From Spirochaetia bacterium (GTDB taxonomy: Bacteria; Spirochaetota; Spirochaetia; UBA9216): a stretch of DNA of 64,000 nucleotides. Both the position numbers and the translations under genes were made by a program. The notes beneath the pieces are model-generated. The model was not told the DNA's origin. It worked only from the letters and a program-made list of their open reading frames with translations, and did no database searches. Of the stretch, positions 1-64,000 are shown one piece after another (within the stretch, counting starts at the first letter, position 1; every line of letters starts with the position of its first letter). Location: contig OZ223264.1 in assembly GCA_965140585.1 (NCBI GenBank), positions 236,829 to 300,828 of the forward strand. The letters run 5' to 3'.

Positions 1-745
1 GGCAATCAGTTCAGGGATAAGTTCTACTGATACACCAGATGATAAAGCCTCAGAGGGTTTTGATAACAGTGCTGGTAATCTGACACTCTCTTTAATAAAT
101 GGGTTTATAACCGGAGATTGGGCACAGCTTATAACATCAGTTAAAGATTTGGTTTTATCAATTGAACCACTTAACATGGTCTTGGACCCGTTGCTGATAA
201 TTGTAAAACAGCTATTAGAAACAATCACACCTTCGATTTCAAATGTCTTAACTCCGCTTATTGGGGTGGTTGCTGCAGTCGGTGAATTACTTGGAACTTT
301 GGTTGTTCCATTGCTTGATATGCTTGTTCCGGTATTAGACGGAGTTGTTCAGGCGTTTTTACTTTTATATAACTACGGTCTTCGGTATCTGTTTGACGGG
401 ATTATCTGGGTGTTTAACTTCCTACATAATGTCGTTGTCTATATTGCAAACAGTATCATTGGATTTATAAATAAAGTATTCAAGACCAATTATAAAACAT
501 ACTCATATAAAGACACATCAACTGCCGATTACCTCCCAAAGATTACAGCTGAGTCAATTACAAGCAGCGGATCATCCTATGTTTCTGATAACTCATCTTC
601 AGGTGGTAATACAGCCACATATACAGGGGTAAGAGACATCTATGTCTATGTGACTTACAACGTTGGAATCTCAGCCCAAGACGATAAAGACATTGCTTTA
701 AAGATTAGAGATTTAATAAAAGAACAGGAGAAGCTTGGTTATTAA
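1..745 (+). CDS. Phage tail tape-measure-like protein, C-terminal part (5' truncated by window edge)
   Basis: Frame 2 is open from nt 2 with no stop, so the ORF 149..745 continues from upstream. Long hydrophobic/helical repeats (LVLSIEPLNMVLDPLLIIVKQLLETITPS...) are typical of tape-measure proteins. It sits directly before the tail-tip gene. Confidence 0.45.
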   Translation, partial: AISSGISSTDTPDDKASEGFDNSAGNLTLSLINGFITGDWAQLITSVKDLVLSIEPLNMVLDPLLIIVKQLLETITPSISNVLTPLIGVVAAVGELLGTLVVPLLDMLVPVLDGVVQAFLLLYNYGLRYLFDGIIWVFNFLHNVVVYIANSIIGFINKVFKTNYKTYSYKDTSTADYLPKITAESITSSGSSYVSDNSSSGGNTATYTGVRDIYVYVTYNVGISAQDDKDIALKIRDLIKEQEKLGY

Positions 746-3700
746 TGTTAGCTTACGTTGATTTTGGTTCAGGTGAATCAAACATTTCAGATTATATAAT
801 ATCTTCCTCATTCAAGCGGACACTTCAGCTATGTAATGAAGAATTGTGCTATGTAGTTAACAAATGCAGTTTTGAAATCAAAGGTTCAACGACTCTGAAA
901 CTTCAGATTATGAACAGCGATGATACAACAATCCGGATAACTGAAGACGATGGAACAGCGTATTTTAAAGGAAAGGTAAGAGGAACATTTGAAACCAAAA
1001 TCAGTTCTCAGGTAGGTAACCTAAAGGTTGAGTTGGTCGATAATCTCGATGACATAACAGCAACTGTTGAGACTGTTGATATATGGTCTGGGTATAAGAT
1101 ATGTGACAGTTCAAATACTTCGGCTTCTATACTGCATCAACTCTTTTATTTGGCTGGTTACTCTTCCTCTGATTTGAGCCTTGTGGATGTCGATGTGACA
1201 ATTCCATATTTCTATTTGGAAGAGGATACTGCAGTCATTGATATTATCAGTGATTTAACTTTTCAATACGGTCAGGTGATTAACTGTGAACTCGATGGAA
1301 CATTTAAGAATTACAGTATCTACTATGATGATTTAACAACTTCTTCTTATCTCAACAATACCAACATCTATGGTGAGCTTGGAATCAAGAAAGTTGAAGA
1401 GAAGTACAAATCGGTCAAGGTAATATGGAATCCTATCGAGTATGCAGCAGACAAGGTTGTCTTTTCAGATATTACAAACGGAACAACTTTATTGCAATGT
1501 AATATTGAATTAGAACCTTCTCAGTATTACCAAGATGATGATGAGATATTTGCCAACTATACCTACAATGATGAAGAGCTTGTCTATGTAGAAAATGCCT
1601 CTTTGGATATCAGCTGTGATGCTGATATTTCCTACTCAATAACTGAGGCTCCTAAGGGGGCTTATCTTTCTATTCAGAATACAAACTCAACAATCAATGA
1701 GAACATTACAAAACTCGATATCACAGGTGATGTATATTATAAAGGTGCACAGCACACTGAATATTCTTCAAACATTAGTGACACCAAAGATATAGAAGAG
1801 ATTGAAGCCTCTTACATTTTTGAAGAGGCTTATGCTCAGAATCTTGCGAGTTATCATGCTGTTTACTACAAGTATTCTGATTTCAAATACACTGCCAAAT
1901 CCAAAGACTATTATCCTATTGGGACACTTGTCCTGATAAACGAAACAGCATTTACCAACCTTGATGTTACTGGATTTGTCTCTCAGATTGTTGATGATGG
2001 AACTGGCTACTATACTTATACAATCTATTCAGTAAGTGAGTTCTCAGCACAGCCTATTACAACCAAAGTAAGTACAATCTCAAAGACCAACACCCAGATT
2101 TCAATTCCTACTATTGTTGAGGAAGTTTCAAATAATATTACCGTTGAAGGTGTTCCGACGTACAATGAGATAAACACAGGAGCTTCGTTGTTAAATGAAG
2201 GTTCTGCAACGACAACAATACCTGATGTGCCGACTGTTGTGGTTGAAGAATATTATAAATCACTCAGGATTGTTTACGATGTTCAAGACAACCTTTCAAA
2301 CTTTAGCCACTATGAGATTCAGGTTTCAGCTGATGAATCAAATTGGTATTCATTGGCTTCAGGTTCAAATTGGAAAGATACTCTTAATGATACTACAGCT
2401 ACTATTTTCTATTATCATACTCATGCAGGCATTCCTAACTCTGGAACAAGCCAAGAACCTACAGGAACAACTCTCTCATATAGAGTAAGACGTGTTACTT
2501 CTGCCAATGTTGAAAGTGATTGGTCAGATGTAGTAACAGGCACAACCAAGATTATCGAGACAGGTGATGTTGCTGCATCTTCAATAACTGCGGACAAGAT
2601 AGAAGCTGGTTCAATCACATCTGATAAGTTATCAACAGACTTATTACAGACACAGATTGCACAGGTCAGCGGAAGTATCACTATTGATAGTTCTTATGGG
2701 TTTGTTGGGGTTGATAATGATACAAAGAGAAGAGTCTACCTCGATACTGATGAAGTGGTCGTCGAACAATATAACGAAACAACTGGTGATAGTGTTGTTC
2801 AATGTAGAATGGGTGGAAAGATAAAAGGTGCACCTTCATCTTATATAATCGGAAATGGTTTAATTAAAAATGAAAATGTAGAGATTCCAACAGCAATCCC
2901 AGACACTACTTATAAATTCACATTTGAAACAGATTTCTCAGATACGACTGCTACTTATTATTTCTCAAATGATACAGAAACAACACCAACTATAGATACA
3001 TCAAAATATGTTTTTGGGACTCACTCCATGAAGCTTGTTTCAACTAATGGAGAATCTTCTGTTTCCGATTGGTTTATACCAACATGGACAGGTGGTAATC
3101 CATTCTTCTTTGCATCATATTTCTACATTCCTACTGGAACTACAGCTCACTTCTCTTTTCAAGTTGGAGCTGTGTATATGGATTGTGTGCATTTAGGTAT
3201 TTCTACACTTTCGGGTTGGGCTGATGGGTATGTTACTAAAGATGGTGTTGATTGTGGTGCAACAGGAACAATTGACATTCCATATGATGAATGGTTTCTC
3301 TGTGCAATAAGTTATGACCCTGTTTTAGATACATTAAGTGTATCAGTGAATGATAATTATATAACTGCAAGTATTGATAATTCAACAGCTTGGGCTGGTT
3401 CAACAGATTATATGATGGGAAACATTATTTATTGGAATGATACCAGTGAAAGTATTTACATGGATGAAACTGTCTTGGATGTTGAAACTTTTATAGATAT
3501 TAGTGAGGCAATTAAACAATACTCAAGAACTGAGACATGGAACATTGGTGAAGATATAAGTGATAACCTTTATTTGATACCAGGAGAAGGCGGTTCTGTA
3601 ATAATTGGTGGTGACATAACATTCTCAAATGCTTTTACGCTTACGGATGCAGAGATAACAACATTAAATACCACAACGTTGAATTCAACAAATATAAATG

Positions 3701-4299
3701 GAACTCAAATATGTGCTGGGTATGACCCGAATGTTGATAACTCTGTTAGTTGTTCAAATTGGTTTCGTTCATCAGGAAATACTGGGTGGTATAACGCTAC
3801 TTATGCTGGTGGACTTTATATGGTGGATACAACATATGTTCGGACTTATAACGGAAAGTATTTTTATGCAAACAGAGTTTATGGTGCTGTTGGTAATGAC
3901 TATGCAGATGCCATAGAAATTGATGAAGAGTTGAATGTTGATTTTGGCTATGTCTATGTTAGAACTGCTGAAGGTAAAACAAGAAAGTCAACCAAATATG
4001 CAGAAAAAGGGATCATCGGAATAACTACAAATACCCAGTCTTTTACTGCTCATTCTTATGATGGAGAAAAAGACAGATTACCAATTTCAGTTTCAGGATT
4101 TGTATTGGCTCATACAGATAGAATTTATAAATCAGGAACACCTCTTACTTCATCAAAAAATGGATTACTTACTAAGGCTAGTCTGATTACTCGTGTCTTT
4201 AAACCTGAAAGAGTTATAGCAACGTTTTATAAAGAGATAAGTCAAAATACTTGGAATGATGTTGATGTAAATAAAAGAAATATAGTGAGAGTTAAATAA
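745..4299 (+). CDS. Phage tail host-specificity / tail-fibre protein (gpJ-like, 1184 aa)
   Basis: ATG overlaps the upstream stop (TAATG). Contains an FN3-like segment (SHYEIQVSADESNWYSL...LSYRVRRVTSANVESDWSDV), the SITADKIEAGSITSDKL motif common in phage tail fibre/host-specificity proteins, and a beta-rich lectin-like C-terminus. Confidence 0.6.
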   Translation: MLAYVDFGSGESNISDYIISSSFKRTLQLCNEELCYVVNKCSFEIKGSTTLKLQIMNSDDTTIRITEDDGTAYFKGKVRGTFETKISSQVGNLKVELVDNLDDITATVETVDIWSGYKICDSSNTSASILHQLFYLAGYSSSDLSLVDVDVTIPYFYLEEDTAVIDIISDLTFQYGQVINCELDGTFKNYSIYYDDLTTSSYLNNTNIYGELGIKKVEEKYKSVKVIWNPIEYAADKVVFSDITNGTTLLQCNIELEPSQYYQDDDEIFANYTYNDEELVYVENASLDISCDADISYSITEAPKGAYLSIQNTNSTINENITKLDITGDVYYKGAQHTEYSSNISDTKDIEEIEASYIFEEAYAQNLASYHAVYYKYSDFKYTAKSKDYYPIGTLVLINETAFTNLDVTGFVSQIVDDGTGYYTYTIYSVSEFSAQPITTKVSTISKTNTQISIPTIVEEVSNNITVEGVPTYNEINTGASLLNEGSATTTIPDVPTVVVEEYYKSLRIVYDVQDNLSNFSHYEIQVSADESNWYSLASGSNWKDTLNDTTATIFYYHTHAGIPNSGTSQEPTGTTLSYRVRRVTSANVESDWSDVVTGTTKIIETGDVAASSITADKIEAGSITSDKLSTDLLQTQIAQVSGSITIDSSYGFVGVDNDTKRRVYLDTDEVVVEQYNETTGDSVVQCRMGGKIKGAPSSYIIGNGLIKNENVEIPTAIPDTTYKFTFETDFSDTTATYYFSNDTETTPTIDTSKYVFGTHSMKLVSTNGESSVSDWFIPTWTGGNPFFFASYFYIPTGTTAHFSFQVGAVYMDCVHLGISTLSGWADGYVTKDGVDCGATGTIDIPYDEWFLCAISYDPVLDTLSVSVNDNYITASIDNSTAWAGSTDYMMGNIIYWNDTSESIYMDETVLDVETFIDISEAIKQYSRTETWNIGEDISDNLYLIPGEGGSVIIGGDITFSNAFTLTDAEITTLNTTTLNSTNINGTQICAGYDPNVDNSVSCSNWFRSSGNTGWYNATYAGGLYMVDTTYVRTYNGKYFYANRVYGAVGNDYADAIEIDEELNVDFGYVYVRTAEGKTRKSTKYAEKGIIGITTNTQSFTAHSYDGEKDRLPISVSGFVLAHTDRIYKSGTPLTSSKNGLLTKASLITRVFKPERVIATFYKEISQNTWNDVDVNKRNIVRVK

Positions 4300-4811
4300 T
4301 GTCAGGTGAAACATTGGTTACTGATTCAAAATTCAGTCATTACTCATCCAGTTCATTTTCTGTTGGATCATCAGCTTATACATACGTACAAAGATTTGGT
4401 AGAGGTAATAGAGGTTATATGAATGGAACACCAAGAAGCAATATCTTCACTGATGATAGCTTTATTATGAGAATCTATTACTACTCAGGAGGATGGGTTC
4501 AATCTGCATCAGCAGTTTGTTCTACTGATGGAACAGCCGTTGGTCTTTATTGTTCTTCAACAGATAGTTATAGAACCAGATGGTATTTTCTTTGGGATGC
4601 AAGGCCGTATGGTGATGGTAAAGCATATTTTGCTGGATATGGCAGAGTGGGGACTGCATACGCAATTAATCACTCATCTTATCCTAGAGGAAAAAATCTT
4701 GCTTTGTATCGAATCACAAACTTTGGTTGTGATACTTCTAACACTTCAGCAACATCCGATAGTTCAACAGCAATAACTACAGCACATTATGTATGTACAA
4801 AATATCAATAG
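4299..4811 (+). CDS. Hypothetical phage protein
   Basis: Translationally coupled (TAATG) to the tail gene. No recognisable motif. Confidence 0.4.
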   Translation: MSGETLVTDSKFSHYSSSSFSVGSSAYTYVQRFGRGNRGYMNGTPRSNIFTDDSFIMRIYYYSGGWVQSASAVCSTDGTAVGLYCSSTDSYRTRWYFLWDARPYGDGKAYFAGYGRVGTAYAINHSSYPRGKNLALYRITNFGCDTSNTSATSDSSTAITTAHYVCTKYQ

Positions 4812-4823
4812 GAGATTTTAAAA

Positions 4824-5261
4824 ATGGCTTTACTCGTAGATTTAAAAGCAGATAGTAATTACTCACAAATAGATTTAACTGATGTCTATGTTCGTATAGA
4901 TAGAGTTCAGATACAACCCAAGTTTGGGATTATGAAAATGACAGTAGAGGGTTATATCAGTCCTGATGTCTCGTCTGTTATTAGAGGAATTGAACAAGCA
5001 CAGACAACCTTTGCTTCTAATTTCTTTGAAGAGGTGGGGAGTGATATTATTTCAGGCAGTTTGTATAACTCTGTCCAAGAAGAACGGAGTATGTTAGAAC
5101 CACCTCCATTCACACAAGATTATCCAGTAGCACTATTCAATGATGTATTTACTGTAAGGCTAACTGAAGAGACTGCTTCAACTTCTGTAGATGACCTTTA
5201 TCCCATCTTATATGAAATGCTTAAAACAGAAACAAGATTTCAGAATGTCAGGGATGCTTGA
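4824..5261 (+). CDS. Hypothetical phage protein
   Basis: ORF in the phage operon. RBS-like 'ggagat' upstream. Confidence 0.4.
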   Translation: MALLVDLKADSNYSQIDLTDVYVRIDRVQIQPKFGIMKMTVEGYISPDVSSVIRGIEQAQTTFASNFFEEVGSDIISGSLYNSVQEERSMLEPPPFTQDYPVALFNDVFTVRLTEETASTSVDDLYPILYEMLKTETRFQNVRDA

Positions 5262-5650
5262 TGGAAGAGGAGAGAAGAAAAGACAGAATTGATTTTCAAA
5301 CTTATATGGAGGTTTTGGTGAGCAACGTAAAAGAAACTGTCAAAATAGAACTGACCTCTGTAAAGCAGGAAATCAAGAACTTGGAAGAGAAGGTAATTAC
5401 TCGCATTGACCTTCATGAAAAAGAAAGCGGTAACAAGATAACAAACATTGAAGAAGAGTTGGACTGTCTTAAAACCAAGGTCTCAAGTATTGAAAACAGA
5501 GTTGAAGCTTTGGAGTTGAAACCTATCAAGGATAATTCTGAGACAATAGAAAAGTTTAAATCAACATTCAAAAAGATTCTGTATACCACATTAGCAGGAG
5601 GGATAATCACTTTTATTTTGTATTTAATAAAAATGTTTTTAGGTGTTTAA
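5258..5650 (+). CDS. Coiled-coil protein with C-terminal TM anchor (phage)
   Basis: ATGA overlap with the previous gene. Heptad-rich coiled coil followed by hydrophobic C-terminus TLAGGIITFILYLIKMFLGV. Confidence 0.4.
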   Translation: MMEEERRKDRIDFQTYMEVLVSNVKETVKIELTSVKQEIKNLEEKVITRIDLHEKESGNKITNIEEELDCLKTKVSSIENRVEALELKPIKDNSETIEKFKSTFKKILYTTLAGGIITFILYLIKMFLGV

Positions 5651-6116
5651 AATGTATATATTTCAAAATCACAACGACCTGTATCCAGTTATTCAGGATG
5701 TGGGTTGTTACTTTCGGTCATGCCTTCATATTGCCGAGTTAGAAAGTCACAAGATTCTATCACCAACTCAGATAAATAGATTATGGGATAAGGCAAATAG
5801 TTTAGGACAGATTATTGATTCTAATCTTAAAAAGCCAGGTCCGTTAATTGAACTTGGTTGCAAGGAGCTTGGATTAGATAGGACTGCCTTTGATGTCGCA
5901 ATCTTCAAGTATGGTCAGATTGATTATTATGGTTGGGTTAAATCACATCCTCAATACAAGAATTATAAATACCTGATTCAGAAAGTTCAGACTGTAAATG
6001 ATCATGAACATTATAGGGTTGTAGATGTATTTGGCAATGTAATATTTGACCCATATCATCCATCACCTGAAGTTAGCTTTATTTATAGTTCTATTCTGTT
6101 CTATGTAGGAGCTTGA
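5643..6116 (+). CDS. Putative Cys/His peptidase-type lysin (phage)
   Basis: Overlaps the previous gene. N-terminal QDVGCYFRSCLHIAE with a downstream His/Asp resembles C39-like/CHAP-like peptidases. Sits within a lysis cassette. Confidence 0.3.
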   Translation: MFKMYIFQNHNDLYPVIQDVGCYFRSCLHIAELESHKILSPTQINRLWDKANSLGQIIDSNLKKPGPLIELGCKELGLDRTAFDVAIFKYGQIDYYGWVKSHPQYKNYKYLIQKVQTVNDHEHYRVVDVFGNVIFDPYHPSPEVSFIYSSILFYVGA

Positions 6117-6120
6117 ATGG

Positions 6121-6552
6121 ATGGTAAGAAAGTTATTATCAATATTACTTGCACTCTTGTTGTTTCAGCCTGCCTATACTTGGGCGGATTCTTTACTGCC
6201 AGAAGTATCTATAGTCGAGCAGTTGACGAATGTAATATTTCAATTGCAGAAAGTACAGAACGATATAACCAGTTATCAGAAGCTTATACAAGAATTACAG
6301 AAATCAATTCAGACTTACAAGGCAGACTCGATTCAAGCATCTTTGAAGCTGAAAGAGCAACAGGCATTATTAAATCAATATCAGAAGGACTTGGAAGCAC
6401 ATCAGGAGACATACAATCAATTATTGAATGCCTACAACGAATTGTTGAACAGATTAGAGAATATGAAGGTTGTGAATAATATCTTAATCGGGACAACTGT
6501 CTCATTTGGCTTATTTGTAATCATTAAAGGTTTTATCATATGGAAAAGTTAA
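6121..6552 (+). CDS. Signal-peptide / coiled-coil / C-terminal TM protein (spanin-like?)
   Basis: MVRKLLSILLALLLFQPAYTWA signal-like N-terminus, long coiled coil, TM at C-terminus. An alternative overlapping ORF 6117..6479 in another frame is also coiled-coil; only one is likely real. Confidence 0.35.
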   Translation: MVRKLLSILLALLLFQPAYTWADSLLPEVSIVEQLTNVIFQLQKVQNDITSYQKLIQELQKSIQTYKADSIQASLKLKEQQALLNQYQKDLEAHQETYNQLLNAYNELLNRLENMKVVNNILIGTTVSFGLFVIIKGFIIWKS

Positions 6553-6713
6553 AAAGCAGAAAATTTATTACATGGATTGTAACAACTCTACTTTGCATAA
6601 TCTCAGTTTTTATAACTAAGACTATATCTCCAGAATTGATAAACTGCTATACAGTGATAACAGTTTTATATATTGGAGGGAATACAGTTTCTAAGTATTT
6701 TGAGAAACGATAA
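6540..6713 (+). CDS. Holin-like small membrane protein (57 aa, two TM), unannotated in ORF track
   Basis: ATG at 6540 overlaps the end of the previous ORF. MEKLKSRKFITWIVTTLLCIISVFITKTISPELINCYTVITVLYIGGNTVSKYFEKR* has two TM helices and a basic C-terminus. Stop TAA at 6711-6713. Confidence 0.4.
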   Translation: MEKLKSRKFITWIVTTLLCIISVFITKTISPELINCYTVITVLYIGGNTVSKYFEKR

Positions 6714-6716
6714 TGT

Positions 6717-7160
6717 TTAGGGTATCTCGATTGATGTTGAAGAACTTTTTATCCAATTGTCAAGTTGCTCGATTACTGATTTAATTTCAGAGGGTTTTTT
6801 CTTCTTGATTGCACATTCCCATATTATTGCTATCCGCCAGCCTTTACTTTTTAAATTCCGAATATTTGTACTATCTCTTTCTACATTCTCTTGTAATTTT
6901 TTTTGCCAAAATTCTGTTCTGGTTTTTGGTAGTACAAAAAGAGGGCAGTTGTGCATATGCCAAAAGCAACCGTGAACAAAAATGACTACTTTATGTTTGG
7001 TTAATACAATATCAGGTTTACCGGGTAATTTTTTTGAATGTAGAGAATATCGATATCCAGAAGCAAATAAACCTTTTCGAATTACAAGTTCAGGTTTTGT
7101 ATTTTTAGCTTTAATACCACTCATCATTTTTGAACGAGTGGCAGGCGATACAATATCCAT
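6717..7160 (-). CDS. vsr: Very short patch repair endonuclease Vsr
   Basis: Classic Vsr motifs: TRSKMMSGIKAKNTKPE, LPGKPDIV, IFVHGCFWHMHNC, FWQKKLQENVERD, GWRIAIIWECA. Confidence 0.9.
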   Translation of the reverse strand: MDIVSPATRSKMMSGIKAKNTKPELVIRKGLFASGYRYSLHSKKLPGKPDIVLTKHKVVIFVHGCFWHMHNCPLFVLPKTRTEFWQKKLQENVERDSTNIRNLKSKGWRIAIIWECAIKKKKPSEIKSVIEQLDNWIKSSSTSIEIP

Positions 7161-8407
7161 TATTTTACAAGCACTAAATCTTCATGCTTTTTCATTGCAT
7201 TGATAACAATCGGTTTAATAACTTTAGCAACTTCAGAAAAAACAGGGACAACTACACTATTACCAAATTGCTTATATGCTCTAGTGTCGGAAACCGGAAT
7301 GTCGAAACTGTCATCAAACCCCATTAATCTGGCACATTCTCTGGGCGTTAGCCGTCTTGGGTTTTTGTTTTTTTGGTGAACTAAAATTTCTGAACCATCT
7401 TTATAATATCTGGCAGATAGAGTTCTGGAAACGTCGTTTTCTTTAACAAGGCCAAATCCAAATCCATTTCCTTTTGCTCTATGTTTCTCGGCATAGTTTT
7501 GTAAATAAGCCCAAAGTTTATCTGTTAAAGTATATTTGTCATGTACCTTGTTATTTTTATGGTCAAAATATTTATCCTTATCATGTTCAAGGAAAAGTTC
7601 AGAACCATCTGTTTTGTGAAGGATGCTACCAATCTTAACTTGCCCTTTTGGTGGATAGTTTAACATATCCCAGTCAAACTCAGCTTCATTTTTGAATCCA
7701 ACAATAATTATTCTTTCTCTATGTTGTGGTACCCAATGTTGTCCATCTATTATGTGGGGATAGACATTGTATTCTAATTCTTCTCGAAGTGTTCGCATAA
7801 TTACTTTAAAGGTGTTCCCTTTATCATGTGATTTTAGATTCTTCACATTTTCAAGAACGAAAGCTTCTGGTCTTTTAGCATCGATTATTCGAGCTACATC
7901 GAAGAAAAGAGTTCCTTGTGTTTCATCTTCGAAACCATGCAATCTTCCAAGAGATATTTTTTTTGACACTCCAGCTATTGAGAATGGCTGGCAAGGGAAT
8001 CCTGCCAATAATACATTGTGGTCTGGAATCTCTGACACCTCAACTTTTGTTATGTCTCCGTTTAAGAGTTCACCATCTCTATAATTTGCAGCATAGGTTT
8101 TCTGAGCATATGAATCCCATTCAGAAGTAAAGACACATTCACCACCAGCTTTTTCAAAGGCATTTCTAATCCCGCCAATTCCTGCAAATAAATCTATAAA
8201 TTTGAATTCACCATTAGTCTTTTTACCGATAGTTTGTGCTGAAATCAATTTCTGTAATCTATCAACAACATAATCTTTTGGTTCAGATTCATTTTTTAAC
8301 CAACGTGTGACTGTACTTACATTTACATCAAGTTCGTCAGCAATCTCTCGTTTAGTATAATAATTTAATGCATTAGACAGATAATCGATAGTTTTGACTG
8401 TGCTCAT
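7160..8407 (-). CDS. dcm: DNA (cytosine-5)-methyltransferase, Dcm-like, with N-terminal XRE-type HTH
   Basis: Motif I FIDLFAGIGGIRNAF, motif IV GFPCQPFSIAG, ENVKNL. N-terminal REIADELDVNVSTVTRWL helix-turn-helix. Overlaps vsr as in E. coli dcm-vsr. Confidence 0.9.
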   Translation of the reverse strand: MSTVKTIDYLSNALNYYTKREIADELDVNVSTVTRWLKNESEPKDYVVDRLQKLISAQTIGKKTNGEFKFIDLFAGIGGIRNAFEKAGGECVFTSEWDSYAQKTYAANYRDGELLNGDITKVEVSEIPDHNVLLAGFPCQPFSIAGVSKKISLGRLHGFEDETQGTLFFDVARIIDAKRPEAFVLENVKNLKSHDKGNTFKVIMRTLREELEYNVYPHIIDGQHWVPQHRERIIIVGFKNEAEFDWDMLNYPPKGQVKIGSILHKTDGSELFLEHDKDKYFDHKNNKVHDKYTLTDKLWAYLQNYAEKHRAKGNGFGFGLVKENDVSRTLSARYYKDGSEILVHQKNKNPRRLTPRECARLMGFDDSFDIPVSDTRAYKQFGNSVVVPVFSEVAKVIKPIVINAMKKHEDLVLVK

Positions 8408-8419
8408 GAAATCCCCTCC

Positions 8420-8458
8420 CTGGGAACATATATTGCATTATGCACTATTTATTCCCAG
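8420..8458. promoter_or_regulatory. Inverted repeat CTGGGAA-N25-TTCCCAG containing a CCTGG site in the MTase upstream region (putative operator)
   Basis: Read directly: CTGGGAA at 8420-8426 and TTCCCAG at 8452-8458, in the 120-bp gap between the R and M genes. Confidence 0.3.
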
Positions 8459-8527
8459 ATGAACAGGTTTATTTTGAGTTAATTCCTCAGAAATGTCAAT
8501 TATTATAAAGATTATATATGAATGGAC

Positions 8528-9718
8528 TTATTTCTGCTTTCTATCCCTTAATCTTTCTGTTCTTGAATATAGTTGAATGAGTTTTTCTTCTTTAACCCTA
8601 AAGCAGGTTCCATGATTTCGTTTAGTATGCATCCTAATTTCCATCATAACATCTCCTGATTCAATAAGCTGGATAAACTCCTTTATTGAGGGGCCTGAAT
8701 AATAGGTTAGCTCTACATAATGAAATTCTTCATTCTTATCTTTACCTCTATTTTCGGCACCGATATACGCACTTTCTGTAAGCTTTTCATTTAGTCTAAA
8801 TTGAATGGTCGTAAAATCATATTTTCCTATAGGAGTGTTATTAAAACATAGATATACGTTTTCAGTTTCATTATCTACAGAAAGACTTAGATTGTGGGTA
8901 TTAATGTTAATGGTCGGTGTTGAATACAACGCTTGACGTTGGTTTTCAGCATCAAAATAACCATACCTCTCAAGTCTCTCATTTTGATTTTTGGAGCCAT
9001 CAATCCATTCCGGTTCTTTGAGAAATAAATTCATTTTTTCTTTAGATTGATTTTGTTTTAACCTGAAGCATTTCAGCTCAATACCCTTGAAGTCTGGTCC
9101 TGAAGAATTATTCTCTTCTATACCCATTAAAGATTCAAATGTGTATCCTACTCCTGTACTTCCAGAACGAAGTGTTTTGACATAACCCATTTCTTTAATT
9201 TTATCAAATTCCTCTAACAGTATATCGATGCCATTATTTCGCTGTACTGGTTGAATTGATAAGTGCCAATCTAAATCTAAAAAGAAAGAACCTTGTAAAT
9301 TTGATAAATTTAGTTCAGAAAGTAATTCGGAATAGTAGATATGGTCAGGCTCAAGAATATGGATTTCATAAGTTCTTTTATAATCTTTTCTTCTTCCTAC
9401 AATTATAAGAGTATGTTCAGGTACAGAATTGACTGATGTCTTTAGGCGCGTTATTCGTCTCTCAGGATACCGATGGTAATGTTTATAATTACCATCCTTA
9501 ACTTCAATTGTTCCTGTGTCATTCCAAAGATAGCTAATTTGTTCTGTATAATTTATTGATACATTCGGGATAAAGTTGGTAATTGCAGGAAAAAGTCTAT
9601 ATGCTTCAACCGGGATAAGAACGCCATGTCTACCAGAATCATCATTTTTAGTTAATATCTTACAGAGGATACCATCTACATTTTCATAATTGATAAGAAT
9701 TTTTGATAATACAGACAT
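8528..9718 (-). CDS. Type II restriction endonuclease, EcoRII-like (N-terminal B3-like effector domain)
   Basis: 396 aa (EcoRII is 404 aa). N-terminal LTKNDDSGRHGVLIPVEAYRLFP resembles the EcoRII N-domain L-S/T-x-N-D-x-G...P...LFP motif. Lies directly upstream of dcm-vsr, which is CCWGG context. Confidence 0.55.
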   Translation of the reverse strand: MSVLSKILINYENVDGILCKILTKNDDSGRHGVLIPVEAYRLFPAITNFIPNVSINYTEQISYLWNDTGTIEVKDGNYKHYHRYPERRITRLKTSVNSVPEHTLIIVGRRKDYKRTYEIHILEPDHIYYSELLSELNLSNLQGSFFLDLDWHLSIQPVQRNNGIDILLEEFDKIKEMGYVKTLRSGSTGVGYTFESLMGIEENNSSGPDFKGIELKCFRLKQNQSKEKMNLFLKEPEWIDGSKNQNERLERYGYFDAENQRQALYSTPTININTHNLSLSVDNETENVYLCFNNTPIGKYDFTTIQFRLNEKLTESAYIGAENRGKDKNEEFHYVELTYYSGPSIKEFIQLIESGDVMMEIRMHTKRNHGTCFRVKEEKLIQLYSRTERLRDRKQK

Positions 9719-9793
9719 AATAAGTCAGTTTAGATGCAATCTGATTCCATGTCATGCAAAAAAATCAATTTTGTTAACTCTTCAGAACTGTCT

Positions 9794-9813
9794 ATTGAGC
9801 CAATTGGCTCAAT
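9794..9813. repeat. 20-bp perfect palindrome ATTGAGCCAATTGGCTCAAT
   Basis: Self-complementary. Shares the 14-bp core GAGCCAATTGGCTC with the palindrome at 10466-10485. Confidence 0.8.
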
Positions 9814-9911
9814 ATATCTATAAAAGCGCTCCCCGGTATAAAAAGGGCCGTGTACATCCCAAATTCCACCCAGTACTATGCTTCCAAGATTAACTCAAGG
9901 AGGTACAAACT

Positions 9912-10241
9912 ATCGAAGATTGGGAAGTTGTCTTCTCATATTCAAGAGAAGATGCAAAGCGTGATGGGGTATTAAAAGACGTAACTTACATTGCTAAAGA
10001 GTGTGGGTTCAAGCTTGATACTGTCATTACAGAGACCTTGTGGCACCTCATAGAAGGTGAAGAAGGTGTAAGGCCATTACTTTTTGATTTGTTGCTGAGA
10101 ATCAAGATGGCAAAGAAAGACAGTTCTATTCTTGTTTATGATTACAAGTGTAGAAAAGGCATGATTAAGGTCAGGTCAGAAGTCGGACCTGGCGATGATG
10201 CGTATCCGGTTCTAACAATCGGAACAATTTATGATTTCTAA
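9912..10241 (+). CDS. Hypothetical protein, open frame 9894-10241 with strong SD but no canonical start (track calls TTG at 10038)
   Basis: AAGGAGG at 9897-9903. Frame is open from 9894, but the first ATG/GTG/TTG is at 10038. Weak resemblance to a serine-recombinase catalytic domain (EEGVRPLLFDLLLRIKMAKKDSSILVYDYKCRKG). Confidence 0.25.
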   Translation: MEDWEVVFSYSREDAKRDGVLKDVTYIAKECGFKLDTVITETLWHLIEGEEGVRPLLFDLLLRIKMAKKDSSILVYDYKCRKGMIKVRSEVGPGDDAYPVLTIGTIYDF

Positions 10242-10249
10242 GGAGTGAA

Positions 10250-10462
10250 ATGATGAGTGTAATGACTAAATTGATTGAAGTAGAAGCAATGGAAGAAAAC
10301 GATGTTTATTCTCAGTTTAAGACTGGTAAGAATAATGTAAAGAAGGTGCTAAAAGTCCTGCTATTTGATGAGTTGAAAGATGAAATGGAGAAAGAAGATA
10401 AGCCAATTAGGCAACGTAAGCCTCAAAAGAAAGAAAAGCCGGTTGAGCCGGAAAGAACTTAA
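10250..10462 (+). CDS. Small lysine/glutamate-rich hypothetical protein
   Basis: ORF with SD 'aaggagtg' upstream, followed immediately by a terminator. Confidence 0.35.
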   Translation: MMSVMTKLIEVEAMEENDVYSQFKTGKNNVKKVLKVLLFDELKDEMEKEDKPIRQRKPQKKEKPVEPERT

Positions 10463-10465
10463 ATT

Positions 10466-10490
10466 AAGGAGCCAATTGGCTCCTTTTTTT
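10466..10490 (+). terminator. Rho-independent terminator (20-bp perfect palindrome AAGGAGCCAATTGGCTCCTT plus T7)
   Basis: Perfect stem followed by TTTTTTT. Confidence 0.75.
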
Positions 10491-10557
10491 TAGGAAAATT
10501 TATTGGTCAGTGGCTTTTAGAGGGTGTAATATAGAATAAACTAAAAAAGGATAAAAG

Positions 10558-11178
10558 ATGAAAAAGTCGATTTTTATTACAATTACGATTCTTACAATAA
10601 TACAGTTAATTTTCTCCTGTGATAATTTGGCAGGAGTTAACCCTGAAGATATAACTTCAGATGGATCAGATTCTACTTCAGACGATGGAAGTGATAGTTC
10701 AGAAAGTGAAGTAATTGCAAAGAGCATGAAAGCATATGATGCAAACGGTTCTTTTTTAGGTTATTGTACTTATGCTTCAGGTTACTTTTTATTTATGTAT
10801 TCTCAGAATGGATATTTTTACAGTATAAATTGGGATGGTTCGTTCACAGACGGAGGATTGTATTACACAGGGCAAAATCTAACAGGCACTGCTTTTTATG
10901 CGTACTTAGATTCTTATGCCATTAAAGCAAAAACTGTTTTTTCTGTTAATAATGTTTTGTATACCTATGTAGATTCAAATAGTGATAGTTTGGCAGATAT
11001 AAATGCTTCAATCACACAGTATCAAAGTGTTTACAGTGGTGGAACTACAACTAACTATGAAACACCTTATGAATTAAGCACATTTGGCTATTCTGCCTTT
11101 TCTGTGCAAACAATAACCAAATCCACAGCAGGAATACCGAGTAGCATTACTACTCCTATTTCCTTAGTAAGTGAGTAG
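10558..11178 (+). CDS. Acidic Ser/Asp-rich lipoprotein
   Basis: Signal peptide MKKSIFITITILTIIQLIFSC with a lipobox-like IFSC. Low-complexity DGSDSTSDDGSDSSESE region. Confidence 0.5.
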   Translation: MKKSIFITITILTIIQLIFSCDNLAGVNPEDITSDGSDSTSDDGSDSSESEVIAKSMKAYDANGSFLGYCTYASGYFLFMYSQNGYFYSINWDGSFTDGGLYYTGQNLTGTAFYAYLDSYAIKAKTVFSVNNVLYTYVDSNSDSLADINASITQYQSVYSGGTTTNYETPYELSTFGYSAFSVQTITKSTAGIPSSITTPISLVSE

Positions 11179-11192
11179 AGCTTTAATAGATA

Positions 11193-11702
11193 ATGGAGCA
11201 GGAAATTGAGAATAATGAATTAGTAGAATATTTTAATAGTAAACTTATAAGGGGTCAGTATTCTAAATTATTTTTAGAACAGATAATAAAAATTGATTCA
11301 AACGAACCATTAGTTTTAGGAGCAACTGATTTCTCTGAGTTCCGGCTTTTTAATATTACTGAAACAATATTAGAGTTAGAAGGTGTGAACAGAACATCAA
11401 CAAAGAAAGAAAAACAAATGAGAGGGATATTGTCTCAATATTATCATAAGCATATTGAATATTGGTATTCGATAGATGAAATATTTAATAAGACTATTGC
11501 TAATGAAAACCTGATAAATGAAGCAATTAAGAAGGCGATTAAATATAAGAAAGATAATAATCGAAAAGAAGAAGTTGTGCAATTGTTACCACATTTTTTA
11601 GTAACTGATAGAATTTCTGAAGTATACAAAAATAGAAAAGTAACAGGGGAGTGGTTGGTGTACTATAAACATGAATTAGGTAATATATATATCTTACTTT
11701 AG
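11193..11702 (+). CDS. Hypothetical protein
   Basis: ORF only. AT-rich. Confidence 0.35.
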   Translation: MEQEIENNELVEYFNSKLIRGQYSKLFLEQIIKIDSNEPLVLGATDFSEFRLFNITETILELEGVNRTSTKKEKQMRGILSQYYHKHIEYWYSIDEIFNKTIANENLINEAIKKAIKYKKDNNRKEEVVQLLPHFLVTDRISEVYKNRKVTGEWLVYYKHELGNIYILL

Positions 11703-11741
11703 CTTCACATGCGGAAGATTATAAAGAAATATTAAAAAGAA

Positions 11742-12074
11742 TTAATAGTTGTGCCATAGAAATGGAAATGATTTCAACTTTTTAAAGAACTCAGTCCATG
11801 CATCCTTAACATTGTTTGACTCATCGTCGGGTATATTACTGTGAAAGAGTTCAATAGTCTGGTCACGAACAGAGTATACTACAATTGAAGGCTGGTCCCA
11901 TTCTTTAACATTGAAAGCTGAGACTAAAGTTTTGCCAGGTCTTTCAGTTATTGCTTTGATTGTAATGCTGAGAGGAAAGTTCTTTTTTACAAACTTGTCA
12001 TCAGTAAGATTTGCATATAGCTCTTTCATGTTGCTTTTAGGGAATTTACCGATTACTTTGATGGTTTTAGCCAT
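11742..12074 (-). CDS. Hypothetical protein (possible immunity-type small protein)
   Basis: ORF only. Confidence 0.35.
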   Translation of the reverse strand: MAKTIKVIGKFPKSNMKELYANLTDDKFVKKNFPLSITIKAITERPGKTLVSAFNVKEWDQPSIVVYSVRDQTIELFHSNIPDDESNNVKDAWTEFFKKLKSFPFLWHNY

Positions 12075-12202
12075 AAGAGATACTCCGAATTATTGTTTGT
12101 TTATTAGTATAACACGGTAGGAAAACACTGTTAAGACGAAAAAAGTAGTGTGGATGTCTAAATAAGTGTAATATAGTTATATCCGATGGAGCTGTATTTA
12201 AA

Positions 12203-13023
12203 ATGAAAAAAATTCCGATAAACGATCAAATTGCGTATTCTATTTCGAACTTAGTTGATGACTCTCAAGTAGGACGTAGAGACCCAAGCCATTATGAAAT
12301 AGAAACGTTGATTAACGAGTGCGCATTATCAAAATATGATCCAAACCAAATCGGGAAAGGCCCTGTTGGGAAGATGAAACGTATTCGTCATGTACTAATA
12401 GGTTCATTAGAAGAAGAAACAGAAAAAGCCGAGGCTTTTGCTTATGGAATTATAAGCTTAATACGTTCTTCTGGTGGATTCCGAGAATTATCTCCCAATT
12501 TTATTGGATGGGAGAATATCCATAATTTGCAAACGGTTTTAAAAGATGAAGGTATTTTGTTGGGTGATGATGGTACCTTAAGTTATAAGATTTTAGATGA
12601 TTTATCAAATTCAGAGAAGACCGATGTTTTATATTCATATATTAAAAGAGCCAGGAAAGGTAGTGAAGATGCTGCTCTGATTGTGGGAACTAGTAAAGAT
12701 TTGATTGAAGCAGTATCAGCTCATGTGATTTTTTAAAATGTGGAACATATCCTACAACTGCAAATTTCCCAACATTACTGGGACAGGCATTTGTTATGTT
12801 GGGCATGGCTACCTCTTATGATGAGGAAAAGAAAGATGAACATCCAAGAAAAACGATTGAACGAAACATGTATGATTTAGCTTGTTCTATTAATAAATTA
12901 CGGAATAAACAAGGAACTGGTCACGGTAGACCTTTTCTTCCAGATTTGTCAAAGACAGAGGCTATTGAAGCTGTACAAGTTATGGGGATTATTGCAGAGA
13001 AGATGTTAAATTGTTTGAGTTGA
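12203..13023 (+). pseudogene. Abortive-infection protein with Abi_C domain, interrupted by -1 frame break at T6A4 tract
   Basis: Downstream piece carries the Abi_C signature LRNKQGTGHG. Upstream ORF ends at a TAA inside GATTTTTTAAAATG (12727-12740). The second frame is open from 12709. A single extra T would fuse the two parts into one roughly 270-aa ORF. Confidence 0.55.
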
Positions 13024-13064
13024 GAAGATTGTGATATTGAACTAAGTGCTTATTTATTGGGGGT

Positions 13065-13547
13065 ATGTTGAAAAAACAAAAGTTTTCAAAAGCTGAAATT
13101 TCTGAACTTGTTATGTATAAGCTCACAGAAGGGGCAGATTTTATTGTTGAGAAGTTATTAGAAATTAATGAGAAATACCAAATTAGTGAAGATGATAATC
13201 AAACTCTTTCAGCTGTGCTGGCTTTTGTTTTTTTCTGTTATGATTTTTCCTTCTTCTCGGTCTATCAAGATTCTCAAGAATCAATAGATATTAGAGCTCA
13301 AATCAAAGAAAATATGCTCAAATTTCCCATGATTTCTCAAGAAAAATTAGAGTGGTATGTTAGAAATCATGGACACCTTTTAAGGAAACATAAAAATCAT
13401 ACAAATAGCGATTGGATAGTTGAATTAGTTTCTGTAACTTTTAATTGGCGGGACGATAATGTTTCAGGACTTTTTCTTTTAGTTTTCTTGCAGACCTATG
13501 AATTCGTTGAAGAAATATCAAAAAAAATTAAAATAGTTCTAAGATAA
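13065..13547 (+). CDS. Hypothetical protein
   Basis: ORF only. Confidence 0.35.
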   Translation: MLKKQKFSKAEISELVMYKLTEGADFIVEKLLEINEKYQISEDDNQTLSAVLAFVFFCYDFSFFSVYQDSQESIDIRAQIKENMLKFPMISQEKLEWYVRNHGHLLRKHKNHTNSDWIVELVSVTFNWRDDNVSGLFLLVFLQTYEFVEEISKKIKIVLR

Positions 13548-13678
13548 TATACCTGATGCCGAGGTAAAGTAGTGACGTGAGTGGATTGGGCCAAGAGGCT
13601 CAGTTAAGAAATGTATGATTATTTATATTGTACTATAAAAATTGCCGTCATAATGACGGCTAGAATATCTATTTCTAT

Positions 13679-14773
13679 TTATTGCAAAGACATTAATTCC
13701 TCAAGAATTATTTTACTAAAATCTGGTGGAAGTCTACTTGAATGTATCATGTATTCTGTAAATAGAAATGCAAATTTTGTTGCTTGTCTATTAGTTTTTG
13801 TAAATAACTTTAAACACTTTCTTTCTTTATCATTTGATAGAATTGACCAAGCTAATTCACGGAGTATTAATGGCGAGCTATTAATTTCAAATGGAGCCTC
13901 TAATGCATGTCTGATTAATTCGATGAATTTCCCCCAATGTGGCAATGATAATTGTTCACCTAAATCAGAACTTGGTCTTGCATTTTTTAATGCCTCTTCG
14001 TAAAGATTATTCTTATATTCATAGGTTTCCCGTCCGCCATATAGTAACATTAACAATGCATCAGAAAGATCTTCTTTTTTGTCTGGATGAAGATAAAGAG
14101 AAAAAATTTTATTAACAATCTCTGCTATAGAAATGAGAAATAAACTAGAATAATCTAATACCAAAGAGAGATGCTCTTCTTTTTTAGGATCTAATTCTGG
14201 TGCGTTTTTTCTTAATAGAATGAGAGATTTACGACATGATTCCCCAGCATCTTTTATCATCCAAAAACTCGAACGAGAGAAACTAATTAATTCGGATAAT
14301 GTTGGATATTTTTTTCCAATATCAAAATATTTTTCCCATAAATCAATTTTACCTAAATTTGCGTCTGTCAAGGTTAAAGCTTTTTGTGAAGTCGCATCAC
14401 AGAATACCTTAAAATCATGCTCGGTCAATAAAGTAACACCTATTTGACCAGCTGAGATGCGATGATCTTTCTCGATGTTGTCTTTTCGCAAGATGCAAAT
14501 GCCCATCTCGGCAGACATGTATTTCATTATTCCATTTAACCATAAAGCTCTGTTAATTGGACTTTGCCCCTTTAAAGTTTTGCAATCAATTATAATTTTT
14601 TTATAGCTGATGAAATCACATGGAATATATGCTAGAACGTCCAAGTCGGTAATTTTAATATTTTTATTCTGTATGTCTAGGGGACTACAGACATCTACCT
14701 CAAGTTGGGGGACCCAACCTTTTGATACAGCATACTTCAATGCTCTTTGTTTTTGTTCACGGTCTTGCATCAT
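13679..14773 (-). CDS. Unknown 364-aa protein with a PD-(D/E)xK nuclease-like motif, second gene of the operon
   Basis: ITDLDVLAYIPCDF...KKIIIDCKT matches the D...(D/E)xK arrangement. C-terminal part is helical. Confidence 0.45.
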   Translation of the reverse strand: MMQDREQKQRALKYAVSKGWVPQLEVDVCSPLDIQNKNIKITDLDVLAYIPCDFISYKKIIIDCKTLKGQSPINRALWLNGIMKYMSAEMGICILRKDNIEKDHRISAGQIGVTLLTEHDFKVFCDATSQKALTLTDANLGKIDLWEKYFDIGKKYPTLSELISFSRSSFWMIKDAGESCRKSLILLRKNAPELDPKKEEHLSLVLDYSSLFLISIAEIVNKIFSLYLHPDKKEDLSDALLMLLYGGRETYEYKNNLYEEALKNARPSSDLGEQLSLPHWGKFIELIRHALEAPFEINSSPLILRELAWSILSNDKERKCLKLFTKTNRQATKFAFLFTEYMIHSSRLPPDFSKIILEELMSLQ

Positions 14774-16065
14774 AGTTTAGCTCCGTACATGATTGAATCT
14801 AGTTCATATTGCTTTTCTTCAGACAATGGGATTTCTCCTCTTTTCCTTAGGTTTGTTGCGCTTATTGTTGACTCTACATATTCCTTGCTCTGTTCAAACA
14901 TTTTACATGCCTCTGGGTTAATTTCTAATCCTGAGACAGCCTCGTTAGAAACAAGTGATAATGCAATGCCCAATGCTTCCATATTTTCTTCTGTGTCTAT
15001 GATGTGAAGTTGAGAATACCCGTGAGGAAGTGGCTCTAAATAGCCAACTCGGCATTGCACTAGGTTTTTATATTGTTGAGTAGCCTCAGTTGTGCTACTT
15101 ATTGTCTTTCTATCTCGTAAAGCTCTAATAATCGCTGCCGGTTGTCTTATCCTATGTGCCTTCGGTAAGAATTGCCCTTGTCGAACAGAAGAAACAATTG
15201 CCATTGCTCGTTCATATATTTCACGTTTTGTTGGCGGTAGGTGTTTTGATGAAGGCGCTGGGGTAAACAGGAAGTAGTTTTTACCACTATGATCAGTTTC
15301 AATAGAGGGTGGTTTCACTATGCCAAATTGTGATAGGTTTAATAATAATTTGAGTTCATCATCTGTGATGTGGTGTCCGTTTATTTCTTTAGTTTCTTCG
15401 ACTATTGATAAAGGTATACCCTGAACTGTTTTAATTAGACTTAAAATATTGCTGACAGATTTAGAGCCACTACTAGCAACTGCATCTGTAAATATATCAA
15501 TGTTCTCAGAGAAATAGTGTGGACTGAGTAATATATCTTTTCCTCGGGCTCGGCGATTAATTATAAAGTTTCCTTTTGTCCCAATATCTACTGCTCTATC
15601 AAAGAGAACTTTTTCAGGGCTAAGCTTCTGAAATAGAGAATCACGATTTTCTGGAGATTGAGCAAGGCGTTTCACCATCTCAATACATAACTGTTCTGAT
15701 TCGTTAAATGACCCTTCAGACATAGAATAATCACCGATTACATGGTATAGATCTTCATAATAAGGAACATTAGGTAAAATCCCCTTAATAGTTCTTCCTT
15801 CTTGCCTGATCTTTACAAATTCAATATCACCTAAAATTTCTACTATCCCCTTAATCGATGTTGTTGGTATTGATAAATAGTGATTTGATACCATTTTCAG
15901 AATTTCAAAGTCAATAAAAGGAAGACCTCTGATATGTAATGCTAATCGTACTGCCATGCCTATTTCAACTAAAAATCCGAACTCTGGAACATCAATTGCT
16001 CCTAAATTTAATTGAATTTCATGGCATCTTGCAGCTATTTCAGATGATTCACCTTTTGAACTCAT
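14770..16065 (-). CDS. Unknown 431-aa protein, first gene of a two-gene operon
   Basis: Long ORF with no family recognisable by eye and no Walker motifs. Its stop overlaps the start of the downstream gene. Confidence 0.5.
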   Translation of the reverse strand: MSSKGESSEIAARCHEIQLNLGAIDVPEFGFLVEIGMAVRLALHIRGLPFIDFEILKMVSNHYLSIPTTSIKGIVEILGDIEFVKIRQEGRTIKGILPNVPYYEDLYHVIGDYSMSEGSFNESEQLCIEMVKRLAQSPENRDSLFQKLSPEKVLFDRAVDIGTKGNFIINRRARGKDILLSPHYFSENIDIFTDAVASSGSKSVSNILSLIKTVQGIPLSIVEETKEINGHHITDDELKLLLNLSQFGIVKPPSIETDHSGKNYFLFTPAPSSKHLPPTKREIYERAMAIVSSVRQGQFLPKAHRIRQPAAIIRALRDRKTISSTTEATQQYKNLVQCRVGYLEPLPHGYSQLHIIDTEENMEALGIALSLVSNEAVSGLEINPEACKMFEQSKEYVESTISATNLRKRGEIPLSEEKQYELDSIMYGAKL

Positions 16066-16195
16066 TTTTAAATCCTCCTATAAGGACCAATGTATAAATC
16101 TAAGAGTTATATGATAATGCTTCTAGACTAAGTATTCAAATATAAATTTTATTCTTTGAAAAAGAATTAAACTTCATTCAAAAAAAGTATAATGT

Positions 16196-16287
16196 ATTAA
16201 ACCTTAGGTAACCCGGAATAACGTGAATTGGGACAGGTGACTCAGTTGAAAATGTTGATGTGCAGTAATCGAGTTTGTGATATTGTT
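16196..16287. repeat. 92-bp direct repeat, copy 1
   Basis: Identical over the 3' 60 bp (TTGGGACAGGTGACTCAGTTGAAAATGTTGATGTGCAGTAATCGAGTTTGTGATATTGTT) to copy 2. About 6 mismatches in the first 32 bp. Confidence 0.9.
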
Positions 16288-16293
16288 TTCGTT

Positions 16294-16689
16294 ATGCAAA
16301 AAGTGTTAAAGAGGTTAATCCCTTTACTTATAATGCTAATCTTCTTATTTGTTGGATGTGAAAAAGTTGAACATTTTGAAATTTCTGATGTGATTATCTT
16401 AACGACATCTGATAATGCACCAATAATGTTTAATTATATAATAGATTATAAAGTTTATGGGTATAACGAGCGTGAGAGAATTAATAAGCTTGAATGGAAA
16501 ATTGAATCACTAATTATTCCCGAATTTGTTGATTTTATAAATGAGCAAGTATCGGGATTTTCTAAATCTGAAATGATTACTAGTAATAAGATCCTGAATG
16601 GCATGAATACAAAAGTTGAAAGTCATTTAAATAAAATAGCGTCTGAATATCATTTCAGGGTTAAAAAAGTTACTATAACTGTAAAGTAA
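16294..16689 (+). CDS. Lipoprotein
   Basis: MQKVLKRLIPLLIMLIFLFVGC lipobox (FVGC). ATG lies immediately after repeat copy 1. The track ORF 16228 begins at a TTG inside the repeat. Confidence 0.5.
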   Translation: MQKVLKRLIPLLIMLIFLFVGCEKVEHFEISDVIILTTSDNAPIMFNYIIDYKVYGYNERERINKLEWKIESLIIPEFVDFINEQVSGFSKSEMITSNKILNGMNTKVESHLNKIASEYHFRVKKVTITVK

Positions 16690-16766
16690 AAAATTTATTG
16701 AATTCTGTTTTAATTTGATATAGGGAAACAATTTATACGTGCTCATAAATTTCGTCCCCTAACCGG

Positions 16767-16858
16767 ATTAAACCTTAGGCAACCTGGAACTGTGTGAATT
16801 GGGACAGGTGACTCAGTTGAAAATGTTGATGTGCAGTAATCGAGTTTGTGATATTGTT
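16767..16858. repeat. 92-bp direct repeat, copy 2 (third partial copy at 18262-18286)
   Basis: Followed by a degenerate copy of the lipoprotein start (VLKRGFVFLICYY versus MQKVLKRLIPLLIM). Confidence 0.9.
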
Positions 16859-17037
16859 GATTGATAGAGGATTGAAAGTGTTAAAAAGAGGTTTCGTATT
16901 TTTAATCTGTTATTATATTAATAAACTCCATAATTTTGTTTTTAGGATTAATGGAGATGAATTAGAAGTAATATCCCCAACTATGATAATGTTACGATTT
17001 AAAAATTTAAGAATGATAGAAAGTGAAGAGGACGTAG

Positions 17038-17799
17038 ATGCAACTGAGTCAATCTCAAGGGCAATATTACTACAATGCCAGATGGTATGACCCAAGCATA
17101 GGCCGAATCACCACCGAAGACCCCATGCGTGACGGCCTAAACTGGTACGCTTATGCTAATAATAATCCGTTGAAGTTTGTTGACCCGAGCGGGTTGGCTA
17201 ACTTGACATCATATACACCTGATAATCCCTATTACTATTATAGCTCCTCAAAAGTGACTGATACGGTTATTAAATCATTATCGCTTATTCCTTATATAGG
17301 TGTAGGTGCAGGAATTGCAGAGTCCATCTCAAACAAATTTGGTTTATTTGAGATTATTGATTTAAATAAACAAAGCCAAATTGATAAAGCCTCTGGAGGA
17401 TTATCGTCTGCTGGAACTGTAGCAGGAATTATGAATAAATTGGGGGAAGGTTTTTTTAGTAATGGTTTTTCAAAAGTTTTAGGCGTTTTATCCACAATCG
17501 GAACAATAGTGGGACTTGCAGATTATGCTAATAGTTTCTTATCAGAACCCTCATTAGAAACGGAGAAAGCAGTAGATGCCTCAGGGGTCGTTCAGGGGAA
17601 ACATTTAGACACATTAATCCCATTTGCAAAAGAAGTAGAAGAATTAATGTCTGGATATTTAGATAGTGGCGATGTTGAAATAATTGAACGAGATGATGGT
17701 ACTGACACATTGCAATGGAATTCGCAGGCATCTAAAGATGCATTCAATTCAGTTGTAGAAGATTATCAACGAAATGAAGTGGAAAGAACCGATGAATAA
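17038..17799 (+). CDS. Orphan Rhs/YD-repeat C-terminal toxin fragment (core-end DPxGL plus Gly-zipper membrane-type toxin domain)
   Basis: YYYNARWYDPSIGRITTEDPMRDGLNWYAYANNNPLKFVDPSGL is the canonical end of the Rhs core. Only 12 residues precede it. The C-terminal domain is rich in GxxxG/AxxxG segments (IPYIGVGAGIAESI, GGLSSAGTVAGIMNKLGEG, VLGVLSTIGTIVGLA). Confidence 0.7.
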   Translation: MQLSQSQGQYYYNARWYDPSIGRITTEDPMRDGLNWYAYANNNPLKFVDPSGLANLTSYTPDNPYYYYSSSKVTDTVIKSLSLIPYIGVGAGIAESISNKFGLFEIIDLNKQSQIDKASGGLSSAGTVAGIMNKLGEGFFSNGFSKVLGVLSTIGTIVGLADYANSFLSEPSLETEKAVDASGVVQGKHLDTLIPFAKEVEELMSGYLDSGDVEIIERDDGTDTLQWNSQASKDAFNSVVEDYQRNEVERTDE

Positions 17800-17965
17800 T
17801 ATAATTATTCTATTTACAGTATTAGCTGTATTATTCTCTAATTTTAGTATTTGGTTATATTCGAAACAAGCAAAATTTTCGAAGATTATTAAGATTATTT
17901 TGTTTATAGTAGCAGATGGTATTTGGGCTACTTTGTTTGTAATAAAGATAATAGAAATTTTATAA
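17774..17965 (+). CDS. Small two-TM membrane protein, candidate immunity protein
   Basis: 63 aa. Overlaps the 3' end of the toxin ORF. Two hydrophobic helices. Confidence 0.4.
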   Translation: MKWKEPMNNIIILFTVLAVLFSNFSIWLYSKQAKFSKIIKIILFIVADGIWATLFVIKIIEIL

Positions 17966-18000
17966 TTCTATATAAAGACGTTTTAAACAATTATATATGA

Positions 18001-18240
18001 TTCCATTGGAAGTAGTCCCGGAGAACCCGGACTACTCAACAGAGTCTATTCCGATAAATAGAGTTTGTTCGAAATTTCGGAAATGATTCATCGTCCTACC
18101 AATTTCGTCTAACGCGCGTTAGACGAACCCTTTAGGGCGGTGAGGGGAACTGCAGAAGCTCCGCTTCCGTCGGCAGATTTTGTAACAACGGGCTGTTGTA
18201 CGAAGTCTGCCGGTTAACTATATAAACCACCTTACAGTTT
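18001..18240. other. GC-rich non-coding stretch with three strong hairpins
   Basis: Includes the hairpin 18012-18035, the 24-bp perfect palindrome TTCGTCTAACGCGCGTTAGACGAA (18104-18127) and an inverted repeat CGGCAGATT...AAGTCTGCCGG (18171-18213). No ORF. Confidence 0.5.
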
Positions 18241-18341
18241 TAAGAATATTACACAATCCATTCCCCTCTAACGGATTAAACTTCAGACAAACAATAGTGT
18301 ACTGAAATACCCATATATAATATTATGAAATAAGAGTTCCA

Positions 18342-18770
18342 ATTAATGTATTAATTGAGGGAAACCTGGTCAGAGATCCGGTTTTAAATGAAACCCCAAA
18401 GGGGACTAAAATATGCAATTTCACAATTGCAACCAACAGATACTTTAAGCAGGATGAGGAATATCAAAAAGAAGTTTCCTTCATCGATGTGGAAGCCTGG
18501 TCCAGACTTGGGGTTGTTTGTGATAATGGACTTCAAAAGGGACAGGGGGCCAGAGTTGTAGGTCGTCTGAAACAGGACAGGTGGAATGATAAGGAGGGCG
18601 CTTTTAAATCAAGACTGAAGATTGTTGCTGAACATGTGGAATTTAAGCCTGTATTCTCGAAGGAAGAGGCCCAGGCTCGTCAGGAGGCTGAGCAGGTAGA
18701 TCTATCCCAGGAGGCCGTTGCGAATGTCGTAACGCCGGAACTGGACCCTGTCGCGGATTCAGTGATTTAA
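18342..18770 (+). CDS. ssb: Single-stranded DNA-binding protein
   Basis: INVLIEGNLVRDPVLNETPKGTKICNFTIATNRY...VEAWSRLG...VVGRLKQDRWNDKEG aligns to the SSB OB-fold. There is no in-frame ATG/GTG/TTG before 18489; ATT at 18342 after AAGAG is the best candidate start. Confidence 0.7.
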   Translation: MNVLIEGNLVRDPVLNETPKGTKICNFTIATNRYFKQDEEYQKEVSFIDVEAWSRLGVVCDNGLQKGQGARVVGRLKQDRWNDKEGAFKSRLKIVAEHVEFKPVFSKEEAQARQEAEQVDLSQEAVANVVTPELDPVADSVI

Positions 18771-18790
18771 ATATTTTAATATGTGATGCG

Positions 18791-18832
18791 GCGGAAGCCC
18801 GGAATATCCCGGCTTCCGCTTACCCTTTTTTT
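18791..18832 (+). terminator. Rho-independent terminator after ssb
   Basis: GCGGAAGCCCGG-AATAT-CCCGGCTTCCGC followed by a T-run. Confidence 0.6.
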
Positions 18833-18879
18833 CAAAAATACCGGTGGAAATATAGGCTTCAGCAGGGCATAATCAGTTT

Positions 18880-19824
18880 ATGATGCGTGAAGATTTGCAG
18901 GAAATAATGAATAAAGTTGATCTGTTTTATAAAAACGGCAGGAGCCGTGATGCTGAACCGCTTCTGCAAAAAAGTGCAGAGGATTTTGAACAAAAGTATG
19001 GCAGGAATGAAGGCTATGCTGCTATAGTGAGCGAACTTGGAGCCCTGTACAGGGAATTAAGTGATTACAGCAGGGCGGAATACTGTTTTTCAGAGGCCGG
19101 AGAAACGTTGAAAAGCTGTGCGGGTGAAAATAATCTGGAATATGCCACTATTATTAATAATACTGCCGGGCTTTACCGGCTCATGGGGAGACATGATGAA
19201 GCTGAAGATCTTTTCCGGCAGACTATCAGTCTGTATGAGAAAACAATAGGCCGGGATCATTACCTGTATGCCAGCAGTCTTAATAATCTTGGCCTTCTGT
19301 ACCAAGATATGAAACGTTTTGATGAGGCTGTGATTCTGCATGAGGAAGCTCTTGAGATAATCAGGAGGCATGAGGAACACAGAATTGCGTATGCAACAAG
19401 TCTTAACAACCTGTCCGGTGTGTACAGGCAGCTGAACAGACTTAAAGAGGCTGAAACTTCTGTTGTCGAAGCATTGCAGTGCTGCCGCAGTATTCTTGGT
19501 CCGGAACATCCGCTATATGCTGCAGGTCTTAATACTTATGCCGCCCTTTATTTTGAATTAAATAATTTTAAAAAGGCGGAAGAGTGCTACATAGAGGCTG
19601 CAGGAATCTGCCGCAGACATTACGGAAAAGAGCAGTATGAATATCTTTCAGTTGTAGAAAACCTGTGCAGGCTGTATGAGAGAACCGGAGATGATGAGAA
19701 AGCTCTGCCTTTGCTGCAGGAGCTTGTTTCCGGGTATGGAAAGATATTAGGTGGGGAACACAGGAAAACCCGGGCTGCTGCTGCAGCTCTGGCAGCGCTT
19801 GAAAAAGAGTCTGAAACAAAATAA
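18880..19824 (+). CDS. Tetratricopeptide (TPR) repeat protein
   Basis: Repeated LNNLGLLYQDMKRFDEA-type TPR units. Confidence 0.8.
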   Translation: MMREDLQEIMNKVDLFYKNGRSRDAEPLLQKSAEDFEQKYGRNEGYAAIVSELGALYRELSDYSRAEYCFSEAGETLKSCAGENNLEYATIINNTAGLYRLMGRHDEAEDLFRQTISLYEKTIGRDHYLYASSLNNLGLLYQDMKRFDEAVILHEEALEIIRRHEEHRIAYATSLNNLSGVYRQLNRLKEAETSVVEALQCCRSILGPEHPLYAAGLNTYAALYFELNNFKKAEECYIEAAGICRRHYGKEQYEYLSVVENLCRLYERTGDDEKALPLLQELVSGYGKILGGEHRKTRAAAAALAALEKESETK

Positions 19825-20044
19825 TCCTGCGGGGAAAAACTCCCCGAAAAACTACAGCGGGGAAATTTTCCCCATGTTTGAACTCCAGCTTTATAAAATT
19901 GTTATCAAATCTCATGAAATTAAGGTGTTTTAGAGCAAAAATTCCCTTTTTTTGCTGAAATCATTTAATTAAACAGTCTATATAATTTTTTTCTTGGCAC
20001 GCTAATAGCTTTAATGCATATAACCAAGATTAAAGGAGTATGCT

Positions 20045-20644
20045 ATGAAAAAGGCATTAGTGGTTTTAATTATGTTAAGTGTGGCTGCAGGTGTTTTTGC
20101 AACCGGAGCACAGGAGGCTGATGAGGATGGAATTGTCAGACTCGACCCCAGGGATGTCGCCAGAAACAGTGTGCTGGACGACTATGAAAAAGTTTCAGTA
20201 AAGGGCACAATAAAGTTTGAGAGTGTGGTGCCTGAACTGTCTGCCGGGGGAAAGGAATATGCTCTTACCGCACCCGGAGCGAATATGCTTGCATCTTATC
20301 TTACAGAAGGTCAGAAGGTAACAGTCAACGGTTATATTGTTGATGAAGATTCCTTTTACGGTCCGCGCGGGATGGGGCCTGGAATGATGAATTTTTTAAA
20401 CCCGGAAGCTTTGAACAACGACATAACACTGTTGGTTGAGTCTGTCGAGATTGATGGACAGCTTTACATGCTGCCATGGGTTGAAGATGGTTTCGGAACA
20501 ATGATGCAGGGAAGAAACTTTTCAGATGATTCCAGATTTGGAAATATGCGCGGCGGAACCAGTTCCAGAGGCGGTTTCTCAAGAAACAACAGCGGTTCAT
20601 ATAACCGACCGTACATGAACTCTGATTTCTGCCCCGTTTACTGA
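20045..20644 (+). CDS. Secreted hypothetical protein
   Basis: Signal peptide MKKALVVLIMLSVAAGVFATGAQEA. RBS AAAGGAG upstream. Confidence 0.5.
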   Translation: MKKALVVLIMLSVAAGVFATGAQEADEDGIVRLDPRDVARNSVLDDYEKVSVKGTIKFESVVPELSAGGKEYALTAPGANMLASYLTEGQKVTVNGYIVDEDSFYGPRGMGPGMMNFLNPEALNNDITLLVESVEIDGQLYMLPWVEDGFGTMMQGRNFSDDSRFGNMRGGTSSRGGFSRNNSGSYNRPYMNSDFCPVY

Positions 20645-20662
20645 TTAAATAGGAAAATCTGA

Positions 20663-20698
20663 AGAAAGCCGGCAATTAGAATTGCTGGCTTTCTTTTA
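20663..20698 (+). terminator. Rho-independent terminator
   Basis: AAAGCCGGCAATT...AATTGCTGGCTTT stem followed by a T-run. Confidence 0.6.
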
Positions 20699-20712
20699 TC
20701 CTTTATAGTATT

Positions 20713-22068
20713 GTGATAATAATGATGAACCGAAAGGGTCTAATTGCCATACCTTTTACCGCGCTTATCCTGCTTTTTACTGTTCTTATATTTCTTCTTA
20801 TCGATCAGAAACAGAACAGTAATGCTATTATGCTCGAGTACCGGGCCTCAAGAACAATAAACCTGCTGATTGATTTATATTTTCAGGAAGATATGCCCAG
20901 TCCGGATGAGATCGACAGTGATATCATCGGTTTTGGATTATATGGAATTGATGGAAAGCTGCTCTACCATTATGGAACCGCGCCTCAGGATTTTACAGAT
21001 CTGAACCGGCATGCCGATGTCTACCTCAAAGATTATCTTCCGGCACCCCAGCTTAGAAATATTGATCTTCAGGGCGGTAGGGTTCTGTTTAATGGCAATG
21101 AAAGTATTGCTGTGATCAGACCCCTGATTGGAGATCAGACAAACATGCCTATGGGTTCGATGATGCAGCAGATGCCTCCAGCCATAACTGAGCGTGCCCG
21201 TGAGTTTCGCCGTCAGGGCGGTGGCATGCCTCAAATGGGAATGAATTCCCAGTTCAGAACTGCGGGTGCGGGAGTGTATCTCGAATACCGTAACGGAGCC
21301 TATTTAAAGCAGCGGAATCTTAATATAGCAATTGTCTCGTTGTCTCTTGCTGTTTTTGCAGTATCGGTGCTTTTAATTATTTCGTTATACCTTAAAAATA
21401 GAAAACTGGAACTTAAATCGGAAAAGGACCGGCAGCTCATTCAGCTTGGTGAGGCTGCCAGAGTTCTTGCTCATGAAATCAGGAATCCGCTGGGAGTACT
21501 GAAGATACAGCGGGATCTGCTTGTAAAAAAGCTGGGTGAGGGCTACTCGGGAAATCTCGATGTGATAGACCGTGAACTGAAGCGGCTTAACACTCTGGTG
21601 GAGAAAGTCGGTGACTTTCTGAGAAATCCTGCAGGTACAGGGGCTGATATTGATGTTGGAAGCTATCTGAACGGTTTATACGGTGACAGGGACAGCATCA
21701 ATCTGAATGGAATAAACCCCGGAGAATGTTTTATAAGTTTCGATCCTGAACGCTTAAGAACGGTGTTTGACAATGTAATTAACAACGCTGTAGAAAGCGG
21801 GGGAACAGCTGAACTTGATATTTTTTCTTCCGCCGATTCCGTTGCTGTTGAAATAAAAGATTACGGACGCGGATTTTCTTCTGATAATCTGTCGATGGTT
21901 TTTGAACCTTTTTTTACAACCAAGACCAGCGGAATGGGGCTTGGACTTTCTGTTGTTAAGAAGTTTATGGAAGCTTCAGGAGGCCGGGTTATGATTGGTA
22001 ATCATGAAGCAGGCGGATATGTGCGGCTTGAATTCCGCAGGGGACATGGTCCGGGGAGTACAGGATGA
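20713..22068 (+). CDS. Sensor histidine kinase (NtrB/AtoS-like, two TM)
   Basis: H-box LAHEIRNPLGVL. G boxes DYGRGF and GMGLGLSVVKKF. Confidence 0.85.
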   Translation: MIIMMNRKGLIAIPFTALILLFTVLIFLLIDQKQNSNAIMLEYRASRTINLLIDLYFQEDMPSPDEIDSDIIGFGLYGIDGKLLYHYGTAPQDFTDLNRHADVYLKDYLPAPQLRNIDLQGGRVLFNGNESIAVIRPLIGDQTNMPMGSMMQQMPPAITERAREFRRQGGGMPQMGMNSQFRTAGAGVYLEYRNGAYLKQRNLNIAIVSLSLAVFAVSVLLIISLYLKNRKLELKSEKDRQLIQLGEAARVLAHEIRNPLGVLKIQRDLLVKKLGEGYSGNLDVIDRELKRLNTLVEKVGDFLRNPAGTGADIDVGSYLNGLYGDRDSINLNGINPGECFISFDPERLRTVFDNVINNAVESGGTAELDIFSSADSVAVEIKDYGRGFSSDNLSMVFEPFFTTKTSGMGLGLSVVKKFMEASGGRVMIGNHEAGGYVRLEFRRGHGPGSTG

Positions 22069-23378
22069 GGGTTCTTGTTGCTGATGATGAAAAGGGGTTC
22101 AGGGAATCCATTGCCGAATACCTTGAACTTGAAGATATTGAGGTGGATGTAGCTGAAAACGGACTCTCTGCAATCAGACGGCTTGAAGATGAAGAATTCG
22201 ATACTGTTGTTCTTGACTTGAAGATGCCCGGAGCAGATGGGCTGGAAGTCCTGAAATGGATGAAGGAGAATACTCCTGGTATACCGGCGCTGATGATATC
22301 AGCATTCGGTGAGGTTTCCGATGCTGTAGCCGCAATCAAGCTTGGTGCTGAAGACTATCTGGTAAAGCCCTTTGAAACTGAAGAACTGCTACTCAAAATA
22401 CGAAAAGCCGGTGAAAAACGCAAGCTTCAGAGAGAAGTAGAATATCTGAGGAGTACCGGTGCCGTAAGGTTTAATCTGAAAAGCGGGAGTCCGGCTATGA
22501 AGCCGGTAATGGAGCTTGTTCATAAGGCGGCACCCTCTCCGGCAAATATCCTTATTACCGGTGAAAGCGGTACAGGAAAAGAGGTTTTTGCCAGATACAT
22601 ACACAGCCTTTCCGGCCGGTCTTCTCAGCCCTTTGTTGCTGTTAATGTGGGAGGTGTTCCCGAAAGTCTTCTTGAGAGTGAGCTTTTCGGTTATGAGAAA
22701 GGAGCTTTTACCGGCGCGGACAGGATGAAAAGCGGACTATTTGAGACAGCATCAGGCGGAACTCTTTTTCTTGATGAAATAGGCGATATGCCCCTCCATT
22801 TGCAGGTAAAGCTGCTTCGGGCCATTCAGGAAAGAAAGATCCAGAGGCTGGGTGCTGTAAGGCAGATAAATCTTGATGTGCGTATAATTGCAGCTACAAA
22901 TCGGGATCTTGAAAAATCTGTACAGGAAGGCCTTTTCCGTGAAGATCTTTTTTACAGGCTGAATGTTGTGCGTGTTCATCTGCCGCCTTTGAGAGAAAGA
23001 AAAGAGGATATTCCTGTTTTATGCGCCGGGTTTCTTAAGAATATCAATCATAAGATGGGCCGCAGTATTGAAGGACTTTCATCGGAGGCTATTGAGCTTT
23101 TAAATTCCTACCGTTTTCCGGGTAATATCAGGGAGCTTGAGAATATGCTGGAAAGGGCGGTTATTCTTGCCGGCGGAACTGAACTGACACCGGAGGACTT
23201 CAGTATTGCACCTTCGTCTGTGAAACATAAAGCTCAGGGGACTTTGAAAGATATAGAACGTCTGGCAATAATTGATTCACTTGCCAGATGGGAAGGCAGA
23301 AAAACCAGAGTCGCAGAAGAACTTGGTATCGATCGAAAGACTCTTTTCAATAAGATAAAAGAATACGGTCTGGAATAA
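22065..23378 (+). CDS. Sigma-54-dependent response regulator (NtrC family)
   Basis: REC domain (VLVADDE...D...K), AAA+ domain (GESGTGKEVFARYIH), GAFTGA motif, C-terminal Fis-type HTH. ATGA overlap with the kinase gene. Confidence 0.9.
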   Translation: MRVLVADDEKGFRESIAEYLELEDIEVDVAENGLSAIRRLEDEEFDTVVLDLKMPGADGLEVLKWMKENTPGIPALMISAFGEVSDAVAAIKLGAEDYLVKPFETEELLLKIRKAGEKRKLQREVEYLRSTGAVRFNLKSGSPAMKPVMELVHKAAPSPANILITGESGTGKEVFARYIHSLSGRSSQPFVAVNVGGVPESLLESELFGYEKGAFTGADRMKSGLFETASGGTLFLDEIGDMPLHLQVKLLRAIQERKIQRLGAVRQINLDVRIIAATNRDLEKSVQEGLFREDLFYRLNVVRVHLPPLRERKEDIPVLCAGFLKNINHKMGRSIEGLSSEAIELLNSYRFPGNIRELENMLERAVILAGGTELTPEDFSIAPSSVKHKAQGTLKDIERLAIIDSLARWEGRKTRVAEELGIDRKTLFNKIKEYGLE

Positions 23379-23445
23379 AAACAAAATTTGGATTACAGCC
23401 TCAGCTTTATTATTATATAATCATACATATATAGGAGATTCGTAA

Positions 23446-24789
23446 ATGAAGTATGTAATAATCGGTGGTGATGCTGCAGGTATGAGTGCCGCATCAAGAC
23501 TTAAAAGAAGAGAACCTGAATCCGAGGTTATTGTTTTCGAAAAGACGATGGATGTTTCGTACAGTGCCTGCGGAATGCCGTATAATATAGCAAAACCGGA
23601 AGCTGCAATTGAAAGGCTGGTTGTGAGATCTGCTGAGGCTTTCAGAGACTCGCAGGGAATAGATCTCAGAACCGGTCATGAAGTTACGGCTATCAACCGG
23701 AAAGATAAGATTGTATCGGGGAAAAACCATGAATCAGGAGATTTTGAATGCAGCTATGACAAACTGCTGATTGCAACCGGAGCAAGGGCTGCAATGCTTC
23801 CTGTTGAAGGTATAGATCTTGAAGGAGTCTTCAAACTTAAAACCCTTCAGGATGCAAGGGATATTAAATCTTATCTTGCGGACGTTGAGGTTAAGACAGC
23901 CGTTCTTATAGGAATGGGGTATATAGCTCTTGAGATGGCAGAAGCTCTGCATGCACGAGGTATAAAGGTTGTTATGGTTAAACGCCGCGAGGGCCTGCTT
24001 CCCTGGATGCTCCCTGAACTTTCGGATGTATTAAGAAAATCGCTTACAGAAAAGGGCGTCGAGCTTAATGACGGATATCCTGTTGAAAAAATAAGCGGGG
24101 AGCGCGGCCGTCTGACAGTTCATGCAGGGGGAAAGTCTTTCAGCGGTGAGATGGTTCTTGTCGCGATCGGAGTGGTTCCTGAGGCCGAACTTGCGAAGGC
24201 TGCCGGTTTGGAACTTGGAGCAGAAGGTGCTGTTTCAATCAATAAGAATATGCAGACCTCGGATCCTGATATTTATTCTGCCGGAGACTGTGCAGACTGT
24301 CTCAGCATTGTAACAGGAAAGAAGATCTGGCTTCCTCTTGCACTTACTGCAAACAGGGGTGGACGTCTTGCTGCCGACAATATAATGGGAGAGGATGCTC
24401 CTTTTAACGGAATTGCAGGCACTGCGGTTTTTAAGGTCTTTGACTACGAGGTGGCAAAAACCGGAATTACTGTGGAGCAGGCGAAGGCTGCCGGTTATGA
24501 TCCGGTTTATAAAGCAATTGTAGCAAAATCAAAGGCTCATGTTTTTGAAGGTGCGGCTGCGATTCATGTGGCTGTGATTGCCGATAAAGCCAGCGGTAAG
24601 ATGCTTGGGGCTCAGATGACCGGAACTGATGGTGTAGCCAGACGTATAAACGCTGCTGCTGTTGCGGTGCAGGCGGGCCTTTCGGTCGCTGAATTTTATG
24701 AATCAGACCTTGCCTATGCTCCCCCTTTCAGCCCGGTATGGGATCCGCTGCTTACCGCAGCAAGTATGCTGCTCAAGAAAAAAGGTTAA
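23446..24789 (+). CDS. FAD-dependent NADH oxidase / CoA-disulfide reductase family protein
   Basis: IIGGDAAGMSAA FAD-binding fold. Redox-active SYSACGMPY motif. Confidence 0.8.
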   Translation: MKYVIIGGDAAGMSAASRLKRREPESEVIVFEKTMDVSYSACGMPYNIAKPEAAIERLVVRSAEAFRDSQGIDLRTGHEVTAINRKDKIVSGKNHESGDFECSYDKLLIATGARAAMLPVEGIDLEGVFKLKTLQDARDIKSYLADVEVKTAVLIGMGYIALEMAEALHARGIKVVMVKRREGLLPWMLPELSDVLRKSLTEKGVELNDGYPVEKISGERGRLTVHAGGKSFSGEMVLVAIGVVPEAELAKAAGLELGAEGAVSINKNMQTSDPDIYSAGDCADCLSIVTGKKIWLPLALTANRGGRLAADNIMGEDAPFNGIAGTAVFKVFDYEVAKTGITVEQAKAAGYDPVYKAIVAKSKAHVFEGAAAIHVAVIADKASGKMLGAQMTGTDGVARRINAAAVAVQAGLSVAEFYESDLAYAPPFSPVWDPLLTAASMLLKKKG

Positions 24790-24795
24790 AAACTA

Positions 24796-26301
24796 TTAAA
24801 TGTTGAAGAACAGCGTTACCGATGTTTCATCCAGGAACAGCTGTCCCTGGAGCTGGTCGGTTAATGCTGTAATGATAATGCCGGATTGATCATCCTCGAT
24901 GATCTTCCGGCAGTGATTGAGAATGTTTCTTGACGTGCGGATTTTCAACTGGGCAATATTATCATTAAGTAAAAATGTTGTGGATACCGGGCTTGTTTCG
25001 CAGCTTAGTTCGTTCTGAATCTTGAGAATTATGGTCAGCAGTTCATTTATCAGCATCGAAACGGCAATGGCCACATCTGTATCGAGGTATATATAATCAC
25101 AGTGTACCTCTATCTTTTGTGCCCAGGGATTTGCTGAATAAGAACTTGTTAAGTGTTTGATAATATCATCCAGATATGTCTGCATCTTTATCTTGTTTTT
25201 ACTGTCGATTTTAACCATATTCTGATAAACCAGTGACAGTGTGTAGATCTGAATCTGTATTTCATTCATTACAGAGGCAGCCGTTGCATCCTCTGTTGAT
25301 CCCTGTTTGAGCGAAATAAGACTTGAGAGCATCTGCAGCTTGTTGTTTATCAGATGCTGTACTTCCTGATGTGCCAGAGCCTTCTCTTCTTCTATGTTGT
25401 CTCCTGATGGTTCAAGGCAGTTCTCTTTATTCTTTACAGTGTTTCTTTCTCTGATTATCCCCGCTGATCCCAGATTCTCAAATCCCGAGTCATTATTCTC
25501 CCATGAATGTCCGACTGCCGCCAGTTCGCCGTAGGAGGTAAGAGATACCTCAATACCACCCCCAATAGGAGCCTTCCTTTTCAGTCTTATTTGAAGGTCC
25601 TTTGTCATCCTGGGGCCGGTTCTTCTTTCATCAAACAGCTTGGGGGCTCTGTCATGGCCGGTAACCCGTCCTCTGAGAATAGGGAGGACCATATCTCTTG
25701 ATACTTTTGAGACGTCATCAACAAAAAGGATTTCGGAGAAGTGCTTTCCTATCAGTTCCTGAGGCTCCCAGCCAAGGATCCTTACGGCATTATTTATGAA
25801 AGTAAAATTTCCTTCAGAATTAAGCACATATATAATATCGGGAAGGGCCTGTACTAGATGCATGTACTGCTTTTCGGTATTCTGAAGAAAGTAATTCTGC
25901 CGTTCAAGGCTTTCCCTGATGTTCAGTACCTTTTTAACCATGCTCATCAGGTAGCTGGTAAAGCCCGGTGATCCGTTTCTAAGTATGAAGGTACTCGATT
26001 CATCTGTTATAACGTCATCAACAGGAAACAGATCTTCGGAATCGATCATGAGGATAAATGGTGTCGGCCACAGGGTGAGCCAGTCTACGAGGCTTCCGTT
26101 CTGATAACTGTAATCAGTTATAATAAGGGCAATCGGATATGTTGTGGTCAGTTCATCGAGTTCTTTCAGGCTCCTGGGGGTGAAAATGCGGTAGGGGAGA
26201 TGGTTCTTCTCGATATATTCCCGTACTTCGTCCTGTTCTTTTTCAATTGAAGTGGCTAGTATCAGGTTCCTTTTCTGTTTTGTATCATCTATTTCAAGCA
26301 T
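24796..26301 (-). CDS. PAS-domain signalling protein with HisKA_2-like kinase core
   Basis: PAS segment (LVQALPDIIYVLNSEGNFTFINNAV). HQEVQHLINNKLQMLSSL resembles the HisKA_2 H-x-x-K-N-N-L-Q motif. Confidence 0.55.
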   Translation of the reverse strand: MLEIDDTKQKRNLILATSIEKEQDEVREYIEKNHLPYRIFTPRSLKELDELTTTYPIALIITDYSYQNGSLVDWLTLWPTPFILMIDSEDLFPVDDVITDESSTFILRNGSPGFTSYLMSMVKKVLNIRESLERQNYFLQNTEKQYMHLVQALPDIIYVLNSEGNFTFINNAVRILGWEPQELIGKHFSEILFVDDVSKVSRDMVLPILRGRVTGHDRAPKLFDERRTGPRMTKDLQIRLKRKAPIGGGIEVSLTSYGELAAVGHSWENNDSGFENLGSAGIIRERNTVKNKENCLEPSGDNIEEEKALAHQEVQHLINNKLQMLSSLISLKQGSTEDATAASVMNEIQIQIYTLSLVYQNMVKIDSKNKIKMQTYLDDIIKHLTSSYSANPWAQKIEVHCDYIYLDTDVAIAVSMLINELLTIILKIQNELSCETSPVSTTFLLNDNIAQLKIRTSRNILNHCRKIIEDDQSGIIITALTDQLQGQLFLDETSVTLFFNI

Positions 26302-26348
26302 TCTGCTTAAATTATCTACAATCAGGAACCCGATATCAATTTATTCAA

Positions 26349-27554
26349 TCAATAAATATAACTAATTCCTGTACTTACTGCGATTCTGCTGTATGTTTCG
26401 CCGGCTTCTGCAGTGAGCGCCCTGTCCCTTTCCCAGCTGAAGGTATCATCTCCGTCACCGGCGTTACTCAACAGGTAGGCGAAGAGGGTAAATCCTTCAA
26501 AAACATTCCATCCGACTCCTGCTGTTATTTCTGCTGAGAGGTCTGCAGGGGAGAATACTGATCTGGCTGATATGCTTAGAGTATCGCTTGGTGCATACAC
26601 GATTTCCGGGTAGAGATAGACACCGTAAGCAGGTGCATCAGAGCCTGTTTCCCAGGGGGTCTCTTCAAAGTCACCAAAGGGAGAGTAGAGTCCTTCAAGC
26701 CGGAAAGTTACAGTACTTATTGAGTTTATCTGCTGCATGTAGAAGATTCCGCCGCTCAAACTGAGGTTGTCTTTAAAGCTTTCGGTAAGTTCATCGCCTT
26801 CAACATCGGAAGATACTGCACTTCCGGCCGTCAGGTACCAGTCGGTGAACAGATTTCCCTGAAAGGAGACGTAAAACCGGTGTGCAGCATCTGTACTGCT
26901 TCCGCTGTAAAGATACCCGGCTTCAGTTTTGATATCCAGTACCTTCGTGTATATTCTGCCTCCGGCGGAAGCTGCCGCAATATCGCCGTAACTTATTCCG
27001 GCAACCGCTCCGGACACAGGATTTGTTATGAGGGAAGTTTCCGGCGTCAGGGCGACAGCTTCAATGAACGAGAAGCGGCCCAGCGGGACATTGACTGCTG
27101 TAAGCCAGGTTGTTTCAGTTCTGAGTTCATCGGCAGTCAAATCGACCGAAGTTCCGGTACTGCCGAACAGAAGATCTCCGGAATTGAACATGAAACCCTC
27201 ACCCCAGCTGAGCCGGGTTTTCCCGGCTGTTATTCTGAACAGGGGGAAGCGTGCCTTCACGTAAGCTTTGTCGAGTGTAACAATCGGAAGGCTGTAGCCG
27301 AGGGTTGCCGCAAGCTCAGGGTAGTTGAAACTGAACTGCAGTTCAGACTTAACGTTGCGGTTGCCTTCCGATTCAAATGAAAAGCCTCCGGCTCCGCTTG
27401 TCATCCAGGCCCAGTAATAATCATCCTCTGCTGCCGTGTCAGGAGTTCTGAATATGAGGTTGTTCACAGCCATATCCAGTGTAAGGCTGCCCTCGGCGAA
27501 GATTGCCGCGGGCAGTACTAATATCAGAATAATGAAAACTGTTTTTTTTACCAT
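26349..27554 (-). CDS. Putative outer-membrane beta-barrel protein
   Basis: Signal peptide, alternating beta-strand pattern, C-terminal aromatic (YIY). Last gene of the ABC/LolA-like operon. Confidence 0.5.
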   Translation of the reverse strand: MVKKTVFIILILVLPAAIFAEGSLTLDMAVNNLIFRTPDTAAEDDYYWAWMTSGAGGFSFESEGNRNVKSELQFSFNYPELAATLGYSLPIVTLDKAYVKARFPLFRITAGKTRLSWGEGFMFNSGDLLFGSTGTSVDLTADELRTETTWLTAVNVPLGRFSFIEAVALTPETSLITNPVSGAVAGISYGDIAAASAGGRIYTKVLDIKTEAGYLYSGSSTDAAHRFYVSFQGNLFTDWYLTAGSAVSSDVEGDELTESFKDNLSLSGGIFYMQQINSISTVTFRLEGLYSPFGDFEETPWETGSDAPAYGVYLYPEIVYAPSDTLSISARSVFSPADLSAEITAGVGWNVFEGFTLFAYLLSNAGDGDDTFSWERDRALTAEAGETYSRIAVSTGISYIY

Positions 27555-28291
27555 GAAAGTTCATCCAGTGAAAAAAGAGCCTGGTCGATATCAACATTAA
27601 TTCTTATATCGCTTATGCTCATTATCGTTTCTGAATCGCTTTTCATCTTGTCCGAGATTCTTGAGCTGGATACTATTTCGCGGCCGCCGACAATTATTGT
27701 TTCAAGCACTTCCATTTCCTTGAGCAGACGGCCTGATTTTGTTGAATATTCTCCCTTTCTGACAATATAATTTGACTTGTCAATCCATATCTTTTCTTTG
27801 GGGTAGGGGACTGTCCGGGTTTTCGCCTCAAGGCTTAGAATCCAGCATTTGTGTCCGTTCAGGGTCTCTTCGCCGATAATAGAGGTTTCGTACTGGGACA
27901 GCCGGTCGTTTCCGCCTGTCATATCCTCATAGGAGATGTCAGAACCCATCATCGACTGTCTGAGTGCGGACCCCTGCATTCTGATTATTTCCTCAGCATC
28001 CGGGTAATAGAGATATATTGAATCTTCGGTCTTCAGAATCTTCTGTCCCCGCTCTGCTGTGCTTGTAAACTCAAGAAGGGTTTCATCTGCACCGTTGGAC
28101 CAGGCGTTAAAGGTGCTGACCTTTGTTCCGAAGCGGTCCCTTACCTGAATTTCGCCGGACGATACTGAACTTTCAAATACCTGCCTCCGGTCGGATTCCG
28201 CCAGTATTTCATCAGCAGTCTGTGCATAGAGGGCTGAAGAACTTAAGATTATGAATATCAATATAAAAGGTTTAATAATATTTCTCATCAT
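27548..28291 (-). CDS. LolA-like outer-membrane lipoprotein-sorting family protein
   Basis: Signal peptide, about 247 aa. Typical position downstream of FtsX-type permeases in such operons. Confidence 0.55.
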   Translation of the reverse strand: MMRNIIKPFILIFIILSSSALYAQTADEILAESDRRQVFESSVSSGEIQVRDRFGTKVSTFNAWSNGADETLLEFTSTAERGQKILKTEDSIYLYYPDAEEIIRMQGSALRQSMMGSDISYEDMTGGNDRLSQYETSIIGEETLNGHKCWILSLEAKTRTVPYPKEKIWIDKSNYIVRKGEYSTKSGRLLKEMEVLETIIVGGREIVSSSRISDKMKSDSETIMSISDIRINVDIDQALFSLDELSW

Positions 28292-28312
28292 TTCCTCCTG
28301 TAAATAGAGTAT

Positions 28313-29539
28313 TTAAATATACCTGAGTGCTTCCACAGGTTCGATTCTTGCTGCCTTTCTTGATGGAATAAAAGTGGCAAGGGCCGCGATTACTACAGCA
28401 TAGAAATATACGAATATAGTTTTAGGTATGCTGAGGACCGGATACAGTACCGAGGATATTTCGAAATCCATTCCGGACATTGCATCGGTAAAATCAATAC
28501 CGACCTTCTTGAGGTACAGAGTGACGACTACACCCAGCAGCACACCGACTGCAGACCCTATTGCACTTATGAATGTCCCCTCAAGAAAGAATAGCCTGAT
28601 AAGTTCATTGCCATGCATGCCCATTGCCGACATAGTTCCGATCTCACGCATCCTTTCAAATATAACCATCATTGTAGTGTTTATTATTACGGTGCTTCCG
28701 AGTAGAAAGAATATGAATGCCATGATGTTGTACACATTCTCAGCCAGCTTAAGAAATCCGTACATATCATTCATTTCCAGAAGCGGGCTTATCTCAAAGT
28801 CCATTCCGTTCGATTTGTATTGCTGTATAAGTTCTGCCGTTTTTTTCTTCGGGTCAATTCCGTCTTTGAGTTTTATGATGATATCAAGGCTGTTATGGGG
28901 CATCCTAAGAAAATACTGGGCGCGGTCAAGCGGCATCCAGAAATACTTGGCATTCATAGTTGCTACAGGGAAGGTCGCAATTCCTGTAACTTTCAGTGTA
29001 ATTGCGTTTGTTCCCCGTGCGGCGGTTGTTGTCATAAGGGTGACCTTGTCGCCGATTTTCAGTTTCATATCGCGGGCAAGGACCGCGCCTATTATCATTT
29101 CATTTTTACCGTATTCCGGAAGGCGTCCCTCATGAACAATAGAGTTGATGTTAAGGTAGTCTTTTTCACGTTCGAGATCTACGCCTACACCGACTGCTCC
29201 GAAGTTTGAGCCGTTGAATGCTGCCGGAAAAGTTGTCCGGGGAGTCCATGCCTGAATATCGGAATCAGCATTGAGGATATCCTTTACGTCATCTACGTTA
29301 ACTGTAAGGTGAATCGGATTGTAGCGTTCAAATTCCGCAAAGTCCTTATTTCTGATTCTGATGTCGCCGGTGTAGAAGGATCTGAGGTTTTCAGACATGT
29401 CCGCACTCATTCCGCCTATGAAGGCGAATAATATGACTATACTCATTGCAGCGACAGCAATTGCTGTTCCTGACAGTATTGAGCGCCGTTTGTTTCTGCT
29501 TATATTCCGGAAGGCTGTTTTTGCAAGTTTCTGATTCAT
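28313..29539 (-). CDS. ABC transporter permease, FtsX/MacB-like
   Basis: N-terminal TM, large periplasmic domain, C-terminal 3-TM FtsX core. Confidence 0.8.
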   Translation of the reverse strand: MNQKLAKTAFRNISRNKRRSILSGTAIAVAAMSIVILFAFIGGMSADMSENLRSFYTGDIRIRNKDFAEFERYNPIHLTVNVDDVKDILNADSDIQAWTPRTTFPAAFNGSNFGAVGVGVDLEREKDYLNINSIVHEGRLPEYGKNEMIIGAVLARDMKLKIGDKVTLMTTTAARGTNAITLKVTGIATFPVATMNAKYFWMPLDRAQYFLRMPHNSLDIIIKLKDGIDPKKKTAELIQQYKSNGMDFEISPLLEMNDMYGFLKLAENVYNIMAFIFFLLGSTVIINTTMMVIFERMREIGTMSAMGMHGNELIRLFFLEGTFISAIGSAVGVLLGVVVTLYLKKVGIDFTDAMSGMDFEISSVLYPVLSIPKTIFVYFYAVVIAALATFIPSRKAARIEPVEALRYI

Positions 29540-29551
29540 TTCTTCCTCCTT

Positions 29552-30799
29552 CTACTGATGTCTCAGACATGCGGGGATGTCCATCGACAGGGCCTTTCCG
29601 GTGGGAAAGAAGGCAACCAGTGTTGAGATGATTGTGCCTGCAAAGAAGGCTCCAACCATAGTCAGCGGATTCCAGACCCCCCTCATTACACTCTGAATAC
29701 GGTAGCCGATATCCATGTCTCTGAGCAGAAATCCAAAGTCAAACCCTATTTCAACAACGTAGATATTCACCAGGATTCCCAGGATAATTCCGATTACAGA
29801 GCCGATAAGACCAATTCCTGCAGCCTCTGTCATGAATGTCATCCGTATTGCCTTGTCGCTCATGCCAAGAGCCCTCATCATTCCAAGCTCCCTGATGCGC
29901 TCAAAGATTGCCATCAGCATTGTGTTTGATATTCCAACAGCCGCTATTATAAATATCAGAAACAGAATCATTCCTGTTCCCCCTCGTTTGGCTTCGGCAA
30001 TGGCAAGAAAATCAGCCGCCATCACTTCCCAGTTAAGGGCTGTGTTCCCGCTTCCGGCAATAAGCTGCTGAATATCCTTTGTTGCCTGCGCAGTATCGGC
30101 ATTATCAGGCAGTTTTATGTTGATCTCGGTCACGGCCCCTTCCATCTCAAGATAGTAGTCGGCGGTGGTAATGGGCATCATGATGAGCGTGCGGTTTACA
30201 TTGGGGTTGGGGCAGTTTAAAATTCCGACTATCTCAAGATCTATTGCCTCGTAGAAGCCGCCGTTTCCCCTTGTTACGATGGTAACCCAGCTGCCCACCT
30301 TTGCGTTGATATCTTCGGCAAACCAGGACCCCATAAGTATTGCATCCTCTCCCGGTTCAAGAAAGCGGCCCTCTACAAGGGTGTCGCTGTAATGAAAGAC
30401 GTCGTAGTCGTGTTCCGGGTCAATTGCGGTAACCGTTGCCGGCATATTGCCGTCCTCTCCGAAATCCTGGGCATTTAAAATCAGATCTCCTGAGAACACG
30501 GTCCTTGGTGATGCTGTATAACCTGCTTCATCAAGCTTTTGAAGTATTTCATCAGGGTCTTCTATACTTATATCGAGCGGAAGCTGGAACCTGTCTTCCC
30601 AGTAATCTTCATCATAGATTCTTACAGAGGAAGTTTCATACCATTTCAGGTTTCGCACCGATTCATATTCCGCGCCTTTGAGCATTGAATCTACCATTAT
30701 GAACATCATGATTCCGAATGCTATGGCGCCCGCTGTTATGAGTGTCCTTCTCTTGTATCTTGTAAGGTTTTTAAATGCGAGTGTTACTATAAAACGCAT
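29552..30799 (-). CDS. ABC transporter permease, FtsX/MacB-like
   Basis: Same architecture as 28313..29539. Confidence 0.8.
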   Translation of the reverse strand: MRFIVTLAFKNLTRYKRRTLITAGAIAFGIMMFIMVDSMLKGAEYESVRNLKWYETSSVRIYDEDYWEDRFQLPLDISIEDPDEILQKLDEAGYTASPRTVFSGDLILNAQDFGEDGNMPATVTAIDPEHDYDVFHYSDTLVEGRFLEPGEDAILMGSWFAEDINAKVGSWVTIVTRGNGGFYEAIDLEIVGILNCPNPNVNRTLIMMPITTADYYLEMEGAVTEINIKLPDNADTAQATKDIQQLIAGSGNTALNWEVMAADFLAIAEAKRGGTGMILFLIFIIAAVGISNTMLMAIFERIRELGMMRALGMSDKAIRMTFMTEAAGIGLIGSVIGIILGILVNIYVVEIGFDFGFLLRDMDIGYRIQSVMRGVWNPLTMVGAFFAGTIISTLVAFFPTGKALSMDIPACLRHQ

Positions 30800-30802
30800 T
30801 TT

Positions 30803-31480
30803 TTACCTCCTTTCGTCGTTCTGAATCTGTCCGTCGTGCAGCAGTACAAGTCTTTTGGCATAATCCATAACCATTCTGTCGTGGGTGGAAAAAATAAAGG
30901 TTGTATTATATTTCTGATTCATTTCCTGCATCAGTTTAAGAATGTCTTCACCTGTTTCTGAGTCCAGGTTTGCTGTTGGCTCGTCGGCTAGAATGATTTC
31001 AGGGTGTTTGACCAGGGCTCTGGCGATGGCGACACGCTGCTGCTGTCCGCCTGACAGCCGGTCGGGTCTGCGGTTTTCCATTCCCTTCAGGCCTACTTCT
31101 TTGAGAATCCCCATGCTGCGGGATCTAACCTCCTCTTCTTTCAGATCAAGAAGAGAGAGGGCAAAGGCTACATTTTCATAGGCTGTCAGGACGGGTATCA
31201 GGTTATAGGTTTGAAAGATGAATCCAAGGTTTTTTCGCCGGAATTCGGTCTTTTCCTTCTTGCTCATCCTGGATACAGGAACTCCCTTAATTGAGATTTC
31301 ACCTGAATCGAGGGCGTCTATGCAGCCGATCAGGTTGAGAAGGGTTGTCTTTCCCGAGCCTGACGGGCCTGCTATTGATATAAATTCACCTGAGTCAATG
31401 TTCAGAGAAACGCCCTTAAGCGCCTGAACTTCTGTTTCTCCGGCTTTGTAGGTTCTTACGACTGAATCAATCTTTATCAT
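30803..31480 (-). CDS. ABC transporter ATP-binding protein (LolD/MacB-type)
   Basis: Walker [10 protein letters not shown], signature [15 protein letters not shown], Walker B ILADEPT. Confidence 0.9.
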
Positions 31481-32534
31481 TTAATTTCTCCTTACTAAGC
31501 GCTGCAGTGCCCATTACGGTTCCGAGGTTCATGCTGTCCAAAACCGATGACGGCATCAGCATCATTGAGCTGTTCTTTCTTAATCCCTCATAAACGATAT
31601 TCATAGCCCTAAGCTGCAGGGCTTCCGGATTTTCCCTGTATTTTTCAGCAGCCTTCTCGTATCGTTCGGCTACTTCGACCTCGGCTTCGGCCAGTATTAC
31701 CCTTGATTTACGTTCCCTTTCAGCCTGTGCCTGCTTGCTGAGTGAGTCCTCAAGCTCTTTGGGTATGATTATGTCGGTAATCTCAATGGATAAAATAGTT
31801 ACACCCCATGGGTTGGTCTTGTTGTCCAGGATTTTCTGTATTTCCTTTCCAAGCTCATCCCGTTCAGAGAGCAGTGTTGCAAGATCGTATTTACCTATTG
31901 AGTCACGAAGAGCTGTCTGGGCTGACAGAATAACAGCTTCCAGGTAATTTTCCACTTCAAGGATGGCCTGTTTGGCATCCCAGATCATCCAGAAAGCCAG
32001 TGCATCAACGTGGACCGGCACAGTGTCTCTGGTGAGTGTTTTTTCCGCACTGAAGTCGGTGGCTCTGATTCTTGTATCAACAAAAGCTGCGGTCCGATCA
32101 AGCAGCGGCAGAAGCAGGAATAAGCCCGGTCCATGTACCTTCTGGAACCGTCCCATGCGCAGGATAACAACCTTATCCCACTGATATACAAGTTCTACGG
32201 ATGCAGAAAGAAGCAGCCCTATGGAAGCTGCGGCGGCTATGGGGTAGAAGCTAATATCGTAAAATGCAATGAGTCCGATCCAATCTGCGCAAATTACAAC
32301 TATCACCATTATCCACAGTGGTATAACGGCAATAACTACACCGCTTAAGAGTGCCGCGGATGCGATAAATACAATATCCTGCATCAGGGCATCCGGAACT
32401 ACTTTCAGCTGTATAAGCAGTCCCGCCGTAATTATTATGCCCAGTACCAGAAATGATACAGCACTGTAGCTGAAGTCTCTTGATATTACGGTTTTACTGA
32501 AGTTTTTAATTCGATCAAATTTGGGTTCAAACAT
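31467..32534 (-). CDS. SPFH/band-7 (stomatin-like) membrane protein
   Basis: SPFH core (VVILRMGRF...AEAEVEVAERYEKAAEKY) after N-terminal TM helices. Start moved to M18 to avoid overlap with GntR. Confidence 0.75.
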   Translation of the reverse strand: MFEPKFDRIKNFSKTVISRDFSYSAVSFLVLGIIITAGLLIQLKVVPDALMQDIVFIASAALLSGVVIAVIPLWIMVIVVICADWIGLIAFYDISFYPIAAAASIGLLLSASVELVYQWDKVVILRMGRFQKVHGPGLFLLLPLLDRTAAFVDTRIRATDFSAEKTLTRDTVPVHVDALAFWMIWDAKQAILEVENYLEAVILSAQTALRDSIGKYDLATLLSERDELGKEIQKILDNKTNPWGVTILSIEITDIIIPKELEDSLSKQAQAERERKSRVILAEAEVEVAERYEKAAEKYRENPEALQLRAMNIVYEGLRKNSSMMLMPSSVLDSMNLGTVMGTAALSKEKLNDKD

Positions 32535-32949
32535 GCTCACCCTCCTTCTCCTTGTTTCCAGCTTCATGAAGCTGAAGGTATTCAATTATTTCGTTTAATG
32601 TGAAGCCATAAGACCCGGCTTTGGATATGAATGATTTGACTATTGATGAAAGGACTTTTTCTCTTCTGATTTCGTCAAGCTCAACCTTTTTTCCGCTAAT
32701 GAATGTTCCGGTTCCCTGCTGGGTAGTTACTATTCCCCTTATTTCAAGTTCATTATATGCCCTTGCAACTGTGTTGGGATTGATACGGAGCTCTACTGCA
32801 AGACTGCGTACTGTCGGAAGCTGTTCTCCGGTAACCAGCCTGCCGTCGGCTATTGCCATCTCGATCTGCAGGATTACCTGTTTGTAGAACGGAACACCGC
32901 TTTTAGGATCAAGGCTGAATTTTATTTTATTAAAACCGCTATCTGCCAC
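32527..32949 (-). CDS. GntR-family (YtrA-like) transcriptional regulator
   Basis: HTH YKQVILQIEMAIADGRL...LPTVRSLAVELRINPNTVARAY. Confidence 0.85.
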   Translation of the reverse strand: MADSGFNKIKFSLDPKSGVPFYKQVILQIEMAIADGRLVTGEQLPTVRSLAVELRINPNTVARAYNELEIRGIVTTQQGTGTFISGKKVELDEIRREKVLSSIVKSFISKAGSYGFTLNEIIEYLQLHEAGNKEKEGEHV

Positions 32950-33078
32950 CTTTATTCCCCGTTAGTAAAAATTGTATTAAAACCTTAGTACAATAAAACT
33001 ATAGTTCTTTCAAACATGTCTGTCAACAAATTTCAACGATATTTTGATTATCAGCAGTAAATAGGCTATAATTCAGCC

Positions 33079-33420
33079 ATGTTATATACATTATTGGTTC
33101 CGATTGCGGGAATTTCCCTACTTGTTTTGATGGTTCTGACTGTCCTGTTCGGTCTGAGAGTTATCAAGGTTAAAATGAAGGTTCACCGGGCCACCGGCTA
33201 TGCGGTGCTGGTTCTTGCGGCCTTTCATGGAGTTTTTGGATGGCTGACATTTTTTCCCTACTTCCTTCCTAACATTATTTCAGGTACGGTTCTGTTTTTA
33301 CTTATACTCACAAATATCCTTTTATGGAGAGCAAAAAAGATCAAGTTCAAGACTCACCGTCTTCTTGGTATTATTTCAATGGTAATTGCTCTGCTGCATG
33401 GATTATTCGGAATCCTGTAG
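33079..33420 (+). CDS. Small four-TM membrane protein
   Basis: Hydrophobic segments only. Confidence 0.4.
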   Translation: MLYTLLVPIAGISLLVLMVLTVLFGLRVIKVKMKVHRATGYAVLVLAAFHGVFGWLTFFPYFLPNIISGTVLFLLILTNILLWRAKKIKFKTHRLLGIISMVIALLHGLFGIL

Positions 33421-33470
33421 ATTTTTAGGCAGAAATTTAATAGCATAAACATATTTATTCAGGAGATTAT

Positions 33471-33956
33471 ATGAGCGGATGTCCCTGCGGAAGCGGAAAA
33501 AGCTACACAGCATGCTGTGAACCGTATATAAAAGGAAAGTCTTCAGCCCCTACGGCGGAAGCGCTGATGAGAGCAAGATATACTGCCTATGTTAAACAGG
33601 AAATTGATTTTATAGAGGCTACTCACAGCCAGGAGCGCCGAAACCGGCTTGATATTAAAGAAACTGAAAAATGGGCCCGTGAGTCTGAATGGCTGGGGCT
33701 TGAGATTCTAAAAACTGAGCAGGGGCAGCCCGGTGATGAGACCGGTATTGTTGAGTTTATTGCTAAATTCAGACAGGACGGCACTGACTACGATCATCAT
33801 GAAGTGAGTACTTTTAACAGTGTTGACGGAAAATGGTTTTTCAATGACGGATATACCCCCTCTGCAACTGTTGTACGGGATTCTCCCAAAGTAGGCAGAA
33901 ACGATCCCTGTCCCTGCGGCAGCGGAAAGAAATACAAGAAGTGCTGCGGCGCCTGA
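33471..33956 (+). CDS. YchJ-like protein with two SEC-C motifs
   Basis: [13 protein letters not shown] at the N-terminus and [14 protein letters not shown] at the C-terminus. Confidence 0.75.
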
Positions 33957-34001
33957 GCCCGGAATAAACACGGGTATGCCGGGCTGAATATTACTCTTTA
34001 T

Positions 34002-34316
34002 TTATAAGAAATTGAGCAGCATCATGTAAACTGCTGTTCCTCCGAAGATACTTACCAGCGGATGCCTGAACAGCAGGTGTAAAACGGTTACGGCCGCCGC
34101 ACCGGCCCAGGGCGTCCAGCTGCCGCCTGACAGCATTCCGCTATTAATAGGGAGACTTGTCAGTACAAGAACAGTCATTACGGCTCCCGGAATCAGTCTT
34201 GCTCCGGAAAGCAGCCACTGCGGAGGCTTCCGTTTTGAGAACAGAAGGAAGGGGAAGGCTCTTGTGAACTGGGTTGCCGCAGTCATCACAACAATTGCAA
34301 TAATTATTCTATACAT
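34002..34316 (-). CDS. azlD: AzlD-family branched-chain amino-acid transport protein
   Basis: About 100-aa polytopic membrane protein overlapping the azlC-like gene. Confidence 0.6.
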   Translation of the reverse strand: MYRIIIAIVVMTAATQFTRAFPFLLFSKRKPPQWLLSGARLIPGAVMTVLVLTSLPINSGMLSGGSWTPWAGAAAVTVLHLLFRHPLVSIFGGTAVYMMLLNFL

Positions 34317-35013
34317 CTGCGGCCTCTCTGCTTTTTTCAGGCTTTTTTTTCATAAAAAAGCATCCGACTGAGCTTGTGATAATTCCAAAAAGAAGTGCCT
34401 GATCCCTGAATCCCAGAACTATCAGCAGAATCACTGCAGCCCCTGCAAGGATAAATGGCTCCGGCCGCCTCAGTGTTTTTATCTGCTCTATCATCAGTAC
34501 AATGAAAAGAGCGGTTAATGCAAAATCAAGTCCCGGAGCATTCCAGCTTATTACAGACCCGAAAGCCGCTCCCAGCAGTCCTCCGAGTGTCCAGTAGCCC
34601 TGGTTAAGCGCTGTTATATAGAAATCAAATCTCTCAGGATCGGTGCCTGCGGGCGGGGTTATTGTTGTGAACAGTGCGTATGTTTCATCGGTGAGACCGA
34701 AAATAAGATACTTTTTAAATTTTTTAAAAGGGGCAAACCTTTCCAGCAGTGAGAAGCCGTACACCATATGCCGTGCATTCAGCAGGAATATTGCAAGGCC
34801 CATTTCAAAAAGTCCCGCTCCGCTTGTTATAAGGCTGATGGCCATGAACTGGGCGGCACCGGCGAAGATCGTAAGGCTCATGATAGGTGCCCAATACCAC
34901 TGCAGCCCCGATTTTACAAGAAGAAAGCCGTATGCAAAGCCGATTGAAATGTATCCGAAGAATACAGGTGCCGAGGCTTTCAGTGCATGAGGAAAAGTTT
35001 TTAACGACTTCAT
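34309..35013 (-). CDS. azlC: AzlC-family branched-chain amino-acid permease
   Basis: About 230-aa multi-TM protein of AzlC type, directly upstream of azlD. Confidence 0.7.
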   Translation of the reverse strand: MKSLKTFPHALKASAPVFFGYISIGFAYGFLLVKSGLQWYWAPIMSLTIFAGAAQFMAISLITSGAGLFEMGLAIFLLNARHMVYGFSLLERFAPFKKFKKYLIFGLTDETYALFTTITPPAGTDPERFDFYITALNQGYWTLGGLLGAAFGSVISWNAPGLDFALTALFIVLMIEQIKTLRRPEPFILAGAAVILLIVLGFRDQALLFGIITSSVGCFFMKKKPEKSREAADV

Positions 35014-35068
35014 TATTTACCGATAATACCCGAATTGGAATTGCGGGTAAAGGAGGGAATCCTTCGTT

Positions 35069-36295
35069 CTATTCTATTCTTCTGAGTTCTTCCGCTTCGC
35101 CGGCAGCAAGGTTACTGCATTTTACTGAAGTAAACATATTTCTACCGTTTTCCTTGGAGTAGTAAAGAGCAGTGTCTGCCAGACTGATAATATTCTCAAT
35201 CGCTGAGAAGTCCGCGGATGTATGCGGGTGTGCTGTAAATACTCCGCCTGAAATGGTAACATTAATGTTTTTGCCACCGGCATTAAAGGGTATCTCCGAT
35301 ATTTTTTCTCTTATCCGCTTTACGAAGTCTTTGATAAACTCCTCCCGGGTATGACGAAGAATCAGCATGAACTCCTCTCCTCCCCAGCGTATCAGAATGT
35401 CATTCGACCTGATAATAGAAACTAATCTTTTGCTGAATTCCTGAAGAACAAGGTCTCCAATTTCATGACCGTAGGTATCGTTAACTTTCTTAAAGTGGTC
35501 GAGATCCAGAAGTAAAACTGCATAGCAGTCGTTTGCACAGCTGTCTGCAGTTCGCTGGACAGGCTCTGATCCTGCAGGACCTGTGAATTTAATAAAATCA
35601 ATAATCTCCGGCTTGATTATACTGTCAAAGAAAAGCCTGTTTTTAAGACCTGTAAGATGATCGGTCAATGATAATTCCTCAACCTTTTTATGACTCAGAA
35701 AGGTTTTTCTATTGGCTTCCTGAATTATGGCTGTTGCCAGGATGCCGATTAACAGCATTGTGACCAGATAGATTATTTTGACAAGACTTCGGATCGGATC
35801 GTCAACAACGAAGACACTGTCCACAATTATTGCAGAGATTACAACAATCAAACCGGTTATTGTTGCCGGTTTGATAGGGATTTTTCCTGTTCCAAAAAAG
35901 AAAATAAGGATTTGAGTTATCCCGTAAAAGTAAAGTCCTGCATACTCGCTTTCCCGCGCTATGTATTCCATTGCAATGACAGCCCCGGATGAAATCAGAA
36001 CTAATATTATAATCAGTAAAAGTGGATGATTCTTAAAATACACTATATAGGTTAGTAAATAGGCTGCCAGACAATAAGGAAGGAATATTCCAAGGCGGAT
36101 AATCAGAAATGATTTAAATAGATTTCCGAATAGCAGAAAATCCAGCGGCAGATATACTGTGAACAGAGCCGCTCCAATTATTATTATCATCCGTAACTGT
36201 TCCGGACTATTGAGCGAACGCCTGAATTCTGTTTCAGTTTTAATATCCTTGAAATGCAGTCCGGTTTTAAATTGTTCGCTGAATATTTTCATCAT
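35069..36295 (-). CDS. Membrane-anchored diguanylate cyclase (GGDEF)
   Basis: N-terminal 6-TM region. GGDEF domain with RWGGEEFMLIL. Confidence 0.8.
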   Translation of the reverse strand: MMKIFSEQFKTGLHFKDIKTETEFRRSLNSPEQLRMIIIIGAALFTVYLPLDFLLFGNLFKSFLIIRLGIFLPYCLAAYLLTYIVYFKNHPLLLIIILVLISSGAVIAMEYIARESEYAGLYFYGITQILIFFFGTGKIPIKPATITGLIVVISAIIVDSVFVVDDPIRSLVKIIYLVTMLLIGILATAIIQEANRKTFLSHKKVEELSLTDHLTGLKNRLFFDSIIKPEIIDFIKFTGPAGSEPVQRTADSCANDCYAVLLLDLDHFKKVNDTYGHEIGDLVLQEFSKRLVSIIRSNDILIRWGGEEFMLILRHTREEFIKDFVKRIREKISEIPFNAGGKNINVTISGGVFTAHPHTSADFSAIENIISLADTALYYSKENGRNMFTSVKCSNLAAGEAEELRRIE

Positions 36296-36408
36296 TTAAG
36301 TATATATTAATTGTTCAGACTTTCAACGAAATCAAAATTTTCCATGACTAAAAATCCCTTAGGAGTTATAATCAATAAAGAAATATCAGTATTGCAGCAG
36401 GTAAAGTA

Positions 36409-36972
36409 ATGGGAAAAGAACAACCGGAGCGGATCTTAGGCGCAAATATCCGCAAATTAAGGAAAAAACGCGGGATTTCGCTTCAGGATATTGCGGCCAA
36501 TACCGGAGTATCAAAAAGTTTCATCTCCCAGGTTGAAAACGGAAAGACCCAGCCTTCACTCTCCACCTTGATAAGTATAGCTGAATATCTGGATACAAGT
36601 ATAAATACACTTCTTGATGATCACAGCCCTGAACCCGGCCCCATGGTTAAGGAAGATGAACAGAAAACAGTAATATACGCCGACGGCATAGTCATGAATA
36701 TGCTCACAAAATCAGAAACCTATAAGCAGATTCAGCCTATCCTGTATGAACTTGAGGCCGGGGCGAGCTCCGGAAAAAAACAGTATCAGCATTTCGGTCA
36801 GGAGTTTGTTTATATTATCGAAGGATGTCTTGAGATTGAACTCGGCGGTGAGATTTATAATCTGGAAAAAGGCGACAGCCTGTACTTCAATTCAACAGTT
36901 CCGCATAGTTTCAGAAACAAGTCCTGTGAACTTACCAAAGCTCTCTGGATAGATACCCCGGCAACCCTGTAG
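36409..36972 (+). CDS. XRE-family transcriptional regulator with C-terminal cupin domain
   Basis: HTH LRKKRGISLQDIAANTGVSKSFISQVENGK. Cupin fold in the C-terminus. Confidence 0.8.
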   Translation: MGKEQPERILGANIRKLRKKRGISLQDIAANTGVSKSFISQVENGKTQPSLSTLISIAEYLDTSINTLLDDHSPEPGPMVKEDEQKTVIYADGIVMNMLTKSETYKQIQPILYELEAGASSGKKQYQHFGQEFVYIIEGCLEIELGGEIYNLEKGDSLYFNSTVPHSFRNKSCELTKALWIDTPATL

Positions 36973-36974
36973 TC

Positions 36975-37511
36975 TCAGGATTTAAGCGGTACCTCAGCGA
37001 TAGGAATATAATTCAGTTTACCATCAACCTTTCGGCTTTCCATGAGATAAAGGGAAGTTATATTTTCGGAGGGCAGATCAAATCTTGTTTTCTTTAAAAT
37101 TTTAAGAGTGCTGTAGCTGATCCGGCATCTTCGTATAAGTGTGATGTGCGGCTTCATTGGTTTAAAATCACCGACTGAACAGTTTTTCCGGATAAAATCG
37201 GATATGGATGTAAGCGAGTCTCGTCCGCTTTTAACTTTTACATAGATGAGATCCTCTTTTCCCTGCCTGAAAGAGCCGAATGAACTCAGGCGGATTGAAA
37301 AAGAAGGAAATATAAGGGCTGCTTTTTCAAGAACAGCTTTGAACTCCGGAATCTGCCCGGGTTCCGCCTCTCCTATGAAATGAAGGGTCAGATGCAGGTT
37401 TTCTATATCTGTGTATTTGCCCTGTGCTCGGTGCTCCCGAAGGCTGTTCTGGAGATCTGCGAGCTGGATGCCTATCACCGGACCCGGGTTAACCGCAAAG
37501 AAGAGTCTCAA
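36975..37511 (-). CDS. thpR: RNA 2',3'-cyclic phosphodiesterase / 2'-5' RNA ligase (2H family)
   Basis: Two H-x-T/S-x motifs (HLTLHF and HITLIR). Confidence 0.75.
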   Translation of the reverse strand: MRLFFAVNPGPVIGIQLADLQNSLREHRAQGKYTDIENLHLTLHFIGEAEPGQIPEFKAVLEKAALIFPSFSIRLSSFGSFRQGKEDLIYVKVKSGRDSLTSISDFIRKNCSVGDFKPMKPHITLIRRCRISYSTLKILKKTRFDLPSENITSLYLMESRKVDGKLNYIPIAEVPLKS

Positions 37512-37957
37512 ACCTCAGCCTCCGATAGTGACTGAATAAGTTTTAAGAGGGTTTGTTTCATTGATGCTATCTCTTCAAGCTGTATGTCTTCACTTCCAAT
37601 ATCGCCAACCAGTTTGGATGGAATATCAGCTGCTTTCTCGCGCAGAATTCTACCCTTTTCAGTGAGGCTTACAATGACTTTTCGTTCATCTTCCGCTGAG
37701 CGCTTTCTTATCAAGAGTTCATTCTGCTCCATGCGTTTCAGCAGCGGGGTGATCGTATTAGTATTCAGAATTAGTTTTTCCGCAATATAGTTTACCGGAA
37801 GTCCGTCTGTTTCCCAGAGCACCATCATCACCAGATACTGTGGATAGGTAATTCCAAGAGCATCCAGATGCGGCTGGTATGCTCTTGTTATTAGTCTTGA
37901 AGCTGCATAAACCGGGAAGCAGATCTGGTTTTCAAGTTTTAGTTGTTCGAATGCCAT
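37508..37957 (-). CDS. MarR-family regulator, OhrR-like
   Basis: Winged HTH. N-terminal conserved Cys in QICFPVYAASR, as in OhrR. Confidence 0.8.
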   Translation of the reverse strand: MAFEQLKLENQICFPVYAASRLITRAYQPHLDALGITYPQYLVMMVLWETDGLPVNYIAEKLILNTNTITPLLKRMEQNELLIRKRSAEDERKVIVSLTEKGRILREKAADIPSKLVGDIGSEDIQLEEIASMKQTLLKLIQSLSEAEV

Positions 37958-37996
37958 TAGACCAAAAATACTTTATTTTGAGCCGGCCTGCAATAC

Positions 37997-38488
37997 TCAG
38001 GCTGACTCGGCCAGAAGCGACTCTACTTTTCCCGCAAGTTTAAGAGGATCTGTAGTCGGAGAAAATCTTTTAACGGGATTGCCGTTACGGTCTATCAGAA
38101 ATTTGGTAAAATTCCATTTAACGCTGTCTCCGATAGCTCCCGGAAGCTGTTTTCGCAGATACTTGAAAACCGGATGGGCTTCCGCGCCATTCACATTTAC
38201 CTTACTGAAAAGCGGAAAGTTAACGCCGAAATTCAGACTGCAGAACTGTTTGATGTCGTTATCATCTCCGGGTTCCTGATGTGCAAACTGATCACAGGGA
38301 AAGCCGAGGATTTCCAGTCCGGAATCCTTGTACTTGTCGTAGAGTTCCTGCAGTGATTTGTACTGCGGTGTAAATCCGCATTTGCTTGCAGTGTTTACTA
38401 CAAGGACTACCTTGCCCCTGTATTCTTCAAGTACTTTTTCTTTTCCGTCTATGCTCTTTGCTTTAAGGCTGTAAAAATCGTTATTCAT
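37997..38488 (-). CDS. Glutathione peroxidase
   Basis: VVLVVNTASKCGFTPQY, LEILGFPCDQFAHQEPG, WNFTKFL. Confidence 0.9.
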   Translation of the reverse strand: MNNDFYSLKAKSIDGKEKVLEEYRGKVVLVVNTASKCGFTPQYKSLQELYDKYKDSGLEILGFPCDQFAHQEPGDDNDIKQFCSLNFGVNFPLFSKVNVNGAEAHPVFKYLRKQLPGAIGDSVKWNFTKFLIDRNGNPVKRFSPTTDPLKLAGKVESLLAESA

Positions 38489-38625
38489 AGTTTACTCCAG
38501 AAATATTGTATCTACTATGAATATATCGTGTGCGATATAAAAAGTCAAGTATGAACAGAAAAATTATCAATATTTCCAATCTTGACATCATAAAACAATG
38601 AAAGCATAGTTAACCGGGGGTATTA

Positions 38626-39255
38626 ATGAACAGAGAAAGGCTTGTTCTTGCACAGAATATTTTTTATTCAAGGTATCCTGAAGGATTTGATGATCAGAAA
38701 ATGCAGGTCATTATGAAAAAGCATAACATTGAGAAAATGCAGGCCCGGGCTGCCGCTCTGCTGTCGGCTGAAGCCTTTGGTGATCGAAATAATGTTTTTG
38801 AATCTGTTAAAAAGATAATAATGCAGTCTTCTCTTGTTTCAGTCTTCGAAAAAATGCGGCTTAGAGATCTTCTTAAAGATATAAATGTGCACGAGGCCGC
38901 AGAACTCATTGACGGTATGTTTGAATATCTGCATGGAAAGCAGGATTCCGGGTTCAGGATTTTAAGCGGATTTCTGGAACGTTTCGGGCTGGCAAAATGG
39001 CCTATTGTGACGGTCTGCGGTCTTTACCATAATCCTGAGCGGGATGTTCTGATAAAACCGACAACTGTTAAGAGGGTTATCTCCTATTATAAGCTGGAGG
39101 AGCTGAAGTATGTCACTAAACCGGATTGGAATTTTTACGACAGTTACCGAAGCCGGTTCATCCAGATGAAATCTTTGGTTTCTGCCGGGCTGCAAGTTGA
39201 TAATGCCGTATTCAGCGGTTTTTTAATGATTGGCATGGAAACTCCGGATGAATAA
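38626..39255 (+). CDS. Hypothetical protein
   Basis: ORF only. Confidence 0.45.
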   Translation: MNRERLVLAQNIFYSRYPEGFDDQKMQVIMKKHNIEKMQARAAALLSAEAFGDRNNVFESVKKIIMQSSLVSVFEKMRLRDLLKDINVHEAAELIDGMFEYLHGKQDSGFRILSGFLERFGLAKWPIVTVCGLYHNPERDVLIKPTTVKRVISYYKLEELKYVTKPDWNFYDSYRSRFIQMKSLVSAGLQVDNAVFSGFLMIGMETPDE

Positions 39256-39295
39256 GAATAAACTTATAGAAAGGAAAGGTTATAGGAGGATTGTA

Positions 39296-39682
39296 ATGAA
39301 CATGAAAAAGCTGTCTCTGCTGCTGGCCCTGTCAGCTGTATTATTTTCATCCTGTACTACTTTCAGGTTCTCGGGCGCACAGGTTTCAAAAAATCTGCCC
39401 AGGTTTGATGTTCTTGGTGAATTTGAGGTTGAGGTCAAAGTTCTAGAACTTCTTGGCGCACCGGGAGGTGCGAATTTCGGAAACCTGTCGGCAACCAAAA
39501 TGGATGATGCCATATATGATGCTGTTCTGGAGGAAATTGCATCCAGGAATGGAGATGCCGCTATTGATCTGTCCATAGAATATAAGGCTCAGCCGGCAGA
39601 CATTCTGCTGGCGACAATAACGGGGAATATCATTTCTCCTGCTACTGCTTTTGTGTCGGGAACTGTTATATCTTTCAAATAA
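39296..39682 (+). CDS. Lipoprotein
   Basis: MNMKKLSLLLALSAVLFSSC (lipobox FSSC). RBS TAGGAGGA at 39283-39290. Track start 39230 is probably too far upstream. Confidence 0.5.
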   Translation: MNMKKLSLLLALSAVLFSSCTTFRFSGAQVSKNLPRFDVLGEFEVEVKVLELLGAPGGANFGNLSATKMDDAIYDAVLEEIASRNGDAAIDLSIEYKAQPADILLATITGNIISPATAFVSGTVISFK

Positions 39683-39884
39683 AAAGTTGATTATCAAAGG
39701 CTTATGTCCGATACTCTAACAATCAGGGAATTTCACTTTTTGCACTGAAAAAATGGATTTTCGAAACTTAATACGTTATGATATTTATTATCAAAATGGT
39801 TCTTTTCTAATTAAATTTAAGTTTATTTGTTGACACTTTTTGCAATATGATTAACTTTGTAGATATTATTTTATGTGGACATTT

Positions 39885-40361
39885 ATGAATAAAAGAGTAT
39901 TTTTGTTTCTTCTGCTTATGATAACAACTGTCAGCGTATACTCCTACGATTATAAGGAACGGGATCTCCTCGGCCTGGGGTGGACTTATACCTTTGCTCA
40001 CAGTGAAGATCCAGGTATGTTCGGGCTCAGCCTTCTTTATGCTCCCATGGACTTTTTTACAGGCTTTTCAGCTCTTGTTCAGAGCGACTTCAAAACAACC
40101 GCAGAATTCGGACTTGGACTTGAAAGATATCTTATTCTTATTCCAAGTTCCGTTATAAATCAGAGGCTCTTTCACCTTTCGGTGGGAGCTCTCGGTACAT
40201 ATACTATTAATCAGGGCTTTGGGTATGACGTGTATTTGACCAGCGGAGTATCGTTCCCGCCTCTTCACGGGTTGGCGGTGACTCTGCTTTACAATCACAT
40301 AGAATCCTTTGCATTACGTTTGGAATATTCGGGGGGCGTGTTCCTCGAAAAAAATAGATAG
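39885..40361 (+). CDS. Secreted hypothetical protein (beta-rich)
   Basis: Signal peptide MNKRVFLFLLLMITTVSVYS. Confidence 0.4.
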   Translation: MNKRVFLFLLLMITTVSVYSYDYKERDLLGLGWTYTFAHSEDPGMFGLSLLYAPMDFFTGFSALVQSDFKTTAEFGLGLERYLILIPSSVINQRLFHLSVGALGTYTINQGFGYDVYLTSGVSFPPLHGLAVTLLYNHIESFALRLEYSGGVFLEKNR

Positions 40362-40371
40362 GAGGATCTTA

Positions 40372-40728
40372 ATGAAAAAGATCGCATTAGTAGTACTTGC
40401 AGTTCTGGCAATCGTTATGATTTCAGGCTGTGCAACAACTTTCACAACAACAAACGGAAAACTCGCTTACGGTGACGTAAAGGGTACAGAAGTAGGAGAA
40501 GTTTCAGCTGAAGCTAGAATGGTTTACATTATCCACCCTTCACTTCTTTCACTCAAGGCTCCTAACGAAGAGCTCGACACAATCGTTGAACCTGCAATGG
40601 CCGAAGTTGGCGCAACTGCAGTAAAAGATGTAACAATCACAATGGAAAATGACATCATGGCTTTCCTTGCAAGCTACATCGGTTTCGGTTACCCGCTTGT
40701 AAAAGTTGATGGTATTGGCGTTAAATAA
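40372..40728 (+). CDS. Small lipoprotein
   Basis: MKKIALVVLAVLAIVMISGC lipobox. RBS TAGGAGGA upstream. Confidence 0.5.
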   Translation: MKKIALVVLAVLAIVMISGCATTFTTTNGKLAYGDVKGTEVGEVSAEARMVYIIHPSLLSLKAPNEELDTIVEPAMAEVGATAVKDVTITMENDIMAFLASYIGFGYPLVKVDGIGVK

Positions 40729-40826
40729 GAATTAATTTCTTTTTAACTGAAGGGGTGCCGGCTGTATGGACGGTGCCCTTTTTTTTTCCTATAGTTTATA
40801 TAAACCTTTATAGAATGGAGAAAACT

Positions 40827-41111
40827 ATGAAAATTTTATTAAAAGCTGTTGTTTTACTTTTGCTCGTCGGTGCACTTTTTTCCTGTGCAAGTCTTAATAT
40901 GCCTGTAGGTGCAACTTCAAACGAAATCGGACCCCTTGTCGGTCAGTCTTCAGGAACAATCTGGTTTGGAATGTTCGGAAATGTTGATGCAGGTGTAAGA
41001 GCCGCTGCACAGGACGGTAGAATTGTTAATATATCCACCGTTGATTTCGAAGCAAAATCTGTTCTTTTTGGTCTTGGAACCAAATTTACCTGTACTGTTA
41101 CCGGAAAATAA
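40827..41111 (+). CDS. Small lipoprotein (related to 40372..40728)
   Basis: MKILLKAVVLLLLVGALFSC lipobox. Confidence 0.5.
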   Translation: MKILLKAVVLLLLVGALFSCASLNMPVGATSNEIGPLVGQSSGTIWFGMFGNVDAGVRAAAQDGRIVNISTVDFEAKSVLFGLGTKFTCTVTGK

Positions 41112-41119
41112 ACAACAAA

Positions 41120-41665
41120 ATGCTCCGAAATAGACTTCTTGTCCTTGCTGTACTACCGTTAATTCTAATTTCTTGTGTTTCTGCGCCTAAGGACGATGTT
41201 GAAGTCTTTTTTCTGGGAAAAAATTCAGTACAGTACTTTTTTCCTGAAAGAGAATGGGGCTGTACTGAAGATTATTTAAAAATAGATGCTGACTGGCTTT
41301 ACCGGAATTTTGCGCTGGATGACGAACCCGGAAAACCAAGGACAATACTGAACTTTTCTCTATTTTACACATCAGGTTTATTCAGAACTGTTCCACGGCA
41401 GATAGCATTAACGGCCGGTTCAGAAAAAATAATTATTCCTTCGGAACAAATCGAAATAATATACCGCGACAGGGGTAAAACCCGTTATACTGCCTGGCTT
41501 ACTTCTCCGGAGGCTGAAAGCTTTATTAAGGGAGCTTCTGTAAATCAACCGAAACTGTCTCTTGAATATGATAAGGCCTACGATTTTTATCCGGACGAAA
41601 CCTTTAATCAGCATATCGATTATTTTCTCGAGGTTATTCTGGGACTTCCTGCATCTGAAGACTGA
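41120..41665 (+). CDS. Lipoprotein, hypothetical
   Basis: LILISCVSAP lipobox-like. Confidence 0.45.
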   Translation: MLRNRLLVLAVLPLILISCVSAPKDDVEVFFLGKNSVQYFFPEREWGCTEDYLKIDADWLYRNFALDDEPGKPRTILNFSLFYTSGLFRTVPRQIALTAGSEKIIIPSEQIEIIYRDRGKTRYTAWLTSPEAESFIKGASVNQPKLSLEYDKAYDFYPDETFNQHIDYFLEVILGLPASED

Positions 41666-41666
41666 G

Positions 41667-42551
41667 CTATGCCGGTGATGAAAAAAGAATATTCAGAAAA
41701 ACAGCGCTGAGGCTGCTGAGATGCTCCTTATTCCATGCAACCAGAAATCGTGCCTGTTTAATCTCCGGCACCCTGATGAATTTAAAATTCGGATTATTCC
41801 AGATAGTGCTACCGTCATCAAGTGCAGATATTCCCATGCCTGCTTCAACCCAGAGTGCGGCCATTCTTAATGTGGGCGCCAGTCTGACTTTCGGTAAAAA
41901 ACCCGCCTTTTTGCAGGAACTGTTAAGCAGATCAAGAATGTCATAACTCTCATCTTTTGAAATAGTTATGAAGGTTTCTTCTGCAAAATCTGCAAGGCTG
42001 AGCTTCTTTTCTTCCGCCTTTTTGTGATTTCCCGGAATTGCAAGATAGATTTGAATATTCTTCAATGTCTTGAAGCCTATCCGATTATGCCGGCTGATAT
42101 CAAAATCCAGGGTGAATCCGATATCAAGCTGCCGGTTTTCCAGTTTTGTGAGCAGTTCTTTAAGGCCATAATACTCAAGACGTACATCAATATTAGGATA
42201 TCTTCTGCTTATTTCAGATACTGCAGCTGCAGTTTCAGGACTTACAGTACGCTCCTCGAGATAACCGATCTTTAAAGTACCGGAAATACTCCGTTCCATC
42301 ATTTTTGCTCTGTCGACAAGTTCTGTGTGGCTGCGTAATATCGATCTTAATCCCTCAAGATATAGTTTTCCCGGATCAGAGAGGTATATACGTTTTTTTA
42401 TCCGCAAAAAAAGCTGAAAGCCAAGTTCTTCTTCCATGGCGGCTATCTGCCTGCTCAATGCCGATTGCGAAAGATTAAGGGCTTCGGCTGCTTCGGTGAA
42501 ATTGAGCCGATCTGCCGCTTCAAGAAAGCAGTCTATCTGGGAATCTTTCAT
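41667..42551 (-). CDS. LysR-family transcriptional regulator
   Basis: HTH LNFTEAAEALNLSQSALSRQIAAMEEELGFQLF. Confidence 0.85.
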   Translation of the reverse strand: MKDSQIDCFLEAADRLNFTEAAEALNLSQSALSRQIAAMEEELGFQLFLRIKKRIYLSDPGKLYLEGLRSILRSHTELVDRAKMMERSISGTLKIGYLEERTVSPETAAAVSEISRRYPNIDVRLEYYGLKELLTKLENRQLDIGFTLDFDISRHNRIGFKTLKNIQIYLAIPGNHKKAEEKKLSLADFAEETFITISKDESYDILDLLNSSCKKAGFLPKVRLAPTLRMAALWVEAGMGISALDDGSTIWNNPNFKFIRVPEIKQARFLVAWNKEHLSSLSAVFLNILFSSPA

Positions 42552-42701
42552 GTGCTTATTGTCCTTTTGTTTTCAGATTAAGTCAAGATTAGTTATGCAA
42601 AAAATGCATGACCTTATCTGAAATCAATATTTCACAAGATTATCATGTGATGTTAAAATTCGCTGATTAAATTATATCTAAATTAAAAGAGGATCTGAAA
42701 T

Positions 42702-43460
42702 ATGCGATTGAAAGATAAAGTAGCTATAATAACCGGCGGTAATTCCGGAATCGGTAAAGTGACAGCGGAAATTTTCGCCAGGGAGGGTGCACTCCTTGTT
42801 CTTGCCGCAAGAAGAGAAAAAGAGCTTCAGGAGGTTGTTGATTCAATAAATGCTGCTGGAGGAAAGGCTGTGGGGGTGACAGGTGATGTAAGTCTGTATA
42901 CCGATTGTTCAAAGATAGTGAAGGCTGCAGTTGATAATTACGGAAAGATTGACATTCTGGTAAATAACGCAGGTGTCGCGGATAAACACCGACCTATAAC
43001 AAGAACTGATGCTGACTGGTGGGACCGTATTATAAAAATTAATCAGGATTCGGTTTTTTACATGTGCAAGGAAGTTCTTGAGTACATGGAACCTGCCGGA
43101 AGCGGCTCTATTATCAATATATCTTCTGTAGGTGCCGTGCGCAGCAACAGCGGAGTCTCATATACCGCTTCAAAAACTGCAGTCCTGGGAATGACAAAGA
43201 ATATTGCAATTCAATTTGCCGGAAAAGGAATCAGGTGCAATGCCGTATGTCCCGGACCCACTCCGACTCCGCTTAATACGCCTGAGCAGATTGCCACATT
43301 TGACGGTGAATTTGCCGACCAGTGCAACCGTCATATGGATCTGTCTACTCCTTTTGTAACAGCAGAAGACCAGGCCATGGCTATCCTTTTCTTTGCTTCG
43401 GACGAGTCAAAAGGAATTAATGGTCAGGTCCTTACAGTTGATAACGGAATGAGTGTATAA
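42702..43460 (+). CDS. SDR-family oxidoreductase
   Basis: TGGNSGIGK Rossmann motif, catalytic YTASK (YxxxK), NNAG. Confidence 0.85.
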   Translation: MRLKDKVAIITGGNSGIGKVTAEIFAREGALLVLAARREKELQEVVDSINAAGGKAVGVTGDVSLYTDCSKIVKAAVDNYGKIDILVNNAGVADKHRPITRTDADWWDRIIKINQDSVFYMCKEVLEYMEPAGSGSIINISSVGAVRSNSGVSYTASKTAVLGMTKNIAIQFAGKGIRCNAVCPGPTPTPLNTPEQIATFDGEFADQCNRHMDLSTPFVTAEDQAMAILFFASDESKGINGQVLTVDNGMSV

Positions 43461-43468
43461 TACCATTC

Positions 43469-44038
43469 ATGGATACCGTATTTTCGAAATATCAGTCAAT
43501 TGTAGAAAATACGGCAACGATCTGCGATAAACTTTTTGAAAAATACAAAGAAGAAATAACCTGTTTTGCCGGCTGCGGATACTGCTGCAGCCGGCTGCAT
43601 CTGCGGCCGGTTGAATTATGGGCGATAAAACGCAGGATGAAGCTTGATGGTTTTACCATACCGGATATGAATGATTCAAAGGAATGTCCCTTCATGTCTG
43701 ATGATTACAGCTGCGGGATCTACATGTACCGGCCTCTTATCTGCCGGATTCACGGTATCCCGATTAAATACATGGTGATCGAATATGATATTGATGGAAA
43801 CCGTGTAATCCATGATCCTCCCGAAATTGAAATTTATTACTGTGAACGAAACTTTGCTGAACGAACCGAGAACGATGATTCATTTTTTTCGGTGGAAGGG
43901 AACTGTTTTGACATGGAGGCCCTGCAGGACGAGCTTGGCCAGCTGAATGAAGAATTTGTAAAAACCGCGGAAGGTTCCGAGTTCAGAAATCTCAATGACT
44001 GGGATCGTATTCTTCTTTCCGACTTTTTCAGGCCCTGA
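43469..44038 (+). CDS. YkgJ-family Cys-cluster (Fe-S/zinc-chelating) protein
   Basis: CAGCGYCCS ... CPFMSDDYSCGIYMYRPLICRIHG. Confidence 0.7.
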   Translation: MDTVFSKYQSIVENTATICDKLFEKYKEEITCFAGCGYCCSRLHLRPVELWAIKRRMKLDGFTIPDMNDSKECPFMSDDYSCGIYMYRPLICRIHGIPIKYMVIEYDIDGNRVIHDPPEIEIYYCERNFAERTENDDSFFSVEGNCFDMEALQDELGQLNEEFVKTAEGSEFRNLNDWDRILLSDFFRP

Positions 44039-44140
44039 AAATACAAAAAACAGCAATATTACACTATCGATCCTGAAACTGCATGACTATAATTTAAATA
44101 GATAAAAAAAGGCTTTGAAAAAAAGGTAGATATAGATATA

Positions 44141-44947
44141 TTGCTATATATGAAATATTACAATAAATTGACAATTCGGGACAGTGCGAGTAGCTCTATC
44201 TGGACAATATCAGGATACCTTCTTGTCCCGGTTGTCTGGATGGTTATATCCTTTTATAACAGAGAGTTTGCCGGAAAGCCTTTTCCCTATCCATGGGAGG
44301 CCGTCTTTGCAATATTCCATACCGATAAATCGGGAATCAATCTTTTTATTCATACCGGTGCCAGTCTTTTAAGGTGGGGCGCCGGTTTTGCACTTGCCGC
44401 ACTCTCGGGTATCTTTTTGGGAATTCTTACTGCATATAACAGAAGATTTGATATTCTTCTTTCGCCGCTTGTTACCGTGATTCAGCTGATTCCCGGGCTT
44501 GCCTGGATTCCTATAGCACTCATCCTTTTCGGCCTTGGGAACTTTTCAACTATTTTCATGATTGCCGTAACCTCCCTTACCCCGGTGCTGATAAATACTA
44601 GAGGCGGGATAACACAGATTGATCCTGTGATAATTAAAGCTATACGGATGATGGAACTGAAGAAAACGGATGTATTTCGTAAAATTATCATACCGGGAGC
44701 TGCGCCTTCGGTGCTCAGCGGATTAAGAGTGGGCGCTGCAAATGGATTCAGGGTTCTTATTTCGGCTGAGATGATAGTAGGCAGCGGTCTCGGGCTGGGG
44801 TTCAGTCTCTATCAATCGCGCTGGAGTCTTGATTATAATCTGTCTTTTGGGGCCCTTATTCTAATGGCAGCCATCGGTCTGATTCTTGAGAGGGCTGTAT
44901 TTAGCCCGATTGAAAGGCGTGTAAAACGATCACGGGGGCTTGAATAA
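44141..44947 (+). CDS. ABC transporter permease (NitT/TauT, SsuC-like)
   Basis: EAA-type loop IRMMELKKTDVFRKIIIPGAAPSVLSGLRVGAANGF. Start uncertain (TTG 44141 or ATG 44150). Confidence 0.8.
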   Translation: MLYMKYYNKLTIRDSASSSIWTISGYLLVPVVWMVISFYNREFAGKPFPYPWEAVFAIFHTDKSGINLFIHTGASLLRWGAGFALAALSGIFLGILTAYNRRFDILLSPLVTVIQLIPGLAWIPIALILFGLGNFSTIFMIAVTSLTPVLINTRGGITQIDPVIIKAIRMMELKKTDVFRKIIIPGAAPSVLSGLRVGAANGFRVLISAEMIVGSGLGLGFSLYQSRWSLDYNLSFGALILMAAIGLILERAVFSPIERRVKRSRGLE

Positions 44948-45741
44948 TGCTTCAATTCAGAAATATCAGTCACCGGTACAGCGGTAAAAATAATGTGGTT
45001 GAAGCACTGGATTGCGTAAATCTAAAAATTAATCAGGGGGAATTTGTTTGTATTCTGGGTCCCTCAGGTTGTGGAAAGACATCACTTTTAAATATGGCGG
45101 CAGGCTTTATAAAACCTTCAGAGGGAATGGTTATGTTCAAAGGAGATGAGGTTAAGGCGCCCGGACGTGACAGGGCGGTTATGTTTCAGGAATCAGCGCT
45201 TGTTCCATGGCTCACAGTCGGGCAGAATATCGAGATAGCCCTTGATGCTGAAAATGCTGTTGAGTCCGGTGAATCAAAAACAAGGCTGGTTAATGCAGCA
45301 CTCGAGACTGTCGGATTGAGAGGTTTCAACCGTGCGATGCCGCATGAACTTTCAGGCGGGATGAAGCAGAAAGCTGCAATTGCAAGAACCCTAGTCATAG
45401 GATCCGAGTTCCTACTGATGGATGAACCTTTTTCAAGTCTTGATGAACAGACAAGGCTCAGGTTGAATCGGGAACTTGTTGACATCTGGAGAAGCCGGGG
45501 TAAAACCGTATTATTTATCACACATTCTATTCAGGAGGCAGTTGTCATGTCGACAAGGATTGTTTTATTAAGTGCACGACCCGGTAGAATAACCGGAGAA
45601 TGGGTTCCTGGAGATGACGGACTCAGCGGAAAGGACCGACAGAAAGCAAGGCTTGATTCGGAAAACTTTAATCGAATGGCATCCGATATCAGAGGATCGA
45701 TGGATCTGTGCTGTCCTCCGGAAGGAGAGTGCCGATGCTGA
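44947..45741 (+). CDS. ABC transporter ATP-binding protein (SsuB/TauB-like)
   Basis: GPSGCGKTSLLN, LSGGMKQKAAIARTL, LLMDEPFSSLD. Confidence 0.9.
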   Translation: MLQFRNISHRYSGKNNVVEALDCVNLKINQGEFVCILGPSGCGKTSLLNMAAGFIKPSEGMVMFKGDEVKAPGRDRAVMFQESALVPWLTVGQNIEIALDAENAVESGESKTRLVNAALETVGLRGFNRAMPHELSGGMKQKAAIARTLVIGSEFLLMDEPFSSLDEQTRLRLNRELVDIWRSRGKTVLFITHSIQEAVVMSTRIVLLSARPGRITGEWVPGDDGLSGKDRQKARLDSENFNRMASDIRGSMDLCCPPEGECRC

Positions 45742-46673
45742 ACCGGAATAAAAAAATTCTATATTCGGCAATTCTGCTGGTTTTTGCCGCTATTCCGGTC
45801 CTGGCATCAGGACAGAGTGATCTCCCTGTTTTTGCCTTCCAGGATCGTGTGGGTGATGCTTCGGCTATTCTGGCAGCTTCAGAGCTTGAGGCTGCCGGGG
45901 TTTTTAAAACTATTAGGTTTTCATCAGGAAACCTTTGTGCTGAAGCCCTCATTACCGCAAATGCGGATGCCGCCACCATGGGTGATGCGGTTGCGGTTAA
46001 TCTTGCTTCAAGATATCCGAATATGGTTGTTATTCTTGGTGTGCACGGCGAAGGCTCGTCAAGGCACCGGCTTGTAAGCCATAATACCAATCCGGAAAAG
46101 ATTGGCGTGAAATTCGGGACGAGTACCCATGCAGCTCTTCTTGCCTGGCTTGAAATAAAAGGGCTATCCGGCTCATCGCCTGATTACCCTGTCCTGATTG
46201 ATATGTCTCCGTCTATTCAGATTTCTGCGCTTGAGTCGGGTGAAATTGAAGCCCTTGCAGCAAGTGAACCTACGCCCAGCATTGCCGAAGATAAACTCTC
46301 GGAACCCGGAGGTCTTTCAGGATATTCCGCAGAGCCTCTGCAGTTGGAAGGGCGCCGCTTTCCGCTTGTTCTGGTTACTACAAGAAAATCCCTGCAAAGA
46401 TATCCGGAACAGTTGGCAGAGCTTGAATCTGCGCTATTTTCAAATGGAAATCTTCTTAGCAGGAATTTGAATGGGATTTCTTCTGCTCAGGTGGATATAC
46501 TTCTATCGGTTACCGGGCTCAGCCGATCTCTTCTTGAAAAAACCCTTTCTTTCCATCAATTCGGTTTTTCCGAATTTTCCGGATACCAGCAGGAAATGTC
46601 TGCTCTGGCAGATTTCATGATGTCCGGTGGCAGTATCTCTACAGTACCTGACTGGACAAGGGTATCTGAATAA
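45708..46673 (+). CDS. ABC substrate-binding protein (NMT1/SsuA-like)
   Basis: Signal peptide. Position in the permease-ATPase-SBP operon. Confidence 0.7.
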   Translation: MLSSGRRVPMLNRNKKILYSAILLVFAAIPVLASGQSDLPVFAFQDRVGDASAILAASELEAAGVFKTIRFSSGNLCAEALITANADAATMGDAVAVNLASRYPNMVVILGVHGEGSSRHRLVSHNTNPEKIGVKFGTSTHAALLAWLEIKGLSGSSPDYPVLIDMSPSIQISALESGEIEALAASEPTPSIAEDKLSEPGGLSGYSAEPLQLEGRRFPLVLVTTRKSLQRYPEQLAELESALFSNGNLLSRNLNGISSAQVDILLSVTGLSRSLLEKTLSFHQFGFSEFSGYQQEMSALADFMMSGGSISTVPDWTRVSE

Positions 46674-46688
46674 TTCGATAATTGAATC

Positions 46689-47636
46689 ATGGAAAAAATT
46701 AAAATAGGAATAAGCAGCTGTCTTCTTGGAAATAAAGTCCGTTTTGACGGACAGCATAAACTGGACAGATTCATAACCGGTACGCTTGGTAAATGGTGTG
46801 AATTCATCCCGGTCTGTCCCGAGGTTGAGTGCGGAATGTCAATTCCCAGAGAGAGTTTGAGGCTGGTTGGAGATCCTGAAGATCCGCGGCTTCTAACAGG
46901 GAAGACCGGAGTTGATTTTACCCAACAAATGAAGACCTGGGCAGATGAAAGGCTGAAGAAGCTTGAATCTGAAGATCTTGTAGCCTTTATATTCAAGGCT
47001 AAAAGTCCTTCAAGCGGTCTCAGGGCTGTGAAGGTTTACGGAGAATCAGGTAATCCGGTCAGTTACCATGGGCAGGGTCTTTTTGCTGCCGCTTTTGTCG
47101 GGTATTTTCCCGATGTTCCTGTTGAAGATGAAGGGCGGCTTCATGACCCTGGCATCAGGGAGAACTTCATAGAAACTATCTTTATTCTGCAGCGGTGGCG
47201 TGAGCTTGTTGCAGGGGAAGGGCCTTCTGCCCTGGTTGATTTTCACAGCAGGCATAAATATATATTTATGGCCCACAGTCCGCAGAAACAGAAGGAAATG
47301 GGTAAGATTGTCGCCAGAGCGGGGAGCGGAAATCGTTCCGATATCCTTGATGAGTACAGGGCTGTACTTCTGAAAGCTCTTGAGATACAGAAAAACAGGA
47401 AGAAAAACTACAATGTCCTGCTGCACATGGCCGGGTATTTCCGAAAGCTCATCAGTGATGATGAACGTGCTGAGCTGCTTGAAGCTTCAGAACAGTATTA
47501 TAACGAACTTGTTCCATTAATCGTTCCGCTGACATTATTCCGTCACTATGTACGAAAATACCGGGAGCCCTATCTTGAACTGCAGTACTATCTTTATCCG
47601 CATCCGTTTGAAATGGGCCTCCTGAATCATGTCTGA
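46689..47636 (+). CDS. DUF523/DUF1722 (YbgA/TudS-like) protein
   Basis: IGISSCLLGNKVRFDGQHK matches the DUF523 N-terminal motif. Confidence 0.65.
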   Translation: MEKIKIGISSCLLGNKVRFDGQHKLDRFITGTLGKWCEFIPVCPEVECGMSIPRESLRLVGDPEDPRLLTGKTGVDFTQQMKTWADERLKKLESEDLVAFIFKAKSPSSGLRAVKVYGESGNPVSYHGQGLFAAAFVGYFPDVPVEDEGRLHDPGIRENFIETIFILQRWRELVAGEGPSALVDFHSRHKYIFMAHSPQKQKEMGKIVARAGSGNRSDILDEYRAVLLKALEIQKNRKKNYNVLLHMAGYFRKLISDDERAELLEASEQYYNELVPLIVPLTLFRHYVRKYREPYLELQYYLYPHPFEMGLLNHV

Positions 47637-47752
47637 AAAATAATATTTCCAGGGGTCATTCTGAAGCATTTATACTGTTTAAGAAATATAAAATTCTTAA
47701 ATCGGTAATCAGGGTTTATACTGCATTAACCGAAAGCTGCAGAGGAGCGGAG

Positions 47753-48514
47753 ATGACCGGAAATATTAAACAGTACAAAAGCAGAATCCCGAGGAAGCAG
47801 AAGGTCAGGCGGACGATTCTCTTGATCTCCTTTATGCTGTTTCCAGTTACAGTGTTTTACTTTTCACCATATCTGATTATCATGGGTGCGGCTGAGGGGG
47901 CAGTTTCTTTCAGTTTTCTTCTGTTCACCGGGATGTTTGTCTTCTCGATGCTTTTGGGCAGGGGCTTCTGCGGATGGGTATGTCCTGCCGGCGGACTTCA
48001 GGATTGTGCTTCCGCCGGGATAGATAAGCCTGCAAGAGGCGGGAAGGCAAATTTAATCAAGTTTATTCTATGGGTTCCATGGCTTGCGGTTATTGTTCTT
48101 TTTTTTGTTAAAGCAGGCGGAATTAAAACACTTGATCCTTTCATAGGAACCGATTTCGGAATGTCTGTTACCAGACCGCAGGCTTACATCATCTACATTC
48201 CTGTTCTGCTTCTCATACTGATTCCGGCACTGACTGCCGGGAAAAGAAGTTTCTGTCATTATATATGCTGGATGGCTCCTTTTATGATTCTGGGAAGGCG
48301 GCTGGGGCGGTTTATACGGATACCCTCTATTGGGCTGAAGTCTGATAAAGACTGCTGTGTCAAATGCGGACTTTGTTCCAGGGCCTGTCCTATGTCACTT
48401 GATGTTCTGGCCATGGTTCAGTCGCAGAATATGTTCAACGATGAATGTATACTCTGTGGTGAATGTACCGATGTCTGCAATAAGGGAGCTCTCCGGTTTA
48501 TTTTTAAACGGTAG
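47753..48514 (+). CDS. Membrane polyferredoxin (NapH/MauN-like, 4Fe-4S)
   Basis: CGWVCPAG, CVKCGLCSRACP, CILCGECTDVC clusters. TM helices. Confidence 0.75.
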   Translation: MTGNIKQYKSRIPRKQKVRRTILLISFMLFPVTVFYFSPYLIIMGAAEGAVSFSFLLFTGMFVFSMLLGRGFCGWVCPAGGLQDCASAGIDKPARGGKANLIKFILWVPWLAVIVLFFVKAGGIKTLDPFIGTDFGMSVTRPQAYIIYIPVLLLILIPALTAGKRSFCHYICWMAPFMILGRRLGRFIRIPSIGLKSDKDCCVKCGLCSRACPMSLDVLAMVQSQNMFNDECILCGECTDVCNKGALRFIFKR

Positions 48515-48569
48515 CCGCTCATATTATTGTATTTAAACATATTCCTTTCATAATTCATTTACATTTCCG

Positions 48570-48809
48570 CTGTAATAATTCTAATTTCAATTTGCAGCAG
48601 GAATAGCAGGCAGAGATTCCATATCAATGATTGTGCTTTTTACCGCAGCCCTGATCGGAGGAGTCTTTTTCTGCGGCCGGCTTTGGTCAGCCGGTGTGAA
48701 AATTGCGGTACATAAGAATGTCCGGAATTTTCAGTGCATCAACTGTTTTAATTGTATAGAAGCATGCCCTGTGAAAGGCGCTTTAACATATGGTCCTGTT
48801 TTAATATGA
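48570..48809 (+). CDS. Ferredoxin-like mini-paralogue / gene fragment of upstream polyferredoxin
   Basis: FFCGRLWSAG resembles FCGWVCPAG. CINCFNCIEACPVKGAL resembles CILCGECTDVCNKGAL. Confidence 0.3.
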
Positions 48810-49018
48810 AGGAGCAAAAAATGAAGAGTAAATTTTACGTTAGGGTCTTGGTTATTGGAATTGTAATGATGAGTCTTGTATCAACAAGTGTGTTTGCGTT
48901 CAGATCTAAAAACAATTACACCATTCCGGACAGGCTTTTTAGCGTAAATTCTCAAAAAAATATACATATATTAGATGATTATATTGTAGATAGCTATCTA
49001 ATATAATATATTATTATC

Positions 49019-50242
49019 ATGAAAAATACAAATATGCTTATGTTTATCTACTCGTTAAACCAGGGAATTCACTGGTTTGCAGTCGGTATTGTTGCCCCGG
49101 TAATGATTCTGGTGCTACTGGATATGGGTTTTAATATTGCCCAGGTTGGAACAATAATGGCAGTAATGGGAACAACTGTAATGGTTCTGGAGCTTCCCAC
49201 AGGTGGAGTAGCTGATTCAATCGGCAGAAAACGCATATACATGCTTGCTGTAGCGTTTTACATGACCGGATATGCAGTGATTCTATTTGCGGAAAGTTTT
49301 TATCTGCTTTTTATTTCTGTCTTTCTGCTCGGGGCCGGGCGTGCACTGTCTTCCGGTTCAATGGAAGCCTGGTTTGTTGACGGATGTAAGCAGGAAGGCA
49401 TGGATGATTCCTCACTTCAGAAGGCTCTTGCAAAAGCCGGTGTTGTTATACCTGCCGCACTAGGGGCCGGAACTCTTGCAGGTGGGTTTATTCCGGATCT
49501 TACCGGTTCATACCGCTCGAATATTGCTGTTCTTGTTGGAATTTACGCCTTTCAGATTATACTTACAGGTATTCTGGTGAAGGAAGACCGTTCACAATTT
49601 TCCGGCCGTGTTCTTGACGGTTTCAGAGCTTTTCCGCATGTTATCAGTTCAGCTGTTCAGTATGGTTTTAAAAGCAGGAACACTCTTATTATTTTAATCG
49701 CGACTTTCGGGCTTGGAATAGGCCTTTCCGGACTTGAACAGCTGTGGCAGCCGAAAATAAGGGCCCTGTCGCCTGAGTCTGGAAGTTGGCTGCTTGGTGT
49801 TGTTTCATCAGGATATTTTGTCTGCGCTGCAGGCGGAAGCGCACTTTCGGTATATATTGTAAAACTGTTTAAAAACAGGTACGCTCTTGTCTTGTTTGTT
49901 TCAAGACTGATCATGTCGGTTATGTATATAGCGCTCTCTTTCATGTTCAGTATTGAAGGTTTCATACCCCTGTATTTACTGATCATGCTTGCAAACGGAG
50001 TAAACGGATCTCCGGAAATGACAGTCTTTAACCGGGATATTCCTTCAGAGCGGCGTTCAACCCTGCTGTCCCTCAATTCGCTTTTTCTTCAGTCGGGAGG
50101 AGCGTTGGGTTCACTTTTAGCCGGTTTTCTTGCTTATAGATCCGGAATAGGAACATCCTGGCTGGTTGCCGGTTTTGCGCTTGCAGTTCTTTCATTTATT
50201 TATCTGTTTCTAAAGGAGAAGCCTGTTGAAGATAGAGTATAA
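49019..50242 (+). CDS. MFS transporter
   Basis: 12-TM profile. GxxADxxGRK-like motif (GGVADSIGRKR). Confidence 0.8.
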   Translation: MKNTNMLMFIYSLNQGIHWFAVGIVAPVMILVLLDMGFNIAQVGTIMAVMGTTVMVLELPTGGVADSIGRKRIYMLAVAFYMTGYAVILFAESFYLLFISVFLLGAGRALSSGSMEAWFVDGCKQEGMDDSSLQKALAKAGVVIPAALGAGTLAGGFIPDLTGSYRSNIAVLVGIYAFQIILTGILVKEDRSQFSGRVLDGFRAFPHVISSAVQYGFKSRNTLIILIATFGLGIGLSGLEQLWQPKIRALSPESGSWLLGVVSSGYFVCAAGGSALSVYIVKLFKNRYALVLFVSRLIMSVMYIALSFMFSIEGFIPLYLLIMLANGVNGSPEMTVFNRDIPSERRSTLLSLNSLFLQSGGALGSLLAGFLAYRSGIGTSWLVAGFALAVLSFIYLFLKEKPVEDRV

Positions 50243-51233
50243 CTCCGCTGTAGATCTCTGCTGTGCTATGCTTCAGTTTGTTCACTGGGATGAGATAAAA
50301 GGTTTTGTCCCGGGATATACCTACAGTCCGGAACTTGATGCCTGGTACGAGGAAGTGAATAACGGACTTTCAGGGGTTATTAAGGCGGATCTGAATTATC
50401 TGATTCATGATTTTATCGGTCTGATTTTTCTTCCGGTTGATCTTGCTCTTAACGAGAATATTGTCGAGCCGAAACAATTGATTCAGAGGCTTGAATCTGC
50501 AGATCCTCAGCTGCTCACAGAAAGACTTTTTAATACCTATCTTACCGGAAGGGGCTTTGCTGAGGTAGCGGGAGATGACGATAAAATTCTCAGCGCTATC
50601 CGGCTGGCTGACGGAACAACCAAAAAAAATGAAGCTGAAAAGTTTCTTGATTACACCCGGTCTCCGGACGCCTACCGCAGCCGGCTTGCAGATACTATGC
50701 GGAAATTTCTTGAGGTTGCGTTTGAACCTTTTTCAGAGATTGTTCAGAATGAAATATTCAGACAGATAGAAGCTGATCAAATGCTGCTGGACTCGGATCC
50801 CGACAGATTTTTCAGCGGGTACTGCAGAACTAAGCCGGAAGACGGTCTGGAAACCAGCCGGCTGCTGATAAGTTTTTTTGATGAGCTGGATATAATCTAC
50901 ATTGATAATCCTTCGACTATAATCTACGGCCGGTGCAGGTTTCTGATGGAGGACAGCGGCAGTATTCCACTTGAGCAGATTTACAGCCTGCTTGCAGACG
51001 AAAGCCGTAGAACAATTCTGCAGATGCTCTGCAGGAAGCCCTGGTTTATCAGGGAGATAGCAGATGAACTGAATATAACCTCTGCTACAGTTTCGTACCA
51101 TATGAGTAAATTATCAGCCCTCGATCTTGTTAGTTATGAACAGGGTGAACGTAAGCGTATATACTATCGTGCCAACAGGGCAAATGTAGATAAGATGCTT
51201 GAGATGCTTAAAAAAGATATTACCGGTATATGA
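50226..51233 (+). CDS. Transcriptional regulator with C-terminal ArsR-type HTH
   Basis: ILQMLCRKPWFIREIADELNITSATVSYHMSKL. Confidence 0.6.
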   Translation: MKIEYNSAVDLCCAMLQFVHWDEIKGFVPGYTYSPELDAWYEEVNNGLSGVIKADLNYLIHDFIGLIFLPVDLALNENIVEPKQLIQRLESADPQLLTERLFNTYLTGRGFAEVAGDDDKILSAIRLADGTTKKNEAEKFLDYTRSPDAYRSRLADTMRKFLEVAFEPFSEIVQNEIFRQIEADQMLLDSDPDRFFSGYCRTKPEDGLETSRLLISFFDELDIIYIDNPSTIIYGRCRFLMEDSGSIPLEQIYSLLADESRRTILQMLCRKPWFIREIADELNITSATVSYHMSKLSALDLVSYEQGERKRIYYRANRANVDKMLEMLKKDITGI

Positions 51234-51282
51234 ACAAGCCCATAGTTTAATCTAATCGATAGTATCTGTAGTAAAACTTTCT

Positions 51283-51660
51283 ATGGGTACATCAATTACC
51301 TTGTTATCAGATTTCTCGAACATAGTTTTTATCAGGATTCTGGCCAAGAGTAAAGTCGGCCATCTCTTCTTTCAGAAGCTTTATTTTGTCAGGAATAATA
51401 TCATGGCATATGAGTTTGATTTTTCCTGTTTTTTCGGCCAGTTCAATGGCCTTTCCGACTCCTGCCGCGCCGCCTCCGGTGATTTATATGCCTCTTAAAT
51501 CCGGAAATGCTTTCAGATAACTCATCGTAATCTGAAAGGCTGTTTCAGTTTTATCCTGGTTTTCTTCTACCTGCACTATGTCAAGATCGGCATGAAAATC
51601 TTTGATTTTGTTGATGAGTTTAAAAAGCGGGATATGCATATTTCATGTCTGCGCTGTCAC
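51283..51660 (-). pseudogene. Periplasmic-binding-protein (sugar-binding/LacI-type) gene remnant with in-frame stop
   Basis: Minus-strand reading ...AFPDLRGI*ITGGGAAGVGKAIELAEKTGKIKLICHD.... TAA interrupts a PBP-like domain. Confidence 0.35.
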
Positions 51661-51787
51661 GGAAACCCTGTTCATCCGCAGAAGGTTATGATGGTGTTAT
51701 CAGTATTGAGCATGAAGACTCATATATGTCAGTTGAGGAGGGGCTTAACAAGGCTGTTGCCAACATGAAGCAGACTTCTTATTTTTA
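51645..51787 (+). pseudogene. 3' remnant of a sugar-phosphate isomerase/epimerase (TIM-barrel) gene
   Basis: AEGYDGVISIEHEDSYMSVEEGLNKAV is the typical C-terminus of that family. No upstream body. Confidence 0.35.
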
Positions 51788-52084
51788 AACCTGCATCCAA
51801 GCCGAAGGCTTTTGATATAGATGAGAAGTTTCTGAAGTGAAAAGGAGTTCTTAGACCCAAGAACGTAATTTAAAAAAGTTCCATCTGGCCGGTATCGGAT
51901 TCGCTCCTAATCTTCCGGTTCCGGACGTAGTGTTTTTCATAATTATCTCCGGGTAATGCATCACCCATTACTGTTTTTCCACCCCACTTGTGAGAATTTT
52001 CCCATTCACGTTCAATAACTTTTTCAACATCTGCTGTAGGGGCTGTATGTTGTTCAATCCCATCTGGTAAATCTGTCGAGGTTT

Positions 52085-53155
52085 TTAATTCCCCTGCAGA
52101 CGGACATCATTTCCGGTCTTTGCATGACCGAGCGCTCTTTTTACAACAGAGATGCTGCGGTCGTATATATCCAGCGGAACAGGTGCCGGGTGGCCGTCCC
52201 TTTCCTCCATGTGCAAAGGAGAATCGTGCAGGATCAGAGAACCTTGACGGACCTCCGTAGATGATCTCACTGACCAGTGCCAGAGACTGAACTGTCCGCG
52301 GTCCGACTCCTTCCATCAGAAGCGCTTCGCTGAAGTCAGAGAACTCCCTGGTCCCATGCTGCTGCAAGCGCAGCTCCAAGCCGTTTTGAAATTACATCTT
52401 CGGGCGCGAACTTCATGATGTGAAGGAAGTACTATTCGTCTTGACCGCATAAGAGCATCAAGTTCCCGTTTTTGTCTGTCAGGATGTTCCATCAGGAAGT
52501 CGAGTATCCCCTTCCGGTTCGCATCGGCCCGGGAATCGCTTAGATTCAGAAGTTCCCCCTGGTAGGGTCCGACAAACTGCGGTATGAGGATCACTGAAGA
52601 ACGATTTAATTTCAGATGAATGCCAGTGATATCGTCTGGCTTTTCCTGTGTCTTTGTTCATGCCCTGCTGGACAATGGCCCAGTTGCCGTTTTCAGTGAT
52701 AACAAAATTATGTAGATAGATCTGAAAACCGTCCTGAATAACAGGAATTGTCAATTTTAGCGGTAAGCCTGCTTGTCCGGGTGAGCTGTTCGCCGGACAG
52801 ACCGGTTTTCATTGCATATTCGAGCAGTTCCGCCGGAGTATTTCGCGAATATTTTCCCCGGCCCCCCCAGCACGGCAATACCAAGTTCGGAGCTGCGCGG
52901 ATTCAGTCCACGCTGAATTGCCCTCATCACCGAGGTCGTAATTCCGGTATGAATGCCAGTCCATCCATCCCCAGCACAGCACCGAAGGCCTGGAACCAGA
53001 ACGGATCTGATACCCTTCTTAGGACCCTCGTCGGTTCCTCCGTCTGTTATGATTGCTTCTATTATTGATGTTCCAAGAATCATCATACGGTCTGCAAGCC
53101 ATTTCGGTACCGTTCCGTAATGAAGCGGCAAGTCGGCACTGCCTCCGCGTTTCAT
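52085..53155 (-). pseudogene. Degraded HhH-motif gene split over at least 4 overlapping frames
   Basis: Consecutive minus-strand ORFs 52757-53155, 52479-52754, 52316-52594, 52107-52379, 52085-52270 read as one protein broken by frameshifts. GVGPRTVQSLAL is a helix-hairpin-helix. Confidence 0.4.
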
Positions 53156-54298
53156 TTCCCGTAGGTTCCCTGCTGCCTGCGTTCTCTTTTTGCTATGTAC
53201 ATATTCTGGTCTGCGGCATGAAGGAATTCATGAAAGCTTCGGTGCTTATCGGGAGAATAAATGATGTAGCCGGCACTCAATGAAATATTATATGGTTTTT
53301 TATTTTTAGTGTTAACTTCAGAGATTTTATCGTATATACGCTGGATTACAGCATGAATCTCGGCCGGTGCATTTGTCTCAAGCAGAAGCATAAACTCATC
53401 ACCGCCGAATCTGGCAGCTCTGTCCATCCGTTTTATGGAGCTGTTGAGTAGGGCTGCAGTCTGGACAAGTACGGCATCACCTTCGCTGTGACCGTAATCA
53501 TCATTGATTTCTTTAAAGCCGTCCATATCCATCATTACGAGGGTGAAGGAGCCCTTCCTCTCATAATCCTTAATTCTCAGCTGTATATATTCATCAATCT
53601 GCTGACGGTTAAGAAGTCCGGTAAGGTAATCCCGTATCTCCCTCTGTATTTCAAGGAATATGTAAACAAAGGTCACGGCAAGTGCGACTGAAGGCCATAT
53701 AAGGGTTGTTCCATAAAATCTCATCTGTAAAATAGTGCCGGTCACAGGAAGTATACCGAAAAGGGCAACGCCTCTTATGATATCCTTAGAGACCGACCTT
53801 CTGTTTTGGATTACGAGAAAATATGAATATAACAGTGTCAGCAGCTGAATAAGTGCGACAAGAAAAAACTCCGGGACCTCTCTGATAGTTGTTGTCAGCA
53901 TCAATATAAAATATAAACCCGGAGAATGTGGAATAGATTAAAATTAAGGCGGTAAGTATTAGTGGGTAAAGATAGAAAAGCCTTTTTTTCAGCCTGATCT
54001 TAGAGTGGTTCAGCTGGTAGTCTATATAGCACAGCCATAACACCAGCGGAACCGGGCCGGACAATATCAGAATGAAATTAAACAAAAACAGGAAAGTACG
54101 TGAGCCCTGTCCGGGCAGGCCGTCCATAATCCAGGGTAGTGCATCCAATACCAGCAGTACAATAACGCTCCAGCAGAGAAGCAGGAAAATCCTGGTAGTA
54201 ACTGATTTAAAAGACTGTTTAAGCTGGATAACAGCAATAATCATAAAAAGAATTATGATCATAAAAATATCCAGATCAATTAACTGGTATTTCAGCAT
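53152..54298 (-). CDS. Membrane diguanylate cyclase (GGDEF), apparently split by a frameshift near 53.8-53.9 kb
   Basis: C-terminal ORF has RFGGDEFMLLL. The overlapping upstream ORF 53786-54298 supplies further TM helices in another frame. Confidence 0.65.
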
Positions 54299-54361
54299 TC
54301 ACTGATTTTATAGCCAAAACTAGTATTTTTCAATCAGGGTTTTATCATTGGAAATAATAGT

Positions 54362-56235
54362 TTGACCTCTCAGTATGAGGGGTTTATAATGATGAAAATG
54401 AAAAAAGTACGCAGTATGTTTTCTATCAGATTTATTCTGGTTTTTATGCTAGTACTGCAGTCTGTATTTGTACTGTCGATTGCCGCCTATCTTTTCCGAT
54501 TTAAAATTAATAATTCTGTAGAGAAGATGGCCGGCAATGTTTTCTATACCCTCTCAGAACATATTAATTCACAGCTAACCGCATACTTCATGGTCCCGGA
54601 AGATATAAACAGGCTGAATCTGACACTTTATAAATCCGGTTATCTTAATAAATCTGATTTTTCATTTATGCAGAAGCATTTTTATAAGCAGTCCGAATTC
54701 TTCCCCTTTGTGAGCAGTATCTATTTTGGTTCAGCAGGCGGCGGTTTTGCAGGCGGCGGTGTTGATTTGCACAATGAACTTTACTATATCATGGGCATTG
54801 AAGAAGGCGGTGACGGTAATTTTTATTTAAAAGAAATGGATTATTCAGAGGAGTTCACCGGTCTGGAATGGACTGCTGAGAATATGTAGACGACCCGTCG
54901 GCCATGGTATGCCGGTGCTGTAGAAAACGGCGGAAATTTTTATTCTGAGCCCTATCTGCTACTGAAGATGAATTGGGAATCTCTGTCAGTGTTCCTGTGT
55001 ACGATGAGACCGGTGCTGACCTGGATGGCGTGTTTTGTACGACTCTCTTCCTGTCTGATATATCCGAATTCCTTGAAAAAATTTTTTACGGAAGCGAGCT
55101 TGTTGATGCGGTAAGGACGTTTTCGATTGTTATACCTGTTGACCTTTTTTTTATTCTTCTGACTTTATTCTATATCAGAAAAACACTTCCTCCTATAAAG
55201 AAGATGATCGAAACAATGAATGCTTTTCCCGAAAAATTTGAAACTGGTTTTGAGGGGAGTCTGCTTAGGGAGTTTTGTGATATAGATCTTGCTTTCCGGC
55301 ATATGGCCCAGAGACTACTTAAAACTCTGGGGAGTCTGAGGCATGAGCAGCAGTTTAATGATGTGATGCTCAATTCCTCTCTGGATATATTTGTCGTTTT
55401 TGATTTACTTTCTGGAAAGACGCTGATATGGAACAGGAAATTCTGTGAGCTCTCCGGCTACACTGATGAAGAAATTAAAGAGTATGGTTCTCCGGAAATC
55501 TGGTATGATAAAGAAGACCTGTACAGATGGACAAACATCTCACTTCCCGAGCTGGTGGAAACAGGGACCAATACAACCACCATGCACCTTATTGCAAAGA
55601 GCGGAGAGCGGATTCCGGTAGAGTATAACTGTTCTGTAATCTATTTTAATGATGAAAAAGAAAGGCCCGTACTTGCTGTAGATCGTGATATGCGTGAAAA
55701 ACTGGCTGTCGAACATAAACTTAAAGATTCTGTCAGTGAGAAAGAAGTCCTGCTAAAAGAGCTGTATCACCGTACAAAAAATAATATAAATGTAATTCTT
55801 TCCATGATTAATCTTCAGATGGGGTTTATTCATGATAAGAAATACAATGCTCTTCTGCGGGAGCTTTCGGATAAAATTCAATCCATGTCGCTGGTTCATA
55901 AAAAGCTCTATGAATCTTCGAACTTGTCAAAGATTGATCTCGGTGAGTATCTGGCGGAATTGTCGAGACTTCTGATGTATTCATACCGTAATGATGACAG
56001 ATTCCTGGCGCTCACCGCTGAAGTTGAAAAGATAAATGTATCGATAGATCTGGCTGTTCCCTGTGGACTTCTGCTGAGTGAACTTCTGTCCAATACTTTC
56101 AAGTATGCTTTTGTTGACTCTGCTTCCGGAAATGTTGAGTTTGAAATTGTAGAAACCGGGGGGCTTGGCTGTATAATAAGATTCCCTGTGAGTTCGGGGA
56201 AGGAACGGAATATTGAAAAAAATACTAATCGTTGA
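54362..56235 (+). pseudogene. dCache-PAS-HisKA_2 sensor histidine kinase, disrupted by in-frame TAG and a frameshift
   Basis: TAG at 54887-54889 is followed in the same frame by TTRRPWYAGAVENGGNFYSEPY (Cache RPWY motif). The Cache continuation GISVSVPVYDETGADLDGV is in another frame (ORF 54973). Downstream HRTKNNINVILSMINLQ is a HisKA_2 H-box, and SNTFKYAF is the ATPase N-box. Confidence 0.6.
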
Positions 56236-56415
56236 AGACGAGGCGTTTGCTGTTATGTCGTTAAAATACTACCTTGAGGAGCAGGGCTTCTCATGCACTA
56301 CCGCCGCTACAGAAGCTGAAGCCCTATCCGAATATTCCAGTTTCTGTCCTGACTTTATCCTGATGGATGTTTCGCTTGCTGACGGCAGTGACGGGATTTC
56401 TGCTGCAGAAAAAAT
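56213..56415 (+). pseudogene. Response-regulator receiver (REC) gene truncated after about 68 aa
   Basis: MKKILIVEDEAFAVMSLKYYLEEQGFSCTTAATEAEALSEYSSFCPDFILMDVSLADGSDGISAAEKI, then an abrupt switch to AT-rich DNA. Confidence 0.55.
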
Positions 56416-57419
56416 AATACCTATAGTTTTTTTAGTGATAATTTCACTCTTTACAAATTGCACAACATCTACATTTACTGATAAGTCAAGTGATGAATTT
56501 ATGGCGTATCTGAAAAATGAAATTACAAACAAAAGTGATGGGAATGCCGCATTGATTTTAGTTGAGAACGGTGAGATCTATGATTCATATTATTTTTCAA
56601 AAGGGAGTCCTGTAAATTCAGATACATTATTTCAAATTGCATCTATCAGTAAATTTGTAACAACTGTTGGTATATTAAAACTTGTTGAACAAGGGCATAT
56701 TGATTTAGATTTTCCTGTTTCAGAGTATTTAACAAGTTGGCAGCTTCCCGAAAGCAAATTTGATAATAATAAAGTGACTATAAGACGTCTATTGAGCCAT
56801 ACCGGCGGACTGATTGATGGTTTAGGGTATAAGGGGTTTTATGAAAATGAAGATGTTCAATCATTGGAGGATTCGTTAACTTTCGCAAAGGATAGATTCT
56901 GGACAAAAGGAATCACCAAGGTTGGAATAGAACCCGGAACAAGATTTAAATATTCAGGTGGCGGATTCACGCTCCTGCAGCTCGTAATTGAAGAAGTAAC
57001 AGATAAATCTTTTAACTCCTTCATGAAATCAGAAATTTTTGAACCACTGGATATGGACTCATCAACATTTATAAAAGAAGATGCTGAAAAAATGAATTTG
57101 TCTGAATGTTTTACGAATACAGGTAAAATAGTTGAATATATGAAATTTACATCACTTTCTGCTGCTTCTTTGTTCATTAGCAGTGCTGATATGTATAAAT
57201 TTATAAAACTGTTTTTGAAAAATTGAAATAAAGAACCTTATTACAATAATTTATTCGGAGCTGGATTCCGGAGATAAAATATTCGGACATGACGGCGGGA
57301 ATTATACTGCCGTAAATACTACCGTAAGAATCAACCCTGACAGTAATGACGCTATAATTATTTTTTCAACAGGCGGACACGGCATTGCCAGTGCTCTGGG
57401 AAAAGCTTGGGTTAAATAG
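56416..57419 (+). pseudogene. Class-C beta-lactamase-family serine hydrolase (lipoprotein), frameshifted, on an AT-rich insertion
   Basis: Lipobox IPIVFLVIISLFTNC, SxxK (ASISKF), YSGGGF (YxN-like), LLSHTGGL. The C-terminal GHDGGNYTA...GKAWVK* lies in the +1 frame after the stop at 57224-57226. Fused in-frame to the REC fragment. Confidence 0.55.
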
Positions 57420-57455
57420 CAAAAAGGATAATAGTAGAGCTTCCTGATGTATTTT

Positions 57456-57731
57456 CTATTTCTTACCGGTTAACTTGATAATATGGTATCCGAACTGGGT
57501 TCTTACCACATCGGATATGCTTCCGACACCCATGCGGCTGCATGCTCTTTCAAACTCGGGAACCATCTTTCCGGGGCCGAACCAGCCAAGATCTCCGCCC
57601 TTTGATTTGCTTGGACATGTTGAAAAATCACGTGCTATTGCTTCGAAATTTGCGCCCTGCTTGATCTTTCTCTGAAGTTCCTGGGCCTGACTCTGGCTTT
57701 TAACCAGTATATGACTTGCTTTCCATTCCAT
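57456..57731 (-). CDS. ppiC: Parvulin-type peptidyl-prolyl cis-trans isomerase
   Basis: ASHILVKS...CPSKSKGGDLGWFGPGKMVPEFE...FGYHIIK. Start placed at the internal Met (MEWKASHIL). Confidence 0.8.
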   Translation of the reverse strand: MEWKASHILVKSQSQAQELQRKIKQGANFEAIARDFSTCPSKSKGGDLGWFGPGKMVPEFERACSRMGVGSISDVVRTQFGYHIIKLTGKK

Positions 57732-57777
57732 AATAGTGATATTAAACAAAAAAAATACAATTTTCAAGTTAGGAGAT

Positions 57778-58653
57778 ATGGAAGAAAATTGTTATATTAA
57801 TAGCATGAGCAGGAATTACATCGGAACACATGTCTCTACATACGGAGGGGTTGAAAACGCACCGCTTCATGCCGAACGGATAGGCGCGGAAGGCTTTGCG
57901 TTATTTACCCGCAATCAGCGGAGGTGGGAATCTCCTGCTCTTACAGAGGAAAGTATAAGCCTATTTAAACAGAGAATGAAGGAAGGCGGATTCACTCCGG
58001 ATGTTGTTCTGCCTCACAATTCCTACCTGATAAACCTGGCATCTCCTGATCCCGAAAAGTCAAAAAAGTCTTTTGATTCATATATTGATGAGCTCAACCG
58101 CGTTAATCTGCTTGGCCTTAAATATCTCAACATTCATCCGGGCAGTACTACGGGCCTTATCAGCTTTGAGCAGGGTATTGAAAACATCAGTACAGCGGTA
58201 AACCGGGCCAATAAAATGGTTCCCGATGTAATTACCGTACTTGAGACGACATCAGGACAGAAGAATAAGATCGGCGGACGCTTTGAAGAGATTGCTGCAA
58301 TAATGGACAGGATTAAACAGCCGGATCGCGTTGCTATCTGCATAGATACCTGTCATGTCTACGGCGCCGGCTATGACGTTTCAACTGAAGAGGGCTGTAA
58401 TGATATGCTTGAGCAGTTTGACAGGCTGCTTGGACTCTCCAACCTGAAGGGAATGCATCTAAATGATTCTAAAAGAGGTCTTGGTGAGCATATCGACCGG
58501 CATGAAAACATAGGGAAGGGCTGCATAGGTGAAACCGGATTCAGGTATCTTCTGAACGACAAGCGTTTAAAAGGCCTTCCGATGATTCTTGAAACGCCGA
58601 ATCCGAAGGAGTGGGAGGCTGAAATAGCACTTCTGCATTCATTTCTTGAATGA
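57778..58653 (+). CDS. nfo: Endonuclease IV (AP endonuclease, xylose-isomerase-like TIM barrel)
   Basis: IGTHVSTYGG, LPHNSYLINLASPD, LNIHPGS, VLETTSGQ, ICIDTCHVYGAGYD. Alternative start 57805. Confidence 0.85.
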   Translation: MEENCYINSMSRNYIGTHVSTYGGVENAPLHAERIGAEGFALFTRNQRRWESPALTEESISLFKQRMKEGGFTPDVVLPHNSYLINLASPDPEKSKKSFDSYIDELNRVNLLGLKYLNIHPGSTTGLISFEQGIENISTAVNRANKMVPDVITVLETTSGQKNKIGGRFEEIAAIMDRIKQPDRVAICIDTCHVYGAGYDVSTEEGCNDMLEQFDRLLGLSNLKGMHLNDSKRGLGEHIDRHENIGKGCIGETGFRYLLNDKRLKGLPMILETPNPKEWEAEIALLHSFLE

Positions 58654-58710
58654 CTCGTCCATAAGTGGTAAAATTAGTACAAACTGGGTGGGGAGAATAT
58701 AAAAATCTCA

Positions 58711-60507
58711 ATGGCAAAACAAAAGAAATCCGCATACGATGAAAGCAAGATAAAAACGCTAAGCTCTCTTGAGCACATCCGTCTGCGTACCGGTATGTAT
58801 ATCGGACGACTAGGAGACGGTTCAAACCTTGATGACGGTATATACGTCCTTTTGAAGGAAGTTGTTGACAACAGTATTGATGAGTTCATCATGGGCAACG
58901 GTAAGAAAATAGTAATCAAGGTTGAGGACAACAAGGTTGTAGTTCGTGACTACGGCCGGGGTATTCCGCTTGGAAAGGTTATTGATTGTGTTTCAATTAT
59001 AAATACAGGTGCAAAATACAACGACGACGTATTTCAGTTTTCGGTCGGTCTTAACGGTGTCGGTACCAAGGCGGTAAACGCGCTTTCCATAAACTTCAGA
59101 GTCGTTTCATTCCGTGACGGCAAGTTCTTCGAGGCAATCTTTGAAAGAGGTATCCTGCAGAAGAAACGCGAAGGAAAGAAGGCCGGCGAGCCCGACGGAA
59201 CCTACGTTGAGTTTATTCCGGACAAGGAAATCTTCGGAGAGTACACATTCAACCATGAATACATTGATCAGCGTATCTGGAATTACGCATACCTGAACAG
59301 CGGGTTGACGCTTTATTTTAACAAGAAAAAATATGAATCTCAGAACGGGCTTCTTGATCTTCTCTCGGCTGAAGTAGGAAATACCACCATTTATGATATC
59401 GGCTACTACAAGGGCGAACAGCTTGAGTTCTCCTTTGCTCACACAAATACCTACGGAGAAAACTACTTCTCCTTTGTAAACGGTCAGTACACCAGCGACG
59501 GCGGTACGCATCAGAGCGCTTTCCGCGAGGGCTTTCTAAAGGGGGTCAATGAGTTCTACAAGAAGAACTACAACGGTGTGGATGCCCGTGAAGGGCTTGC
59601 CGGTGCTGTTTCAATAAAGCTGAAAAATCCGGTCTTTGAAAGCCAGACGAAGAATAAGCTTGGTAATACTGAAATCAGGGCCTGGGTTGTAAACGAAGTC
59701 CGGTCCGGTGTTGTTGATTATCTGCACAAAAATAAGGAAGCCGCCGACAAGCTTGAGAACAAGATTGTCAGCAATGAAAAGCTGCGGAAGGAACTTAATG
59801 AAGTAAAGAAGGAAGCCCGTGAGGCAGCCAAAAAAGTTGCGCTTAAGATTCCCAACCTGAAAGACTGTAAATTTCATCTGGGTGACAAGAAGGGTGAAGA
59901 ATCCATGATCTTCATCACCGAGGGTCAGTCTGCATCTGGCTCAATAGTCTCTGCCCGGGATGTCTACAGGCAGGCAGTTTTTTCACTTCGCGGTAAGCCG
60001 TTCAATGTATTCGGAAAGAAGCGGGCGGCAATCTATAAGAATGAAGAGCTTTACAATCTGATGATGGCCCTTGGAGTTGAGAATGAAATTGACAACCTCC
60101 GCTACGGCAAACTGATAATCGCAACTGATGCAGATAATGATGGTTTTCATATTCGGAATCTTCTGCTTACATTCTTTCTCACCTTCTTTGAGGAACTTGC
60201 AACCGCAGGACGTATATATATCCTTGAGACACCGCTTTTCAGAGTAAGAAACAAGAAAGAGACCCACTACTGCTATAATATTGCAGAACGTGACGAGGCT
60301 ATGGCCAAACTCGCGGGCCCCGAGGTTACCAGATTTAAGGGACTTGGTGAGATTTCTCCGAAAGAATTCGGACAGTTCATCGGTGAGGATATGCGGCTGG
60401 TTAAAGTCGATGTGAAAACGATGAAAGATGTTCCGAATACACTTGAGTTTTTTATGGGTAAAAATACACCCCAGAGACGAAGCTTTATTATGGAGAACCT
60501 TATCTGA
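58711..60507 (+). CDS. parE: DNA topoisomerase IV subunit B (short spirochaete-type ParE)
   Basis: GHKL ATPase (EVVDNSIDE, SVGLNGVGTKAVNALS). Toprim (EGQSASGS, IATDADNDGFHI). 598 aa, like Borrelia ParE. Confidence 0.8.
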   Translation: MAKQKKSAYDESKIKTLSSLEHIRLRTGMYIGRLGDGSNLDDGIYVLLKEVVDNSIDEFIMGNGKKIVIKVEDNKVVVRDYGRGIPLGKVIDCVSIINTGAKYNDDVFQFSVGLNGVGTKAVNALSINFRVVSFRDGKFFEAIFERGILQKKREGKKAGEPDGTYVEFIPDKEIFGEYTFNHEYIDQRIWNYAYLNSGLTLYFNKKKYESQNGLLDLLSAEVGNTTIYDIGYYKGEQLEFSFAHTNTYGENYFSFVNGQYTSDGGTHQSAFREGFLKGVNEFYKKNYNGVDAREGLAGAVSIKLKNPVFESQTKNKLGNTEIRAWVVNEVRSGVVDYLHKNKEAADKLENKIVSNEKLRKELNEVKKEAREAAKKVALKIPNLKDCKFHLGDKKGEESMIFITEGQSASGSIVSARDVYRQAVFSLRGKPFNVFGKKRAAIYKNEELYNLMMALGVENEIDNLRYGKLIIATDADNDGFHIRNLLLTFFLTFFEELATAGRIYILETPLFRVRNKKETHYCYNIAERDEAMAKLAGPEVTRFKGLGEISPKEFGQFIGEDMRLVKVDVKTMKDVPNTLEFFMGKNTPQRRSFIMENLI

Positions 60508-62429
60508 TGTCATACGTAAAAAAACTTTTTAACGATAATTTTCTGGAATATGCATCTTACGTAATCAAGGACAGGGCCATTCCCGATCTCCAGGACGGAC
60601 TAAAACCTGTACAGAGGCGAATAATTCATTCGCTGTTTGAAATGGATGACGGTAAATTTCATAAGGTCGCAAATGTTGTAGGCCACTGTATGAAATACCA
60701 TCCCCATGGTGATGCTTCCATTTATTCAGCTCTGGTCGTTCTTGCCAACAAGGAACTGTTTGTAGACAAGCAGGGAAACTTCGGCAATATCCTCACCGGC
60801 GACCCGGCATCTGCTGCCAGGTATATTGAGTGCCGTGCTCTCCCCCTTGCAAAGAGGGTTCTCTATAATCCCGAAATTACAGAGTATACCGATTCCTATG
60901 ATGGAAGAAACAAGGAGCCGATCGCTTTCAGGGCAAAGATTCCGGTAATTTTGATTCACGGTGCTGAAGGAATTGCGGTAGGTATGTCCACTAAGATTCT
61001 GCCGCATAACTATGAAGAAGTTCTTGGCGCTGTAAAAACATGTCTTTTGGGAAAGGCCTTCAAGCTTTATCCTGATTTTCCCACCGGCGGCTATGTTGAT
61101 GTCTCCAACTATGAAGACGGAAACGGAAAGGTTCTTGTCCGCGCCAAGCTTGATACTTCTGATGAGAAGCGCATAGTTATCCGTGAGATTCCATTCGGAA
61201 CAACAACCGAGTCGCTTATGAACTCGATTGAGACCGCCGCCAGACAGAACAAGATTAAGGTTTCAAGTATTACCGACTTCACAACTGAGAAGGCCGAGAT
61301 AGAAATCAAACTTGCCCGCGGAGTTCATACCGAAGAGGTCGTTGATTCACTTTATGCCTTTACCGACTGCGAAGTTTCAATATCTGTAAATCTCCTTGTT
61401 ATCCGCAAGGGGCTTCCTGTAATAATGACTGTCACCGAGATTATCAAGTATTATGCCGCCCAGATTGTTGAAGTCCTCCGTGACGAGCTGAAGCTTGAGG
61501 AGCGCGGTCTTCTTGATAAGATACATGCAAGAACCCTTGAGAGAATCTTTATCGAGGAAAGAATCTACAAGCGGATAGAAACGATGAAAACCAGGGACGG
61601 TGTAATTAAAACCGTTATTACAGGTTTTGAACCGTATATGGATGAAATAAAGCGTGAAGTTACCGAGGATGACGTTGAAAGACTTCTCAAGATTCCTATC
61701 AGAAGGATTTCTCTATACGACATCAATAAGGCCAGAGATGAAATGGCCCAGCTTCAGGCAAGGCTTAAGGAAGTGCGACATCACCTGCGTCACATTACTG
61801 AATACGCTGTGTCTTTTGTCGATGCGCTGCTTCAGGGAGTTGCCGAAGAGCAGAAACGCAAAACTGAGGTTATTTCCTTTGACAAGGTCGATGTCCGGGA
61901 GGTTGCGCAGCGTAACCTGAGTCTGGCCTATGATGACAACACGGGTTACCTCGGCTACGATGTTAAATCGGGCAAAACTCTTTTTAATGTATCAAACTAT
62001 GACCGTATACTGGTTATCAGGGCAAGCGGGGTGTATTCGGTAATTGATGTGCCTGACAAGCTCTTTGTAGACAAAGGTATGCTCTTCTGCGGACTTGCCG
62101 ACAAGGATGAGATGGCTGAAACAATCTTCAGCATCCTTTATAAAAACAATAAAACAGGCTATGCCCACCTCAAGCGCTGTAAGATTGAGAAGTTCATACT
62201 TGATAAATCATACGAACTGATTCCCGAGGGAAACAAGATAATCAAACTGACAACCAAAGAGGATATTGAGGCCGCTGTTACTTATAAAGAAAAGCCGAGA
62301 TTGAAGGTTCTGGATGAAAGTTTCGACGTTTCGGGCTATCTTGTTAAGGGTGTTAAGGCTGCCGGAGTCAGACTTTCCGCGAAAGAAATAAAGAGCGCCA
62401 AGTTTGTGAAAAAAAAGTCAAAAAAATAG
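60507..62429 (+). CDS. parC: DNA topoisomerase IV subunit A (short ParC lacking canonical CTD)
   Basis: RAIPDLQDGLKPVQRR, YHPHGD. Active-site AARYIECRAL. 640 aa, like Borrelia ParC. ATGA-type coupling to parE. Confidence 0.8.
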   Translation: MSYVKKLFNDNFLEYASYVIKDRAIPDLQDGLKPVQRRIIHSLFEMDDGKFHKVANVVGHCMKYHPHGDASIYSALVVLANKELFVDKQGNFGNILTGDPASAARYIECRALPLAKRVLYNPEITEYTDSYDGRNKEPIAFRAKIPVILIHGAEGIAVGMSTKILPHNYEEVLGAVKTCLLGKAFKLYPDFPTGGYVDVSNYEDGNGKVLVRAKLDTSDEKRIVIREIPFGTTTESLMNSIETAARQNKIKVSSITDFTTEKAEIEIKLARGVHTEEVVDSLYAFTDCEVSISVNLLVIRKGLPVIMTVTEIIKYYAAQIVEVLRDELKLEERGLLDKIHARTLERIFIEERIYKRIETMKTRDGVIKTVITGFEPYMDEIKREVTEDDVERLLKIPIRRISLYDINKARDEMAQLQARLKEVRHHLRHITEYAVSFVDALLQGVAEEQKRKTEVISFDKVDVREVAQRNLSLAYDDNTGYLGYDVKSGKTLFNVSNYDRILVIRASGVYSVIDVPDKLFVDKGMLFCGLADKDEMAETIFSILYKNNKTGYAHLKRCKIEKFILDKSYELIPEGNKIIKLTTKEDIEAAVTYKEKPRLKVLDESFDVSGYLVKGVKAAGVRLSAKEIKSAKFVKKKSKK

Positions 62430-62497
62430 TGAATCCGGTAACAGCACAGCCTTTTCATGGTGTTCAATAGATAGACAATGGAAAGGGACGGATTTCA

Positions 62498-62974
62498 TTG
62501 AAGATTGACGTAGAACAATTTTACAGAAAATACGGTCCCATGGTGTTCAGGCGCTGCAAATCGCTTCTAAATGATGAAGATCGCGCTCATGACGCCATGC
62601 AGGAAGTATTTGTGAAGGTACTCAGAAAAGCAGACTCACTTAACGACAGAGCTCCATCAAGCCTTCTGTATACTATAGCAACAAATGTCTGTCTTAATGA
62701 ACTCCGTAAAGTCAACCGTCTTGTAGACAGCGGTAATGAGATAATTGAAACCGTTGCAGGGACTGAAAGTCATGAGAGAATAGTACTGACAAACCATTTT
62801 CTTGAACAGCTTTTCAGTCTTGAAAAAGAATCTACAAGAACAATGGCTGTGCTGCATTATGTTGAGGGTTATACCCTTGAAGAAACAGCACGTGTTATGA
62901 ACATGTCCGTTTCCGGTGTCCGAAAAAGGCTAAGAGGCCTCCGTGAGAGGGGTCTTGCGCTTAAGGAGGAATAA
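62498..62974 (+). CDS. ECF-family RNA polymerase sigma factor
   Basis: Region 2 (DAMQEVFVKVLRK). Region 4 HTH (LEETARVMNMSVSGVRKRL). Confidence 0.85.
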   Translation: MKIDVEQFYRKYGPMVFRRCKSLLNDEDRAHDAMQEVFVKVLRKADSLNDRAPSSLLYTIATNVCLNELRKVNRLVDSGNEIIETVAGTESHERIVLTNHFLEQLFSLEKESTRTMAVLHYVEGYTLEETARVMNMSVSGVRKRLRGLRERGLALKEE

Positions 62975-62977
62975 TCT

Positions 62978-63769
62978 ATGAAACCTGGAAAGCTGTTTCT
63001 TGAGCAATACAAACTGGGCGAACTGACAGATGAAGAAAAAAAGCAGTTCGAAGACAGTTTTGAAGATCCGAATGAACTTGAAAGACTCCTGAGAGAACTG
63101 GATGACTCAGATAAAGATTTCTTTAAAAAATTTCCCGTAGATGAGACAGTCGATTCAATAAAGGAAAGAAGTGAACAAAGCAAAGGCTCAAAGATTCTGA
63201 AGTTTCCGGTTTTCCGGATTTCAGCCCTTGCAGCCGCTGCAGCGGTTGTTATATTCGGCTTCAGCTTCTTTTACTCTCCTGTGAGCACAGGAGGCACAGG
63301 CTCGACTCCGGATGTAAATGCAACTGAAAGAATTAAGGGCATGAAGCCCTCTCTTAAAATATACCGGAGCCTCAGCGGTTCTGCTGAAATCCTTGAAAAC
63401 AGGGATACCGTTGCCGAAAAGGATCTTCTGCAGATTGAATACATTGCCGGCGGCTACAGGTACGGCATGATTTTTTCAATTGACGGACGGGGTACTGTTA
63501 CCATGCACTATCCCTCATACAGCGGAATAAAACCAGAGCTCGATAACAACGGGGCTGTTCTTCTACCGTATGCCTATGAGCTTGATGATGCTCCGGAATT
63601 TGAAAGATTCTTCTTTATAGCCGGAGGAGACTGGTTCAATGCCGATGAAGTTCTTGACGCAGCTTATGAGCTGGCTTCATCAAACAGTTCGGCAAGACGT
63701 AGTTTTCTTGATATCCCTGAAGAATACTACCAGACAACAATCTTATTAAAGAAGGGGGCTGAAAGATGA
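62978..63769 (+). CDS. Putative anti-sigma factor (single TM)
   Basis: Immediately downstream of the ECF sigma gene. TM helix ISALAAAAAVVIFGFSFF. Confidence 0.5.
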   Translation: MKPGKLFLEQYKLGELTDEEKKQFEDSFEDPNELERLLRELDDSDKDFFKKFPVDETVDSIKERSEQSKGSKILKFPVFRISALAAAAAVVIFGFSFFYSPVSTGGTGSTPDVNATERIKGMKPSLKIYRSLSGSAEILENRDTVAEKDLLQIEYIAGGYRYGMIFSIDGRGTVTMHYPSYSGIKPELDNNGAVLLPYAYELDDAPEFERFFFIAGGDWFNADEVLDAAYELASSNSSARRSFLDIPEEYYQTTILLKKGAER

Positions 63770-64000
63770 AAAGCCTTGTAAAAGATGTCCTGAAGAAGAT
63801 GCTTCTTCAGATAAGTATAATCGGATTTATATGCCTGCTTTTTCTTGTATCAGCGGCTGGCGCTTCTGCACAAACCTCAGTTATGAGAAGATACGCAGTT
63901 TATGTAGGCTCCAATTACGGCGGTCACGAAAGAGTAACCCTTTCATACGCTGTAACTGATGCAAGGGCTCTTTCTGATGTTATGCAGCGGCTCGGCGGTG
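63769..64000 (+). CDS. Secreted caspase-like (C14) domain protein, 3' truncated by window edge
   Basis: Signal peptide, then YAVYVGSNYGG...LSYAVTDARALSDVM resembling caspase-domain starts. Confidence 0.35.

What the first reader, a model, noticed from the sequence alone, without database searches (positions are those of the whole stretch)
56213..57419. Response-regulator gene truncated by an AT-rich insertion that carries a frameshifted class-C beta-lactamase-family lipoprotein gene
The first approximately 68 codons are a textbook REC domain in roughly 50% GC DNA. At about 56413 the sequence turns sharply AT-rich and the same ORF continues as a lipoprotein signal (IPIVFLVIISLFTNC) followed by a serine-hydrolase fold (ASISKF SxxK, YSGGGF, LLSHTGGL). 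The hydrolase itself is broken: its conserved C-terminus (GHDGGNYTA ... GKAWVK) is in the +1 frame after the stop at 57224-57226. This looks like a horizontally acquired fragment inserted into the REC gene, producing an in-frame REC-hydrolase chimera that is probably non-functional.
Basis: partly seen in the sequence, partly recalled or inferred. Interest (0 to 1): 0.5.

Follow-up and report, generated by a model that had tools for sequence, protein, structure and literature searches.

The report
Dead response-regulator/hydrolase gene chimera
A 1 kb piece of foreign, AT-rich DNA carrying a broken serine-hydrolase gene has replaced the back end of a signalling gene and its neighbour in a spirochaete genome, leaving a dead fused reading frame, which is ordinary gene decay.

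Summary
ORF 56213-57226 (337 aa) is codons 1-68 of a CheY-like receiver (REC) gene fused in frame to a PF00144 (class C / S12) serine-hydrolase lipoprotein gene.

A sister Spirochaetia genome, about 94% identical in the flank, has the intact locus: HK (736 aa), REC (119 aa), 4HBT thioesterase (139 aa), then a convergent parvulin PPIase. In the window, 656 bp of that locus are replaced by 1035 bp of foreign DNA (56417-57451). The lost part is REC codons 69-119, the whole thioesterase gene and the terminator.

- **Composition:** the foreign segment is 33.7% GC against 43.9% for the host, and GC3 is 25% against 40-51%.
- **Hydrolase lesions:** it has no start codon, an in-frame TGA, a 77-nt frame-shifting gap that removes the conserved YGLG block, and a TAG where its closest homologue has Trp.
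- **Partner kinase:** it is also dead, with a nonsense codon, a 4-bp deletion, a 206-bp deletion and a 150-bp deletion.
- **Donor:** none was identified. The best homologue is 53-56% identical and lies beside IS21 and toxin-antitoxin genes. No repeats, transposase or attC site mark the junctions.

Interest is low.

The parts
54362..56235 (+). Histidine-kinase pseudogene (dCache_1 / PAS / HisKA_2 / HATPase_c type). It is the cognate partner of the truncated REC and is now split into ORFs 54362-54889 and 54973-56235.
   Evidence: The sister gene is 736 aa and intact. The window copy has four lesions:
- CAG->TAG at 54887-54889.
- A 4-bp deletion at 54960.
- A 206-bp deletion at 55075.
- A 150-bp in-frame deletion at 56133-56138 that removes the G1/G2 ATP-lid boxes.

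Pfam no longer detects HATPase_c. dN/dS against the sister is 0.11, compared with 0.00-0.08 for parE, parC, nfo and the PPIase. The promoter-like site TTGACC-17-TATAAT at 54362-54390 is conserved in the sister.
56213..56416 (+). 5' remnant (codons 1-68) of a stand-alone CheY-like response-regulator (REC) gene. Its TTG start overlaps the kinase 3' end, as in the sister.
   Evidence: PF00072 model positions 1-64 of 111 are matched. The remnant is 85.9% nt and 91% aa identical to sister REC codons 1-68, with dN/dS 0.03. It keeps E8-D9-E10 and the phospho-acceptor D52 (LMDVSL). It lacks beta4 to alpha5, including the conserved Thr (FMTGY) and Lys (LDKP) seen in the sister protein.
56417..57451 (.). 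Foreign AT-rich segment (1035 bp). It replaces 656 bp of the ancestral locus: REC codons 69-119, the 4HBT thioesterase gene and the terminator hairpin.
   Evidence: There is no homology to the sister locus between L001 8086 and 8741.
- GC is 33.7% and GC3 is 24.9%. The tetranucleotide log-likelihood ratio lies outside the host range.
- It has no copy elsewhere in the window.
- No terminal inverted repeats or target-site duplication were found.
- The sister's terminator-like hairpin (L001 8687-8704) has no counterpart in the window.
56417..56461 (+). Lipoprotein-type signal sequence of the hydrolase (IPIVFLVIISLFTN-C83). It has no start codon of its own and is now internal to the chimeric ORF.
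   Evidence: It aligns with the signal peptide of the closest homologue P0002 (MKRNQYPIKRLLILTIVIFLSSSC). That it is a lipoprotein signal is inferred from the sequence. No signal-peptide predictor was available.
56462..57226 (+). Main body of the PF00144 / S12 serine-hydrolase pseudogene, in frame with REC and ending at the in-frame nonsense codon TGA 57224-57226.
   Evidence: PF00144 E = 2.7e-40. It is 56% identical to P0002 residues 12-288, and that alignment reads through the TGA, where P0002 has TCA. The invariant S-x-x-K (56642-56653) and Y-S-G (56951-56959) motifs are present.
57227..57419 (+). 3' part of the hydrolase pseudogene.
- About 10 more codons read in the old frame (NKEPYYNNL).
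- The deletion junction lies at about 57245-57257.
- The +1 frame then gives TIIYSELDSGDKIFGHDGG...GKAWVK, ending at TAG 57417-57419.
   Evidence: tblastn with P0002 matches its residues 311-370 in the +1 frame at 65% identity. Only 64 nt lie between the FLK and GHDG landmarks, where P0002 and P0005 have 141 nt. The lost stretch includes the nearly invariant YGLG block. The H-D-G motif is at 57288-57296. The TAG sits where P0002 has TGG.
57456..57731 (-). Intact parvulin-type PPIase gene that bounds the replaced segment. Homology to the sister resumes 1-4 nt beyond its stop codon.
   Evidence: It is 100% aa identical to the sister's 91-aa PPIase, with dN/dS 0.02. Pfam Rotamase E = 8e-25.

Best explanation
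This is a dead locus, not a working system.

The ancestor is represented by the sister Spirochaetia genome CAXXYH010000004.1. It had an operon of histidine kinase, a stand-alone CheY-like REC and a 4HBT thioesterase, ending at a terminator shared with a convergent parvulin PPIase gene.

In the window's lineage, low-GC foreign DNA carrying a lipoprotein-type PF00144 (MEROPS S12, 'CubicO peptidase / class C beta-lactamase family') serine-hydrolase gene became joined to this locus. The joining was illegitimate, meaning not site-specific.

The net result:
- REC codons 69-119, the whole thioesterase gene and the terminator (656 bp) are gone.
- 1035 bp of foreign DNA sit in their place.
- The left junction lies in an A-run (GCAGAAAAAATA|ATACC) and happens to keep the frame. 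The REC TTG start therefore now opens a 337-codon chimeric ORF.

The product cannot work as a response regulator because it lacks beta4 to alpha5, including the conserved Thr and Lys. It cannot work as a hydrolase for three reasons:
- Its signal peptide is buried 68 residues inside the protein.
- A nonsense codon comes before the H-x-G motif.
- A 77-nt deletion removes the YGLG block.

The orphaned kinase has since collected a nonsense codon and three deletions.

Shown: the breakpoints, the lost genes, the foreign composition and every lesion.

Inferred:
- The order of events, either a one-step replacement or an insertion later trimmed by deletions up to the selected PPIase stop codon.
- Decay of the kinase as a consequence of losing REC.
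- Absence of expression and function.
For: - Domain content of the ORF.
- The identical 337-aa protein is on record from a 946,203-bp contig in NCBI/ENA.
- The sister locus has intact HK 736 aa, REC 119 aa, 4HBT 139 aa, PPIase, nfo, parE and parC.
- blastn blocks and breakpoints and base-level junctions.
- tblastn finds no 4HBT in the window.
- Composition of the insert: GC 33.7% (z = -3.7), below all 859 host windows, and GC3 24.9%.
- Hydrolase lesions measured against P0002/L082 and nine other homologues.
- Kinase lesions.
- The flanking DNA is clean. There is one 3-bp indel in 6.5 kb downstream and no frameshifting indel in 18 kb at 18348-36312. Generic assembly error therefore does not explain the structure.
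- The closest homologue (53-56% identity) lies next to IstB_IS21 and a RelE/HTH toxin-antitoxin pair, on 33% GC DNA. This family therefore occurs in mobile, low-GC contexts.
Against: - No donor was identified. Nothing closer than 53-56% aa identity turned up in 5.8 billion proteins, JGI metagenomes, plasmids or phages.
- Only one comparison genome shares the locus, so the order of events cannot be resolved.
- The sequence is a metagenome-assembled contig and no reads were available.
- A nearby gene (DUF763) shows an odd cluster of single-base insertions, which could mean local consensus problems.
- dN/dS of the REC remnant (0.03) and of the kinase (0.11) is still low. The inactivation must therefore be recent relative to the split from the sister, whose dS is 0.7-1.1.
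Confidence: 0.85

Rival explanations
1. Assembly artefact. The 1 kb AT-rich piece comes from another organism in the metagenome and was spliced into the spirochaete contig by a chimeric read or a wrong graph path.
For: The source is a MAG contig. The composition jump is sharp. The DUF763 gene 3-4 kb upstream has 10 single-base insertions plus a 4-bp duplication despite dN/dS 0.04, which may reflect a local consensus problem.
Against: - Two artefactual joins 1035 bp apart would be needed, with the contig returning to the same locus just past the PPIase stop codon.
- A piece from a living contaminant should carry an intact gene. This one lacks a start codon, has a nonsense codon and has a 77-nt deletion.
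- The adjacent kinase carries large deletions at imperfect (5-6 nt) microhomologies. That fits a genuinely dead operon.
- About 25 kb of other compared sequence shows no frameshifts.
Confidence: 0.06
2. A clean mobile-element event. The hydrolase arrived as an integron gene cassette, or inside an IS or transposon, and inserted by site-specific recombination or transposition.
For: The insert is almost exactly gene-sized. The closest homologue P0002 sits between an IS21 helper gene, a GNAT gene and a RelE/HTH pair. The intergenic repeats there end in GTCGTTAAAT, which resembles an integron core site GTTRRRY.
Against: - No terminal inverted repeats or target-site duplication flank 56417-57451.
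- No transposase or integrase ORF lies between 51.6 and 64 kb, where the sister locus annotates every gene.
- Only about 32 nt follow the hydrolase stop codon, and they do not fold into an attC-like hairpin (z = +0.3 and -0.1).
- The candidate repeats in L082 did not give a canonical attC hairpin either.
- The gene's own 5' end is missing and 656 bp of host DNA were lost. Neither is expected from a clean event.
Confidence: 0.06
3. A genuine two-domain protein. A response regulator with a serine-hydrolase output domain is still functional, or was recently.
For: The reading frame is continuous for 337 codons. The protein is called as a single gene with PF00072 + PF00144 in public annotation.
Against: - REC stops at model position 64 of 111.
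- The sister has a complete stand-alone REC that is colinear only up to codon 68.
- A signal peptide and lipobox lie between the two parts.
- The two halves differ by about 20 points in GC3.
- None of the other 119 best hydrolase homologues carries a REC domain.
- The hydrolase is truncated before its H-x-G motif.
Confidence: 0.02

Closest known systems
Stand-alone CheY-like response regulator: the sister-genome orthologue, 119 aa (L001 7882-8241, PF00072)
   Same: Codons 1-68 are orthologous (91% aa). They use the same TTG start overlapping the kinase stop, and keep the acidic pocket E-D-E and the phospho-acceptor Asp52.
   Different: The window copy lacks residues 69-119 (beta4 to alpha5, with the conserved Thr and Lys) and runs into foreign sequence. 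It is a remnant, not a member with a new output domain.
PF00144 / MEROPS S12 serine hydrolases: 'CubicO group peptidase, beta-lactamase class C family'. Solved relatives include Pab87 (2qmi), Streptomyces R61 DD-peptidase (1cef) and alkaline D-peptidase (4y7p).
   Same: It has the same fold family by sequence (Pfam E = 2.7e-40). Its close homologue P0002 hits 2qmi at E = 3e-20. The S-x-x-K, Y-S-G and H-D-G motifs align with the invariant columns of ten family members.
   Different: - It is not a bona fide class C beta-lactamase. Homologues are annotated only as serine hydrolases or peptidases.
- The window copy is a pseudogene.
- With P0002 it forms a lipoprotein-type, about 376-aa subgroup. 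That subgroup lacks the N- and C-terminal membrane helices of the usual ~420-aa Bacteroidota and Kordiimonas forms.
P0002 (376 aa, Logan contig SRR32473237_2478 = L082), the closest sequence relative
   Same: 53-56% aa and 67% nt identity. GC is similarly low (31-33%). It has the same lipoprotein-type N-terminus and a short C-terminus.
   Different: It is too distant to be the donor. It is intact, and it lies next to IS21 IstB, a GNAT gene and a RelE/HTH pair.
Pseudogene formation by illegitimate capture of foreign DNA with an accompanying deletion, followed by decay of orphaned partner genes. This is general knowledge of bacterial genome decay, not tested against a specific paper here.
   Same: The segment is compositionally foreign, the junctions carry no repeats, neighbouring genes were lost as collateral, and both the captured gene and the orphaned kinase carry several independent lesions.
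   Different: Nothing is notably different. This is an ordinary example.

Membership tests
Response regulator receiver domain (REC, PF00072) | N-terminal acidic pocket and phospho-acceptor Asp at the end of beta3 | tested here: met
   E8-D9-E10 and D52 (LMDVSL) are present. Pfam matches model positions 1-64 at 36.7 bits, above the cut-off of 30.2. They align with the sister REC.
Response regulator receiver domain (REC, PF00072) | Complete (beta-alpha)5 fold of about 115 residues, with the conserved Thr/Ser after beta4 and Lys after beta5 | tested here: not met
   Homology to the sister REC ends at codon 68. Model positions 65-111 are absent, and T80 and K102 of the sister protein have no counterpart.
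PF00144 / S12 serine hydrolase (class C beta-lactamase family) | Catalytic S-x-x-K, Y-x-N/G and H/K-x-G motifs | tested here: met
   S144-I-S-K147, Y247-S-G and H-D-G (57288-57296) align with the invariant columns of ten homologues. The third motif lies beyond a stop codon and in another frame.
PF00144 / S12 serine hydrolase (class C beta-lactamase family) | One uninterrupted reading frame covering the whole domain, with its own start codon | tested here: not met
   There is no start codon. TGA lies at 57224. A net 77-nt gap with a frame shift removes the YGLG block. Pfam coverage stops at model position 232 of 329.
Bacterial lipoprotein (signal peptidase II substrate) | N-terminal signal peptide with a positively charged n-region, a hydrophobic core and a lipobox Cys | tested here: inconclusive
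   The hydrophobic core and Cys83 (LFTN-C) align with the signal peptide of P0002. The sequence is internal (residues 69-83), the lipobox is non-canonical, and no predictor was available.
Response regulator with an enzymatic output domain (genuine fusion) | Full REC followed by a linker and output domain, with the architecture conserved in orthologues | tested here: not met
   The sister orthologue is a stand-alone 119-aa REC followed by a separate 4HBT gene. Among the 120 best hydrolase homologues, only the window's own protein has PF00072.
IS / transposon / integron-cassette insertion | Terminal inverted repeats with a target-site duplication, or an attC site, and a transposase or integrase nearby | tested here: not met
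   No significant inverted or direct repeats bracket 56417-57451. The 3' flank does not fold like an attC site. No such gene lies between 51.6 and 64 kb.

The most novel reading that the evidence does not exclude
The locus may capture, almost in the act, a domino loss of a whole signalling block (GGDEF, kinase, REC, thioesterase) set off by capture of foreign DNA. In the same block, the neighbouring DUF763 gene has 10 single-base insertions, one 4-bp duplication and no deletions, with dN/dS 0.04. If that pattern is real it would point to an unusual insertion-only mutational burst rather than to consensus error.
Probability: 0.08. Interest if true: 0.4.

Novelty: already known. Interest (0 to 1): 0.12.

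Why it matters
The practical value is for annotation. The 337-aa 'REC + beta-lactamase' protein is deposited in public databases as if it were a real two-domain protein, and it should be flagged as a pseudogene chimera. It should not be counted as a new response-regulator architecture or as a resistance determinant.

Biologically, it is a tidy and well-bounded example of how captured foreign DNA destroys an operon and how the orphaned kinase then decays. It answers no open question.

Tried and rejected
- **Exact-protein contig look-ups.** Look-ups for the chimeric ORF, for parE and for P0001 returned nothing. The sister locus was reached only through a 90%-cluster member of ParE.
- **Other spirochaete genomes.** Of 80 genome loci around parE, the 13 that were tabulated were all Spirochaetia loci. 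Only the sister genome keeps HK-REC-4HBT next to parE. There is therefore no outgroup for ordering the events.
- **Closer donor.** JGI metagenomes gave at most 46-50% identity. Plasmids gave at most 43%. Phages gave no DNA match.
- **Mobile-element signatures.** The repeat search around the insert gave only chance-level short repeats.
- **Integron-cassette idea.** It was prompted by the GTTAAAT-ending repeats in L082. Single-strand folds of the putative attC regions and of the window's 3' flank did not support it.
- **Second copy in the window.** A search for a second copy of the insert, or a link to the 34% GC island at 1-18 kb, found no sequence similarity. The tetranucleotide profile is only 'island-like' in being AT-rich.
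- **Generic sequencing error.** It is rejected as the cause of the frame breaks, because about 25 kb of other aligned sequence has no frameshifting indels.
- **tRNA integration site.** There are no tRNA genes in the window.
Full report
**1. What the sequence shows**

ORF 56213..57226 (TTG start, 337 aa) is present. Pfam finds two domains in it:
- Response_reg (PF00072): residues 4-68 match model positions 1-64 of 111 (E = 5e-9, above the curated cut-off).
- Beta-lactamase (PF00144): residues 110-331 match model positions 16-232 of 329 (E = 2.7e-40).

Between the two lies IPIVFLVIISLFTN-C83, which looks like a lipoprotein signal. The conserved C-terminus of the hydrolase (GHDGG...GKAWVK) reads in the +1 frame and ends at TAG 57417-57419. 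The identical 337-aa protein is already on record in NCBI/ENA, from a 946,203-bp contig. It is the only one of the 120 best hydrolase hits that also carries PF00072.

**2. Composition**

- The segment 56417-57451 is 33.7% GC. The host part of the window (18001-64000) averages 43.9 +/- 2.7%.
- That gives z = -3.7, and the segment is lower than every one of 859 host windows of equal length.
- GC3 falls from 44% in the REC part, and 40-51% in neighbouring genes, to 24.9% in the hydrolase.
- The maximum-likelihood change point is 56408.

**3. The uninterrupted orthologue**

A 90%-cluster member of the window's ParE led to a sister genome, the Spirochaetia MAG CAXXYH010000004.1 (a 2.62-Mb contig). 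Its locus L001 reads as follows:
- DUF763 and GGDEF genes
- a histidine kinase of 736 aa (dCache_1, HisKA_2, HATPase_c)
- a REC of 119 aa
- a 4HBT thioesterase of 139 aa
- a parvulin PPIase on the opposite strand
- nfo, parE and parC

blastn gives these blocks:

| L001 | Window | Result |
|---|---|---|
| 7802-8085 | 56133-56416 | 85.9% identity |
| 8086-8741 (656 bp) | none | no counterpart |
| 8742-15293 | 57452-64000 | 94.2% identity |

At base level:
- Left junction: homology ends after GCAGAAAAAATA, which is REC codon 68 (window 56416).
- Right junction: homology resumes at TATTTCTTACCGG, 1-4 nt beyond the PPIase stop codon (57456-57458, minus strand).

The 656 bp missing from the window comprise REC codons 69-119, the entire thioesterase gene and a terminator-like hairpin (L001 8687-8704). 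That hairpin has no counterpart in the window. tblastn finds no 4HBT anywhere in the window. The event is therefore a replacement of 656 bp by 1035 bp, not a simple insertion.

**4. State of the hydrolase gene**

The closest homologue is P0002 (376 aa, 53-56% identical). It sits on a 4.7-kb, 33% GC contig beside IstB_IS21, a GNAT gene and a RelE/HTH pair. Measured against it and nine other homologues, the window copy shows five differences:
- (a) It has no start codon. It begins inside the signal peptide.
- (b) It has TGA at 57224-57226 where P0002 has TCA.
- (c) After about 10 more in-frame codons, only 64 nt remain where homologues have 141 nt between the FLK and GHDG landmarks. This net 77-nt loss shifts the frame and removes the nearly invariant YGLG block.
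- (d) It has TAG at 57417 where P0002 has TGG.
- (e) The catalytic S-x-x-K (56642-56653), Y-S-G (56951-56959) and H-D-G (57288-57296) motifs are all still recognisable.

The family is the S12 / 'CubicO peptidase' branch of PF00144. P0002 hits Pab87 (2qmi) at E = 3e-20 and R61 DD-peptidase (1cef) at E = 1e-11. It is not a clinical class C beta-lactamase.

**5. The surrounding block is also decayed**

- **Kinase.** It carries CAG->TAG at 54887, a 4-bp deletion at 54960, a 206-bp deletion at 55075, and a 150-bp in-frame deletion at 56133-56138. The last one removes the G1/G2 boxes. The two large deletions lie at imperfect (5-6 nt) microhomologies. Pfam no longer sees HATPase_c.
- **GGDEF gene.** It has one extra A in an A-run (53863).
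- **DUF763 gene.** It has 10 single-base insertions plus a 4-bp tandem duplication.
- **Sister AP_endonuc_2 gene.** It survives only as two short remnants, about 236 bp in all.

Nei-Gojobori dN/dS against the sister is 0.11 for the kinase, 0.03 for the REC remnant and 0.04 for DUF763 and GGDEF. Synonymous divergence (dS) is 0.4-1.1. Inactivation is therefore recent compared with the split of the two genomes.

**6. Is it an assembly artefact?**

Elsewhere the window aligns cleanly to the sister. There is one 3-bp indel in 6.5 kb downstream and no frameshifting indel across 18 kb at 18348-36312. A chimeric join would need two breakpoints 1 kb apart that return to the same locus. It would also be expected to import an intact gene, whereas this one has four independent defects. 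I give the artefact reading about 6%. The DUF763 insertion cluster remains unexplained and is the one reason to want the reads.

**7. How the DNA got there**

- No terminal repeats, target duplication, transposase or integrase mark the segment.
- The roughly 32 nt after the hydrolase stop codon do not fold like an attC site. The suggestive GTTAAAT-ending repeats around P0002 did not give canonical attC hairpins either.
- No closer donor exists in the protein database, JGI metagenomes, plasmids or phages.

The best-supported mechanism is therefore illegitimate recombination or deletion. It was either one step or an insertion followed by trimming. The right-hand limit was set by selection on the PPIase gene, which is 100% aa identical to the sister's with dN/dS 0.02. 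This step is inferred, not shown.

**8. Function**

The chimeric product cannot act as a receiver because it has no beta4 to alpha5 and lacks the conserved Thr and Lys. It cannot act as a hydrolase either:
- its signal peptide is internal;
- the chain stops before the H-x-G motif;
- the YGLG block is deleted.

It may still be transcribed from the conserved kinase promoter-like site (54362-54390). No function is expected.

**9. Verdict**

The feature is an ordinary pseudogene chimera. Its main practical consequence is that the deposited 'REC + beta-lactamase' protein should not be read as a new domain architecture or as a resistance gene.

Noticed in passing
window 51873-53155 (minus strand): The DUF763 gene carries 10 single-base insertions plus one 4-bp tandem duplication (TCCA) and no deletions, relative to the intact sister gene. 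With those removed it is 96.9% aa identical, with dN/dS 0.04. About half of the insertions are outside homopolymers. This is either a local consensus-error cluster or a very recent insertion-only burst.
   Followed up: partly
window 1-18347: An 18-kb island of 34% GC lies in a 44% GC host. It contains:
- a 1184-aa protein with a weak Shufflon_N hit
- an XhlA-like protein
- a Vsr endonuclease
- a Dcm-type C5 methylase
- an MvaI/BcnI restriction endonuclease
- an Rhs/YD-type C-terminal toxin tip (17038-17799)

Two island proteins that were checked (745-4299 and 7160-8407) have no member at 90% identity or more from the sister genome.
   Followed up: partly
window 18348-18770: Synteny with the sister stops 18 nt inside ssb. 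The window's ssb has lost its first 6 codons, start codon and RBS to the AT-rich island. This is a second case of foreign AT-rich DNA abutting a truncated host gene.
   Followed up: partly
window 51607-51840: Only two short remnants (79 bp and about 157 bp) survive of the sister's 331-aa AP_endonuc_2 / sugar-phosphate-isomerase-like gene. Synteny with sister locus L001 ends at 51607, and the sister DNA corresponding to window 44031-51607 was not retrieved.
   Followed up: no
window 53155-54298 (minus strand): The GGDEF diguanylate-cyclase gene is split by one extra A in an A-run at 53863. It is otherwise 93-95% aa identical to the sister gene. This could be a real frameshift or a homopolymer error.
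   Followed up: no
L082 2011-2043 and 3365-3397: The closest hydrolase homologue lies between IstB_IS21, a GNAT gene and a RelE/HTH toxin-antitoxin pair. The intergenic repeats there end in GTCGTTAAAT, which resembles an integron core site. Folding did not confirm attC sites.
   Followed up: partly
window 18348-44031 and 51683-64000 compared with sister contig coordinates 39-110 kb: Synonymous divergence from the sister varies widely along the locus. dS is 0.07-0.09 for the ECF sigma factor and its neighbour, 0.23-0.26 for the PPIase, nfo and parE, 0.5 for parC, and 0.6-1.1 for GGDEF, the kinase and REC. This suggests a recombination mosaic.
   Followed up: no
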